Shown here piece after piece: positions 1-64,000 of a stretch of DNA of 64,000 bases; the first letter of the stretch is position 1, and each line of letters begins with the position of its first letter. The position numbers were made by a program, and so were the translations under genes. Source of the stretch: Aplysia californica (taxonomy: Eukaryota); NCBI RefSeq assembly GCF_000002075.1, contig NW_004797283.1, positions 1,021,581 to 1,085,580 on the forward strand. Reading direction: 5' to 3'. The notes under the pieces are model-generated. The model saw only the letters and a list, made by a program, of their open reading frames with translations, was not told the origin of the DNA and did not search any database.

Positions 1-399
1 TATATATATATACCTAGATTAGGTAATTGTGTTGAAACGTGGTGTAAATAGGCGCTGTCAAAAATACAAAAATCAAAGAACACCGACAAATTTTGCGTGG
101 GTTGGGAAATTTTCATTGATTTGTTGTTGTTTTTGTTGTTTTGGGCTCAACACCTTCTATGTTCATTTAGCAACACATTCCTGCTTGAATTTTACTGGAG
201 AAAAAAAACATTGATCAAAGGCACAGAAAATGTAAATTTGTAGTTTCCAGTGACGCTTCAGCTTTGGAAATCCCGAAACTTTTGACTGCCGTTTTCTCGC
301 TAATTTTACCTCTGACACCAGGCAACCCCGCCAAATTCAATCGCAGATATTTCCACTTCTTTTCAAGGTAGATATGTTTTTCATTTACTAAGTAAAAGA

Positions 400-970
400 A
401 CAGACTTTAGGAGTAAATCAAATTTTAACTGAAAAGTCCACATTGCTCTTAAATACAAGTATATAAACACGTATAAGTAAATCAGTTGTTTAAGTGAAAA
501 GCTCTCATTGCTCATATACGTAGGTTAAATACTTAAAAATTGAAAAGTCTACCTTGCTCCTAAATATGAATTTATGTAATTCAATTGTTTGAATATTGTA
601 AAATCCACATTGCTCCAAGGAAAAAAATAGTAATATGTAAATTAATTGTTTAAAACATTGTAAAATCCACTTTGCTCCTAAATAAACTATATTTACGCAA
701 AATAATTGTTTAGCTGAAAAGTGTACATTGCTCCTGCGTAAATTGATTGCTTAATTGAAAATGCCACATTGCTCCAAAATATAGATATATCATATAGGTG
801 CACACGTAGGCCTAAATCCATTGCTCAACTGAAAAGTTCACTTTGTTCCACATTCACATATTATTATAAAGACAGGCCTATACGTCAAAATTAATTATCT
901 AACTCGATAGTCAAAGTTGCTCCTAGATGTTGCCTAGTTATTATAAAGACGTAAATTAATTGTTTAACTA
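400..970. repeat. Degenerate minisatellite, about 55-65 bp unit
   Basis: AATTGTTTAA.TGAAAAGTCCACATTGCTCCTAAAT recurs about 9 times. Confidence 0.8.
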
Positions 971-2060
971 AACATTCGTTGAACAACTTTATTCATTTTC
1001 TGTAAAGTGCCAGGTTTCATTTCCTTCTGATATGTTCTTTCTTTTTCCCACCTTAAAACAAAATCTGATGATTCTGCATTATGTGAGCAGTGAGAACAGG
1101 ATTCTATTATGAACTCTGAATTATCTGAAGTTAGCAGAACTTTGAGCTCTGATTGGCATTATGGATTGATCTACATTTTATGTGCTTTGATTAAGACGCA
1201 CACATCGTTTTCGGATGCTTCTGGTTCAGTCCCTTCAAGAATCTGAAGGAGCTTCTTTCGATCTTATTCATGGCTTTTTGAAATGGAATGACATGTAGAT
1301 CTTGTCATACCACAAACATTATGGAGAGATGTAGTGTATGACTGATCTCCGCTGAAAGCGACGTTGAAATAATATTCAATGGCTAAGTGAGCAGTGAGTT
1401 CAGACTCAAATGACGTCTAGCAAGTGACGATGACACGGGGTTTATATGGGTGGTCACTGGGGTGTGTCCTTGAGCAAAACACGACAATCCAAGCTCAAAA
1501 TACAGGGCGCTGCACAGTAGCGACGTATGGTTGTAAATTGTTCTGTACTGATTTGTATTTATGTATATATACCTGTGCATGTATTTATGCATGCATATAT
1601 TCATAATTATGTATTTATGTATGTATACATGTATATATGAATGTTTGCCATTGTAAACCAAATTGCCCTTCTGGGATCNNNNNNNNNNNNNNNNNNNNNN
1701 NNNNNNNNNNNNNNNNNNNNNNNNNNNNNNNNNNNNNNNNNNNNNNNNNNNNNNNNNNNNNNNNNNNNNNNNNNNNNNNNNNNNNNNNNNNNNNNNNNNN
1801 NNNNNNNNNNNNNNNNNNNNNNNNNNNNNNNNNNNNNNNNNNNNNNNNNNNNNNNNNNNNNNNNNNNNNNNNNNNNNNNNNNNNNNNNNNNNNNNNNNNN
1901 NNNNNNNNNNNNNNNNNNNNNNNNNNNNNNNNNNNNNNNNNNNNNNNNNNNNNNNNNNNNNNNNNNNNNNNNNNNNNNNNNNNNNNNNNNNNNNNNNNNN
2001 NNATCTACCCAACACCCACCTCTTCAGCTACTCTGACACAGTACACCATGAACATAACTA

Positions 2061-2860
2061 CAGTGAAATCCTGTTATAACGAGAGGGAGGGGACCGAAGC
2101 AAAATGTCCGTTATAGCAGGATTCTCGCTATACGGGATCCAGTAATAAATTCAAGGGAAACTGTAAAGTAGGCCTAATCTATGAGTTTGGTGTTCTGTTT
2201 TTCCTTTTGCTATCTCCCCTGATGATGATTTTGTTTCAACATGACCTCTAGGTCTTACTTGATCAAAAATCGAATCAGGTTTGGTTCTCTAGCGCTAGAT
2301 CTAGCGATGTGGACTGACAGCTCGGCGTTGGCGATCAGAAAGAAAGGGCTCTGGGCTAACTCGCCCGCTGTGTTTTCCCCCACCCCACCACACCCTGTGG
2401 TGCATTCTGTCTGCTTGTGCACGTCACACATTCGCTCCATCCATCACATTGCTGTGACCTCTCCATCCTCGCATCGGAGAAGTGAGAGGTATGGCAGGTC
2501 TTGATAATCTAAACTGGCCTATCACGCGATGCGTTCTGCTTGTCTGCGCATGCCACACCCTCCCTACTCAGTTGCTCCGGTCTTCATTGTTGACGCACAT
2601 GGGCTCTCCTATTCTTTGTTTTGCAAGATCAGCAACAAGTTTCTCAACTGGCGAGGTCTAGCATTATGTATAATTGGCCTATGCCATGTGTGCACAGCAG
2701 CAGCAATATTTCGCTATAACCGACTCGCAAGTGTGTCTGATAGCGCTATAGCAGTATTTTATTTACAAAGGTAAAGAGGAGAAAAAAACGGGGATTTAGA
2801 ATAGTGCCTTTATAACAGACTTCTCGTTTTTTCCGGACTCGTTATAAGTGGACTCCACTG
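2061..2860. mobile_element. pogo/Tigger-like MITE
   Basis: TA-CAGTGAAATCCTGTTATAACGAG ... CTCGTTATAAGTGGACTCCACTG-TA. Confidence 0.75.
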
Positions 2861-3063
2861 TAGTTAAGTGTTATTCATTGATTTGTTAAACGTAAACTTT
2901 AGCCCTCCATTCGGAAATTACTTTCTCTAGAAAACAGAACCAGGGGTCTCCACTTTCTGTGAGGCCACATGTTGGGTTGCTGTGACGATATGCGAGAAAG
3001 ACGCCTTTCACTTACATGTACTTAAAGAATGGGGGGGGGGGGGGGGCAGGTCCGAATTTGATC

Positions 3064-3640
3064 ATAATAATGATAATAATAAATGACATTTATATAGCGC
3101 TCAACCCTGAATAAAGTACACAGGCTCTGAGCGCTTTACAATACAGTACAACATACAACAGTAACATGAAACGTTGTGTTCTGACTAAAGAAAATTATTC
3201 CAAATATTCATCTTATTAATTTAAAAACAGAAACGACTTCAGCTGACATTTGGATGAATCAAAAGATTTGATTTCTCTCAACGTACTTGGTAAAGCATCC
3301 CAGATCTTAAGGCCTTGGTATTCAAATGCCCTTTCACCCATTGTTTTAAGTTTCATAGATGGTAAAATAAATTTCTTTTTGTCAGCTGATGACCTTAAAC
3401 TGCGAGTTGGGATGTACAGTCTTAACAGATTTGATAAATATGATGGTGCATTATCATTCAAACATTTGTGACATATAGTGGCCAACTTGAACACAATCCT
3501 CTTCTCAACAGGAAGCCAATGCAAAGTTCGTAAAAGAGGTTTAGCAGAGTCTCGATTTCTTTTCCGTAAAAACTTAACGTGCTGCATTGTTTTGGGCAGT
3601 TTGAAGTCTTGTATGGAATACAACATGTATTGATTCTGTG
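3064..3640 (-). mobile_element. L2/CR1-group LINE 3' end
   Basis: PLLRTLHWLPVEKRIVFK...APSYL...RSLRSS...GERAF...WDALP; 3' AGCGCT hairpin and (TTA)n-type tail. Confidence 0.82.
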
Positions 3641-4161
3641 TAAGGATAAAGACAGATAGTACAGACAGAAACTTACGTGAAGTTCTCCACCGATGTTATT
3701 GTAGAACTGTAGGCTCCAGAAGATAAGGTGAGAATGAGACATTTGGAAATACTTAAAGGTGGGGCATAGCAGCTGTGTAGTTTACGCCACATTGCGGCTG
3801 CACCGTGGAGGAGCGACTTTCACGTCATCGTCAGGTGTAAGTGGTTGTTACAGTATGGAATACAGCTAGACGATGTTGGTTATATCCCGTCTCGATTTTT
3901 AGTGAAAAGAAATATGTCGAATCATCGTGAATTCGAGGAAAAGGGGGTGGGGGTGGGGGGACTGGGGGGTTGTTTGTTGTTGGGTTTGGTGTTTGTTTTT
4001 GGTTTTATTTTTGGTTTTCTTCTTTTCTCGGCTAATTCCAAGTATGAATTTCTACAGACAAAAAAAAGTTATAACGTAGTTCACATAGACTCTAGACATG
4101 AACACATGACCGCATGACGTTGTATTCTCCATGACGTCACTGACATTGGGCCATCTCACTA

Positions 4162-4966
4162 AAGTAGAACATGACTATAGCGGCACCTGCTACAACGGGA
4201 CCATCCCTACAGCGGGACGTTACCGGGATCCCCGGGGGGGTTTTCTAAGTTAATTCAATTACCTGTGCTCTGGTTTAGCGGGGCAAGGAAAGGCCCAAAC
4301 TCGGATACTGCGGGAGAGATTGGGTGAGCTCTAGCTGGGGGAAAAGGTTTTGGGGGGCTGTTGGTGGGCTCCAAACAGGCAGTCTGCGGTGCGGCGTTGT
4401 GATTGGCAAGTCCAGTGATTAGTGAGGTGGGTCAGGCGGCAGAGAAATGGTGCGGAGGGACGCATTACGTGGGCCACTCCAAAAGTGATGTGCTGTAGCT
4501 TAGACACTCAGTATGAGAGCGTATAGGCCATAGCCCTAGACCTAGGCTAGGCAAAAAAGTTTTAAAAAGAGAGGAGAGAGTGTAGTGTGTGATTCCTGAT
4601 TCATTCATTTACGATCGTTTATGCTCAGCAGGCATACGCACGCATCCACTTCACCAGTTATCTACAATAGGCTAGGCCTACCAGTACGATAGACAGCACA
4701 AGCAACGGGACCGAGGAAAAGACGGCTTCCAACAAAGACAAAAGGAAATGCTTCTCACTCGAATTAAAGGCCAAGACAGTCAACGAAGTTGCCAATAAAA
4801 GGAAGACTAATCTGAAGCGCAAATTTTATTGATATGGAAGGGGGGTAATCATGTGGATTTTTAGAAAAATTACGGTAATTTCCCTTTGCATTCTTATAGC
4901 AGGAACTCGCTTACAGCGGGATTTTTCTTCTGGAATCAAAAGTCCCGCTATAACTGTGTTCTACTA
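4162..4966 (+). mobile_element. pogo/Tigger-like deletion derivative
   Basis: Imperfect TIRs AGTAGAACA..TATAGCGG with TA flanks; remnant KRKCFSLELKAK (about 4740-4790) resembles a CENP-B/pogo N-terminal HTH start. Confidence 0.6.
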
Positions 4967-5273
4967 TACTCTAGACTACAGCAGAACCCAAACAGTGTGC
5001 GGTACAGTGTGCTGATCTACTTTTTAGTCTCTTCTGTCCGACTGTTCGGTACATTAAGCAAGCGGCTAACGTCGAAGAGAAAGCACAATGCGTAAAGCCC
5101 AGTTCAGACTGCAGTTATTAAAGGATGTCGATTAGACCCCAAAAAATTCAAAAAGTGAAATTTGCCGCAAGCATGGCAATTCCAACTCAAAGCTGTCAAC
5201 AGTCATTGCCAGGGCCGTCGAGAGCCTGGTCGGGCCCAGGGGCAGCAATCACCTTCGGGCCCCTCCTCCCCCC

Positions 5274-6046
5274 NNNNNNNNNNNNNNNNNNNNNNNNNNN
5301 NNNNNNNNNNNNNNNNNNNNNNNNNNNNNNNNNNNNNNNNNNNNNNNNNNNNNNNNNNNNNNNNNNNNNNNNNNNNNNNNNNNNNNNNNNNNNNNNNNNN
5401 NNNNNNNNNNNNNNNNNNNNNNNNNNNNNNNNNNNNNNNNNNNNNNNNNNNNNNNNNNNNNNNNNNNNNNNNNNNNNNNNNNNNNNNNNNNNNNNNNNNN
5501 NNNNNNNNNNNNNNNNNNNNNNNNNNNNNNNNNNNNNNNNNNNNNNNNNNNNNNNNNNNNNNNNNNNNNNNNNNNNNNNNNNNNNNNNNNNNNNNNNNNN
5601 NNNNNNNNNNNNNNNNNNNNNNNNNNNNNNNNNNNNNNNNNNNNNNNNNNNNNNNNNNNNNNNNNNNNNNNNNNNNNNNNNNNNNNNNNNNNNNNNNNNN
5701 NNNNNNNNNNNNNNNNNNNNNNNNNNNNNNNNNNNNNNNNNNNNNNNNNNNNNNNNNNNNNNNNNNNNNNNNNNNNNNNNNNNNNNNNNNNNNNNNNNNN
5801 NNNNNNNNNNNNNNNNNNNNNNNNNNNNNNNNNNNNNNNNNNNNNNNNNNNNNNNNNNNNNNNNNNNNNNNNNNNNNNNNNNNNNNNNNNNNNNNNNNNN
5901 NNNNNNNNNNNNNNNNNNNNNNNNNNNNNNNNNNNNNNNNNNNNNNNNNNNNNNNNNNNNNNNNNNNNNNNNNNNNNNNNNNNNNNNNNNNNNNNNNNNN
6001 NNNNNNNNNNNNNNNNNNNNNNNNNNNNNNNNNNNNNNNNNNNNNN
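5274..6046. other. Assembly gap (others at 1679-2002, 6798-6985, 49085-49242, 56084-56193, 57142-57241)
   Basis: Runs of N. Confidence 0.99.
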
Positions 6047-6598
6047 TCCGCGAGAAAAAAGCTCCCTAACTCCAACTTGTGGCTCCCACAGAGCTCCAGC
6101 AGTTATCGAAAATCAAGATGACATACAACCTGCCTCATTCAGCTGTATTCCTTACTATAGCTGATTATACATGTACCACACAATGACGTCAAAGTCGATC
6201 TCCCCTAATAGAATTAAAGCACCCCCCCCCCCCCCCCACTCCCCCCGGATGGTAGCATGCTGGACTTCGGAGCGGATGATTCGTAAGAACGCTGAATACT
6301 TGAATCGATGTAATATAGGCATCGCACATTATGCTCTTAGCCTACCGGATAATAGATCTGACGGCGAAAGAGACAGGGGTAGAACAAAAACCCCAATGTA
6401 CTTTCCAAGATTAATTGAACAAATGGGTGTCCGCAGAGAGTATTTAATTATATTTTAGTGTCTCTGGTGTCCGGGAGGAAAGGCTAGAAAAACATCGCTG
6501 GGAATTGTGGGGGGGGGGGGGGAGTTGTTGTTTTGTTCTGTTTGTTTGTTGCTTCTTTTAAGCATCTCAGCAGAGAAATGAGCAGAGAAACATAAACA

Positions 6599-6600
<2 letters not shown>

Positions 6601-6671
<71 letters not shown>
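6601..6671. repeat. (ATA)n microsatellite
   Basis: Direct observation. Confidence 0.95.
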
Positions 6672-6673
<2 letters not shown>

Positions 6674-9066
6674 ATGTACAATGATATGTAGATCTATCTA
6701 GCCTGTAAGCTACCGAGGTACCCATTAGCCATGACGACGCGCCGCGATTCGCCAGACCCAATGGCTAATTCAATAAAGACCTGCAGATGAAGACGATNNN
6801 NNNNNNNNNNNNNNNNNNNNNNNNNNNNNNNNNNNNNNNNNNNNNNNNNNNNNNNNNNNNNNNNNNNNNNNNNNNNNNNNNNNNNNNNNNNNNNNNNNNN
6901 NNNNNNNNNNNNNNNNNNNNNNNNNNNNNNNNNNNNNNNNNNNNNNNNNNNNNNNNNNNNNNNNNNNNNNNNNNNNNNNNNNNNNAGAGTAAGCCCTATC
7001 CTAATATCATCGGCATACAAGTAGGCATAGGCTAAGGTCTGCCTGCATGTACTATAAAAATTACTCAGCCAAATTTCAACAATGAATGAATGTTCTTTCG
7101 TTAAAGGCCACCTCTATTCTCACCCGGAGTGAAAATAGTGCAGGCGAGTCTTGTGGCTATTCTCACCCGGTGCGCGTTCACCAAATTTTGCGTTCACCCT
7201 AAACCATAGAATTCTACACTGTGAGGAAAAATTGTAGAATTCTGTGCCGTGAACAAACGTTCCATTACAACTGTAGCCTACTAAAAGCGTACAATTTTGT
7301 CTGTGGGCAGTGGAGAGAGAGAGAGAAAGAGAGAGAGGAGTAGCGCGAGAATTTCCGGGCAAAACAAAATGGCGACCCGCGTAGTTCGGCTCGATTCGAA
7401 AAGTTAAATAGCCGTAGCATCTTTGTAGACAACCAAATTTATTTACTTTTGTGTTTTAACATCATTTTTTAACTTTGTTTTGGTCAATTTGATCGTCCAC
7501 ACCGATAGACAGTATTCAGAAAGAGACAGAGAGAGAAAGAAGAGGGGAGGAGTTGATCTTGCGAGAACTTCCGGGCGGGTGAGAATAGCCACTTTCTTCG
7601 TGGAAAAACAATTGGAAAATAAAATTCAATTCACACAACAAATCATTCATGTTCTATCTTTGTGAGTGTCAGTCAGGGCTGCCAGTTTGGCCCCAAATTG
7701 CTCAAATTTGGTTCTTTGGGATCATGACTGGCCCCCCCAAAAATAGTTGGCCCGGTTGGCCCCAATTTGACCCATTTTAGATCCCCCCCCCAACCCCCAA
7801 AAGAAAAAACAAATGAAATAAAATAAAAGCAACGAGATTTTTGCCACACACAAAAAAAGCATTTATTAGTCCCAAATGGTTGGCAGTGAAGAGAGCGGCT
7901 GCGTGGAATAATGGCTGATCAAGAAAGTCGTGTTTACATTGTGGATCTTGCAGAGGATTCTAGCGTCAAGACAGCTCACAAACATTAATTTAGCTTTGTT
8001 CAGTGAGTCGTCCCCATGAAGGAACCAAGGCATGACCACTGACAGTGACAGGATGAACAGTAGCGTGCACTGATGACTGAAAAGGGTCAGGTATCGTACC
8101 GTAATCAATCATACTTATAATTGATTTACTAATGTTATTTAGATCTAATTTGGTTGAATATTTATTTATTTTATTCACAAAGATGGGGGGAGGGGGGGGT
8201 TAAATACAATGGCCGAAATCCGATGAGTTTTGGAGGGGGGGGGGGGGGGGTAAGTATGGTTTGGCCCCAAAAAATCAAGTTTGGCCCCAAATTGTGATAT
8301 TGTTGGCCCCACACCACAAAAAAAGTGGGAATTTACCGTCGTTTATTTTTAGATGATCTAAATTCCAGGAAGTGGTAGTGTTACAGGAAGCCTTGTCTTG
8401 CCTACAAAACTTTGAAGCAGTTTGTCGAAAAACACTCGCCGAAACACCAAAAGACGTGGAATTACGATAGCCTAGAGATCTAGATCTAGATATCTATATA
8501 TAATATATCAATGAAACGGTACTTTTGAGTGATCAATCATCCATTGGAAATTGGAACCAAAGAAGAACGCCAGTCCAACAATAGTGTCAATAGGCATAGG
8601 ACCAGATCTTGTAAGTTTTGACTGAATTATCCTGTTTAGTAACGTCTTGTCTAGCTTTTACTTTTGATTTAGATATCTAGATATTAGATCTAGAGATAAG
8701 CCTACATTTCATAATAGGCCTAGTGTACTTAATTGTTTCGAATATGACGACTTTACATTTTGGGGCATTGATCCATATAAGGTCTTTTTAGTCCGAAATT
8801 CAGACTTTTGGCCCCAAGAGTAGGGGGGTTTCAGGGGGAGGGGGGGCATGCCCCCCTGAATTTTACCACAATTTAATGTTTTGCTGTTGTTAGGTTTGAT
8901 ATCTTAGCTTACCGCGAATCAAACGTATAGATCTAGATCTAGATCTAGATGTAGGTCAGGCTCAAATAAGGGGGGTGGGAACTACCGAAAAAGCAGCACA
9001 CAATCAATCTATCAGTCCTCACAATCACATGATCGATAACCTGATGATGTTTGGTTGCCGTGTTTT

Positions 9067-9090
9067 AGTTTCAGTTTCAGTTTCAGTTTT
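9067..9090 (+). promoter_or_regulatory. Tandem ISRE/IRF-E-like element
   Basis: AGTTTCAGTTTCAGTTTCAGTTTT matches AGTTTCNNTTTC in overlapping copies and lies upstream of an antiviral sensor gene. Confidence 0.5.
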
Positions 9091-9099
9091 TGACAGTGG

Positions 9100-9318
9100 G
9101 GCGTTTTTAAGTTTTAGTTAGAATTGGAAGAAGATTCCTTCCAGTTTGGTAGGCCTACTAGCAGCCTAGGAGACCTTGGCTTGTGTCTTGTTCTCCTCAA
9201 CAGTGAACAGCCTGCAGCTATAGACTAGACTATAGAATAGCCTGCCAACTAGGCTCTCCCGCTTCAAATCGAGAGAACATCAAAATTTTGTGCAATTTTA
9301 TCAACTGTGGTCAGTGTG
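9100..9318 (+). other. Putative non-coding first exon (5' UTR) of the RLR gene; start approximate
   Basis: ATG-free stretch just downstream of the ISRE-like array, ending at the donor GTG|GTGAGT (GT at 9319). It would splice to the TTTTCAG acceptor at 14407. Confidence 0.4.
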
Positions 9319-12010
9319 GTGAGTAGGCAGTTACATGTCTTAATAATTGTTCAGTTTACAAAGGTTTTTTTGTTTCATTTTTCGCAGTGGCTACGTTCAC
9401 TGTTTCGTGAACGTAGTCACATTCACTGTGCCATGAACTTAGTCTGCCAGCAGTTTGCAGGCGCTGTTGAGGCTACGTTCACGGCACTCAAGCTTTGTTT
9501 AGATGGAGCGTTCACTGCCAGTTTTAGTAAGCTGGTTTTAGTCAGTGACGACAGTGACGTATATTTAATATTTTGGTCTGCTTCAAGCGTTCCATCCCAT
9601 GAGATGAAGGAAAACGAAGCAGTGATCCTTGACCGATCGACCATTCGTCGTTTTCCCTTACACTGAGCTCTGGCTCAGAGCTCGCCAGTGTAAGGCGGGA
9701 AAACGACAAACTCTCAATTACGCAACAACGGTTTAGGAATATGACTAAAATGTATACATGCCTTTCAAGATGTTTCAATTGCCCTATCTCGTTTCCGGGC
9801 GAGACTTGGGCGTGACCTTGTGTTAGCGCGTGACGGCCCGTGATATATGAGTGTAAACAAACATTCCAGCGCTCTCGAGTTGAAAGCGTGCAATTTTGTC
9901 TGCGCGCAGTGTGTGGGTGTGTGTGTGTGTGTGAAAAAGAGGGAGAGAGAGAGAGGGAGGGATCAGAGAGAGAGAGAGAGAAGGTGGGGGGGGGGAGAGG
10001 GAGGGAGAGACAGAGAAAAATGGAGAGAGGAGAGAGGGGGGAGGGGAAAGAGAAAGGGGAGAGAGAGACAGAAAGAGAGAGAGAGGGTGTTTGTTATTAT
10101 AATAAGAACTATTGATTCCCGTCATTTTCTCTCTGCGTCGGTTCCCAGGCTGACCCGCTGCAATAGTCATTATTGTACACATTTTATGACCAGTCCCATC
10201 TTCCAAATCCCACCTTCTGTTTCCCATCTCTCACCTCTTGTTTCCCTTGTACCATATCCAATTTCTATATATCCCATATATCCCGACTTTAATTCTGTCA
10301 GGGTGCTTCATTTTCATTCATCTCATGGGATGAAACACTTGAAGCTGGCCAATATGAATACGTCACTGTCGTCACTGACTAAAACCGGTGTATTTTAACT
10401 GGTAGTGGACGTTCCCCCTAAACGAAGCTTTCATTTTTAGTGAGTATATGACCCCAATGCTCCTAAAGATCAGTTGATTTATGACATTCCAGATTCCTGC
10501 ATAGATCTAGGCTAACATTAATAGTTATAAAATAATGACCTACTGAACCTGGTATTGTTTTACTTTCACACCCATCTTATCATGTCTTATGTTCGGATAT
10601 TATACATTGAATTTCTCATTCATTTTTAAGTTTCACACGAATTTCGACTTTATAATATCAGTCACTAAAGTGTTATCAGATAGGCCCCTATGTTTTCATT
10701 CAAATTAAATTATAATAGAAGGCCTATTTGAGTTGTAATATTTCACCCGTTTAAAAAAATCTTGGGTGTTTTAGAGGGACAAAGTAATTTATAATGTTTT
10801 GAGGAGTGAGATTTTCTTGAAAACAATTGATTTGCTATGGTTTTTATATGTTGTATGTGCAGCCAAAAATATAGCAGTTAAGCCCGAGAAGCAGTGCATT
10901 TGCAAGCAGGGAATTAAATTAAAGTTTTACCCAAAACTTACTTGTTTGTTTAATTGTTAGGAATTTATATATGGACACTGTCTAGAATCTCAATACCTGA
11001 CCCATTATTGTTCATTTTCGTTTGACTGCGGTTAATTGTAAGATAAAATGAAATCGCTCAGTTCAATCTTCTCAGATCTGTGCATAAGGGTCTGAAAGTT
11101 GGTTGACCAACAGAATCTGAAAGCCCATTCATAAAGCTCACTCTGAAGTTCTGAAACGTAATTATCTTTTATATAAGCCTAAAAGCCGCCTATATTCTCA
11201 TCCCTGGTGAGAATAGCCTATGACTCGCTATTCTCACCCCCTCTCCCCCCTGGACATTGACAGTGGTGTTGATCTCTATATTTTTTTTAATGTAATAGCG
11301 CGGCCAAAGTTCGGCCTGCTTCAAGCGTTCCATCCCATGAGATGAAGGAGCGCTCTTATAGAATTAAAGTCAGGATGGGATATACGATGCAGACTTTTGA
11401 AACAGATAATAATATGATTATCTTAACCAGATCTTTGCTTAATTAAATCTTTAATTAATGAACAACAAATACAATAATAATAATGTAAAAACATTTTCGC
11501 CTCTCCAGTAAAAAATATGTCTCACTACCGACGCTACTGCACGGGATGTGGGACCAGTCGCACCATTTGTTATTTACACACTTAACGATGGCAGGCCTCT
11601 CTGCCTGAACACAATAAATTTTGGTTCAAGGAACAGACAGCCTGTACAAACGTAACGAGACACGAGAATGAGACTTTGCTCTTGCACGATGGTAGAAGGG
11701 TTGTAAATTATTCAGACCAAATGGGCGAGGGCATTATCTAGAGATCTAAATCTTGTTTTAACTAGTTTAATAATTATTAAGTCCAAGCTCTTTTCTTCGC
11801 TTTTATTTTTTTTAAATTTTATATTCTTTCTTTTTTCTTGCCTCTCCTTTCCCCTTTTTCTTGAACATTTGGAGTTTGGAGCCAAAAAAGAGCCCGAGAG
11901 CCAAATGAAATTCCACGGGCCAGACATGATCCAAAAGAGCCAAATTTCTGGGATTTGGCTCCAAACTGACAAACCTAACTGACACGATCCTGTGGAGCAT
12001 CAGCCCTGAC

Positions 12011-12013
<3 letters not shown>

Positions 12014-12081
<68 letters not shown>
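12014..12081. repeat. (AC)n microsatellite
   Basis: Direct observation. Confidence 0.95.
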
Positions 12082-12083
<2 letters not shown>

Positions 12084-14429
12084 GCCCCCGCGCGCGGTAA
12101 TTCCAGTAACCTCAGCCCTGATCTGATATTCCTCTAGGGTTATTTCCGGTAAAACAAAGGGGTGAGAATAGCGAGTCATGGGTTATTCTCACCCCGGGTG
12201 AGAATAACCACTTGCTTGAGCCAAAAGTGGGTAAAAAAAAATAATAGGGGATTTACAGCATATACCTAAAACATTTTAAAGTTGACATATTTTCTTAATT
12301 ATAATCAAGCAATCCAAGCTCTTTTCTTCATTTCCTTTTTTTTTTCTTTTATAATATTATTTCTTTTTTCTTTTCTTTTTTTCCCCCTCTCCTTTCCCCT
12401 TCATCTTGAACATTTGGAATTTGGAGCCAAAAGAAATTCTCCGGGCCAGACACGATCCAAAAGAGCCAAATTTCATGGAGTGAGAATAACCACTTCCTAG
12501 CCTAAAATGGGTTAAAAAAATAATAGGGGATTTACAGCATAGAATCTACACCTAAAACATCTTAAAGCTGACATATTTTTCTCAACACCACACTTTAACA
12601 TTTGCCTAAGAAACACTGCAATTCAAGAGATGGGATGAGTTCAAGACTCATGTGGTGACGTCTAGACAGCTGGGGGATTAAATTTACACAAGCTTTTACT
12701 ACAATGTGGGGGCAGGGCGGTGTTGCTGTCTCAAAATGAGCAATTTGTAGACAAGGTTACTGTAGTCGTTTTTCCTAGTGATCATGTGTGTGCATCCAAT
12801 ATCCAAGAACTTTTTAATAAGTGGATCAAGATTTTTAGCGAGAAAAATTTTGTTTGTTCGCTGGCCTGAAGAAGTGCCATGCAAAGTTTTGTGGGCTTAG
12901 GTAAAATCCTAAATGAGCAAGAATGTTTTCAACGCGGTCATATGAAAGTGAACAAGCTTAATTATTTTGTACCTGGGCATTATTTCACTTTCACTCCCGT
13001 TTCATGCTCAGGTGCACTTTTCTTGCTCATTTTAATATTTTACACGAAACTATTAGTTTTTGAAATAGTTGATGGTTTTTATTCAAACTATATTACTTGA
13101 CTATCCTATACTTTGGACTTCATTTAAAAATTGTGATGGTTTCAGGGGGGTGGGGGGGGGGGCGTGCCCCTCGTGTCCCCTCCAGTATTTCCGCGTAATT
13201 TGACATTCTGTGATAAGGTTTTTAATTTTCATGGAAGCAATTAATTGGTTTGCAACAGTTTTAGTGGCCGTAATAATATGTATTTTGCAGCCAAAGAGAT
13301 GCATGGTGGTTTGATCCTTTAAAGTAGGCTACTGCATCAATCCAAGGCGGGAAGGACAGTAAATATATGTGTATTTCTCTGATTATGTCCCCAAAAGTAC
13401 AAAATAAAATAAACACATTATTTCGTTTTATTTTGCTCCTGGGCTGTAATTAGCCCGATTTATCAAACAACTTTTGTTTATAAAAATAATTAACCTAAAT
13501 TTTGTAATTTTTTGGGTGCCAGGGAGTCAAGTCAGATTTTAAAATGTTTAGAATTTAACCAGCCTTTCCAGACCAGTCCCTGGCCAAAATTGTTCAGAAC
13601 CGGTATTGATCAAGATGATTATTCCATCACTGTCGCAGTTGCTGTCATTGAAACCAACTAAACCATATTTTCCTAGAAATGCCAAATGAGTGTTGGCTGT
13701 GCTCTGGTATGGTTTGCTCATCTATCATCTGCTGTCCTTATTTCTCCTCTTTTTTGTGTTTGTTACTCGCTTGTAACAGTAACACCTCTTATCTTCGGCA
13801 CTTGTTTCACCTTATAGTGTTGCAAGTGCCGTAAAACTTTAACCTCTACTAAAATTGAGATGCCAAAATGTTTTATTAACTATTTATTTTGACAGTATTG
13901 TGCTTTTATTTGTAATCAGACCCTGGAGCTGTAAGCTACAAAACCTGCAAAGATTTGGAAGTCAAAATCTGTACTTATTAGGGAAACTTTTATGCCGGGT
14001 AAAACAGCATTCATGTTGGTCCATGTTTCTTTCTTGTAAATGAGTCGTGCTAGGTTCAGAAACGAGGCAATAAATTATGTGCCTATTTTTTGTGCATTTG
14101 AGTGTATGAAATTTGTTTTGGTGTGTTATGTGTACATAATATATACAAGTGTGTTTGCTTGTTTTTCTGTGACACTTCCATAATTGTATGCTGTTTTAAA
14201 TATGGGAAACCAAGACACTAGTTGTTGCATCTTATCATGCATGAGCCATGGTACACATTGTAAATTGTATGTGCTGCTCTCTGTGATGTATGGAGTCTCA
14301 CTGTTTTTCCACAGAGTAATTTCATGGTAATTAAGGCATGGTCACCATCCATCCCACTTCATATTTTATGTTTATGCTTTAAAGAAAAACCTTACATTCT
14401 TTTTCAGCTACCTTACCTTTGGCCCAAAA

Positions 14430-14460
14430 ATGGCAGAAGCAAGTGAGGGGATGGAAGAAT
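14430..14460 (+). CDS. RLR coding exon 1 (MAEASEGMEE)
   Basis: Acceptor TTTTCAG at 14407, AAAATGG start context, donor GTAAGC at 14461. Phase 1 joins exon 2 in frame. Confidence 0.7.
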
Positions 14461-17400
14461 GTAAGCATTTTATAAGTACTCTTTACCTTAAATTGTAAAT
14501 GAAGAGTAAATTAGCATGTGTGACTCAATCTATTTGTTTTGACAATGTCAGCATAATGCTCTTGTTATCCCAGATTCATTGTTATGGCATGTACAGCAAT
14601 GGTAGTTTTCTTTGCTGTGTCGGTTATAGTATTCATCTTTAAGTGGTATTCCTTTCAGTTGGATCATAGTTCAAATTACAATCGATCGAACCTGTCCGAG
14701 ATGGAATGACACGGAAGCCAGGAAAAAATTCCCCAATAGACATTTTCCATCCTGAACAGGGAAATTTAGGGAGAAGGTTGGGGGGGGGGGGGGGGGCGAG
14801 GGGAGAGACATTCATTGGGCCAGCCTGTATGAAAGATGGCATATCAGAGCGGCTAGGATAGCACTTTAGCACTTTGGAGGTGTGCAGTTTTCACTACCAT
14901 TTTCCGACCAGACAGGCGACCCTTGATTCCCCCTAAGCTCATGTAGGCTGGCCCACTGAACGTCTCTTCCCTCCCCCTATTGTGTTTTCAAATCAGAGCT
15001 CCAAGTACTGTGCATTTAACATATATTTACAAGATTGGATCCAACACTGAACCTTGGGTCACTCCAAAACCTAGTTAGAAAATTGATGAAAGAGTTATAT
15101 GCAACCACAGAACCAGTGAAGAACTCTACCAGACAGGTCGAACGTGATAAAGAATCGTCCAATTTCAGTAAAAGAATAGTGTAATCTATAGTGTCAAACA
15201 ATTTCTTTATATAAAGGGAAGGTTGGAGATAAGCCTTAAATTCTTGAGCTCGTTGGGGCAAAGATTTTATTTTTTAAAGTAGGGAGATAACTAAAGCCTG
15301 CTTTAATGATGATGGTAACACTCCAGACTGAAGAGACTCGTTAATGACGGAAGTTATAAACTCAAGAACACTGTCAAGATGTGTGATGAACGGTGGTGTT
15401 GGAATGTGATCAAGACTACATACTTTATGGGATGAGGACATTATGATCGATCTTACATCTTTTTGTGTAACACACCTAAATTCATAAAAAGTATGCCCCA
15501 ATCAGCCAATGCCACCACTTCCCTGCCTGTAAAAAGGATTCGAGGAACTTATTTCTTGGCTTGACATATGATTGGGGTGGCAGGCAGTTGTCAAATTAAT
15601 TTCACACTTTTGGCCACCCAGGAAAGTTTTCAGACTGGAGTGCCTTTCAAGCACTTTCGCAAGCAATGGTGAGATTTCACACCCACACCACCCTGATCAA
15701 CTGCACTACTCACGGCTGACGTGGATGGGGTAACAGTTACCCCTAAACCATATCCCTTCTTCCCTTCCTTGCCTGGTGACATGGCTGGCATGAAAGTTAG
15801 AGCCAGTGGAACCGAACTTGTCTGAGCGGGCAAAGCATTTTCTGTCTTTGACTTGTCAAAACCCTGCAAAGGGAAGGGATTTCTCCTCCAATTCTGGGTT
15901 GAGCAGGTTTCTGTCTTTGATGATGTATTATAGTGGAATTTATCAAGGGGGAAGTGAGGAGATTCCGTTATGATAGGTTTCCATCTTACACAGGTTTTTA
16001 TTTAAGGCAGGTTGAACTGTATTGAGCCAACTTAGAATACTGACTAAAATGCTCAAAGCTGTACATTCCATTTTGTTTTGAAAGTATTTGTGTTCCTTAT
16101 GAGATTATGATACTTGTAAACTCAGACAGGTCTTTTCAGAAACTGATTTTTTTTCTCAGTTGTTTAAATAAAGAAAAGGGAAAAATGCTGAAATGATGCA
16201 CCAAAGTCATTTATGGTATATGTATAATTTTGAGCATTGTTTTTCTTGTAGAATATTCCACCTCTTTTAAGAGCTTTCCTTCTTGCAGTTATGCAGTGTG
16301 TCTATTTCATAATTTTTTATTCACTGTGAAGCGTTCAAAGAAATTTTCTCTCGAACTTTGGACTGGTTGGGTGTACATCAGCGCAGTGTTTCTAAATGTT
16401 ATAATACTTATGTTTCCATTCAGGACTTACTGGAAAGACACAATGAAGTTTCATGATGGCATGTTTAATTGTTACTAATGCAGTTAAGAGTCATTGAGAG
16501 CCTAAGTACCTGTAGTATAAAAGCTATTAGATTCTTCTCTGTTAACATGTTTCACTTAGAAGGTAGAAATGTGAGTCTTGCATGAACAATTTTTTTATAT
16601 TGAGTATCTCAGTCTTTATGCTGAGCTGTTTTATCCCTCTTAGCTTGGGTTGACAATATCAAAGCAGCTGTCCTGAGTTATGTATATTGTGTCTACAGAG
16701 GCATAAAACATTTACAAATACATGGTAATGAGGACTCCAGAGCTGTAAACAGAAAGACACCACCTTCCATCAGCTCCTTACACATTTCTTGCCTTTTTTT
16801 ATATAGATCCTACAGAGCAAATATTTTTAATGAAATAACATTGAGGTTTCCAATGTTCATACTTTGTTTCAGTTTGTGATAATTTCTTCAAAATAAAATT
16901 GACGGAGAAAGAGTTTCAAAGTCCGGCCTTCGAACGGCTCCTGGAAAATGGAACCCTACATAGGAACGAAATAGAAAAAATAAGGGAGGAAGATGAGTTT
17001 GATGAAAGAGAGGACCTATCGGACACTAAAGCTGGATTCTCTGATGATGATGAGGCTCAAGGAGGTGAAATAGTTTTTTGTCCTAATATTGTGTTTTGTT
17101 TTTATACAGAGTATTCTAATCAAGTTATGTTGTGAAGTTAGACTTGACTCTGCTTTTTGAAGGAGATTAATCGACTCTAGGAGCAGGCTCATGTTTTAAA
17201 AGGCACCATAAAGACACAGATTCATTGTAATAAGAATTATAAAAATCTCATCTAACAGCTTGAAAATTGATTGTCATCCTTGCAATGGTTCTTCGATATT
17301 CTACCTAAAAGAAATGCAAAAAATGTTCAGTGGCAGCAACTTTAACTTCCCAGACAAGTCACCAATATTCTCCTTACTGTTAGATCACATAGGCCAACAT

Positions 17401-20400
17401 AATAACATCAGGCAGAGGCTGTTTTAAGGCTGATTTCTATACAGAATGTCAAAATCTGTTATGTTTCAGGAGCAGTGGCATTCACATATATATTTTTTTA
17501 AATACTAGTATCATACGATGATAACACAAGTATATGTGTCACGACTCTCTGGAAGCAGGTGCTCGCCTTTTTGGGGAGGGCAGATGGAGTTATTTGTATC
17601 GTTTTAAAGTTTGTTCATTTTTCTAGCATTTAACGAAAAGAAGTCAAGATATTTGCATGGAGGTGGAGGTCACCTGGTGTCAGAGGTGAAATTAGCAAGA
17701 AAATGGCCACCAAAGTTTAGTGATTTCCAAGGTTTGGGTGTCCTTTGAAACTGCAAATTTACAATTTTTGTACCTTTCATCAACGTCTTTCAGTAAAATC
17801 CACACAGAAATGTTTTCTTAAATTGATATAAAAGATGTTGAGCCAAACCAAGAAAATTTGAAGAAAAAAACATGCCCAAGAGCCAGAAAAATGCCAGATT
17901 CCTTGGTTACATTATTTTGATGAGCACCTGATTTCACCACGCTGCCTCACATATATATCCTTTGCGTTTTGAGAAACCATTTAATCCCTTTCAGGAGTGG
18001 ATGGTCATGAAACTGATCTTCGCCTGCGAGACTATCAGTTCGAGCTGGCGGAGGAGGCTGTCAAGGGCTACAACACTGTCGTATGTGCTCCTACTGGCTC
18101 AGGAAAGACACGAGTTGCTACATACGTCATTCAAAAACATTTGGAGAAAGAAGGTACTTTTTTTCTCACTTCAACCAATGTGTAAATAACTTTGATGTAT
18201 GAAGAATTTTTTGTTATAACAGCAAATATTGAGGCTTTTTTAGAGAGTAATATTTGATTGCTGGTCACTGAACACATTAACCTGTTCAGTGCTGAAGCGT
18301 TTCCCTTTACATTTGTACTGACAAGACAAAATGTTCATTCAAAAAATAATTAAGCAAAGCCATATTGTATTTTCCCATATGAGAATAAGAAAATACACAA
18401 GTTGCAAATAAATGTTCTAAAGTATCCTTTATAAACTAGCAGAAAAACATGTCAGTAGACCAGTTATGGAGAACATAGCAGCATGAATGGTTGGCGGGTG
18501 CTCTGGTATGGCTTGCTTCCTCTCTCCTTTCAAACAATTATCATCCTTATCCTCTTACTCTCTTGTAACACCTTTAATCTTTGGCACTTATATGACCTAA
18601 CTGTGTTGCAAATGCCGTAAAATGTTTACTAAAACAAATGAACACAGGAGAGTACATGATACATTTACACAGCATGACACATTTGCTGACCTAATTGTGT
18701 TGCAAGTCCCATAAAGTACTTACTAAAACAAATGAATACAGGAGAGTACACATGTCTACACAGCAGTGAAGACGTTAATAACTGTATCAGCAATCACATT
18801 TGTAACACACTGTCACTGTCTATTTTTAACAGTAGCTAATATTCTTGCTTCTCACTTCCCTCTTAGGTTTGTGTCTTGGGGTGGGGGATTTCTTAACTCT
18901 TTATCTCCGAGGGGGGTAAACCCACTATGCCGGGTCCTTTTTTTGGTACTAAATCTAAAAATAACAAAAACATCTATAAATAGGTCATTAACTCGCTCAA
19001 TCCCATCTCGGTCAGCTTGCGGGCTGCATTCAATCCCTCGACCGAGATAATTTGGTTCTATAGTTGTATTCAGTATACTAGTTATTTAATTTCGGAAATC
19101 AGCCTCAAGTTTTATATAAAGTCAATTTATTATTTCTCTCTCCAATTCTGCCCAGAGGGGTGCTGGAATTTTGTTTCTACTGTCATTACACGTGCAGAAA
19201 TCACGGTTTTCATAAAGGCACTTTCAGCACGTTTGTTCACAAAGATCAGCTGAGCATGTCTCGCAATCGATTCTCTCTGCCTTTCTCACGCATACATTTT
19301 TTTTTATTCATGAAAGTATTCAACAGTCTTTATTATACATGACATACAATACATAGATCTAGACACTCACAAGCATATTTGAATATCATTGTAGGCTTGT
19401 TCCTACTCACTTGTCCATGAAACAAAATTATAAGCCCCCAAAAATGCCAAATTTGTACAACACTCCAAAGCAAAACTACTAAAGCTACATACTTCAAATT
19501 TGGCTCGTCTATAGATCCATCTTAGGTTGTACTTTGTGCCAAATATCAAAGCAATTATATAATATTTATGGTTACAAGTGGGCCCTTACATCATAAGTGC
19601 CAAAATGACCGGTTTTTGGGGTACAATTTAGGGAAAAACTCCTGGGATTGAGTGAGTTAAATCAAAACCAGTGAACCTATTGTGATAGTTTTTCCTCTAA
19701 TGAATAAACTCCTAATATAAGAGACCTGTTTTTTGGGGATTTCCGAAAAGTAATTTGATGTTGACATCGTCGTAAAGGAAAGCGGCCGAGCCGCTGTCAT
19801 GGGCTTACCGGCACAGCCGTTCCGACCGCGCCCAGTGGCTTGTCGAACATAAAGAGTTAATGCATTACTGGATATTTCTGAGAAACTCTTGTAGCAAAAG
19901 AACTCTTTAAATTCTGTCAGGCATGTATTAAAGGATGCACTAAAGCATCAGCGAAGGTATCTGTGATCCTCGGGTCCTGTGACTTTTGATCAGACACTTG
20001 AGACTTGATCCATGTTCATGACGGGAGTGTTTTCTCTTTCAGAAAGCCCTGGTTCATGGTTCTTGCTCAGTATCTTAGTTTTCTTCACCCTTCACCTTCA
20101 CCTGTCCCATAGACTGGATGTCCATCGGGTGGCTTTTGAAGATTTGGCCACCAGCTTGCTCCACTCCTTCCGGTCTTCAACTTTCCTGAGCATGTCTTTG
20201 AGGTCCAGGCCTGTCCATTCCTTGATGTTGTCCTCCCAACTCTTCTTCGGTCTGCCTCTGCTCCTTTTTCCTTGGACGCTGCCTTGCAAGATTTTCTGGA
20301 TTAAGAATATTCTCAGAAGCTTTGAGTTGACTCTGGTCCAAGCTGAGTGCTCTGAGTCTGAGATAGTTATCATCACACACGAGGCATTGAACATTCAGTT

Positions 20401-23400
20401 CACTTGACTGAGACAATACCTGTGTATGTGAAAAATTGGTCTTCCCTTTGTATCAGTGCACTTTGAATACAACAAAATGCTCATCGGTGGCATTGATAGT
20501 CTAGTGGTTAGACTACTGTGCTCATTATCGTTACAATGTGGGTTTGGGGATTTGAGACTCAACTCGATCTTACGTTGTGTCCTCGAGAAAGGCACTCCTC
20601 ACAAACTTTCTCATTTGGCTAAGTCATATCAGAGATGGACATTAAATTCGGAGATCAGGTCTTGTGGATAACCTACCAGTGTTGCAGGGGGCATTAATCC
20701 TTTACATTTCGCATATATTTATCTGCTCATTACATAAAGTTACTGCTGGGGAGGCTTTGTCAAAAAGCTAATGTCAATCCCAACATTCTGACTGGGTGTT
20801 GACTGTGAATCCAAAGTGCAGCAGTCCCCTGAAAGTATGGTTCACTTTTATTTGAAAAGTTCTTTGAATACTCTGGCTTTTGAGAAAGAAGTTCATGATG
20901 GGGTTTTTTTACAAGAAGGGGGATTATACAATGAAATAACAATACGTGGGGCAAATAAGCAATTTAATTCTTGGGAAGAAAGAGTGGAAAAGCAAATCAG
21001 TCTTAGGTAGATGGTTATTTACTGTGTGCATAGAACATTCTCAGTGTCTGTGTTCACATTTATGATTTATTTCCTTCCATATGAAAGAGAAGAAAGATAA
21101 AGAATGACGGAGTGAGTGGATTTGTACAGTTACTTTGCGTGAATGTGTGCTTGCTTGTTTGTATATAAATTGTGATACTGTTTTTAATTTTAAATGATTT
21201 TGTAGTTATGGTAGAAGGGAATTGTCTTGATTTCTTATAAAAATGTCACAGAGATTATCAAGAGGTATTCAGTGTCTCATACCCTTTTTGTTGTTTGTGG
21301 AAAATCCTGAACACTTTTGATCTTTTGAGCAACACTGATGTAATTTGTTCCTTTTTTTCTTTTTTCTAAAAATCTAAAAAATTTAAAGAAGGTTTTTTTT
21401 TGGAAAATTATAATAATACTGTTCTTGAAAATTAATGCTTTTTATTTTCCTGCTGCATTAACTTGAACTTTATGCTCCGTGTTTTATTGAATCACATTTC
21501 TAGAAGCTACGAATGCAGTCAAAAAAGTTGTGTTCCTTGCACGAACCGTTCCTCTTGTGAAGCAACAGTATGATAACCTACAACGACATCTTGGAAATAA
21601 ATACAGCGTAAGTGGTAATTAAATATTCTGCACCATTTTGTGTTCTCTTGCGTCTTGTTTTCTTGATTTGTTAGAAACAGAAATCAGAAGCAATGAATAA
21701 AATGAGATGTTCCATCCTCAAGGAAACTGCCCTGCTATGGCATTCATGAGATACAGGGTTTTTTCACACTTTTCTTACATATTGTTATTATATTTGATTA
21801 TTAAACTTGTTTTGTGATATATTAGGACGCTGCAAGCTATGTATGTTTATTTTCAGTAAATTGGATAAGTCCAATGATTTAATGTACTCATCTTGTTTCA
21901 TAATAACAATAAAAATTGCATGCCTGTAAGTTCATGCTCATAATCTAAATGTCACTAACCAAGCTTCTTTCTGATATTTTGAACAAATTGAGTAAAGGAG
22001 TTTAGTTTATCCATTTGATATTTTTGGGGACATTTTTGGTCAGTTGCAATAATTGCGCACTAAGAAACCTGTTCACTTAACTGTGGTGATCGTGGAATGC
22101 CCTACATAGTTATGAAACGAAGGTATAAATATTTGGTGAAATAGTTGCACTCTGTCCAGAATCACTCTGTATAAGTCAACATGAATGATGATATTTAATC
22201 GAGAAAGATATGAGATATTTTATTCTCAAGAATACTGGGGACAGCATAGCCTCACTTTTGTTCAGATCTGCTCCTTACAACTTTAAAAACGCCATGACAT
22301 TGCATTATGCACAATGGTACAAGGGAACCCGCAGTAATGACATTCTCTGTTTTGGGAAATAACATAGCTGCACTCGCTAAAGCTTTAAACATATCTTATT
22401 CAGTATGATAGGATAGATTCTCTCATGGTTTTTCTTGCAAAGCTCAAACTCAGTTTCTTATTACTGTTTGATTTTCCGTTTATTTTTGCCTAAGGTACTT
22501 TCCATTAAGCAAAAGGGTGACGAAAATTCTTAAGTGGTGGACTGGTCAGGAAAAGCAAGGAAGTGACACGCATGCAATGACTTTTATGCTTCCTTTTTGC
22601 ATAAATAGTTAAAGATCTAAAAAAAAAATTACGCAAGTAAGAGGATTTGGGCCTCTCGTGTAATTAACCACATAACATGGTATGTAACTAAAACTAGTTA
22701 GCTGAAAAATGATTATTATTAAGGGTCATGCAATGTGAGTTTTTGGGTGAATGACACCATTATCTATTTTGAGTGATGTGTGGAACTGTTAGTGCCTTGA
22801 AAAGAGTTTTGTTTGTGGGGCTTTTTTTCATGTTTGTTAATTCTTTCAACAGTGTTGTTAGAAATAGAATTAATTGTTAGGACTCATAAGTTTATCTTTT
22901 ACTTTTGAAAAAATCATGTCAGGTATGTTTTCCTTTTTCTCTTTTTTTCCCATAAGGGTCACATGTGCCCGTTTTTTCATATCTAGTTAGTGCTCTTGCT
23001 CTTGCTCGCCCAAACTCCCTGTGTTAAATGCAAGATTATAGTTTTGTTTAGGATGACAGCTTTTATGCTCTGGATCAGGATAATAGAAGGCAGTTCACCA
23101 GGTAGTCAAATGGTGTTTCAAAAATAACCTTATTAATTGCATACAAACAGTTGTTCGAATTTTGTCACCGTAGTGTTGCAGTTTCGTCGCATGCCTGTGG
23201 ATTCAGCGTAGTAGTCCACAGTGGGGACGCTTTTGATGTTCTCAGTTTATTGGTCTTTTTAGGAGTAAGATGCCCTCCTTGTGTTTATTTGTACAAGTTT
23301 ATTTACTATTTTCAAACCGGCCAAGATATTTAGCTGATAATGACGGCTATATAATAGATTACATCAATACAACACTTTTCTGCTTCCAGAAGGCAAAAAA

Positions 23401-26400
23401 TATAAAAGGAAAAAGTTGGGTTCTTTGTACCCATGCAACCATATCCAGCAGCTAACCACAAGGCTATAAATAGTTTTTTAAACATATTTTTGGGTTAAAT
23501 ATGACATTACTGGGGTCTGGTCTAAGTCTGAGATTCTAGGAGATTTGTTTTTTTTTAAAAAGGATTTGCTGTTTACCCAGAAAGATAGTCACCATCACTT
23601 GTTGGAAGAATAACATTGAAGGAGCATAGACAAAGAGAGGCCAGATTATACCCAAACCCCCACCCTACCAACTGTCGTCAAAAGTGTTCAGTTTAACAAC
23701 CCTGATTCTGAAACTTCAAGTCAAAAGTCTTCCTGTCTCACTCACCCATGTCACTTTCTCCACTGAACCCGACCCCTTTTCCAAAATGCTGTAAATGTCA
23801 CATTAGATTTTAAGTTGGCTCATAATTTGTGCATGTGCTGTATTGACTATCCATTAATTGTCATTTTTTTTTACCTTCATTATTTTACCTTTATTTTTGC
23901 GACAAATGGCAATGAACTTATGCTAAGATTAGATCCTCAAAGTCCATAACAAAACTGGAACACGCTGAAGACAAAATTGAAACACATACTCATTTCTTAA
24001 TTAAACAGTCTAAACTTAATGGCTGGCAAGTCGATGGCAAGTCGTTTTAATTCAAGCTTATTGAATTATCTAAACTGAACATAAATGTCTTCAATTTTAG
24101 TCTCACAATATCAATAAGCCACTATTGTACAAAGCAATGATAGCTTTCCCACAATGAAGCTGTTTTAGTTTTATTGCTAAAAAGCTTTGCAGATGACGTG
24201 ATGAACTAGGCTTTGTTAACAAGGGCCTGTGTCTTGTTGGCTGATGTGACAAATTATTAATTTGATTGCCCTTTATTAGAAATGAGTTATTCAACATGAT
24301 TTTTAGCTATTTGAATGGTTTCTTGAAATACAAGTTGGGATAGGATCTCGGTGGGTGCATTGTCACAAAATTGGAACACTGGCAGAGCTGGTATCATACA
24401 GCAGACCTTATACAGATTTCTCTTATTTCTAGCTTGTATTTTGTTTTATCGTTTGTTATCACAAAGGGTGATCTTATTGTCCAAGTTGGACAATGAATTG
24501 GAAGCACCACTACTTTTTAAATTACTTTTTTATGTTTAAAGTAGTTTTAGAACCTAACCATACTACAGACTTCAACATAAGTTAAGGACCACCCTGACAG
24601 ACAGCCCTGATTTGGTGTTTTTTTAAAGACAGCATGGAATATTTCAAAATTTTTTGCTCTGAAAGTGTTAATGGGTTACCAATGCGTACTGCCAAGCTTC
24701 CTAAAGGAGCAAAATCATCACGTGCTGCAAGGAAGTCCTCAGGGAATTTTAGCCAAATTTGCTGTTTTTTATCGACTTGTGTGCGACACCATGGACATTC
24801 CTCAGATAAAATTTCTGATGCACGTCATAAACGGACATACGGTCTTAACTGTGCTCATTTTGGTGGCAATATAAGCCGCTGTTTGCGCAAAATCCAGTAT
24901 CGCATCAACGTGCCACCAAGACGAAAGCTGAGAGACTTTGATCGTGCCAGAGCTATGGCATGGCTGCAGGATGGAGTTGGAGCCCGAGAAGTTGCCAGAA
25001 GGTTTGCAGTGTCACACTCTGTCATTGTCAGCCTGAGGCAACACCATCAAGCTACTGGATCAGTCCAAGAACACCCACGTGCAGGTCGACCCAAGAAGAC
25101 CTCTCGGAGTGTTTGCAAGTGGTCCTTAACTTTTGTTGAAGTCTGTAGGTTTACCCTATTCTATATCTAATTACAGGGGAGTCTGCTTAAACCCAACACT
25201 TATAATCCAAAAACAGACGTAGATTGAAAAAAAATTAAATCCCGGATTTTTTTCTTGTATTTCAGCAACCTTTCTTCCTCAAAAACCTGGCTTAACCGAA
25301 AAAAAATTATATTTCCTGTTGACTTCAGTTTACACAAACTCTCCACTGTATGTCATATTGTCTCATTAATTTCCTGTCATCTTGTCTCTGAATAGATCCT
25401 GAAGGTGTCAGGAGGAGAAGAGATCAGCTTGAAGCTTCACATGATAATCGATACTTATGACATCATCGTGATGACACCTCAGATCCTGTTGAACCACCTG
25501 AACTTTGATCTCATCCCGAGCCTTGAGATCCTCTCCCTTGTGGTCTTTGACGAGTGCCACCACACAAATAAAAAGGAGACCTACAACATACTCATGCAGG
25601 CCTATCACAAGACAAGAATGGAGAACGGTGGTGAAAAGATGCCTCAGGTTATGCATTTATCTGTATATCTTAACCTTCTCCCTCCTAATCTTCCCTGGAT
25701 TATGTTATAGTTCTGAATTGTTATGGTAATGCTCTTTGTACGAAAGACATGAGTTTGATTCACGCGTCTGGAAGATTTCTTATTGAAAATGTTTGTCTTT
25801 CTGATAGGACGTAGACAGGCCATGGAACAAAGCAGCTCTCCTGCAAAATGTTTGAAATTGTGATCATGAAGGGGAAAACATTTGCAGCAACTTGTTGTTG
25901 TTCAAATTAGTAAAATATAAGAAACATTTCTTCTTAAAGAGATATGGGTTCAGTAACTGTTCACTTAAAGAGAGACAGAGAGAGTTGAACATACCTTAGC
26001 ACCCACTAACCACTCACATGATGAGCTTGTAACCAGCCTTGACTTTATTTTTTAAATAGTTGCTTTGGGATGAAGAGTCATTTTTATCAACTTTTACACA
26101 AATTGATGGTTGTAATTCATAGGTATTATCAAAAACATTAGTCTTATTTATTAACTGTTTTTGCCTGGTGATGTGCGTTCCTGCTGTCAACATCGATTTT
26201 CAGCTTAGCTTGTTAAACAGGACAGCAGTCTCCTGTCTCAGTGTTACTGGACTCACGGTCTAGATGTAGCCCACTCGTGACATTTTTCGGACCCCAGGTC
26301 TTTGATGGTGAAGTGTTCCTAGCTTTCTTCGTTCCCTATATTCCCCGTCTTACTCATAGCTTTTAAAAACTTGCAAATCTAAGTCAAAAAGTGAATACCT

Positions 26401-29400
26401 TTTTCTCTGCCTTTTTAAAGTCATTCTGGTGTTTACGTTTTGCAAGGGCATATGATCATCTGCAAGAATAGACCTGTTTTTATTGATCGCTTGCAAGCCT
26501 AGCAGTATACTAATATAATCACCAGCGAATTTGATACCAATATGCGCTTTTTTTGTTTTCAAAACGAGTCCACTGTGGTTAAGGCTAAATTTCTTTACAG
26601 AAAAATTAGAATCAAATGACCAGTGGGATGTACATGTAACGTCTTTTAAGCAACCATGAACAACAAATTTAGCTTATTTCCATGATGTCCATGGTACAGC
26701 ACAAAGCTAAAAATAGCACATTTTCATGATGAACTAGCTATGTAATAAGGCAACAAAGGAGTTGAGGGGAAGAAAACTACTGTTTCCTTTGAAATAAAAT
26801 TTATAGGTAATTTTTTTTCCAGTAGATTTGAACAGCTCCAAGCTGAAACTTGTTGTACCCCAATTGCTTTGAAAATTGAGAAAATTATACTCTTACAAAG
26901 AGTGCCTATTTAACACAACGCAGATTTCAACTCCTCAAAAGTGGTTGAAGACAAGTTGCAACCAAATAAAGTCTTTCTTTTTTGTGATTTTAAATGTCCT
27001 GACAGTGTTCTGCTTATTTCTTAAGGTAAATGGTATTACAAATATGGCAATAAGAAGACAGAAATCTTTTCGTAATGTACAAAGTTTGCTATGTATGTGT
27101 TTAAGATAAAAAGGAAATACATATATAGGTGTAAGAAAAAATTCGGGACCTGAAAATCTGTTTGCTATCTGCATGTTTTGCAATGTGCGTGTTTGCTATA
27201 AATAGTGTGGGTTTAACGCCCCATCAACATTATTAGGTTATTTAAGAGGCAGGACATCCAAGTTTTGACGTCCGTCTACGAAAGGGCCGAGCCAAGTGAA
27301 AAATTTGTGTAAAGTGCCTTTTCCAAGGACACAACGTCGGACAGAGCTGAGGCTCGGACCCCCACACCCTCCTTGACTGTATTCAGCTGGAAGCCATAAA
27401 GTTCAGTTTTAGGTGTTGCAAAAGTTCAAATCTTCCTTTTAAACTGTTCATTTCATAAAAGATTTTACTTTAAATTTCAGTAGTTTTAAGTGAACTCATT
27501 TGTACTTGCAGATATTGGGACTTACTGCCTCTCTTGGTGTTGGAAATGCCCAGACAATAGATGGGGCGTATGAGAATATAGTGAAAGTTTGTGGGAATCT
27601 TGATGTCAGAAAAATTTCCACTGTCTCAAAACATGTTTCTGAGCTGCAAAAGCATACGCCAGTACCCACCGAAGGTAACTCCTTTGATAATCCATAGTGT
27701 GTCATATTTCTGTTCTTTGATCTCTTTTTAGAGGCTTTCGTGGTACTTACCCGTGTTTACTTGTGTGAAATATTTGTTGCTTTGTCATGAACTTTTTCTG
27801 AACAAAAATTATCCAGTTTCCAATTTTGACAATGATCATCAATTAGTTTTGCTGTTTTGAATGTTTCAGAACTTCATTGAAGTTTTTTGCATAGCCGGAA
27901 TATTTATTCCAGCCCATTTATTTTCATCAAAATATTCTCAGCTCACAGAAGGAGTATTAAAAAAAGCTTGTGTTCAGTCATTTGTATTGGTTCAAAGTGT
28001 CCTAACATCAAGTGTCAAATCGCTGTGAGTTTTTGTAAATGGCTGTTGCAACAAAATATTTTTTTTTTAATGGTTGATTTTGAAAAAACATTATTTTATA
28101 TGATTTTGTTCATGGTAAAAGACAAAACCAGAACTTTGAATAATAAAATCACATGAAAAGTCATCTTGGAATATCATGTTTGAGTCTCTGCAACCAGAAA
28201 CTTCATTGTCTCCTACAATATAATAGGTTATGCAAAGAAAACTGTCGTTGTGTGTATGAAACCTGAGTTTTCAGGTATTCAAGACAGAAGAAAACTCTTG
28301 TACAGGTAATTTTAAGTGATGTCGATACTCCTCTTGGAATTTTTAGACTATTAGTCTTTTGAAATGAGAGTGTTTAATGTTTCAACAAACGACATTTTCT
28401 AGATTCATTGTTAACCATGAATTCTTAATTGTTTCTATTCACAGAGAATGTGAATTTACAACGAAGAGGACTGGATAATTTTGTGGAAAACATGAATAGC
28501 TACATGACAAAAATAGAAAAAAGAATCAAACGACTTGCCGAAGGTAAATGTCTTTCCGTAAAACTCCAGTGGACAGGTTGTTTGTGAGCTCATACTCAGC
28601 TGTAATGTAGAGCGATGTTATTTACACAACATTTGGGTGGGTAGTCACTGGAGTGTGCCACAATAACTTTTTAACCTTTACTCAAAGCCAGGGCACTGAA
28701 TAACCGTAAGCATCAATAATGTGCTACTGTTTCAATTAAATGGTATTATATTTAACTTTTATTATGCCTATCAATGTAAAACAATCTCTCTTTTGTTACT
28801 GATTATGGTGCCTTTTCTTTGATTTTTTTTTTTTTTTTTGTTCTTGCTTCACAACAGCAGACAATATAGATCTGGGAGCTGGCATTGTTATGAGAACCAT
28901 CAAGTTAAGTTAGACGATGGTTCACTCCACAATGAATGTAGCCTTTTTCAATTATTTAAGCGCAGCCCATACTTTATTCTTTCACACACCGTTATTCCCC
29001 TACCTCTTTACCATTTCAAGCCTTTGCACACGACTGCCAAGCAGTCTCTTGAAGTGACATGTGCCAGTGCATCGGCATCATCTCCTTTTTGTTAGTTTTA
29101 GTTAGAGTTTTATGGCACTTACAACACAATAAGGTCATATAAGTGACAAAAAGATTAGAGGTGTTACAATAGAGTAACAAACATAAAAAAGGAGGAGAGA
29201 TCAGGACGATAGATGTTTGATAGAAAAGAAGGAGCAAACCCCACCAGAGCACCCGCCAACCACCCACCATCATCTCCTGAATAACTACTATGTATATATA
29301 TGTCTTTCTTTCTATGATTCATGGTACGAAAAGAGTTACGGAAGTTTAATCTGCTTTTCCCTTTTTAGAAATCTTTTTTCTTAGTTAAATAAATGCCAGT

Positions 29401-32400
29401 TTGAGATGTCTCTGTCTTCTTTGTGTGCAGGTTTTCAAAGTCACATTTTTGTTTACACTGTTATTTTTGGTATAATTGTTTGCAACCAGTTAACTTTCAG
29501 AATGCTTTTATTTCACAAGTCTTTGGTCAGAAAAACAACAGTGCCTTAAATGTATTCTAAAAAATGACTACATAACAACTTTTCTTTAATGGAAACATTG
29601 ATTACAAAATTACTTCACTGCTGAGGGAGACTACTTTGAGCAATAGGTGAAAAATTAATTAAATCTGAGGTTTTGTTTTCAAGTTGCTTGAACAGTTTCA
29701 TTCATTTTGAAAACCCCCTCATACTGTCAGAAAATCAATGTATAGGCCCTAATGGTATAATTCCTCTATTGCTACTGTTCTCAACCTATCACTTTGTTGT
29801 CAGGATTGTCCAGGGAGTTTTTAAGGTTTAATCTTTGACAAAAGAATACATAGCTGATATCATTACACAATGTTCCTCACTTTCTACTGCTATAAACTCA
29901 TTTAATCACATAAACCAACAAAGTTTGTAATCCCAGTCTTCTTAATTTTTAGCCATCCCAGAGAAAAGATAGATACATATTTCCCTGAACTTTGTTTTTA
30001 CTGTAAGAATTGGATGTGTGACCGACTTTTTAAAATTCCCAACAATTCAGTTGTAGTGATATGTTTGATTATTCTTTTTTCAGGCTTAAGTTGTGGAGGT
30101 GTTCATGAAGAACTTAACATGTTGCCACCAGACAAAAAACTTCAAGCCTACAGGCAACGAATTGTCCTTGTGAGACAAGCTGTAGAAACTTGCAAACCCC
30201 AAGAAGACCGCATTAAAGATAAAGGGTTGCTTATCTCCCTGACAAGGCGACTAGAGGTAAGCTGGGCTGCCTATTTTTACCGATTTTCCCAGCAGTTGCC
30301 AATTTTTCATCTGTTCTACTACCATGCCAATGAAGTTATCAAGACTACCGAATTTGTGATGGGCACCATGATGAAAAGGAAAAAAATGGCTCATTTTACA
30401 GTGCTTCCAATCTTCCCTGTTTTTACGGAAATCCATGTATTCTGAAAGGTCCATACTTGCCATCACATTATAGATCTGTCATTTTAAATATTTGGGGACC
30501 ATTATATCATCAGATGGGAGATGTCCCACCAAAATTAAAAGTCGCTTTTGCACAGCTAAAGCAACCTTCCACAAAATGAAACAGATATTCACAAACATCA
30601 ATCTGTCACTGGAAACGAGAAAAGGAGTACTGAAAAGTTACATCGAGCCAATCCTATTATACGGGTGCAAAGCATGGACAATCAATAAACAGCTGGAAAG
30701 AACAATTGTGGTGACAGAGTTGTGGTTCATAAGACGCATGCTACGTATCCCATTGACAGCTAGAAAAAGAAATGAAGAAGTCTTGGTTGAAGCAAACTGC
30801 AGAAGAGAGCTTATGACGAATATAATAAAGCGACAGGCAAATTTCTTCGGACACACAATGCTGAAAGAAACTTTGGAGAATATTGTAACAACAGGTAAGT
30901 TTGATGGAAAGAGAGGCAGAGGCAGACAGAGGGAAAAGATACTGGACAAGCTGACAACATGGCTAGGAGCAGTAAGAACAACAGACACCATTGCTGCAAC
31001 GCAAGACAGAGTGAAGTGGAGGTCCATGGTCGCCCACGCCAGTCGGCAAGGCACCGGATGATGATGAGGTCTAGAGAAATTGTCAGTATAAGGATTCTAC
31101 AGGAGCAGGATAAGACAGCAGTAGAAGAAATTAATGCTAGGATTTATTAAATAAGTGGAAGTGTTCTGAGGTTGTGACATTTAACATTCAAACTTGTAAA
31201 TGAAGAAAAATTAGCGTATGCACTTGGTGATTGTATCACGAAGATTGATGCTCCCAGGTTTGCCTACTGCCGACTGTAAATGATACGATGACAAATTGAA
31301 TTATAGTGGCAACACAGAAAATGCCATTCTCAACCCTCAAACACTACTAAATTTAATCTATTTAGAAGTTAGAGGCAAGCTTTAGGGGCTATAATGAGAC
31401 ATAGTGCGCCAGGTTTAGGTGACCATAGAAAAAAACTCCGGAAAATGGTGGAAATAACTATCAAGGTCTAAAGAGTTAAAACTAGATCTGTGATTCGACA
31501 TAATCTTTTAAATTCAACACTTATTATTTAGTTGTTGATGTCAGAGATTGATAGATTTTCAACGTCACTATGTCCCACGCTCCTTTCAGTCCTACCAACT
31601 CTGGCACTCATTACATGCTCTCTACTATTTTCACTTTTTGCTCTGCCTTGAGGTCCATCTATAAAGTTTTTCCTTCATTAAGTTTTGTCTTACATGGTTT
31701 TGGAATCCATGGTTTTGACAGTTGATGTTCTGGTCTTTCCACAAGCCAATATTAGGATTCATTTTTGTTTTATAGTAAGGGGAGAACTATTTTAAATTAT
31801 CTTGTGAACCTAAGTCGCATAGGACTTCTCGGTGCCCTGTTGCATGTCACTGTCATAAAATGTTTTAATATTGTCTTTATTGGCTCGACCTATGGACTTC
31901 ATCTGTTGTACTATGTTATGTAACTTACTCAGTTGCAGTTTTCAGTTGTATGTACATTCCATCATAATGCCAGTACAAAGACCATACAAACAGGTCATGT
32001 TTGGCTCCAGAGGTCATTGGTCCAGACTGGCCTCAGATGTTAAACAAGTCCCTACTACAGTTAGACAATTAAAAAACCATTACTACAGTTAGACAATAAA
32101 CAAATCATTACTTTAGTAAGACAATAAACATACCATTACTACAGTTAAACAATAAACAAATTATTACCACTATTAGACAATAAACAAATCTTCACTACAG
32201 TTAGACAATAAACGAATCATTACTTTAGTAAGACAAATCATTATTTTAGTAAGACAATTAACAAATCATTACTTTAGTGAGACAATAAACAAATCCGTAC
32301 TACAGTTTGACAATAAACAAATTATTACCACAGGTAGACAATAAACAAATCATTACTTTAGTAAGACAATTAATAAATCATTACAACAGTTGGACAATAA

Positions 32401-35400
32401 ACAAGCCATTACTAGAGTTAGACAATAAACAAATCATTGCTAGAGTTAGACAGTAAACAAATCATTTCCACAGCTAAAAAATAAGCAGATCATTTCAACA
32501 GTGAGACAATGAACACACCATTGCTACAGCTAGACAATAAACAAATCATTTCAACAGTGAGACATTGAATAGATCATTGTTATAGAAATATCATTAACAT
32601 ATTTTTGCGACAGAAATGTTATAAACAGTTCATTGCTGCAGAAGTACATTAAACAAATCGTTGCCACAGAAATACAATAAACACATTATTTGATAGATAG
32701 ATTGTTTAATACTTACATATACAAATAGGTAGTGTGGACAATGTGCAATACACATGCCAACAAGCTCAATAGGTTTCATCTCTCTAGTCTCTTGTCTGAG
32801 AAGAGTTCTGGAATTCACTGGAGGGATAAGATACTGAAGTTCTTGAGAGGGCAAAAGCCTGTAGTATCTTCTGCCTCCAGGCAAAAATCCAGCTTAGATG
32901 GGCAAGGCGCTTGGTTTGAATGCCAAGCACCCCAAGCCATTTCCTACTCAGAACTGGTATGTGGAAAGACAGAACATTGGTGCCCGTAAAAAGAGACATA
33001 AAGACACTCTAAAGACCTCTCTGAAAGATTGCACCATCGATGTGAATGAGTGGGCAACCCTCTTTTGACAGATCACAGCGACATAAAACTATACCAATAT
33101 GGCAGCAAGGTTTTTAAACAAGAGTTTGTAAAGTAGAGGCAGCCAGAAAGGCAAGCAAATCAAGACAATCAAATCCTGACATTGACAAGTGCTCTGTTTG
33201 TGGAAAATTCTCAAAAAGAATAATGTTATAAGGTCACAAGCAAATTCATAGGAAGATTTAACCATCTATGTTTAGGTAGACAGGCATACCACTTTAAGAA
33301 AGAGAAAGGCAATGCTACCTATGGTGGCTTGTCACATCTGTGATTATTACCAGCTGCCTGCTATTATTTCCTTCACTTTTGTCTACAACTTGTCTTCCTC
33401 CTTGAGTATTAAAGCCTAATTAAAGGTCATCATCACTTCCTAATAGACAAACTATTGTTATAACTTTGTATGAATATGATTCCTCAGGTTTGCAGTGAAG
33501 CTCTGGACCTGTATGATTTGGCAGATACACAGGAAGTTCAGAAGTTCCTACTCAAAAAAATCATGGATGTACCAGATGAGAATTTAAGAGGTTGGTTGTA
33601 TTAAGTCTTTTCAGACATTGGTCTAGTCATTGAAGCTTATCCAACACCTAACTCCTGTGTGTCTGCATTTGGACCTAGTGTAGTTCTATGTTTTTGTTAA
33701 TTTGCTCAAGCTGTCACAGTTACGCACTTCTCCATTGTACACGAAAGAATGAATAACGAACTGCGTTCGTGGGCTAGTTGCTTGCATGTAAATGTCATAC
33801 CTGTCAGTAAGAGTAGTGAGGTGAATAGCTAGCCCTATGCAGTGCCTTTTCTGCTACAGTTAGAAATACTTCACATAATATGCGCAAGAGATGTCCCTTC
33901 ATAATGTAAATGCAATCCAAGTGTCTACAGATCATGAATATTTGTTTCTGATTTCCTGTCTTTCCCTTATCAAATTTGGACTTGTGAAATGTAGAAAGAT
34001 AATAAAATGCTAATTGTATATAGTTTCTTTATCAGACCATTTGATTTTTTGAGAATTAAAGAGAAGTCAAACTCATTCTGTTGATATGTAAGTGTACTTT
34101 ATAAGGTGTTGTGTGTTCACTGATTGAGAAGGGTAACTACTTGCCTGTGTTTTCCTTCCATTCTCAAGAGACTACAAATACTGGCTTGGGAGTGAGTAGA
34201 GCCTGACTTCACAGCAGTATGCTCCTAGTTAGTGACAATGCTGTGTGTATGATAGAATTTGGAATTTTAAGATGTTGACACTAAACCCTAATGGATCTTT
34301 TTAACAAGAAAACAAATTATATTATAGCACTATATCAGAGTAAAGAAGTGAGGAAGAATGCGAAACTGGTACACGAAAGTAAACAGCAGTCTTTTATTTC
34401 AGAGCAGCATATGATTGCATGCTATTTTTCCTTAAGAAGGGTTACACCACGAGATGATGTGCAGTGTTCCTTAATATTGCTGCAACTCAGCCATTGGATG
34501 ATGCAGGACTTTGAACTTACCATTTCCGTTACTTCAACTTTAGAATTATATATTATATAATATATCTCTTATATAATATCACTCTTATATCTGGTTTCGT
34601 TATCCATGAGATGAGAGCTCTCATAAGCTTACCTGTTTCTTAAAATTTAACAGAAACGTGTTATGTTTTGGGGGTTTTCTTTCAGAACTGCATGAATTTT
34701 TTAAGGTTAGCAAAAAGTTGAGGAAGCTTCATAATTTCTTTTGCACCTTGGATTTTTTTTCCTCTCATGCATGTTAGCATGAGTCCCTTTATATGTGTTC
34801 CAACACAGTGGAATCAAGTGTGTGTCAATTTTGGGCATATGGAGTTGTTGACATATTCTTAAACTTAAAGCCTGTTTACACATCTAATTGCCTCTACTCC
34901 TCAAGACAACAATTAGAACAAACATGCAACTATTACCGAATGGCATCATGCATAAGAGTTAACGCTCAGATGCTACTGGATAGCTAACAACAACAACAAC
35001 AACAACAACAAGCCTGTTTACTTGCCTTGCTTTTAATGAAAAAACACCTATCAGTCTTGAACAGAAGTTCCGATATTTGCAATTAAAGGAGGCAGGGGTC
35101 ACCTGGTGTCAGGTAAAATCAGAAAAAAAATGGCTGCCAAAGTTTTGTGACTTCTAAAGTTTGTCAGTTTGAGTTTGGAGACTGAAAATGTATGTTTTGT
35201 GTGTCTTTAATCAACATTTTTCCATAAATTCCACACAGAAATGTGTTTTTGAATAACCACACAAGGTGTTGGGCTACCCCCCCCCCCCCCAAAAAAAAAT
35301 GGTTTTAATATTGCCCAGGGGGTGGGAAAATGTTAGTTTCTAAGCTTTCATTATTTTGACGAGCACCTGATTTCACCACAGTGCCTCTTGTCCTGACTTT

Positions 35401-38400
35401 AGAATTGTTTTTGTATTACCTGTATTACCTGTCCTGGGCAACAACGTCATTGCACACCGGACAGGTCCATAAGTGCTCAGTTCCCCCCAGCACCAAAGTC
35501 CGCAAGGTGTCCATACTGATTGTTCCGGTGGCAGTCTGATTATGGGGACGTCTTTCCTTTCCAGATAATCGTTCCTTTCTTCCTTCTCCCCTCTCTTACA
35601 ATTGTTATTGTATACTATGTCATCAAAAGCACTATTTATTTTGTCACTGCTTGTTCACCCACTAGCTCATGGTTATGTCTTAGTGGATGGTTGGTGGAGG
35701 GCACCTCTGGTAGGTCTTACTCCTTTTCTATCCTTCTGTTATTTCTGTTATCTGTCTTACTTTTTCCAAAAACAAAAGTACCGTTATTGTGTTGATGTGC
35801 ATCTTTCAACAAACAAACGTTTATATCTGAAATTGTAACACAGGGTGATCAAAGCTGGTGGCTTCACCTAGTGACTTGCAGACAAACAATGAGTCTTTTT
35901 CACCAGCAGGAGGACTATGTTAAGCTAAATACCAACCGCTGGGTTTCACGCATAGAAGGCAGTTGTTAGATTTCCTAACTCACTTGGTTTCCTATTATGC
36001 TATGGCCACGGCTTGTCCTCTCAAGAAATACCGTACCATCGTAGAAATTCTTCTTGTGTTGACTTGTAAGTTGATGTTCTATCAAAGTAAGAGTCTTTCT
36101 AAACAATTTTTGTGTTAAGTTGAAAAACTCTTAAAATTCTTAAGATTATGACTCGTTTGACTAAACTACTTGATGAGCTGATTCCAAAACTGAAGTGGGT
36201 CTTCATACTTAGTCTTTCTTGCCTAGGTGGGAGATATTATTTTGTAGATGGTTTGCAGGTGCTCTAGTATGGTTTGCTCCTTTTTTCCTATCAAACAGCC
36301 ATCATCTTTATCTCTCCTCCTTTTTTGTGTTTGTTACTCGCTTATATATCACCTCTAATCTTTGGTATTTATATGACCTAATTGTGTTGCAAGTGGCATA
36401 AAACTCTTACTAAAACAAAAAAAACCAATGTCCTTTCTTTTATAATCATTTGTGCCTCTTTCGTTGTCCTATACGCAGGTCTTTCTGACAGGGAATGTTT
36501 GATCTGAGCTTAATCCAGTCTATCTTTATTCTCTCATGTTACCAAGAATTACCGGAGATGGATCCTGCCTCAGCTTCACCAAACAAAAATCTTCAAAACC
36601 TTGAGAAAGTTCTACAAGAACATTTGGTTGAAAAAAGTCAGTCTTCACGATGCATAATTTTTGTGTCCACCCGAGCTTTGGCAAAAGCTCTCACAGGCTG
36701 GATGAATAGGTTGAACCCATCTGTCCGTCATCTGAAGGCAGCTGTGTTTTCTGGGACTTCTGCTTCTAAAGACAAAGATGGTAAGATATTTGTTCGTTTT
36801 GTTTCCACTGAAATTTTAATCCTTTCTTGAAGCAGAAACAGTTGTCTGGATGGTTGAGTTGTCAATTTCTTTCTCATAAACTGCTGCTCTATTTATTTTA
36901 CATCCATAACCATTAGTTTGAAAAAGAATATCTACCTTGTTGTGTTTACAACACCTAAACAGGCATGATTCCTATAGATCTACAGTTGAGCCTGTCCAAA
37001 ATGACCACCCATGGGCAAGGAGAAAAATGGTCCTCTTGGTAAGTGTGAGTGGAAAAAAGTTGTCTTGGACAGATGGTCATTAGAGCAGGTTCGACTGTAT
37101 ATCTAAATCCCATGACAACATCCTCTGCTCGGGAAGAATTTGCATATACTCGTGTATATATATATAATATATATTGCCCCCCCCCCCCTTTTTTTTTGTT
37201 GAGAGGAGATGCTTTGGATCAAATACACTTTGTACAGTTTCTGGTTAAGTATCATTTGCTAATCTTCTTTCAGCTATAGCTTGTTCACTTTCGTCTCCAT
37301 GCTTCAAAAAATTCTAGCTAACTTATTAATTAACCTATGCCAATGACAGTTTGCATGACAGTTCTACAGATCAATGACCAAACGAAAATATGTGGGGGGG
37401 GGGGGGGGTTTATAGTGATCCAGTAATAAAAATGTTTCACTATTTGGACCCTACATGAAAAAACTTTGGATGCATGCACAGGATCACTAAAAGATCTACA
37501 GTACTTTACCCTACAAATTGCTCATTTTGAGATGGTGACACCTCCCTGCTCCCATATTTCAGTGAAAGCTTGTAGATATTGTACCACGACTGTCTGACTG
37601 TCTAGACGTCTCCATGTAAGTCTCTAAAAGTACTCACCCCGTCTGTTGGACCGTGTTTCATAGCTGTGCGTCAAAATGTGGTATTGATGAAAATTAAAAC
37701 TTTTTTGTGTTTTAAGTATGTGCTGTATTTCCCCTATTATTGTGTCAATCCGCGTTAGACTAGCATAAAAAAAACCGTTCCCCCCACTGACTGAAGTGTC
37801 TTTAGGCCATTCCCAAAGGAGGGACATTTCTCGTTCTTATAAAATGCACAGTATAATTGTAGATGGGCTGATTCAACAATGTCACGCTCCTAACTGTGCC
37901 TGAACTACAACGGGGAACTGCTGCTTTTTATTTCCTAATCCTTTCTGTCGTTATATTCCTTTAATTCTTTTGTATGTTTGTCACTCTCTTGTGACTCACT
38001 ATTTCCGAGATGCCTTGAAAGTCAAAACACACTTTGCGCTGTTGAAGCTAGAGAGGTGAGCAGAGTAAGCTGATTCCATGTAAAGACTTCTCTTTTGACA
38101 TCCCCGCTTGGCGCTCATATGACCTTATGCCGTCGCGAGCTCCGTAAAACCTCTACTAAATAAAAATGAATAAAAGAAAACGTGTTGGAACCTTAGTTTA
38201 CAGAGACCTTCATTAATTAGCTTTTAGGTTCTGTTGGTCATCCAACTTTTAGACCCACGTATGCAAAGACCTGAGAAAGATTAAATAAACAAAGATGATT
38301 TGTTTTTATCTATTTTAACCATGATTAGACGAAAGTGAACAAGCTATAGGATACTTTTTATCTTTACAGGCACAAGTAAGATTGAGCAGAACCTACTTCT

Positions 38401-41186
38401 CAAGTCTTTTCGTGAAGGGGAAGTGAATGTACTGGTTGCTACAACCGTGGCAGAAGAAGGACTGGATATTACTGAATGCAGTTTAGTCATAATGTACAAC
38501 CATGTTGGAAATGAAGTGTCACGGATTCAGAGAATGGGTATTATTTACTATTATGCCTTTACTGTACTTTCTTCTTGTTTTATCACTTTACCAATACTCA
38601 AGCTTTTCTCTTTGTATTTTATATCTGGTGAAGAACTAATATTTTTCCATACCCTCTTATAATACCATGTTTGTAATACACAGCACACCAGCAGTGAAAT
38701 TTTTGTTTCAGCCGGGGGGGGGGGGGGGGGGGGCTCCCCGCCTAGCACCTTATCACATCGGGGTCACGGGGGTCAGCTCCCTGCCACTGCTCTGGCTGGG
38801 CAGACTTAATTTTTTATTCTTTCCAACTTAAAGGGAGATGTACACTCCCGGAAAAATGTTCTAAACGAATGACTTTTATTCACTTTCATTTAATTATGCA
38901 AGAAGTTCATAGGTAAATAGGATGTACTAAGGGTGAATTTGTTGATTTTTTCTGAAAAATGGCTCTGTAGTGGCCACAAGTACAAACCTATGTGGACTGG
39001 GGATCCATGTTAGGATTTTGAGCTATCTTCAAAACTGAAAAAGTGAGCCCAAAGTCAATGGAGAGTCAGTTGATGAAATTTTGCGGTACATATTACTAAA
39101 AAATTTAGATATTTAGTTACCAATGTTTCCTAATTCCCTCACACAGATCCCCAGAATAGGTTTTAAAGCACATGTATGCCAAATTTGAAGCTTCTAGCTT
39201 TAGAAGTTTTTGAAAACTCCTTGCACCAGGGAGGTCACATATGTCAAAAAGTAGATTTTGAGAAAAACAGCAAAAACACAGATTTTTTGTGCAATTTGCA
39301 CTTTTCAAACGCTCTTTCAGGTCATTTAGGGTGTTTTTTCAACAGTTTCGTCGTTGTGACCCAATAGAACAGATGTCAAAGGATGTTTTTCTGCAAAAAA
39401 CAAAAGTTGGGTAGTTTGAAAGATTTTATCGATATTGTCTGGGATCGCCGACCCGGGTCTTCCCTCAAAGTTTAAAGTGTATCTTTGCTTTTATGACAAT
39501 TATCATTTAATGCACCCAAAGCTGGCATTTCTGCTCTTCAGACTCAAAAAAGAACAAACATTGTAACTTGTCTTGATATTTTGTCAGATGCGCTGAAGTT
39601 GGCAATGACAAAATGGTAAAAAATTTTAGACAAGTGTGAATGAAGAAAAAAAAATATTTTAAAAAACGGCTTGGCAAAAACTGTCAAACTTGTGGAACAT
39701 GAATGACAGAACATTGATAGAGAAATTCTGAAAAGATCGTATCTGCACAGATACGGTAATAGAAAGCTGTATTTTGGCAATTTTATCCATCTGGCACACA
39801 ATTCGTTAAGAAGTACTTCCTCCACATACAACTTAATAATATGTGTTTAATACAATTGCGAATATTCGCATATTTTCTCGAAAGTTTATTCAATTTACCT
39901 TATTGTGGCTCTACGAAGGAGTACAAATCAATTTTAGTGCCAGAATATGTCTAGTATGCAATACACGAACAGTATCTGTCACACTCCAGAAATTCCTTAC
40001 TTTTCTTAAAATGCTAAGACTAGGTTTTATAAGTTGACTGAATAACAGGGGTGACTTGCAGTAACTGGGTTTTCGGAATAATTTCTAGCTTTCCAATGAG
40101 ACTGAATTAGCACCAGACTTTTCCAGCTTTTACTTTCATTTTCATGACCAATTGCAAAGACTAACAGCTTTCTGATTTTTTTTACATTCATAAGTGCCCA
40201 CACATATTTCCGACGCAAAAACTAAGAATGAATATGTCAGCTGTCATTGATTTTATTCCATACAAGAAGTTTATCTCTACCCAAGCATATTTCCACAGTT
40301 TTGTGGGTTTTTTTAAACTGCATATCATTCTTAGCTGTATGCAGACTGCCACAGACACAGCATAATTCATGAACAAATGCAGAGTACCTTTTTCTTATGT
40401 ATTTAATGGTAAAGTAAGAGTCAACGCTGAGTGTGTCTTGTCAAAAAATGCAGATGTGCCCACAGTATCTATCCGGAGACGTCTCCGACAGAGGTAGACC
40501 AATCAAAATGCTTTGTGCCTCTTGACCAAGCAAAAAAAATCTGGGGGGTTACTGGGGGGGGGGGGGGGGGCATGCCCCCATGTTTTAACCCATAATTTGA
40601 TATTTTGCAGTTAGGTTTGAAATTTTCTTGAAAATAATTTATGACAGTTTTAGTGGTCAAATGTGTGATCTGCAGCAAACAATATGCAGTTTCACCCCCA
40701 AAGCAGCGCATCTGTGTGCGGGAGTACGTCTCCGAATAGTTCCTGGGTGCCTCGCTGGAGACATATCCGAATATCTTCTGCCCTTCCTTCCCGTTCGCAC
40801 CTCGGCATCGATCGATAAAAATGTGTGTTTGGGAATACAAAAACCAGTATGTGTTACACCACTCATCCACCTCTTCATGAGCCTTCGCTCACCATCGGCC
40901 TAGCCTACGTATGGACAATTGGTCAAAGGTCGGAGTTGGCGAGGAGGGCACGGGTCGAGGCATGAGACCGAACTGCCTGACTCCTCCCCCCCCCGCCCCC
41001 CCCCCCCCACTCAAGGACCACATATTATATGTAGGCCTACTGTACTGACTGAATTGATTCAATCGTTGCCAGCCCATCTTTGGTTATCACCTTTTCTTTC
41101 TTTTTTTTAACAAAAAGCCAGGGCACTGCAAAAATTGCAAAGGCACCAAGGCAAATTTCTGCAGTGCCACGGCCTATTTCAAACCC

Positions 41187-41223
<37 letters not shown>

Positions 41224-44200
41224 GTTGTTGTAATTTGTAATTTAGAAGAGCAGGAAGTTAATGCATATTCCCAATCAGGTACAGGCTGTCAGTGCCTATG
41301 TGGTGCAGTCCTCCGTTGACAAAGGAGTTTTTAACAATGTTGTTGTTGTTGTTGTTGTTATCGATCCAGCAACAGCTGGGCTCTCGCCCTTCTGTCCAAT
41401 GCCATGTAGTGATAAGTGCAGGTCTGCTGCAGTTGCTGTAATGTTCCATAGAGTGTGTTGTCTATGTTAGGTCTCGGAGGGAGAAGGGTAGCTCTGATGT
41501 CATTTAGGGCTGTGCAGTGGAACAGGTGATGCTCCACAGTCTCATATGCATAGTCACACAAGGGACACATTGGGGGAAGTTCCGGGTTTATTCTGTTCAG
41601 GTGGAAGTTGAGCTGTATATGTTCTGTTCGTAGGCGGAAGATCGTGGTCTGTTTCTTTCTCTGAAGGCGTTTGATATTGTCATTCCTTTTTGTTGTAGTC
41701 ATATGTCTGAAAACTGCTCTGCCTGTCTTTCCCAGGGCCCATCTGTTCATCCAATCTTGTTTGTTGTTGCTTTTGATGATTTGTTTTGCAGTGTTGTATG
41801 AAGTTGGAGTGTTGGGTTGTTCCTGTCTAGATCCCCATTTGGCGAGTGTGTCTGCTCTGTCATTTCCAGGTATGTCTGAGTGTCCGGGAACCCACTGCAT
41901 TACTAGGTTGATGCCACAGAATGTTATCAGATGATGGGATCCAAACAGTATATGGGTCAAATCTTGGTTTAGATAATGGTCATTTTCTATGGCTTGTAAT
42001 ACTGATAGTGAGTCAGTGAAAATCACAATACTCTGTGCTTTTCCAGGATGAGTGTCAAAAACTGTGCGGAGATGGTACAGCGCTGTTTCAATTGCCATCA
42101 TTTCTGCATCGTAGTTGCTGCATTTCTCTCCGCAGGCTGCAGAGATCTCATTGGAACTTCCATCTGGGTACTGTATTAGTATTCCATATCCGGCCTTGGT
42201 TGTGCCTTTGAATGCTGAGCCGTCCGTATAGACGTGTATCCAGTCATCTGAATAGCTGTCGATTGTTTGATGTGATGCAAGCATCAGCGTCACTGGGTCT
42301 GAAGATTTTGTGCTCTTGTCTTTGAGAGATGTTGTAATGATTGGCTTTTTTAAAGAAAGGTGGGGAGGGATGTTTTGGTTGACTCTTTTGGTTTCTTTTC
42401 TGTTTTGTGGTAGATGGTGACTCTCCATTAGTTCTGTGATGTGATGCATGATTGACTTTTGTTGAATTCGTTTCTTTGGTTTCCATGTTTCTACTAATTT
42501 CCTGTTTGGGTGGTTGAGGCACATTCTTTTAGTTCTTTCATGTAGCTCCAAAACTGCTCTATCTCTGCGGATTCCCAGGGGTTCAACATTTGCAAGGATT
42601 TCGCACGCAGCGGTAGGTGTGGATCTCATGCCGCCATTTATAAAACGAAGGGCATTGTTTTGGACCTTGTCAAGGGTGTTGCAAGTAGTTGTACTGCACA
42701 TTGTGAGTAGGCTATTGCTGTATTCCAGGGAAGATCGGACATAACCCAGGTATAGAGCTCTCAGAGTTTGTTTGTCTGATCCCCATGAACTGCTTGCGAG
42801 TTTCTTTAAAAGTTGGAGTCTTTTTTTAGCCTTGTTCCTTATGTTCTCCACTTGGCTTTTCATGGTTAGCCTATGGTCAAGTTTGATTCCTAGGTAAGTT
42901 GGATGTTCTTCTTTGGGGAGACTTTCATTTCCTATCTTTAGTTTGAGATTTTCTTTGGCTGCTTTATGGCTCTTCGTGAAGATGGTGTATACTGTTTTCG
43001 TGCAGTTTATTTTAAGTTTCCATTTCTGACAGTAATTATGGAGCCTCTTGAGGTCTTCATTTAATTTCCCTGCTCCTACTATCGTGCTGTGATGTGTCTG
43101 CCAGAGAGCAAGATCATCGGCATAAAGCGTCTTTTCTGATTTCAGCACGTTCGTTACATCATTAAAGAAGATCAGGAACAAAGTGCAACTCAGACAGGAA
43201 CCTTGAGGTAGGCCTTCCTCGAGTACTTCTCTTGACGAGTGGGCATTGTTTACCTTGGTTTCAATGTTTCGATCCGACAGAAAGAACTTGATCCATTTGT
43301 AAAGTTTGCCATGTATCCCGAGGTCCATCAATTTCATGAGTAGGCCTTTTCTCCACACTCTGTCGTACGCCTGTTGGAGATCTACAAAGATGGCGACGGT
43401 GTGTTTACTCTCCTGAAATCCATCCTGGATGTTTTGACTCAGTTTAAAAAGTTGATCTTCTGTGTTGCTGCCTTTTCTGAAGCCTGCTTGGTGTGGGTTT
43501 AAGCTGTTAGTATTTTCCAGGTACCAGTAGAGGCGGTTGTTTATCATTCTTTCCGCAAGCTTACCGATACATGATGTTAATGAGATGGGTCGGTAGCTTT
43601 TCGCTTCTCCAGGTGGTTTTCCATTTTTCAGGAGTGGTGTAATCTGGGCGATCCTCCATGCCTTTGGTATTCCACTCGTTCTCCACGTGGTGTTTATCAG
43701 GGAAAGGAGAACTTCTTTTCCTTTAGCACCAAGGTGGCACAGCATTTCGTTGTGTATTTTATCTGGTCCTGGGGCTTTCTTTTCCCTTAGCTTTTTGAGG
43801 GCCTGACTGAGTCCCACCATGCTATAATCCTCTTCAAAAAGCGAGTTGTTCACAGTAGGAGCTTTTTCTTTATGCTTAGCCCTATTTATGAGAAGTCTAT
43901 CAGCCTCGATTAGTCTGCCTGCCCTGTTTACAGAGGCGAAAAAACGGTTGAAATGTTCGGCTTTCTTCTGGTCTTCAGTGATGGTGCTGCCTGAAAGGAA
44001 AAAGGGTTTGGGGTTGCTTTTTTGTCTTTCTCCCGAGAGGTTGCTGACAAGGGACCAAGCCTTTGTTCCATTGTGGCAGAGGTCGAGATCTTTGCAGGTT
44101 TGAGTCCATTTCTCTTTTTTGGGTTTTTTTACTGTCACTTTCACCTGAGCGCAGGTTTTGTTGTAGTGTATTTTGTTTATTGTTGATGGTGATTTTTCCA

Positions 44201-47200
44201 ATGACTGTCTGGCTTTCTCTCTTTCTGCCACAGCAGTTTGGATTTCTTCACTCCAAAAGGGTTTGAAATTTCTTCGGCATCCCCGTGGAATGTGCTGAGA
44301 TGCAGCTTTCAGAATATTTTCGGTGACCTGTTCATTAAAAAGATCAGCATCTTCTGTTTCTTCTATGCTGGAGAGCAATTCGTCTGAGGTCTTTTCGTAT
44401 TCTGCCCAGTTGGCTTTCTTAAAGTTCCATCGAGTTCTCCGAGGGTGGTTCAATGCAGGTGGGGAGGTGATCTGTATAAAGATAGGCCTGTGATCACTTC
44501 CTATGTCATCAATCACTTCGATGCGACAGGAGTTTTTAATGTCGGATGAGCAGATGGTGAGATCAGGCCGGCTGAGAGTCAAGTGGGCTATGTGAAGTAA
44601 GGTAGGAGTTGAGTTGACATCTTGTAATACAGATAGGTTGCTGGTTTCGCACAGCTCCTCAATCTTTCGGCCTGTGCCGTTATAGTTGACGTAGCCACAT
44701 TCTGGAGAGTGACCATTGAAGTCACCCGCACAAATGGTTTTTTCGTAGCTGGCTGCTTGCAGATCAGACAAGTCGCATGTTGTCTGTGGGGGGCTGTAAA
44801 CATTATAAAGTGTGTACTTCCTACCAATGTGCCATATGGTGGCCTTCTGGATATCTGTCGGTTGGGCAGATGATAAGTGTACAACATCTCCCAGTACATC
44901 GTTTCGCAGGTAAGTGACTACACCGCGGCATCCTGTGCATGTGCAGGCATAACTGGTGTATCTTGTGAGGTTCAGGTCCGTACCTTTGTGTAGGGTTTCT
45001 TGAAGGAGGGCAACATGAATCTGTCTGTCCTTCAGTACTTTGAGGAGTTCTGTTTTCTTGTTCCTCAAACCACAGATGTTGAGTTGCAAGAGGTTGAGGG
45101 AACTCTTCTTCTGGTTGGGGATGTAGTTTGCTCCCTTCTCACGCCGAGAGATTTTCGGTGCTGGTTTAGCACTGTTTCTGTGTGTATCACCAGTAGCTGA
45201 CTTGTCGCTCAGAGCAGCCTGATGATTGCGCTGCCTGGCGCGGACCTTGTTTAACGAGGCGACGCCCGAGCTCGCATGTAATTTATTTCTTTGTGTCATG
45301 GCATTGTGGAGTGGGGTGTTTGTGGACTGTCTGCCCACCCTGAAAAGGGGCCATTCATGTTGAGGATAGGAGGGTACTAAGAGTTTTCAAGAGACTGGAA
45401 AGACCTAACTGCCCTGTGACCGTGTAATTCCGGTAGGGTTCACGTTGCCCATTCCCCGCCACCAATGGCTACTGGCTAAGGTTTTCGACTCTTTCATGAG
45501 GTATTGGCCAAGTGGGGAAGCCATTGGATCGTCACGTCCTGGGTCGTTGTGCCTTTACTAAGAGGTTTCACGGCCAGAAAGCAAGTCAGGCATTCTGCTC
45601 GGTCCATCCCCTGCACCCAGACACTCTCAAACTGGCTGGTACCTTCTCAACCACAGAGGGTGTGTTGATAAAAGTAGTAGAGGTGTTAGGCAGATTAGAC
45701 ACCCACTCAAGGGAGAGTAGGAGCGTGTTAGTGAGGAGCATAGCGTCTACCACGCATCGGTGGGTTCTGCCTCCTGCACCTTGTGGGGCCACACCTGCTC
45801 CCATCCTGTTGTTTTAACCCCTCTAGGAAACGGGGGGGTTGGTTTGTTGGCGCCAACAACTCGCCATTCGCCAGAGCCGTGTCAGTGAGGACAGGGACCA
45901 CCAGGGGCAGGTACGGTTGGCTGGATTGGGAGAAGCTGTTTGAGACGCTTAGGCATTTCTCAATATTTAAATGAGACCCATCACCAGTCCTTGATCCCCA
46001 ATGTCACATCACCGTGGAATCAGTATGACTATAAGCAAGGGACAGGGAACTATGTTCTCATCTACTTCCCTCAAATACATTTCTGTTATTTAGTATATCT
46101 TTTCTGCACTCTTGAGGATCATAGTGGAACAGTCCCTGGAGTGGAACTCCCAGTTGATCATCAACTTTCTTGACTATGAGAAGGCCTTTGACAGCATGGA
46201 CCGAGCTGCACTGTGGAAGATACTGAGACATCATGGAATCCCACAGAAGTTGGTTAACCTCATCAGGAGCATGTGCGAAGGGACAAGTTGCAAGGTTATA
46301 CATGATGGCCAGCTCACTGACAGCTTTGACATCAAGACCGGTTTGAGACAGGGATGTTTACTATCACCGTTCCTCTTTGTCTTGGCAATTGACTGGCTAA
46401 TGAAGGAAACCACCAGAGGACACAGAAACGATATACAGTGGACCTCATGCACACAGTTGGACAATCTGGACTTTGCAGATGACTTGGCGCTTCTGTCACA
46501 CACTCAGGAACAGATGCAAGCAAAGACAACAATTTTAAACAGCCTATCAGAGTCTGTTGGATTGAGGATCCACCTGGAAAGTCAAAAGTCCTAAGGATAG
46601 ATGCACTACAAAAGGAGCAGGTCATAGTACAAGGAAATGCACTAGAAGACGTCGAATCCTTCTGCTATCTTGGGAGTATAATTGACAGAGAGGGAGGAAC
46701 AGGCGCTGAAATAAAGTCCCGCATTGGAAAGGCACAGACTGCATTTATTTCTTTGAACAGGATTTGGAGGACCAGGGATATCTCACTACGAACAAAGCTT
46801 AGAATTTTCAACTCAAATATGAAGTCAGTCTTGTTGTATGGATGTGAGACATGGAACGCATCCCAGACATGCATAAAGAGGATCCAGGTTTTCTTAAACA
46901 AGTGTCTGAGGAAGCTACTGAGAATCAAATGGACAGACAGGATCACCAATGAGGAAGTATTAAGAAGAACAAGACAGAGGCCTGTCGGAGATGAGGTGGA
47001 AAGAAGACATTGGCAATGGATTGGACACACTTTCAGGAAGTCAAGCAGCTGCGTGACAAGGAAATGAAAGTGTTAGATTGGAACCCTCAGGGCAAAAGCT
47101 CAAGGGGAAGACCACATGGAACCTGGAAAAAAGTCGCGGAAATGGATGTACAGAAAAGTGGGAAGATGTGGAGTGACATCAAGCGACTAGCCCAGGATAG

Positions 47201-50200
47201 TGAAAGGTGAAAAGTGTTTGATCGGGGCCTATATCCTGATCCAGGGGGAGAGAGGCAATGATGATGATGATGATGAATGGATGAAAGTAATTTCTTCACA
47301 TAGAGGTTATAGAATATACAACTAACCTGAAAGCAGTAATTATAAACTGTTTTTGTTAATATATCTGTAAAACTGACTTTTTCTTGACAGTTTATTGAAC
47401 TTTTTTTTCTAGGAAGGAAGGGTTCTGTATAATTTTGAGCCAAAAATACTTTTCTGCAAGAGGAGATGATGTTACATTTGATATGATAAGCATAATAAGT
47501 AAATTTAGAATCTTTTTCATATGTTTTCTTTTTAATACAGGGGAAAAGATGAGTAGGTATTAAGTGAAACTTTGTTGAAAAGAGGGCTTATGTCTTTTTA
47601 GTTTTTGTAAGAGTTTTACAGCACTTACAATACAACAAGGTCATACTAGTGCTGAAGATTAGATGTGTTACAAGAGAGTAACAAACACAAAAAAGGAGGA
47701 GTGAGAAAGACAATTGATGTTTGATAGGAAAGAAGGAGCAAACCACACCAGAGCACCCTCCAACCACCCTCAAGCTTATGTATAGAATTAATAGTTTTGC
47801 ATAAAATAGATTTTTGGGTGGATTAGTGGATGAAAGTTTTGTTTCCACTTGGGTGAGTACATTCTGTCTGTATTGTTTAGTAGGATACTGAAGAGCAGTC
47901 ATGACAGAGACAGCATTCAAATGTCTTAAAGGCTGTTCCTTATTTGCTTCTCATGCATTCATTGATATATGAATTTTCACTTGATTTGTTTCTAAGCAGA
48001 ACTGAATGTACCCTAACCAAGAATTACTAAGTTCTATCTGCTCAGTACCTAGTTTTGAGAAATTTGACTTTGAAAATTTCGAGTTTCACGACATGTCAAG
48101 CTTTTTCGTGTGCAATTCTTTGAATATCTTGATAATGACTCTGAATAATCTTACAATTTTGATAGAGCAGAAAGAACGTTTGGTTTCTGACCTCATGATC
48201 TTAATAACTCAAAACGGCCAATAATGTCAGATAGAACTTTGTAATTCTAGAATTGCGTACACTCCTAGTGCTAATCAAAAGGGAGACATCTTCTTCAAGA
48301 CTTTGGGTTTGTTTTTTTAGGGCGCTGTCGACAGTTCAATGGAGTGTCTGTGTTGATGGCAATGCCTGAAGATAGACCGCGGGACTACTTGAACAGAGAA
48401 AAGGCTGTCTTGATGAACAATGCCTTAAAAGACATAGGGCAAAAAAGACAAGAATTTGAGAGGAAGGTGAAGCAGTTCATTGAAATGGAGCTGGAACCTG
48501 ATATAAAGGCTTTGAGCAGCACAAGCGATGTGACTCAAGTACCTGAAAGAATTCTTGAGTTTGTAAGCTCCTTTTCTGCTTCTAATTTTGTGTTTTTCAC
48601 CTTCTCCTCTTACTATTCTTACTACCTGTCCTTCTCCATCTCTCCTCTTTCTTCTTATTTTCACTTTTTCTGCTTTCTTGTGCTACTTCCTACTTGAACC
48701 TCTTCTGCATTCCCTTGCATAGTCTCAGGTGTTGATAGCTCTGTTTTAGTAAGCGTTTTCTGACACTTTTAACACAATGTGGTCATATACAGTGGAACTT
48801 GGATTCAGTGAAAGCTTGGATTCAACGAAAGGAGATGGATTCCTCCTTTGTATTTATGCATTAAAATCAATGAAAATAACTTGGGATTCAATGAACAAAT
48901 AGAATCTATAAGTGAACAAGCTCGGATTCAACAAAGTCGCTTGCAAGGGGAATAGCCCCGCTGATGAGGCTTCGCTCATTTTTCTCTCGCAACAAACTCG
49001 ATCCTGGAAACCATCCATGGTGTCTGCATCATGAACCATTATTCACTTATCGTATTGTTTATATCTTGTGTGACCAAACAGCGGNNNNNNNNNNNNNNNN
49101 NNNNNNNNNNNNNNNNNNNNNNNNNNNNNNNNNNNNNNNNNNNNNNNNNNNNNNNNNNNNNNNNNNNNNNNNNNNNNNNNNNNNNNNNNNNNNNNNNNNN
49201 NNNNNNNNNNNNNNNNNNNNNNNNNNNNNNNNNNNNNNNNNNAGGGGAGGGGGCGCAAGCGGTTCTGGCGTGGAAGGTCAGTAATCAATCAGTAGAGATG
49301 CAAATGCATCACAGTACTCGCAGTCATTTTTCCCCCAGGCTACTGATCAATATTACAGTGATAAGCTAGTCCCTTGACATAGAATCTAGATCTACATAAT
49401 GAATTGTGCACTGGTCTGTGGACTCAAAGATTGCTGTGCGCAAGGCTCTACACAGCAACGCAATTTGTTCAGCAAATAATACGTTATAGATGACAGATGA
49501 CACATGTGTGCTTTGGAACTAATTGGACCTTTGGCACAGCATTTGCTTATTAAATTAGAGTTCAGTGTATTTTCCTAGAGTTTTCCAGCATTTCTTCGGT
49601 CTGACATCGAAGAAACAAAAATGCCTCTCATTTGACACCAAACTGATTTTGACCAAGGAAGTTAACTATATATACCCAGCAGCCTTAGAGACTTTCCACT
49701 TTGTTTTTTGTAACTGCGCCCTTGTTCACGTGAGTTAGTGAGTAAAATTTTGCACATCACTCATCGTGTATCCAACGATTACTCCTTACGGATCTTTTTC
49801 TTGAACAAAAATTTAACCATGTGGTCACGTAGCCCACATGTGAATTAACATGTTTTGTGACTCATGTTCCGACAAAATTATGAAATCATCTAAATTGTGT
49901 TTAGATCAACACATTAGCAATTTTAGAACCAGAAAAGCAAATTACATACACATTCAAGCTGGTTTGTGTTGACTTAAATTGCTGTACAAACTGCCAAGGT
50001 TAAGCCCCGAGGAGCGCTGTTGGGTAATTTGAGTACGCCAAGCTATACTATCAGCCCGCAGAGTGGTGTGGATGCTTCATTGCTCCCATCCTACCATCAA
50101 TATACTTCTGAAAGATAATTTCCAAGTCACTGTAGTTTCACCTGACAGACCCAGACCAGGCAGACCACAGGTTGATACTGCCCAAGAAGACAGGTTGATA

Positions 50201-53200
50201 CTGCACTGGCATCTTCGAGATGGCTCTCTCACAACAACCAGCTCTGGACATCAATTTCATACAGACATTGTGAGTGCCGTAAAACTCTTACGAAAAAAAG
50301 ACTTTGGAAGAGTTAACTGCGAAAGAAGGATACAACAGCGTTAGAACACATTCAGACATCGAGTAAGGGGGCCCTATAATGACCAACGTTTGCCATCTTT
50401 CCAAGAATTACGCCTAAATTGACTGGGCAAATCGTTACATTCGTGAGGGATGCAGTTCTCTTCTCGGAGAGTTTCAAGCCATAAAGTTAAAGAGAGAGAG
50501 ACCAGCGGATTGCTGCATGCATGAAATAGACAGATGGGGTGGTGGTAGTGTGATGATGTGGGACTGAATATCTTCCAACCACAGAACCTAGCCACACATT
50601 TTCAACCTTACGGTCGATGCCAACGAGTACCAGAATGTTCTCCTGATGTACTTGGTTCCCTTCTTTCAAACCCATAGACGTATGTACACATTTCAGCAAG
50701 ACAATGCACGCTCACACAGTGCATGTGTAAAGGTGCAAATATAATATACAGCAGTAAAATGTGAATGTTTTGCCATTGCTGGCGTACTCACAACACGAGT
50801 CACCCTGTGGGCCTAAAAGTGAGCTCCCAAAACAACATTAACATTGTACAATGGCTCGGACAAGCATTGATTCAAGAATGGAATGGACTGCCACAACCAT
50901 CAATTTAAAAAAGAAGAAAAAACTGACTCGATCTATTCACAGAACTTACCAAGCTTTCATCATTGCAAGGGGCGACAGTAGGCCTACCTGCTACTGATGT
51001 GAAATTTTGAAATCAAGGGGTACCAGTTTATGCTTAATACTGTGCCATCATATGAGACATGATCAAGAAACAAAAGGTAATACACTTCTTGACATACTTT
51101 GAACTATGTCTGTGTCGATTTTTGTTTTTATAAGTTGAATAGTAAGCACAATACAGGCTTCTCTCCAAATGGAAAGTTTGTATTGCCGCTGTGTATTCTA
51201 TACATTAATTGTTCAATGCCTGTAATTATCTACACAAAAACCTCATGTTTGCCACAACAAACATTCGTATTTTATGAAATTGAATTTCAGGCCCGGCGAC
51301 TTCGTTGAATCCAAGTTCCATTGTATGTGCCAAAGACTAGAGATGTTACAAGAGGGTAACAAAAACAAAGGAGTATAGATAAGGACTCTATGGATGTTTG
51401 ATAGGAAAGGAGGCACAAACCACACCAGAGCACCCACCAACCATCCAGGTTGATACCCACCTTTGATGTTTTCAACGTCTTGTGACAATCTTTTTTTTCT
51501 TCTTGTTAATATGTTGGTAAGGAGGAGAAGGATAAATTTTAGAGAATAGATAGTTTTGTCTTGTCTTTAGTTAGAAGTACAGGTTGACTCTCAGTAGAAA
51601 ACTTACAAAGAGTATTAGATCCACTAGGTGACAATCATTTAGTGATGATATTATTATACAGCCTTACAAAGAGCAGTACACCCACTTAATAGGAGTTTTC
51701 AACTTCATTTTGTGTTTCAGAAGTGCAAAATCTGCCACCGACTTGCAGTCAAGAGCTGTGATCTCAGATTGATTCACAAGATGCACAGAGTTGTAGTAAA
51801 TGGGTAAGATGGTATAATTGTCCTTTCAAGTGAAATAACAACAGAAAAATACTTTCTCAAGGTTTCCTCATAGCATAGGCATCATGCAGTAGATAGAATA
51901 ATTAATCATAATACTGAAATAGATCATTTCTTGTGACCTCAGGCTGTGCAATATTGTTCTGGATTTTTTAAAAATAGTTTTATAAAAAATACTGCACTCG
52001 CATCTCATATAATCAATGCAGTGGTAGTGATGTTGAAGGAAAATGGTTTAGGACTTCATCAAATGTACAGTGTTTAAGCAGAATTTTAAACTGGAAGTGT
52101 TTGAAACAGGGGTACAATTTTCTGTGGTTAATTGGTTATATTCTAGGAACTTGACGTCTGTTCAGGTCACATATGGAAAAGGGCTTTTTGCATAGATGTG
52201 GGGGGGGTTTCCCCAGTTTAAGGTAAAGATGTCATTTTTGCTAATTGGTCTTTTTTTTTATCTTGCGTTTTTGCCTAATGACTTGGGTTCTAAAGCATTC
52301 AGTGCACAGGGTACCAAAGCAAAAATAGTATCTGAACAATTTTGTTTCCACTCTTTGTCTCTCCTGAGAAAAGCAGAGTAAAACAGTGAAGGAATATTTT
52401 AGACTGCCTTTCCATATTTCATAAACCGAAATTCACAGGAAAAATTATTCTAGATGATGACAAAATAGTCTGTTACATGTATTGCATGGACAGTGTCTTA
52501 ACTCTTTTTATCCGGGCTACGAGTATACTGGTAACAAGGACTAGACCGGGCTTCGAGTAAACTGCTTGTGATTACCAAAATATACAAATATGGTGATGCT
52601 CTGTCTGAATATTTCAGTTTTCCAGTGAACAGTGGTTTCTATGTTTTTGATGGGCGTAGAAGCTAGAAAAATGTCTCTAAAACGCACTTTCAAGACCGTC
52701 GAAGTACTTCAAGAAGTGGTGCTGTGTTATGAGGGGGGAATTAGACTAATTCAATGAAAGTGACTCTGAATCAAGTGCCGTAAATTCCGTTGTGGATGAT
52801 AATGAACAGGAATTAGACTCATCTAATAGTGATTCAGATCATGGTGAAGGGGTCAGTACTGGAATTTGTGCAGTACCGATGGGTAGGGGTAGATTTGTAA
52901 ATCAAGGGGACTTCGTGGGCATGGCAATCAGGGTCAAATTGGAAGGTGGAATACACCGCAAAGTCTACATGTGCAATTGGTGTAATTCCTAACCACATAC
53001 ATTTTGTTGTTGTTGTTGTTGTTGTTAGCGATCCAGTAGCATCTGAGCGTTAACTCTTCTGCATGATGCCATTCGGTAATAGTTGCATGTTTGTTCTAAT
53101 TGTTGTCTTGAGGAGTAGAGGCAATTTGATGTGTGGGATAGCTTGTGAAGAAAACATCCCCTTTAATCAGTTAGTTTTCTACAGAAGAACAGATGATGTT

Positions 53201-56200
53201 CTACTGTCTCTGAGGGGTAGTCACATAGTGGGCAGGCAGCAGACTGCTTTACTCCAATTCGGTTGAGATGTTGGTTGAGGGGTAAATGTTGTGTTATAAG
53301 TTGGAAGATTATGGATTGATCTACCCTCCTCAACTCATTGATTGGATCTTTGACCAGTGGTTTATTCATGTGGCCATACATCCTCCTTCCTGTCGTACCT
53401 GTGGCCCAATCATTCATCCACTCTTCCTTGAGGTTTGACTTGATCATTTGGCAGCAGGTGGTGTAATTCGTAGGAATTTCAGGCTGAGGGAGGCTAGCTC
53501 CTTTCTTTGCCAGAGCATCAGCTCTTTCATTTCCCGGTATCCCAGTGTGGGCAGGAATCCATTGAAGGACTACTCTGACGTGGTGCCTACTTATCAAGTT
53601 ATGTAGACTCCAAATCAAATGCAATATATCTTTGTTCACATCAGTCCCACTCTCAAGTGTCTCTAGTGTTGAAAGGCTGTCTGTAAATATAACGATGTCA
53701 GTGGTAGCAAGTGGGTTAGTGTCAAACAAGTAGTTGATGTAGTTTGCTGTGTTGGTGATAGCCTGTTGTTCGGCAATGAAATTGGAGCAGACGGACCCGC
53801 TGGAGTTGAAGACTTCTTTTTTTTATCCCACTGGGCAAGTTGATCACTGACCCATATCCAGCATTGATTGTTGCCTTAAAGGCAGATCCATCAGTGTATG
53901 AGTGGATCCATGTTGGTGGATAGGAATCAATTGTTTCAAGGGCAGAATGTTTATTACTACAGGATATGTGTTTTTATTGCTCTTGTCCAAAAGTGTTTTC
54001 CTAATTTCTGGCTTTGCTATGGTGAAATGTGGTGGGAGAGTTGAGGGAACTCTTTCCAGAGGTTCTCGTCTTTCAGGGAGGTGATGTTTTTCTTGGAGAT
54101 TGAGAACGGTGTCAAGTACAGATTTTGTATTTTTTAGTCTTTGATTAGGTTTCCACTTGTCAACAAGGACTCTGTTAGGGTGGTTATTTTCTAGCCTTTT
54201 AGATCTTTCATATACTTCTAAAGCTGCCTGTTTTCTTCGAGTTTCTAATGGCTCAATATTTGTGTGGATTTCACAGGCCGCAGTCGGTGAGGATCTCATT
54301 CCGCCAGAGATAAGACGAAGAGCTTGGTTTTGGATGGTGTCCATTGAGTTCTTTGAAGTTTTACTGCAAATGTTTTGTAGAACAAGATTATAATCAAAAA
54401 CAGCTCTGGTATATCCCAAATAGAGGCCTCTCAAGGTGTTCTTGTCTGATCCCCAGTTGGTACTGGCAAGTCGTTTGATGAGATTAAGTCTCTTCATAGC
54501 CTTCTTCCTAAGGTTGTTGGTGTGTTGTTTCAGGTTGAGCTTGCTGTCAAGTTGTACTCCAAGATACACTGGGTTATTCTCCTTTTTCAAGTTGGTACCA
54601 TCTATTTTGAGAGGGATTTCTGCATTTGCAAGGTTATAGCTTCTCGTAAAAACAGAGTAGACAGTTTTTTCGCAATTTACTTTCATCTTCCATAAACGGC
54701 AATAGGTTCCAAGGGAATTTAGATCATCTTGTAGTCTTCGTCTGCTTATTGTTGTCGAGTTTCCAGTGTGCCAAAGGACCAGGTCATCAGCAAAAAGGGC
54801 TTTTTCTGTTTTGAGAACATCTGAAACATCATTGAGGAAGACAAGGAATAAGGTACAGCTGATAGAAGATCCCTGTGGGAGTCCTTCCTCCAGTACTGCT
54901 TTTAAAGATAGGGTTTCATCCATCTGGGTCTGGATAAGTCTATCTGTAAGGAATGATTTAATCCAGGAGTACATGTTTCCCTTGATTCCATGTTCTGCAG
55001 TTATAAGAGTAGTCCTTTCCTCCACACTCTATCGTAGGCTTGTTGGAGATCCACAAACACAGCCGTTGTCTGTTCCCCTCTTTGAAATCCATCAATGATT
55101 TTCTGTGTGAGCCTGAAGAGCTGGTCTACTGTCCTGCCTTTTGACCTGAACCCTGCTTGACACTATGATATCAGACCTGAAGACTCAAGCCACCAATAAA
55201 GACGAGAATTGAGGATTCTTTCACAGAGCTTGCCAATACAGGACGTAAGTGATATTGGGCGGTAGTTTTTAGGGTCCTTGGCCTTCTTTCCTTTCTGTAA
55301 GATTGGGTTTATAGTAGCTAGTTTCCATGCTTTAGGCAGATTTCCCTCGGTCCATGTTCTGTTGTAGAGCTTAAGAAGTAGCAATTTGGCTTTTTCACCA
55401 AGGTTTTGTAGCATCTCGTTGTGTACTTTGTCAGGACCTGGGCTTCTTCGCTTCTTTAGTTTCTTGATTGCACAGTCCAACTCTCGCTTAGTTAATTAAG
55501 AAGTCCTGGAAGATACTCGGTGTCATCAAATCTCTCTCTCTTTTCATTTCAGAACACTCTGTAGACCCCTGTCCAGGTCATTCCTTTTGCTGCTCTTGTT
55601 AATGGGGGCAAAATGTTTATTGAAGTGTTCGGCTTTTTTTAACTCGCTGGTGAGAACTTCGGTTTCTGTGTGTAGTGGTTTGGGGTTTTCTTTCCTTTTT
55701 TCGCCAGTGAGGTTATTTAGAAGTGACCAAGCTTCAAGTCCACCTTGATGTAAATTGAGTCCCTCACAATTCTGCGTCCAGGCTTCCTTCTTAGATTCCT
55801 TGGTAACAAGTTTAGCCTCTGCTACGGCCTTTTTGTATCTAATTTTCTTGTCCATATTTTTTAGATCTTTCTCATATTCGTGTCTGGCATCATTTTTAGT
55901 TTTTGTAGCTTTCTCCAAGCGCTCGTTCCAAAAGGGTTTATAGTTGGTTCTGCACCCCTGTGGGATGCTCTTCTTCGCAGCATCTAAGATGGTGGAGGTG
56001 AGTTCACTATTAAGGGCGTCTATACTTTTATTGTCTAGATCATCCAGCTTAACGGTGTCCTCANNNNNNNNNNNNNNNNNNNNNNNNNNNNNNNNNNNNN
56101 NNNNNNNNNNNNNNNNNNNNNNNNNNNNNNNNNNNNNNNNNNNNNNNNNNNNNNNNNNNNNNNNNNNNNNNNNNNNNNNNNNNNNNNNNNNNNCTCATTT

Positions 56201-59200
56201 TGAAGAAGGATGAGGTTAGAGGACTGACATAGTTCTTCAATCTTCTTACCTGTGTTGTTTTGGTCAGCATAGCCCCAAAGGGGGGAGTGTCCATTAAGGT
56301 CACCAGCTATGACCGTCTTCTTAAAGATAGTACTCTGTTCCATGAAGTTCAGAATGCTACTTGGGGAACAATAGATGTTATAAAGTATGAGCTTGCTGTT
56401 GCCATACCACAGGGTGACTTAATGTGCCTCTGTGGGGTGCCAGTTAAGGAGCTCTACTTCACCCTGGATGCCATTTCTGATATAGGTTATAATCCCTTGG
56501 CAACCTTCACATTTACATGGATAAGGGGTATACCTAGTGATGTTTATGTCACAGGATGAATGGAGAGTTTCCTGTAATAGAGCAATGTGGACTTTCCTTT
56601 CATACAAAATTTTCCCCAATTGTGTTTTCTTCTTGTCCCAGCCACAGACATTTGCCTGAAGAATATTGAAGTCTATAAGCTTCTCTTTTCCGTTACCAGT
56701 TGTAGGGGGTGTTTTCTTCTTGTTTTTTTCCATTTTCTCTGCTTTCTGATTTTCTTTTTCTTCCAATAACCATCCACCAGGCCAGCTTGGTTGCCCACTA
56801 AGACCTGGGGGGAGACCTTGATTACCGAGGCGGCGTCTCAGCTCGTATGGGATTCTATCATTTGTGAATAGCATCTAAAACTGGTGGTTCTGTGATTTTC
56901 CTTCCATCCCGGGGTAGGAGATAAAGCAGTGGCTGTAGGTGCAATGCCACAAACAAAAACCCAACTCCATCACAGAGAGATTGTAAGAAAAATGAATGGG
57001 TATGTTGGTGTCTGTTGTATTATATTGAGAAGTTGTTTGAGGAGATAAAGAAGAGAAAGACGCTATTAAGAGCATAGTTGCTGTGTGTTGCTGAAATACA
57101 AAAATTATAATATAATAATAATAATACTAATAGTAATAATTNNNNNNNNNNNNNNNNNNNNNNNNNNNNNNNNNNNNNNNNNNNNNNNNNNNNNNNNNNN
57201 NNNNNNNNNNNNNNNNNNNNNNNNNNNNNNNNNNNNNNNNNGGGCTAATGTTGTCAACAAGCAAGACGCAAATGGTCTCTGCACCTTCTCCGCAGTCATA
57301 GGGCTCTCCGATAAGTGCATGCTTAATACATGTATGGAGCTGGGTATTCCCTACGTAAAGTCACATCCAGTACAGTGCTGACAATGAACCTCTGCTTTCT
57401 ACCCCACCAATACCCGTCCCAACTCCAGGTCAAAGAAAGGTTGTCGGTGGAGAGAGGAGAAAAGAAAAGCTAATAAATGTAATAAAGTAAAACAATAAAG
57501 ACAATAAATAGAAAGAGTAAGAAACATAGTAAAGTAATATGTCTCTTTTCGGGGTCACCCCTTGACCCGTTAGCTTCCTCTTTTTCTTTTCCTATTCGAA
57601 GAGCACTTATCCCCCCCACCACGAAGAGGTGGGTCTATTTGGGGGGGACCACATACATTTTCAGATACTACATTCAATTTCTAACATAACTGCCATATTT
57701 CCTTAAAATCTAAGAGTAAATATTAGAAATACAGCACTTTGAAATATACACACTGAATTGTAAATCATATGGTGCAGCGAACCCAGGACGGGTACAGAGT
57801 CCATGGGGGTATGGCCTGGATAAAAAGAGTTAAGCTTTCCAAAAAGCAAACAGTATAGTCATTGTTTTTGTGGTACTGGAATCATTGACGAGTGTTAGGC
57901 AATTTTTAAAAAGAAATTCAACACAACCGTATTTATTTTCAAGACCATCAAATTGACAGATGACTTTGAAACTTTGAGAATTATATTTTCTCCCCAAGCT
58001 TAGAATCAGTACAATTTTGGTACAAAAACTTTAAAACATTTGTATGAACTTTAAATGTGATGAATTTAAAAGATTGTCATTGTCATTGTCAAATAGAGAA
58101 TGGTCAAAGTGTTAAAAAGCATATGTGAAGTGAAGAGTCCTGACGGTTTGGTCCACTAGGTACACATTTCATAATTTGGGTTTTAGGCAGAGAATGAGAG
58201 ATGCAGAGAGGACATAATTCCCCTTCATATGACACCAATATCAAATGAATACAATAATATTTAAGAGAATGAAGCACGATTCAGTACTGGAATGCTCCCC
58301 TGCTGTCCGGGTCATAATACTGAGTTATTTGCTATCAAAGATTTGACAAATGTCTCCATAGCAACAGAAATCTTCTAATAATGCTGGGTTCATTAAATTT
58401 GGCACGCATGTTAAATGTTTCAATGCCAATATACTCACCAATTTTCAAAGCATTTGCTTTAATAGTTTTGTTTTTCAGAGTGTTTTCTCAAGGGCACCGG
58501 AACTTAAACAAAACAATTTTTTTTTAAAGACGGAAGAAGAGCTAACATAAAGAGCTGTAATTACTCATGCTTCTAAATGTCAGTACTTGAACAGACATTG
58601 AAAGATATAATAAACACAAATGAAATATACAGGATATACAACAGTAGGACCAACTTCTATGGTGCAATAGTTTGGCTCTTCATCTATCATGCAGAGAGCA
58701 GGAGTTTGAGTCAAGGCCAACATGGAGCAAATTTTTAATCAAGCATGTTTTGTCTCTCTGCTAGGATTTAGCCTAAAGTCCCTCTCAGCCCAGATTGGCC
58801 CTGACAGGCAGATACAAAGTATCCCGCCTCTTAAATTACCTTACAGTGTTTCCAGGTGTAAAAACCAAAAATCAAGAAATCTAGGACAACATTTGGGAAC
58901 TTTATTTATAAGGCCCCAAAACATTTGCCTTGACTGCACAGAACCCGGCGTCTGTGGTGCTATGATAAGGCTCTTTGCCTATCATGCAGAGGGCTCTAGT
59001 TTGATTCCCATGATGGTATGAGCATTTGTGTTTTTCTGCTGGGATTCTTCCCTCTTGGCCCAAGTAGCCCTGACAGGCAGGGTTGAAGTAACCCATCTCT
59101 TAAATGGTCACTTTTAAGCACAAAGGGGCTATCCCGAAAAATGCTGTTTTGAGAAAATCGAAGGTAATGTTTTTGCTCCTTGTTCGGTTTCTTAAAAAGA

Positions 59201-62200
59201 CTAGGAGAGTTTTCTCAGTAACCAAACATATACATGTACACACCAATGAAACCAAACTTCTCTTACAGGTAGAGCAATACCCACTCTTGGTGAAGGTCAA
59301 GATTTCTGAAAACCCAGGAAATCTGGGTTAGCCCGCTGGTCCTTAAAAGCGACCAAATGACCGACTTACAGTGTTGCAAGAGACGAATAACAGAAACCAA
59401 AAATAAAACTGTTCTAATAGCTGCGACATATGTCTCTTCACTTGAACAACAGTTTGCAGACAGACAAAAGTTATAATAACAATAATAGAATAATATTATG
59501 TGATATTAAAATTTGTTAAACAGAGTAAATTCTCCCCACGAATATTTGAGTTTCTCGTCTTCATTAGGGCATCACTGACTGAATCATATCTTGACGCCTT
59601 TTTAATGTGCCTAAAAAGCTTTGAGCCAAGGGGAGGATCAGAAACAAGGGAGTTCGTCTTCGTCTCTAAGGAGGTTGTTGAGATGTTTACAAATGCAAGC
59701 TTTCTTTCAAGCTCCTTTGTTGGCCTTAAAGGGGATCCCAAGGGCTTAAAATAGGTCTCAAGGGAAAGCTAAGGATTCTTTCTTACCAGTCTATCCGGTT
59801 TGCCAGGTAAATTTCGAAAGATACTAATGTACTAAAGCTGTAAAGCAGGTACTAAGTGTTACATAATATTATATCACAGAATGAAGACATTCTTTGTTTT
59901 GTTTTTGTAAAGTGTTTTACGGCGCTCGCAACTGCATAGGTCATATGAGCGCGCGGGACACTCCTAATATTTTCAGTTGGTAGGAAATTTTGAATTTTGC
60001 CCGGGTGGCGGCCGAAGCCTACTCTTATCGATTTTAGACCACCAAGGGATCTTTAACGTGCGCAACTTGCACACAGGCCCTCCGAGATTTTTCGCCCTTG
60101 TCCGAAAAGGGTAGGTGTAGATCTTTCCTACCAGAAGATCAGGGGTGTGGCAGAAAGACAGCAGTAAGGAGGAGCCAAGGAGTAGCATTAGAAAGGCTGC
60201 AGAAAGAGTCAGGAGCCCAGAGGAGGTGAAGACATTCACCAAAATAGCTTTCAAAACACATTTCACAGCAAAAAAAATTTTAAGATTATGTTTTGATATA
60301 TTCCAACAGAAAAGTCATTCAAAAGTCTTATAAAGTTTTAAAAAAAAAAAATTGCTCATATTTAGCCCCAACAAATGTTTTTGGCCATTTCTGCTCTTCG
60401 GCTTCATGTATGTACCTGGTGGGCCGAACTGTCGTGACGCGTCACATATATATCGGTTGAAAAATATTCGTTTTTGGTTGCTGGGAAGGGTCAGTTATGA
60501 GAACAGTACCGTAATGTTCGCTTTTCATGGAACTGTTCTTGAGAAATTTGTTTTTACTCTATTCTTCCTCACACTTCCTTTTTTACTTCTTCTGTCTTTT
60601 TAAGCCTTTCTCCTCTTACCTCATCCCATGTTTCATTTAATTGTTTATATTTTTCAGAGACTTTCTTGACAACATTGAACTGCTGTATCAGAGACCAAAA
60701 AATGTTTCTGAACTCCGTTTTATCGCAAAAGTCTTCTGCAAAGAGAAAGAATGTGACAACTCTATTGGAACATTGCTGATATATAAGTACACACCATTTG
60801 TTGTGCTTTGCCGTGAAAATTTGCACTGTCCATCTCTCAAGTCGAATTGGAAGTGGAAAGATGCTTCTGAGAAAGGATGTAAATGCGCTGATATTCAGCC
60901 TCATGACTTTAAAGAGTAAGTTTTTAGTACTTTGTCTTTAACTGTAGTTTTATGATCCATTTTGCAAGAATATTTCTCCTGTGACAAGTATGCACACTGT
61001 TTGCTCTGTTAGTATCATGCTTTGCTGTTATACCTATGACCCTGGTTCAAATCCACAATGGGGCACTTAAGTACTCAGGTTGATTACAGAGTTTTGAAGA
61101 CTCTCCTCTTTTGATTTAGTCCTGTCAGAGACAAACATTAAATTCAAAGGTCCCACCAATCGGATAAACCAAAGGTGTGAAACGGAACGTTAAACCATCA
61201 ATACACTGTTCTGAAAACATGTGTTGTTATATTTTCAAATTGTCTCCCTAGGCTAGCATTGGTGCCGTTTAGTGTCTTATATTTATAGGTCCCAGAAATT
61301 AAATTTTCAAAGTAGCTGTATAACAAATTTATCTCTTCCATTTATGAATGGCCTGTGTCTCCTGAGGATTGTGGTACTATTCTTTTACCCCTCAGTCATT
61401 TTTTAAGAAAATGGCAGGGGTTTTGATGTAGTCAAATATTGCAATTCGCTAAATGGCTGCAACCCCATTTTTGACAGTACCAAGTGCACCAAACTTCTAC
61501 ACAAGGAACAATCACAATAACATAGATTTGGAGCTAAATTTTTTCAAGACTGAGAGCATTGCGAGATTTGTCTTTTTTTCAACAAAAACACCAAGCCCTG
61601 TCCCGGTCAGCATCGTGCCGGTCCCCGCTGAAATTTCTCCTGGTGTAGGCCTACAGTATTTGGGGCTTTATAGCAACAGAGAAAAGAAACAGCGATCTGA
61701 ATTACTATGATTTCACCGAAACCAAGCGCTAAGAATTAGAAGGCCGCGAGTCGGTTTACACGCTGTTTTTATGATACCAAATAAATGGTGGTGTATAAGC
61801 CTTCAAGATTGACATCACTACTTGCTTCTAGCATACTTCTCTTTTGTGTTTTGATTGTGAGCATCTCGTGTGAAAAAGCTGAGGCTTCACTTGTCAGTGA
61901 AAAGGATTCAATAAAGCAAGTCATACCATTTTATATTCAACACTCGCTGAAGAGAGATTTTATTCTTTGATATATGTTAATTGCTGTACAAAAAATGGGT
62001 ATGTGATGATTTTATTGAAGCCTCATTTTACAGTTTCTAAGATTCTCAAATTCGTATGATGATGCCATCTTGAGACGCAAAATCAACTTTTACAAGTTGT
62101 AAACATTTTCCCTGCTTTGTTAAAGCAATACATTGTGAAATAAAAATACTTTAGAATTTGTAGCATGAAAAAGATAGATTTCAAGCTAGAATCATGTATT

Positions 62201-62880
62201 ATTCACTGAAATCTTTTGGGGGAAAATGAGGATTTTTATACAGTGTGAGGATACAGTTGTAGTGCAGGCAAACAGACATTTATGACGAATTATGAGAAAA
62301 AACGAAACAACATAAAACAATCTAATCAAAAGATGCTCCAACTTCTAGAAAGTAACATCCCAATACTTTTTGTATATATATATATATACATATCATTTTT
62401 GGGTATTATATCTTGACATTCTCAAAGCCTTTTTGTTTTACTGATTGATATGTCAACTAATCAGTTGTTGTTTTTGTAAGAATGCTTTTGCTTGACAATA
62501 CTTCTCTAAAATCTGCCTATAATGTCTTTTTCAGGTATCTGTTTGGAAACAAGGATAAGTGGTATGAGCCCCCCTCCGTCGGTGCAACAAAGCAAAGGAG
62601 ACCCCCCCCTGCAGGACCGTCAGTTGTTCCAGCACCAGAGGCAGACAATAGACAAGTCGAGCCAGCCATACAAATAGGCCAGGCTTCCAATGCAGAAGAC
62701 ACAAACTGTGAAAATGGGGGCATTGAAGGGCTGGGTGATTTAGATGAGGCTCAAAGAATTTTAGCAGATGCTCCTCCTTTGGATATTCTTTCCCTTACTA
62801 GACAGAATGTCCTATCAGATTTTGCTCTGCACCAAACAAGCTTTGAAAGTGATATGAGCACTCTAAAAATAAGCAAATAA
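14430..62880 (+). CDS. RIG-I-like receptor (RLR family DExD/H-box RNA helicase with CTD), spliced gene model of 15 coding exons, about 868 aa; no intact N-terminal CARDs
   Basis: Exons join in phase through GT-AG introns (2607 nt including stop). Motifs: LRDYQ (Q), APTGSGKT (I), VVFLARTVPLVKQQ (Ia), TPQIL, DECHH (II), LGLTAS (III), IIFVSTR (IV), ATTVAEEGLDI (V), QRMGRCR (VI), then a CTD with CKIC and CKEKEC Zn ligands and KWKD. Orthology to DDX58, IFIH1 or DHX58 cannot be assigned by eye. Confidence 0.92.
15040..15500 (-). mobile_element. Degenerate L2/CR1-group RT fragment
   Basis: CSLDHIPT...ITSVINESLQSGVLPSSLKQALV and FDTIDYTILL. Confidence 0.7.
16873..17064 (+). CDS. RLR coding exon 2 (N-terminal helical/acidic segment)
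   Basis: TTTCAG acceptor; reads FCDNFFKIKLTEKEF...DDDEAQG; G|GTGAAA donor; phase 1/1. Confidence 0.75.
17660..17948. repeat. About 290-bp MITE-like dispersed repeat (second copy about 35089-35387)
   Basis: Both copies share GGTCACCTGGTGTCAG...AAAATGG...GAGCACCTGATTTCACCAC...TGCCTC. Confidence 0.65.
17995..18153 (+). CDS. RLR coding exon 3 (Q motif, Walker A)
   Basis: [37 protein letters not shown] acceptor and GTACTT donor. Confidence 0.93.
18487..18640 (+). repeat. Dispersed about 160-bp repeat family (SINE-like or other non-autonomous element)
   Basis: GGTGCTCTGGT(A/G)TGGTTTGCT...TATGACCT...GTGTTGCAAGTGCCGTAAAAC...CTAAAAC recurs at about 13690-13852, 36248-36420 and 35690-35790 (+), and 29090-29270, 47595-47768 and 51325-51445 (-). 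Confidence 0.75.
18897..19856. mobile_element. TTAA-flanked MITE (piggyBac-like), outer element
   Basis: TTAA-CTCTTTATCTCCGA ... TCGAACATAAAGAG-TTAA imperfect TIRs. Confidence 0.55.
18992..19656. mobile_element. TTAA-flanked MITE (piggyBac-like), nested inner element
   Basis: TTAA-CTCGCTCAATCCCA ... TGGGATTGAGTGAG-TTAA TIRs (13 of 14 match). Confidence 0.75.
20085..20300 (-). mobile_element. RTE-like LINE 3' fragment
   Basis: ILQGSVQGKRSRGRPKKSWEDNIKEWTG...DRKEW. Confidence 0.8.
20488..20680 (+). repeat. tRNA-derived SINE-like fragment
   Basis: Box A-like TAGTCTAGTGGTTAG followed by GTTGTGTCCT.GAGAAAGGCACT. Related cores occur at about 1460-1482 (+) and 27312-27335 (-). Confidence 0.5.
21504..21607 (+). 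CDS. RLR coding exon 4 (motif Ia)
   Basis: KKVVFLARTVPLVKQQYDNLQRHLG; TTCTAG acceptor and GTAAGT donor. Absent from the ORF track. Confidence 0.92.
24566..25145 (+). mobile_element. Tc1/mariner internal-deletion derivative
   Basis: TA TSDs; 27-bp TIR CAGACTTCAACA(T/A)AAGTTAAGGACCAC; retains the paired-like HTH RARAMAWLQDGVGAREVARRF...GRPKKT but no DDE domain. Confidence 0.9.
25396..25647 (+). CDS. RLR coding exon 5 (motifs Ib/Ic, II DECH)
   Basis: DIIVMTPQILLNHL...VVFDECHHTNKKETYNILM...PQ; AATAG acceptor and GTTATG donor; phase 0/0. Confidence 0.95.
27512..27674 (+). CDS. RLR coding exon 6 (motif III)
   Basis: ILGLTASLGVGNA...CGNLD; TTGCAG acceptor and GTAACT donor. Confidence 0.94.
28445..28543 (+). 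CDS. RLR coding exon 7 (Hel2/Hel2i start)
   Basis: NVNLQRRGLDNFVENMNSYMTKIEKRI; TCACAG acceptor and GTAAAT donor; phase 1/1. Confidence 0.85.
30084..30256 (+). CDS. RLR coding exon 8 (Hel2i)
   Basis: PDKKLQAYRQRIVLVRQ...LTRRLE; TTTCAG acceptor and GTAAGC donor. Confidence 0.87.
30492..31066 (+). mobile_element. RTE-like LINE 3' fragment
   Basis: PILLYGCKAW, RRMLRIP, GKRGRGRQR, DRVKWRSMV; ends in an ATGATGATG tail. Confidence 0.85.
32040..32570. repeat. 28-bp minisatellite
   Basis: GACAATAAACAAATCATTACT(A/T)(C/T)AGT(T/A)A in tandem, roughly 18-19 copies. Confidence 0.9.
32730..33150 (+). mobile_element. Highly degenerate RTE-like fragment
   Basis: WT...HANKLNRFHL, IHWRDKI and YSELVCGK fragments with frameshifts. 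Confidence 0.5.
33488..33590 (+). CDS. RLR coding exon 9 (Hel2i)
   Basis: VCSEALDLYDLADTQEVQKFL resembles the RIG-I YNDALIISE helix; CCTCAG acceptor and GTTGGT donor. Confidence 0.8.
34880..35009 (+). mobile_element. 5'-truncated copy (about 130 bp) of the 53006-57647 Ingi-like family
   Basis: Near-identical to that element's 3' end, with a (CAA)n tail; 12-bp TSD AAGCCTGTTTAC at 34868-34879 and 35010-35021. Confidence 0.9.
36547..36780 (+). CDS. RLR coding exon 10 (motif IV); 5' boundary uncertain
   Basis: PNKNLQNLEKVLQE...SRCIIFVSTRALAKAL; donor GTAAGA at 36781. The phase-compatible acceptor is the weaker CCAAG at 36546. Confidence 0.85.
36983..37097. mobile_element. Tiny TA-flanked MITE (Tc1/pogo superfamily)
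   Basis: TA-CAGTTGAGCCTGTCCAAAATGACCA ... TGGTCATTAGAGCAGGTTCGACTG-TA. Confidence 0.65.
38370..38537 (+). CDS. RLR coding exon 11 (motif V and first half of VI)
   Basis: EQNLLLKSFREGEVNVLVATTVAEEGLDITECSLVIMYNHVGNEVSRIQRMG; TTACAG acceptor and GTATTA donor. Confidence 0.95.
41358..45338 (-). CDS. LINE polyprotein: AP endonuclease + reverse transcriptase + RNase H + C-terminal Cys/His motif (uninterrupted, 1326 aa)
   Basis: EN: LLQET, GDFNGHS, SDHRPI. RT: YRPISLTS, QAGFR, GLPQGS, YADD. RNase H: YTDGS, AEMMAI, IFTDS, WVPGH...GNDRAD. C-terminal CPLC...HHLFHC. First ATG at 45299. Confidence 0.96.
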   Translation of the reverse strand: MGRQSTNTPLHNAMTQRNKLHASSGVASLNKVRARQRNHQAALSDKSATGDTHRNSAKPAPKISRREKGANYIPNQKKSSLNLLQLNICGLRNKKTELLKVLKDRQIHVALLQETLHKGTDLNLTRYTSYACTCTGCRGVVTYLRNDVLGDVVHLSSAQPTDIQKATIWHIGRKYTLYNVYSPPQTTCDLSDLQAASYEKTICAGDFNGHSPECGYVNYNGTGRKIEELCETSNLSVLQDVNSTPTLLHIAHLTLSRPDLTICSSDIKNSCRIEVIDDIGSDHRPIFIQITSPPALNHPRRTRWNFKKANWAEYEKTSDELLSSIEETEDADLFNEQVTENILKAASQHIPRGCRRNFKPFWSEEIQTAVAEREKARQSLEKSPSTINKIHYNKTCAQVKVTVKKPKKEKWTQTCKDLDLCHNGTKAWSLVSNLSGERQKSNPKPFFLSGSTITEDQKKAEHFNRFFASVNRAGRLIEADRLLINRAKHKEKAPTVNNSLFEEDYSMVGLSQALKKLREKKAPGPDKIHNEMLCHLGAKGKEVLLSLINTTWRTSGIPKAWRIAQITPLLKNGKPPGEAKSYRPISLTSCIGKLAERMINNRLYWYLENTNSLNPHQAGFRKGSNTEDQLFKLSQNIQDGFQESKHTVAIFVDLQQAYDRVWRKGLLMKLMDLGIHGKLYKWIKFFLSDRNIETKVNNAHSSREVLEEGLPQGSCLSCTLFLIFFNDVTNVLKSEKTLYADDLALWQTHHSTIVGAGKLNEDLKRLHNYCQKWKLKINCTKTVYTIFTKSHKAAKENLKLKIGNESLPKEEHPTYLGIKLDHRLTMKSQVENIRNKAKKRLQLLKKLASSSWGSDKQTLRALYLGYVRSSLEYSNSLLTMCSTTTCNTLDKVQNNALRFINGGMRSTPTAACEILANVEPLGIRRDRAVLELHERTKRMCLNHPNRKLVETWKPKKRIQQKSIMHHITELMESHHLPQNRKETKRVNQNIPPHLSLKKPIITTSLKDKSTKSSDPVTLMLASHQTIDSYSDDWIHVYTDGSAFKGTTKAGYGILIQYPDGSSNEISAACGEKCSNYDAEMMAIETALYHLRTVFDTHPGKAQSIVIFTDSLSVLQAIENDHYLNQDLTHILFGSHHLITFCGINLVMQWVPGHSDIPGNDRADTLAKWGSRQEQPNTPTSYNTAKQIIKSNNKQDWMNRWALGKTGRAVFRHMTTTKRNDNIKRLQRKKQTTIFRLRTEHIQLNFHLNRINPELPPMCPLCDYAYETVEHHLFHCTALNDIRATLLPPRPNIDNTLYGTLQQLQQTCTYHYMALDRRARAQLLLDR
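45688..45949 (-). ncRNA. Predicted HDV-like self-cleaving ribozyme with about 170-nt J1/2 insertion
   Basis: Minus strand: P1 AGCGTCT (45949-45943)/AGACGCT (45748-45742); P2 AGGCAGA (45772-45766)/TCTGCCT (45694-45688); P3 CCAC-CGATGC-GTGG; P4 CCTACTC/GAGTGGG; J4/2 CTAA. Confidence 0.7.
46105..47275 (+). mobile_element. 5'-truncated RTE-clade LINE (RT and C-terminus, frameshifted), (ATG)n tail
   Basis: FLDYEKAFDS, GLRQGCLLSPFLF, DFADD, SVLLYGCETW, GRPHGTW; tail ATGATGATG at about 47258-47275. Confidence 0.9.
48321..48562 (+). CDS. RLR coding exon 12 (end of motif VI, pincer)
   Basis: GRCR completes QxxGRxR, followed by NREKAVLMNNALKDI pincer-like helices; TTTTAG acceptor and GTAAGC donor. 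Confidence 0.92.
48790..51323. mobile_element. pogo/Tigger-like MITE containing a nested Tc1 remnant
   Basis: TA-CAGTGGAACTTGGATTCA ... TGAATCCAAGTTCCATTG-TA, with internal repeats of GGATTCAACGAA. Confidence 0.75.
49990..51000 (+). pseudogene. Degenerate Tc1-family transposase
   Basis: Frameshifted fragments LPRLSPEER, DRPRPGRPQV-TAQEDR and FQQDNARSH. Confidence 0.75.
51721..51803 (+). CDS. RLR coding exon 13 (CTD first Zn pair)
   Basis: KCKICHRLAVKSCDLRLIHKMHRVVVN aligns to RIG-I CRKC...DVRVIEECHYTV; TTTCAG acceptor and GTAAGA donor. Absent from the ORF track. Confidence 0.9.
53006..57647 (-). mobile_element. Full-length but decayed Ingi-like LINE (EN-RT-RNaseH, frameshifted) with 14-bp TSD
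   Basis: ORF fragments 56419-56874, 56035-56343, 55544-55918, 55163-55480, 53844-55025 and 53163-53729 are collinear with the 1326-aa ORF. It ends LLDR* plus (CAA)n. TSD ACCACATACATTTT at 52992-53005 and 57648-57661. Confidence 0.93.
57564..57647 (-). ncRNA. Predicted compact HDV-like ribozyme (L1Tc/ingi Pr77-like) at the exact 5' end of the LINE
   Basis: Minus strand: CCCCCCC AAATA GACCCACCTCTTCGTGGT GGGGGGG ATAAGTG CTCTT...AAGAG GAAGCTAA CGGGTC. P1 starts at the TSD junction. It shares the CCACCTC-N-GTGGT and GAAGCTAA pattern of the trypanosomatid Pr77 hallmark. Confidence 0.78.
58658..59095 (+). repeat. Two degenerate tRNA-head SINE-like copies
   Basis: TGGTGC.AT...GGCTCTT...CTATCATGCAGAG...AGTTTGA.TC...GCCCTGACAGGCAG repeated at about 58660 and 58953. 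Confidence 0.45.
60658..60915 (+). CDS. RLR coding exon 14 (CTD second Zn pair)
   Basis: AKVFCKEKECDNSIG...YK...WKWKD; TTTCAG acceptor in phase 2; ends GA|GTAAGT (or reads to TAA at 60917-60919). Confidence 0.9.
62535..62880 (+). CDS. RLR coding exon 15 (114-aa Pro/acidic C-terminal extension)
   Basis: TTTTTCAG acceptor at 62534; phase 2 matches the donor at 60916; open frame, more GC-rich than the flanks, to TAA at 62878-62880. Confidence 0.65.
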
Positions 62881-63471
62881 AGTCAAGGGAGTAATAGAAA
62901 GCAGTGGAAGGTACTTTTTTTTTTGCAGTTGTTGGATTTTGTTATGATTTAGAACGCATTTTTTTAAAAACATCTGTTGGGTCAGAAATCTTTTCATTAT
63001 GTATGAATTTTGCTAATTATGAATTTCAAGCTGTATCAAGGGAGGTGGACAAATTTGGACTTCTGGGCCTAAAATTTAAATTAATTATACCCCTATGCCG
63101 AGCAGATTTGGGTTTTTCATATATTGACTTCACATCTGCTAGGACAAGCTTTCTGGCTTCTGTTGCTCCGCAATGGTCCACTCTGTACCAAAACTTCACA
63201 GAAAACTAACTTTGCAGAATGTCAGAAAGCTGTTTCGTCGTGTGTAATCTCTGTTGAAAATGAAGAGTGTTGATACACAAGGCAACAATCGATATAATCG
63301 AATACATGCCTTCACGTGACCACATACTCCCAATACGTAACTGAAGTGTGTAGGTTAGATTCACCATTGAACACTTCAGTGATGTATGTAATAAACAGGT
63401 CAACGGCCTACACTATTGCCCTTGGCTTATAGCAAGAACGTTGGCCTGCACTCACACCATGCCTGTTCCCC

Positions 63472-63478
<7 letters not shown>

Positions 63479-63517
<39 letters not shown>

Positions 63518-63547
63518 TCTCTCACACACACACACACACACATACAC
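63479..63547. repeat. (CT)n(CA)n compound microsatellite
   Basis: Direct observation. Confidence 0.9.
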
Positions 63548-64000
63548 GCAGCATGGCTACTTCGGTGATGGAAATTTGCAGTTGTGTTTAATTAGTGCTA
63601 CCCTCACATGTTTATGCTATGTGCATATTTTGAATACAAAGAATGTTTAAAAAGAAATTTGGGACCTGAAAATTTGTTTACTATGTGAGTTTTTCTCAAT
63701 ATAGGCATCAGCTCTATGTGCGAGTTAGACTGCAAATAAAAGCTTAATGTTGGCACGAAGGCCTTAAAGTTGATATTCCTAACACATTCAGTATATACTT
63801 TAAAACGTTTTGGATCCTCAAGTTGAGGTTATTGATAAGGTCAGTTTATATTTGAAAGAATTTTGACATTCTTAAGTTGTTGTGAATGTTCTGCATATTT
63901 ACAGGCTTTATGTGAGAAAATGGGGTTTTAAAATTGATGCACTGAAGGGTAGAGAGAGAATATTTAGTTTTGCCTCATTTTGCTTCACTTTTATTGGAAA

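What the first reader, a model, noticed from the sequence alone, without database searches (positions are those of the whole stretch)
14430..18040. CARD-less (LGP2-like) RLR architecture in an invertebrate, with a possible half-CARD vestige
Seen: only about 84 aa precede LRDYQ, too short for the tandem CARDs of RIG-I/MDA5. The segment AFERLLENGTLHRNEIEKIR resembles the CARD helix 2-3 pattern (L...G.L...E.E.I) and then turns into an acidic linker. Known: vertebrate LGP2 lacks CARDs and acts as a regulator. Inference: an independently derived, ATPase-competent but MAVS-uncoupled regulator, effector or RNAi cofactor. Caveat: the frame is open from the acceptor at 14408 to the ATG, so upstream coding exons (for example in N-gaps) are not excluded.
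Basis: partly seen in the sequence, partly recalled or inferred. Interest (0 to 1): 0.7.

Follow-up and report, generated by a model that had tools for sequence, protein, structure and literature searches.

The report
Sea-hare CARD-less RIG-I-like helicase
This is an already annotated sea-hare antiviral RNA-sensing helicase that really lacks the usual signalling domains, a state already in print for sea hares; its supposed 'half-CARD' is instead a small module peculiar to the snail and slug versions of these proteins.

Summary
The window holds an Aplysia californica RIG-I-like receptor gene. Fifteen GT-AG coding exons (14430-62880) give exactly NCBI's 868-aa 'probable DHX58', with 84 aa before LRDYQ.

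The CARD-less state is real and already published for Aplysia RLRs, along with the absence of MAVS (PMC9334734).

The 'half-CARD' is refuted. The N-terminus scores at shuffle level against five CARD profiles. Residues 17-47 match a predicted beta-alpha-alpha-beta module of heterobranch RLRs (0 of 2000 shuffles reach its score). In the Aplysia paralog LOC101853474 that module lies downstream of two divergent CARDs that Pfam misses. So the gene lost both CARDs and kept the linker.

It is not an LGP2 ortholog (AU p=0.00025). The catalytic ATPase residues are intact, but two basic motif IV/VI positions are lost. A triple ISRE-type repeat lies 5.3 kb upstream.

Most likely role (inferred): an IRF-inducible, LGP2-like accessory of the CARD-bearing paralog. 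Untested lead: both full-length Aplysia RLRs carry a pLxIS-type word in a disordered tail, in an animal reported to lack MAVS, STING and TICAM.

The parts
9069..9084 (-). Triple IRF-E/ISRE-type repeat; candidate IRF-responsive promoter element of the gene (inferred)
   Evidence: Only match in 64 kb; 0.08 expected, 8 of 100 shuffles had one. ISRE consensus recalled.
9095..9148 (+). Candidate untranslated first exon (start approximate); donor GTAGGC at 9149; no ATG; in-frame stop when spliced to 14408
   Evidence: sequence only, no transcript seen
14408..14460 (+). Exon with acceptor at 14408, ATG at 14430, codons 1-10, phase-1 donor
16873..17064 (+). Coding exon 2 (aa 11-75): module plus acidic linker
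16890..16982 (+).
17037..17054 (+). FSD acidic motif (aa 66-71), shared with CARD-bearing and CARD-less gastropod RLRs
   Evidence: pattern in 35 of 43 gastropod RLRs, one of them a chance hit
17995..18153 (+). Coding exon 3 (aa 75-128): Q motif and Walker A
21504..21607 (+). Coding exon 4 (motif Ia)
25396..25647 (+). Coding exon 5 (motifs Ib, Ic, DECH)
27512..27674 (+). Coding exon 6 (motif III)
28445..28543 (+). Coding exon 7 (Hel2i start)
30084..30256 (+). Coding exon 8 (Hel2i)
33488..33590 (+). Coding exon 9 (Hel2i; last helix about 14 aa shorter than in relatives, as in Aplysia paralog P0122)
36547..36780 (+). Coding exon 10 (Hel2, motif IV with S466)
38370..38537 (+). Coding exon 11 (motifs V and VI, M559)
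48321..48562 (+). Coding exon 12 (pincer helices)
51721..51803 (+). Coding exon 13 (CTD, Zn cysteines 642 and 645)
60658..60915 (+). Coding exon 14 (CTD, Zn cysteines 695 and 700)
62535..62880 (+). Coding exon 15: about 110-aa disordered tail and stop codon
   Evidence: (pLDDT<50 for 760-868)
62860..62874 (+). pLxIS-type word (aa 863-867), one residue before the C-terminal residue; lead only

Best explanation
A heterobranch-gastropod RIG-I-like receptor paralog that arose from a tandem-CARD gastropod RLR by losing both CARDs, while keeping the downstream linker (a ~30-residue beta-alpha-alpha-beta module and the FSD acidic motif), the helicase, pincer and Zn-binding CTD. Shown here: gene structure, absence of CARDs, linker origin of the segment, and non-orthology to LGP2 (this structural part I put at about 0.9). 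Inferred mechanism: IRFs switch the gene on through the upstream ISRE-type repeat during an interferon-like response. The protein binds double-stranded RNA without strict 5'-triphosphate selection and cycles ATP. Having no CARD, it cannot start a CARD filament, so it coats the same RNA as the CARD-bearing paralog LOC101853474 and tunes it, helping loading at low level and competing at high level. That is LGP2's job reached by convergence. The module and FSD motif probably serve as a contact or regulatory surface common to both types; their partner was not identified.
For: Exact match to an 868-aa NCBI protein over 15 GT-AG exons. Short N-termini with Met close before the same module in 8 heterobranch genera. 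Module profile from 10 non-Aplysia proteins scores the window 17.5 bits at aa 17-47 (0 of 2000 shuffles) and the CARD-bearing P0004 17.3 bits at aa 229-260, after its CARD pair at aa 5-175. AF2 pLDDT 86 for the module with two strands. Heterobranch clade 98/97 inside a gastropod clade 100/100 whose other members mostly carry CARDs. Union with LGP2 rejected, p=0.00025. Catalytic residues and four Zn cysteines intact. RIG-I positions 853, 858 and 888 are replaced while 830 and 861 are kept (their roles recalled). Sole triple ISRE-type repeat upstream. A transcript that I infer to be this gene's is in the Aplysia antiviral co-expression module (PMC8195618 supplement). LGP2's biphasic role as summarised in PMC8260672.
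Against: No functional data; co-assembly with the paralog is analogy. The protein is the most deviant heterobranch RLR tested (9 of 104 highly conserved columns changed versus 1-5 in seven others; S466 where 65 of 65 have R/K; M559 where 58 of 61 have R/K; shorter Hel2i), so ATPase or RNA coupling may be impaired. It has a long tail, which most of the other short-N relatives lack. In the leave-out test the module scored only weakly in CARD-bearing P0030 (8.1 bits) and not in P0003 or P0005, and a lizard RIG-I scored 6.3 bits. The promoter and first exon are unverified.
Confidence: 0.5

Rival explanations
1. Direct antiviral effector or RNAi helper: it translocates on or sequesters viral dsRNA, or assists Dicer, with no link to the CARD-bearing paralog.
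For: Several CARD-less paralogs per genome versus one or two CARD-bearing ones. PMC11103948 relays that a CARD-less planarian RIG-I acts without a classical MAVS. Aplysia has RNAi genes listed in PMC9334734 (figure legend only).
Against: It does not group with the two nematode relatives (long branches). No RdRP or DRH-type N-terminal domain was found. Motif IV/VI losses argue against vigorous translocation.
Confidence: 0.2
2. Sensor and adaptor in one: RNA-bound oligomers present the disordered tail, TBK1/IKK-epsilon phosphorylates the pLxIS-type word, and a SMAD-domain IRF docks there, bypassing CARD and MAVS.
For: L-x-I-S word at aa 864-867; chance 0.04 anywhere in the shuffled tail and 0.003 within the last 12 residues. 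The same word occurs in the tail of P0004, in register in a weak alignment (p=0.034). A related phi-S-x-I-S word occurs in 4 of the 5 non-Aplysia CARD-clade tails examined. Aplysia has two non-canonical IKKs and five SMAD-domain IRFs but no identified MAVS, STING or TICAM (PMC9334734). pLxIS definition from bioRxiv 2022.12.18.520954.
Against: Post hoc pattern. The alignment p-value is one of 8 pairs and does not survive correction. A strict LxIS occurs in only 2 of the 35 tails scanned, both Aplysia. No orthologous tail from another aplysiid was available. That passage describes pLxIS docking for vertebrates and its absence in shrimp STING.
Confidence: 0.13
3. ATPase-poor decoy under relaxed constraint: it binds dsRNA passively and dampens the response.
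For: Long stem branch (0.83) for the Aplysia pair; 9 of 104 conserved columns changed; loss of basic residues in motifs IV and VI.
Against: All 15 exons are open and the catalytic core and Zn site are complete. Several deviations are shared with the paralog P0122, so they are old and have been tolerated.
Confidence: 0.13
4. Incomplete gene model: CARD exons exist upstream, in N-gaps or outside the window.
For: Frame open from the 14408 acceptor; three N-gaps before 6986; CARD-bearing Physella P0030 nests among short-N proteins; sensitivity for single small exons is incomplete (7 of 24 control pieces at E<0.05 with one profile).
Against: NCBI model starts at the same Met. The paralog P0002 and relatives in 7 other genera start just before the module. 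No CARD-like segment among 2766 stop-free stretches of the window (best E 0.73), while 5 of 8 pieces of the paralog's CARD region were detectable. Candidate promoter and non-coding exon lie downstream of all upstream gaps.
Confidence: 0.04

Closest known systems
Aplysia RLRs LOC101847784 / LOC101853474 / LOC101853805 (PMC9334734)
   Same: P0004 is LOC101853474. This gene is, by exclusion, LOC101847784 (the other helicase+CTD RLR); the accession could not be looked up directly. The paper says all three lack CARDs, as in Biomphalaria, and that MAVS was not found.
   Different: My profiles show that LOC101853474 does carry two divergent CARDs (54 bits, E 3e-17), which the paper suspected might be missed. 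This gene is the truly CARD-less one. The module and the tail word are not mentioned in the passages I read.
Vertebrate LGP2 (DHX58)
   Same: Helicase, Hel2i, pincer and Zn-CTD without CARDs; the NCBI name follows this.
   Different: Not orthologous. It has an 84-aa N-terminal region with a folded module, versus roughly 5-12 aa in two LGP2 proteins inspected, and a 110-aa C-terminal tail.
RIG-I (DDX58) and MDA5 (IFIH1)
   Same: Same core fold; best Foldseek matches are RIG-I helicase-RD structures (E 1e-48, TM 0.87 by target).
   Different: No CARDs; 5'-triphosphate pocket positions partly replaced; shorter last Hel2i helix.
'V2-type'/LGP2-like RLRs of other invertebrates (PMC8998645, PMC11103948, PMC8260672, amphioxus LGP2 cited in PMC9680064)
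   Same: CARD-less RLRs reported in lophotrochozoans, abalone, oyster, planarian, corals and amphioxus.
   Different: The module was found only in heterobranch-type RLRs, so the loss is lineage-specific.

Membership tests
RIG-I-like receptors (RLR) | SF2 DExD/H helicase with Hel1, Hel2i insertion and Hel2 | tested here: met
   Pfam PF00270, PF18119 and PF00271 above cut-off; AF2 model and Foldseek
RIG-I-like receptors (RLR) | Pincer helices and Zn-binding C-terminal domain | tested here: met
   Helices 578-629; PF11648 at 35 bits; four cysteines conserved
RIG-I-like receptors (RLR) | dsRNA binding and RNA-stimulated ATPase | not testable with these tools
   Catalytic residues intact; S466 and M559 deviate
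RIG-I/MDA5-type signalling RLR | N-terminal tandem CARDs | tested here: not met
LGP2 (DHX58) orthogroup | No CARD | tested here: met
LGP2 (DHX58) orthogroup | Descent from the vertebrate MDA5/LGP2 lineage | tested here: not met
   AU p=0.00025; heterobranch clade 98/97
LGP2 (DHX58) orthogroup | Modulates a CARD-bearing RLR on dsRNA | not testable with these tools
   analogy only
CARD/death fold (for aa 17-47) | Sequence-profile similarity to CARDs | tested here: not met
   hhalign probability 0.15-1.05% against five CARD alignments, control 99.2%
CARD/death fold (for aa 17-47) | All-helical bundle segment | tested here: not met
   Two strands flanking two helices in both AF2 models; prediction, not a solved structure
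CARD/death fold (for aa 17-47) | Structural match to solved folds | tested here: inconclusive
   41-residue model too small for a clear call
Nematode Dicer-related helicases (DRH-1/3) | Phylogenetic affinity and Dicer association | tested here: inconclusive
   Two nematode rows fell outside the gastropod clade on long branches; Dicer binding untestable
pLxIS adaptors (MAVS/STING/TRIF type) | pLxIS word in a disordered region | tested here: met
   aa 863-867, pLDDT<50
pLxIS adaptors (MAVS/STING/TRIF type) | Conservation among orthologs | tested here: inconclusive
   Strict word only in the two Aplysia RLRs; variant word in four others
pLxIS adaptors (MAVS/STING/TRIF type) | TBK1 phosphorylation and IRF recruitment | not testable with these tools

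The most novel reading that the evidence does not exclude
In heterobranch gastropods, reported to lack MAVS, STING and TICAM but to keep TBK1/IKK-epsilon and SMAD-domain IRFs, the adaptor job has moved into the receptor. This CARD-less RLR signals through a phosphorylatable IRF-docking word at the end of its own disordered tail, with the lineage-specific N-terminal module as an assembly or regulatory surface. It would be a MAVS-free sensor-adaptor fusion rather than an LGP2-like bystander.
Probability: 0.12. Interest if true: 0.8.

Novelty: already known. Interest (0 to 1): 0.3.

Why it matters
As posed, little: the gene is annotated and the CARD-less state of Aplysia and Biomphalaria RLRs is published. 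Two corrections are useful to specialists. First, heterobranch genomes hold both a divergent tandem-CARD RLR that Pfam misses and truly CARD-less paralogs, so 'all Aplysia RLRs lack CARDs' is too broad. Second, they share a small N-terminal module that matched no Pfam family and that I did not find described. If the tail word proved to dock IRFs, it would answer the open question raised in PMC9334734 of how sea-hare RLRs signal without MAVS.

Tried and rejected
Half-CARD reading: rejected.

A missing small exon in intron 9 to explain the short Hel2i helix: no tblastn hit, and the paralog shares the gap.

Fold searches with the 41-residue module model gave no clear match: VIA best Z 2.8, rmsd 3.4, 36 aligned, to YefM, 8 of 48,161 chains at Z>=2; Foldseek best E 0.76. 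This shows neither a new fold nor a different one. Pfam, PDB sequences (best E 0.67) and the Atlas gave nothing usable for the module or the tail.

Complex prediction of aa 11-72 with aa 82-757: no verdict (score 0.01, alignment not used); not counted either way.

No TRAF2/3- or TRAF6-type words in the window tail (patterns recalled). Rfam: 0 matches. The bacterial promoter scan is uninformative for an animal.

One versus several CARD losses is unresolved. Holding the Aplysia pair with the 17-row short-N group is not rejected (p=0.48; group named after seeing the tree, and it includes CARD-bearing P0030), and the careful tree leaves the heterobranch base open.

Errors corrected: one search had a mis-sliced Mya row (dropped later); the upstream-frame check was off by one base (redone); one search printed the last exon two bases long (true end 62880).

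Trees used 48 of 68 rows; the 20 dropped were redundant, partial or long-branch. The careful mixture-model tree did not finish (one search shows the quick one).

An oyster 'LGP2-like' paper that I recall was not found in the library and is not relied on. Unchecked: RefSeq accession and isoforms of P0001, transcript evidence for the first exon, aplysiid orthologs, one of the 11 hits, and the viral and metagenome contig collections.
Full report
Identity and gene model. [quoted passage not shown] Fifteen coding exons from 14430 to 62880, all bounded by AG and GT, translate to P0001 exactly. Pfam finds the helicase, Hel2i and CTD families and no death-fold family at E<=10. AlphaFold2 with a 47-sequence alignment gives a confident core (mean pLDDT 78.9) whose best structural matches are RIG-I helicase-RD structures, plus a disordered tail at 760-868.

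Is it really CARD-less? I built four tandem-CARD profiles from session proteins (non-heterobranch gastropods, heterobranch long forms, reptile RIG-I, vertebrate MDA5) and scored 49 N-terminal regions. The window scores -1.0 to 2.0 bits. The other full-length Aplysia RLR (P0004, LOC101853474) scores 54 bits over aa 5-175 against the non-heterobranch profile, and long forms of Physella, Bulinus, Elysia, Plakobranchus and Candidula score 26-53 bits, although Pfam sees no CARD in P0004. None of 2766 stop-free stretches of the window matches any of five profiles (best E 0.73). As controls, 5 of 8 exon-sized pieces of P0004's CARD region were detectable with a profile that left P0004 out, and 7 of 24 pieces of three proteins with a second profile. 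A whole CARD pair would probably have been seen; a single small exon might not. No N lies between 6986 and 49084. The only triple ISRE-type repeat in the window is at 9069-9084 (0.08 expected), followed by an ATG-free candidate exon with a donor at 9149 and an in-frame stop. This is sequence-only evidence for a promoter downstream of all upstream gaps. Relatives in 8 heterobranch genera start with Met shortly before the same segment; these are predicted proteins.

What the 'half-CARD' is. The segment belongs to a ~30-residue motif aligned in 16 heterobranch RLRs. A profile from 10 non-Aplysia short-N proteins, run on 60 other N-terminal regions, scores the window 17.5 bits at aa 17-47 (0 of 2000 shuffles reach it) and P0004 17.3 bits at aa 229-260, about 65 residues past the last conserved motif of its second CARD. 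CARD-bearing Physella P0030 scores 8.1 bits at 281-306. P0003 and P0005 were not significant, and the best non-heterobranch score was 6.3 bits. Profile-profile comparison with five CARD alignments gives 0.15-1.05% probability against 99.2% for a control. AF2 predicts strand-helix-helix-strand (pLDDT 86 alone, 70-78 in the full model), whereas CARDs are all-helical (established knowledge). A profile search of 1.84 billion proteins gave 11 hits: four named heterobranch RLRs, six unnamed proteins that read as RLR starts of the same kind, and one not inspected. After the module comes an FSD acidic motif, present 20-40 residues before the Q motif in 35 of 43 gastropod RLRs with or without CARDs. 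The N-terminus is therefore the retained CARD-to-helicase linker, and both CARDs were lost whole.

Descent. In the careful tree (48 of 68 rows, 681 columns) the protein and its paralog lie on a long branch within a heterobranch clade (98/97), inside a gastropod clade (100/100); LGP2 groups with MDA5 (100/98). Union with LGP2 is rejected (AU p=0.00025). Union with the other short-N heterobranch proteins is neither shown nor rejected (p=0.48). Independent origin is supported; the number of losses is open.

Catalytic and RNA-binding state. Against 66 homologs, the Q motif, Walker A, DECH, motif III, motif V, Q557/R561/R563 and four Zn cysteines are intact. S466 replaces a basic residue found in 65 of 65 and M559 one found in 58 of 61. 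Nine of 104 highly conserved columns deviate, versus 1-5 in seven other heterobranch proteins, and the last Hel2i helix is about 14 residues short in both Aplysia paralogs. In the alignment to RIG-I (chain offset +38) positions 830, 851 and 861 are kept and 847, 853, 858 and 888 are replaced, which suggests dsRNA binding without strict triphosphate reading (residue roles recalled). ATP turnover is likely but may be weakened.

Mechanism. The best reading is an IRF-inducible, LGP2-like accessory of the CARD-bearing paralog; the steps after gene structure and descent are inferred. A transcript that I assign to this gene by exclusion and accession offset (XM_005090142.2) has membership 0.78 in the Aplysia co-expression module rich in interferon-pathway orthologs, while its sister variant falls in another module at 0.48 (PMC8195618). 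The boldest reading comes from the tail. It ends in a pLxIS-type word (chance 0.04 anywhere, 0.003 in the last 12 residues). P0004's tail has the same word in register in a weak alignment (p=0.034, one of 8 pairs). Four of five other CARD-clade tails have a related phi-S-x-I-S word (per-tail chance 0.015-0.09). Aplysia is reported to keep two non-canonical IKKs and five SMAD-domain IRFs but not MAVS, STING or TICAM. The pattern was noticed post hoc and the strict word occurs in only 2 of 35 tails, so it is a lead.

Prior art. PMC9334734 (passages; supplement rows) states that the three Aplysia RLRs lack CARDs as in Biomphalaria, that MAVS was not found, and that CARDs might be too divergent to detect. 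PMC8998645 (parts 1-2 of 8, passages, and supplement part 1 of 2) includes three Aplysia RLRs and lists the LGP2-like V2 type among lophotrochozoans; its Figure 1, which assigns types by species, I could not see. PMC11103948 (passages) reports CARD-less RLRs in abalone, oyster and planarian; PMC8260672 (passages) in corals and anemones; PMC9680064 (passages) cites amphioxus LGP2. PMC13563047 (passages) only cites the planarian work, and bioRxiv 2022.12.18.520954 (passages) supplied the pLxIS definition. Nine searches showed no description of the module or of a tail motif in gastropod RLRs, but subscription journals are mostly outside the library.

Verdict. What remains new is modest: a heterobranch-specific linker module, hidden CARDs in the sister gene, and a testable tail-adaptor lead. 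Interest 0.3.

Noticed in passing
P0004 (Aplysia LOC101853474) aa 5-175: Carries two divergent CARDs missed by Pfam, contrary to the published statement that all Aplysia RLRs lack CARDs.
   Followed up: yes
window 62860-62874; P0004 aa 1236-1240: pLxIS-type words in the disordered tails of both full-length Aplysia RLRs; a phi-S-x-I-S variant in the Bulinus, two Elysia and Physella long forms.
   Followed up: partly
window 41358-45386 (-), intron 11: Uninterrupted 1342-aa ORF with endonuclease, reverse transcriptase and RNase H domains: a LINE retrotransposon that looks intact.
   Followed up: partly
window 46094-47067 (+), 53163-56874 (-), 30474-31061 (+), 3216-3695 (-): Fragmented LINE-like ORFs; RT or RNase H hits for three of the five pieces scanned.
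   Followed up: no
window 24598-25170 (+): HTH_38 hit, probably a decayed DNA-transposon fragment.
   Followed up: no
window 12983-12992 (-): A second, double IRF-E-type word 1.4 kb upstream of the first coding exon; double words are near chance level (14 found, 6.7 expected).
   Followed up: no
window about 7340-7400: YY1-like word at 7367 with ETS-like words nearby (motifs recalled): a possible alternative or unrelated promoter.
   Followed up: no
P0030 (Physella, 1240 aa): CARD-bearing, yet nested among short-N proteins: a chimeric model, gene conversion, or repeated CARD loss.
   Followed up: partly
P0003/P0011/P0123/P0129 (Bulinus); P0005/P0006/P0015 (Candidula); P0013/P0018 (Lymnaea): Equal 'longest contig' values suggest tandem clusters of one CARD-bearing and several CARD-less RLRs (inferred).
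   Followed up: no
P0002 and P0122 (Aplysia): Overlapping partial proteins of a close CARD-less paralog, at zero distance in the tree but listed with different contig lengths: a split or duplicated model.
   Followed up: partly

Follow-up and report, generated by a model that had tools for sequence, protein, structure and literature searches.

Introduction

Ribozymes are known on Ingi LINEs, and a tandem ribozyme-like duplicate is known in SIDER2 (PMC3185411, PMC4035085). L1TcRz/Pr77 of the trypanosomatid L1Tc/ingi-clade elements is one compact 77-nt ribozyme with a P4; its HDV-like fold, with a 3-bp P3 and a P1.1 of 1-2 bp, opens on the first base of an APE-RT-RNase H LINE, and target-site duplications flank it (PMC3185411, PMC4035085). 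SIDER2 of Leishmania and T. brucei is non-autonomous and carries a duplicated ribozyme-like module at an ingi-related 5' end, with the two signatures in tandem; the first copy was active in vitro, the second had a misfolded P3/P1.1, and cleavage of mRNA has been described where signature II begins (PMC4035085). Silkmoth R2 ribozymes have a long J1/2 and a dispensable P4, and in the R2 model 5' extensions and alternative P1 strands shift the cleavage site of one core, the alternative P1 5' strands coming from 28S duplications (PMC3774820). Minimal P4-less HDV-like and theta ribozymes, in which a short loop precedes the catalytic C, are short, are derived from phages or metagenomes and often lie beside tRNAs (PMC10879173). 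In the drz-Agam-2-1 type, a structured J1/2 domain can join P1 and P2 and thereby speed cleavage; a second catalytic core is not described in the available portion of that report (PMC4908430).

We analyzed a window of 64,000 nucleotides (the whole stretch of Aplysia californica DNA considered here) containing a full-length Ingi-like LINE, at whose 5' end we found two predicted HDV-like cores, termed Rz1 and Rz2. As with L1TcRz/Pr77, a LINE with the same enzyme domains began here, on its first base, with a predicted HDV-like fold, which had a 3-bp P3 and a short P1.1. In contrast to L1TcRz, the two predicted cores extended over 312 nt, the host was an animal, and Rz1 probably lacked P4 and had a 68-nt J1/2. 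The duplication of a ribozyme-like module was shared with SIDER2, but here the element was autonomous, the P1 helices crossed, and each ribozyme lay partly in the J1/2 of the other instead of in tandem. Compared with R2, the long J1/2 and the probable lack of P4 were similar, whereas two whole cores with their own P1 helices were predicted here. In its preferred register, Rz1 resembled the minimal and theta ribozymes in the short loop before its candidate catalytic C, although it had a long J1/2 and headed an animal LINE. The J1/2 of Rz1 was also predicted to be structured, as in the drz-Agam-2-1 type, and a role in joining P1 and P2 would be sufficient to explain it.

Overall features of the LINE

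The LINE lies on the minus strand, with the following features:

41339..45999, minus strand: Ingi-like LINE, full-length copy of 4,661 bp (boundary in 4/4 runs, ORF and tail)
41358..45299, minus strand: single ORF of 1,313 aa counted from the first Met; the frame is open from 45386
41339..41359, minus strand: (AAC)7 tail adjoining the stop codon (sequence)
46000..46004, minus strand: possible 5-nt target-site duplication ACATT, weak; its repeat at 41340-41336 overlaps the tail

The ORF encoded an AP endonuclease, an RT, an RNase H and a C-terminal zinc-binding motif; profile matches to PF14529, PF00078 and PF00075 were above the cut-off, and that to PF13966 (25.2 bits) was under its cut-off of 27.5. 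The presence of APE, RT and RNase H within one ORF is the mark of the Ingi clade, and Vingi elements are without RNase H (PMC13708176). A 2A-like NPGP near the N-terminus has been reported in trypanosomatid Ingi elements and in an Aplysia Ingi (PMC3708506). The NPG motif was absent from every sense frame of the intact LINE and of the second, sister element in the window, and we therefore used the name Ingi-like. The homologues named by organism among the 120 listed were from Littorina saxatilis and Elysia marginata, both gastropods.

No target-site duplication of at least 8 nt was found for the intact copy when 45386-47500 was searched, and none abutted 45949. The other two elements in the window had target-site duplications of 12-13 nt.

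The copies begin at 45999

The 5' end was mapped over 45230-46129 in 4 of the 24 listed runs (X12, X13, X14 and the RNA run X24). Depth continued through 45950-45999 in the mapped runs and, past the 45980-46009 bin, dropped from 21,603 to 0 in X13, from 4,999 to 14.9 in X14 and also to 0 in X12 and X24, contig depth not being equivalent to copy number. Loose ends behind 45999 were found in 13 (X13), 12 (X14) and 2 (X12) contigs and in 14 RNA reads (X24); the corresponding values behind 46000 were 8, 6 and 1 contigs and 20 RNA reads. The flanks beyond this boundary were unrelated, with an agreement of 0.44-0.59 in X13 and X14, and no loose ends were present at 45949/45950 among the 24 of 255 rows listed. 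Since the loose ends and the drop in depth coincided at 45999/46000 in all four runs, the LINE copies begin at 45999, not at 45949; a minor subfamily starting at 45949 may exist. A search with an 18-nt pattern from the LINE 5' end also gave 32 prokaryotic matches, which we took as chance.

The earlier note on this DNA had placed the 5' end at 45949 and had proposed comparing the ends of copies. Upon that comparison, the copies extended 50 nt further, ending at 45999/46000 in 4/4 runs, which is the outcome that the note itself had named as contrary to its reading. Its length of 4611 bp, compared with 4642 bp for the sister element, is replaced by 4,661 bp, measured from 45999 to 41339, where the tail ends; the comparison carries no weight because the 4,642 bp of the sister include two N gaps (56064-56193 and 57142-57241).

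Rz1, a predicted ribozyme fold at the first base

Overlooked in the earlier note, a ribozyme fold was predicted at the first base of the element, with the following components:

45993..45999, minus strand: P1 5' strand GGGGAUC; the cut is predicted immediately before G45999, the first base of the element
45925..45992, minus strand: 68-nt J1/2 with predicted structure, containing the Rz2 P1 5' strand (predicted folds)
45913..45924, minus strand: P2 5' strand (CCAG, CCAA bulge, CCGU), abutting P3 (duplex energy)
45900..45912, minus strand: P3 (ACC/GGU) and L3, which is UGCCCCU in this copy
45893..45899, minus strand: P1 3' strand GGUCCCU, whose pair at the predicted cut is a G1·U wobble (complementarity)
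45881..45892, minus strand: P1.1 (C45907-G45892 and G45908·U45891), loop and J4/2 CUGAC
45871..45880, minus strand: P2 3' strand (ACGG, CU, CUGG; duplex)

Across 45999-45871, the predicted strands followed the nested order P1, P2, P3, P1', P1.1, J4/2 and P2'. P1 comprised 7 bp, including 2 G·U pairs, and began at the first base of the element; GGUCCCU had a single partner inside the element, namely the P1 5' strand, and one more in the flank at 46137. P2 was contiguous with the 3-bp P3 (gap 0, CCGU/ACGG upon ACC/GGU), and its duplex with 45880-45868 had an energy of -10.5 kcal/mol.

Position 25 (45904) was occupied by the family letter G, giving U20·G25 in approximately 98% of the copy depth: the plus-strand change G45904C accounted for 20,164/20,620 of the depth in X13, 3,152/3,187 in X14 and 103.5/103.5 in X12, and 23/23 RNA reads carried the family G on the element strand. 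The genomic copy in the window had a private G25C and was thus without U20·G25. Once the family G was restored, the HDV descriptor picked up the Rz1 core with P1 at 45999. In the antigenomic HDV ribozyme, U20/C25 falls outside the four active mutants (PMC3386971), and the Rz1 of this genomic copy is probably dead owing to G25C.

Two bases, C45885 (CUGA) and C45870 (CGAA), are candidates for the catalytic C of Rz1, and the assignment is ambiguous because the two P2 registers are equal in duplex energy (-10.5 vs -10.6 kcal/mol). The preferred register, in which a 5-nt loop replaces P4, agreed with the CUAAC spacing of the sister and with the RF02682 consensus, and natural variants at 45888-45890 were located in this loop. 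As modeled, Rz1 is probably without P4; P4-less HDV-like ribozymes are known (PMC10879173; silkmoth R2, PMC3774820). Judged by its sequence features, which are those of the HDV-like fold, Rz1 is likely the terminal ribozyme of the element.

The second member of the LINE family (57647-53006) was frameshifted and showed 47-48% protein identity to the intact LINE. Its ribozyme was as follows:

57564..57647, minus strand: single ribozyme of the sister element, whose P1 begins exactly after a 13-nt target-site duplication

The two copies of this duplication were located at 57660-57648 and 53004-52992. The ribozyme matched Rfam RF02682 with 30.4 bits and an E-value of 2.5e-4, under the gathering score of 44, and this was the only RF02682 match. 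The sister independently repeats the Rz1 logic, with its predicted P1 at the first base of the element.

Rz2, the internal core

The core described in the earlier note, Rz2, had the following components:

45943..45949, minus strand: P1 5' strand AGCGUCU, within the Rz1 J1/2 (sequence)
45762..45772, minus strand: P2 5' strand AGGCAGA and a non-canonical 4-nt spacer, ACCC (sequence)
45749..45761, minus strand: P3 (ACC/GGU) and L3 GAUGCGU, with G at position 20 (sequence)
45742..45748, minus strand: P1 3' strand AGACGCU (sequence)
45699..45741, minus strand: P1.1 partners and P4 region; A45741 and U45740 pair with U45756 and A45757
45688..45698, minus strand: J4/2 CUAA, with the candidate catalytic C45698, and P2 3' strand UCUGCCU (sequence)

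The two perfect 7-bp helices that the earlier note had described on the minus strand, P1 (AGCGTCT, 45949-45943, with AGACGCT, 45748-45742) and P2 (AGGCAGA, 45772-45766, with TCTGCCT, 45694-45688), were present, as were the nested pseudoknot order and the CTAA J4/2 (45698-45695). The nested order included P1, P1.1, P2, P3 and P4, the pair probabilities of P2 in the predicted ensemble were 0.88-1.0, and the candidate catalytic C directly preceded P2' and was retained in the variant CAAA. Rz2 departed from the family in having G20/G25 in place of U20·G25 and in having the spacer ACCC between P2 and P3, for which the alternative register substitutes an 11-nt L3; its cleavage site would lie 50 nt inside the 5' ends of the genomic copies.

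Concerning the claim that Rz2 has the same core as the sister, the motifs CCCACC (45764-45759) and CGTGGT (45754-45749) were present, but the equivalence did not hold: the CCC of the sister makes up its P2 5' strand, which stacks on P3, that of Rz2 is part of the unpaired spacer ACCC, and L3 is UCUUCGU in the sister and GAUGCGU in Rz2. The differing helices had also been taken as natural covariation. Because the families are distant (47-48% identical in protein) and blastn-short gave no match between their 5' UTRs, the two are examples of one fold and provide no covariation test. The 170-nt J1/2 (45942-45773) had the length given; it is not an unexplained insertion, as approximately half of it is the predicted catalytic core of the better-formed Rz1 (45924-45871), and a promoter or translation role is not needed to account for it. 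The parallel drawn with R2 was sound, as J1/2 segments of 216-498 nt are described in silkmoths (PMC3774820). Overall, the observation was partly confirmed and its interpretation partly supported.

The HDV descriptor was relaxed to admit Rz2, allowing any base at position 20 and a P2-P3 gap of as many as 4 nt. Across both strands of the 64 kb, it gave two matches, the Rz2 core (45761) and the sister (57630). In dinucleotide shuffles of the 701-nt 5' UTR, any match occurred in 8/3,000 and a match equal to Rz2 in 0/3,000, and the decoy catalytic bases A, G and U gave no descriptor match at the Rz2 core. When the upstream stretch was shuffled 5,000 times, a perfect AGACGCT partner arose in 0.5% of cases (6.8% when 2 G·U pairs were allowed). 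A 7-bp P2 after C-N-R-A arose in 33/20,000 shuffles. The motif ACC-N4-C[GC]T-GGT occurred three times in the window on both strands, in each case within one of the two LINE 5' UTRs. Because the shuffles were never as good and the decoy bases found nothing, the predicted HDV-like architecture of Rz2 is beyond chance.

Folding calculations were also performed. Most of the Rz2 P1 5' strand was predicted to pair locally with 45960-45953, forming a hairpin, and a competing hairpin was favored over the Rz2 P3 fold by 7 kcal/mol when the calculation omitted the pseudoknot helices. Single-strand folding of 45949-45680, a method uninformative for pseudoknots, gave a z of -0.53, with 60/200 shuffles equally stable, and ViennaRNA, in which pseudoknots are not possible, gave the P1 helices of both Rz1 and Rz2 near-zero probability. 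Rfam revealed no HDV-type family at gathering in the whole window and, for 45650-46020 at E-values of up to 10, five matches, none to a ribozyme family. We also considered two other arrangements. Folding Rz2 in the register homologous to that of Rz1, via the CUAA at 45731, left no P2 abutting P3, and for a circularly permuted fold via the CUAA at 45952 the strand order, judged by eye, did not fit.

Interlocking and possible duplication of the two cores

The P1 5' strand of Rz2 lies in the J1/2 of Rz1, and the Rz1 core lies in the J1/2 of Rz2, so that their P1 helices cross. Following P1.1, both cores contain CCUCACU(G/A)ACACG, with 12/13 identical bases at 45736-45724 (Rz2) and 45890-45878 (Rz1). 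Such a match occurred in 0/5,000 shuffles, the test having been picked after the match was noticed, and another 12/13 match is present at +11974. In P1.1, the 22-38 pair is C-G in Rz1 and U-A in both Rz2 and the sister. The 13-mer common to both cores suggests, from sequence comparison, that Rz1 and Rz2 stem from the duplication of one core.

We compared 97 related loci (78 from metagenomes, 6 from genome contigs and 13 viral), which showed 22-49% identity and in which the 5' UTR was mostly missing. No double core was found among them by the HDV descriptor, which kept minus-strand matches only with U20 and printed 4 weak matches. A motif scan of 10 selected related loci gave a single candidate, L029.

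No report of an interlocked HDV-like core pair in a LINE was found in a literature search that covered few subscription journals. Ruminski et al. (2011) reportedly may include molluscan Ingi ribozymes, and Webb et al. (2009) are said to have described paired lancelet ribozymes.

Proposed mechanism and alternatives

Our preferred reading, which we consider reasonably probable, is that Rz1 likely frees the element RNA at 45999 and that Rz2 is probably a weakened, interlocked duplicate that would cut 50 nt inward; that Rz2 is slow or vestigial seems to us equally probable. Rz1 would cut the LINE RNA out of longer host transcripts at 45999. During transcription, Rz1 would be complete after 129 nt and Rz2 only after 312 nt, when the Rz2 P1 5' strand would already be in the J1/2 hairpin; in predicted folds of the first 132 nt, this strand was mostly paired locally. 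Because Rz1 would be finished earlier and the Rz2 P1 strand would be held in the hairpin, Rz1 would cut first, and this first cut would set the 5' end for reverse transcription. Rz2 would have arisen together with Rz1 by core duplication and would then have been damped by G20, the 4-nt P2/P3 spacer and the competing hairpin. Efficient cutting by Rz2 would lose the first 50 nt at every transposition, so its damping would allow these 50 nt to be kept from one round of retrotransposition to the next; the P2 and P4 stems of Rz2 may be retained as structural parts of the 5' UTR. Because its base 20 and its P2/P3 junction differ from those of the family, Rz2 is the weaker candidate and would work, if at all, like the HDV ribozyme. 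In the antigenomic HDV ribozyme, G20/G25, the combination present in Rz2, slowed cleavage 470-fold (PMC3386971).

Natural variation and RNA reads bear on this reading. The 40 of 84 rows listed contained no variants in 45887-45725, and the X12 contig across 45754-45944 had one unlisted difference. G45691A, which breaks the middle of Rz2 P2, was present at depths of 155/225 (X12), 844/12,031 (X13) and 231/1,753 (X14), and the same listed rows contained no compensating partner change. C45947U leaves a U·G pair in Rz2 P1 and is a CpG transition; it therefore gives no sign of selection. An otherwise clean HDV-like fold with G20, identified by eye, was present on the metagenome contig L029 (574-755), which carries an RNase H LINE; because of this fold, G20 may be tolerated in nature. 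Among the raw poly(A) reads of X24, 89 reads covered the region, nearly all of them on the plus strand. Plus-strand reads at this locus represent sense RNA in most stranded libraries. No pile-up of read ends was observed in these 89 reads, poly(A) short reads being a poor test of cleavage, and 34 reads from two flanks passed uncut through 45999/46000.

We consider it rather unlikely that both ribozymes cut, with Rz1 acting fast at 45999 and a maintained, slow Rz2 trimming off the first 50 nt afterwards; the resulting second class of RNA would undergo translation or degradation and would not be copied into the genome. Consistent with such a maintained Rz2 are its perfect P1 and P2, the 2-bp A-U P1.1, the P4 and the C-U-A-A, and the listed variants mostly spare it, as C45947U yields U·G and the change from CUAA to CAAA keeps the C. 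Slow activity is also retained with G20/G25 (16% in 2 h; PMC3386971), and L029 offers a natural G20 candidate. However, no end at 45949 appeared among the DNA and RNA rows listed, G45691A disrupts P2 without a partner change in the rows listed, C45947U as a CpG transition is not evidence of selection, and the 4-nt spacer and competing hairpin also count against it. A still lower probability is assigned to Rz2 being an ordinary structured UTR domain, with P2 closing two hairpins and an HDV likeness due to chance. The minimum-energy fold does contain P2 and two local hairpins without P3, U20 and P2/P3 continuity are missing, an Rfam match is absent, and the descriptor was loosened after the candidate had been seen; chance is nevertheless difficult to reconcile with 0/3,000 shuffles as good, with decoy catalytic bases that found nothing at Rz2, with just 4 weak matches printed across the 97 loci (minus-strand matches being kept only with U20) and with the 13-mer common to Rz1 and Rz2.

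It is very improbable, in our estimation, that an internal promoter sets the 5' end at 45999 and that Rz1 is also a relic, so that neither core cuts. The uncut read-through RNA at two loci and the missing pile-up of ends would fit this explanation, as would the inactivity of several well-folded SIDER candidates and the double role of L1Tc Pr77 as promoter and ribozyme (PMC4035085), but a promoter and a ribozyme are mutually compatible. Moreover, a promoter would leave unexplained why P1 lies on the very first base, with a G·U and a near-fixed U20/G25, and why the sister shows the same coincidence of P1 and boundary. The reading of the earlier note, with a terminal Rz2, an element start at 45949 and a 170-nt J1/2 inserted as a promoter or translation element, now appears barely credible: its helices are present and significant, but the copies reach 50 nt beyond 45949 in 4/4 runs, a target-site duplication at 45949 is absent and the J1/2 contains the predicted Rz1 core.

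Implications

The annotation of this LINE is corrected to a true 5' end at 45999, with Rz1 as its predicted terminal ribozyme, and a predicted P4-less ribozyme is added on an animal LINE. At this locus, natural variation would test the U20·G25 rule twice, through G20 in Rz2 and C25 in the Rz1 of this copy. Read according to the preferred mechanism, the interlocked cores would represent a snapshot of a retrotransposon swapping or shifting its 5' ribozyme by duplication, whereas the R2 model was built on single cores (PMC3774820). If Rz2 also cuts, the way in which uncapped LINE RNAs are divided between translation and reverse transcription could be studied directly on one short RNA. We regard as speculative, and rather unlikely, a two-step timer in which a fast, P4-less Rz1 releases the RNA at base 1 and a deliberately slow Rz2, with G20 and an offset P2, later clips 50 nt, dismantling Rz1. 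If true, such a timer would divide the transcripts of the element between templates to be copied into the genome and RNAs to be translated or destroyed.

Ribozyme-like segments in the intact LINE and its relatives

Within the J1/2 segment of Rz1, the predicted HDV-like ribozyme fold at the 5' end of the intact LINE, the stretch 45992-45943 (-) revealed a hairpin (UCUCA/UGAGA) that was followed by CUAA at 45952-45949. As judged from the sequence, the hairpin and CUAA resembled a P4-J4/2 module; this module is possibly a third, further decayed ribozyme relic, and it is also possible that the likeness arose by chance. The C of this CUAA was altered at one transcribed locus, in 24 of 46 reads.

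The sister LINE family was represented by the following copies:

57647-53006 (-), sister LINE; ORF frameshifted, two N gaps, 13-nt target-site duplication
34878-35011 (+), short 3' stub; 97.7% identical over 131 bp, AAC tail, 12-nt target-site duplication

The sister LINE contained only one ribozyme, in which P4 was present and which matched Rfam RF02682 with an E-value of 2.5e-4, below the gathering score. Its UTR (57370-57302) showed 85% identity to the start of the metagenome locus L002. On a further metagenome contig (L029, 574-755, +), a motif scan followed by reading by eye revealed a candidate HDV-like fold, with the ORF of a distant RNase H LINE lying approximately 1.8 kb downstream. 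Reading by eye assigned to this fold a P1 of 6 bp with A·C as the first pair, a P2 of 8 bp, a P3 of ACC/GGU, an L3 of GCCUCGU with G at position 20, a P1.1 of GG, a long P4, the CUAA and a J1/2 of approximately 100 nt. Relatives of the intact-LINE protein were also encoded on six contigs of prokaryotic genome bins (L079-L084), which are likely host DNA that got into these bins.

Other repeats in the window

An RTE-like LINE fragment faces the intact element head to head, and approximately 90 bp separate it from the true 5' end of that element. This fragment, a minisatellite, a possible DNA-transposon remnant and a putatively SINE- or MITE-like dispersed repeat, whose copies were 70-85% identical and lay in both orientations, were located as follows:

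~46090-47275 (+), RTE-like fragment; 5'-truncated, frameshifted, with RT and DUF6451 and GAT repeats at the end
32041-32690, minisatellite array with a 28-bp unit
24598-25170 (+), possible DNA-transposon remnant; open frame that matches HTH_38 weakly (25.1 bits, under the cut-off)
29087-29266, 36247-36425, 47592-47769, 13692-13854, 18476-18656 and 51324-51455, copies of the ~175-bp dispersed repeat

Age of the intact LINE and probable internal deletions in other copies

In run contigs and reads, the intact copy differed from the majority of copies at several sites in 45265-45724 and in the ribozyme, examples being the substitutions at 45265, 45311, 45320, 45650, 45722, 45724 and, in the ribozyme, 45904. 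Because these substitutions set it apart from most copies, the "intact" copy is aged, despite its open ORF. At 45834-45911 and 45700-45794, single contigs of the X13 and X14 sequencing-run sets lacked the Rz1 core or most of Rz2, the interlocked second core, or carried other sequence there; the replacement of the Rz1 core consisted of 39 other letters. Several further run contigs omitted 100-290 nt of the 5' UTR. Taken with the core-skipping contigs, this suggests that copies with internal deletions exist.
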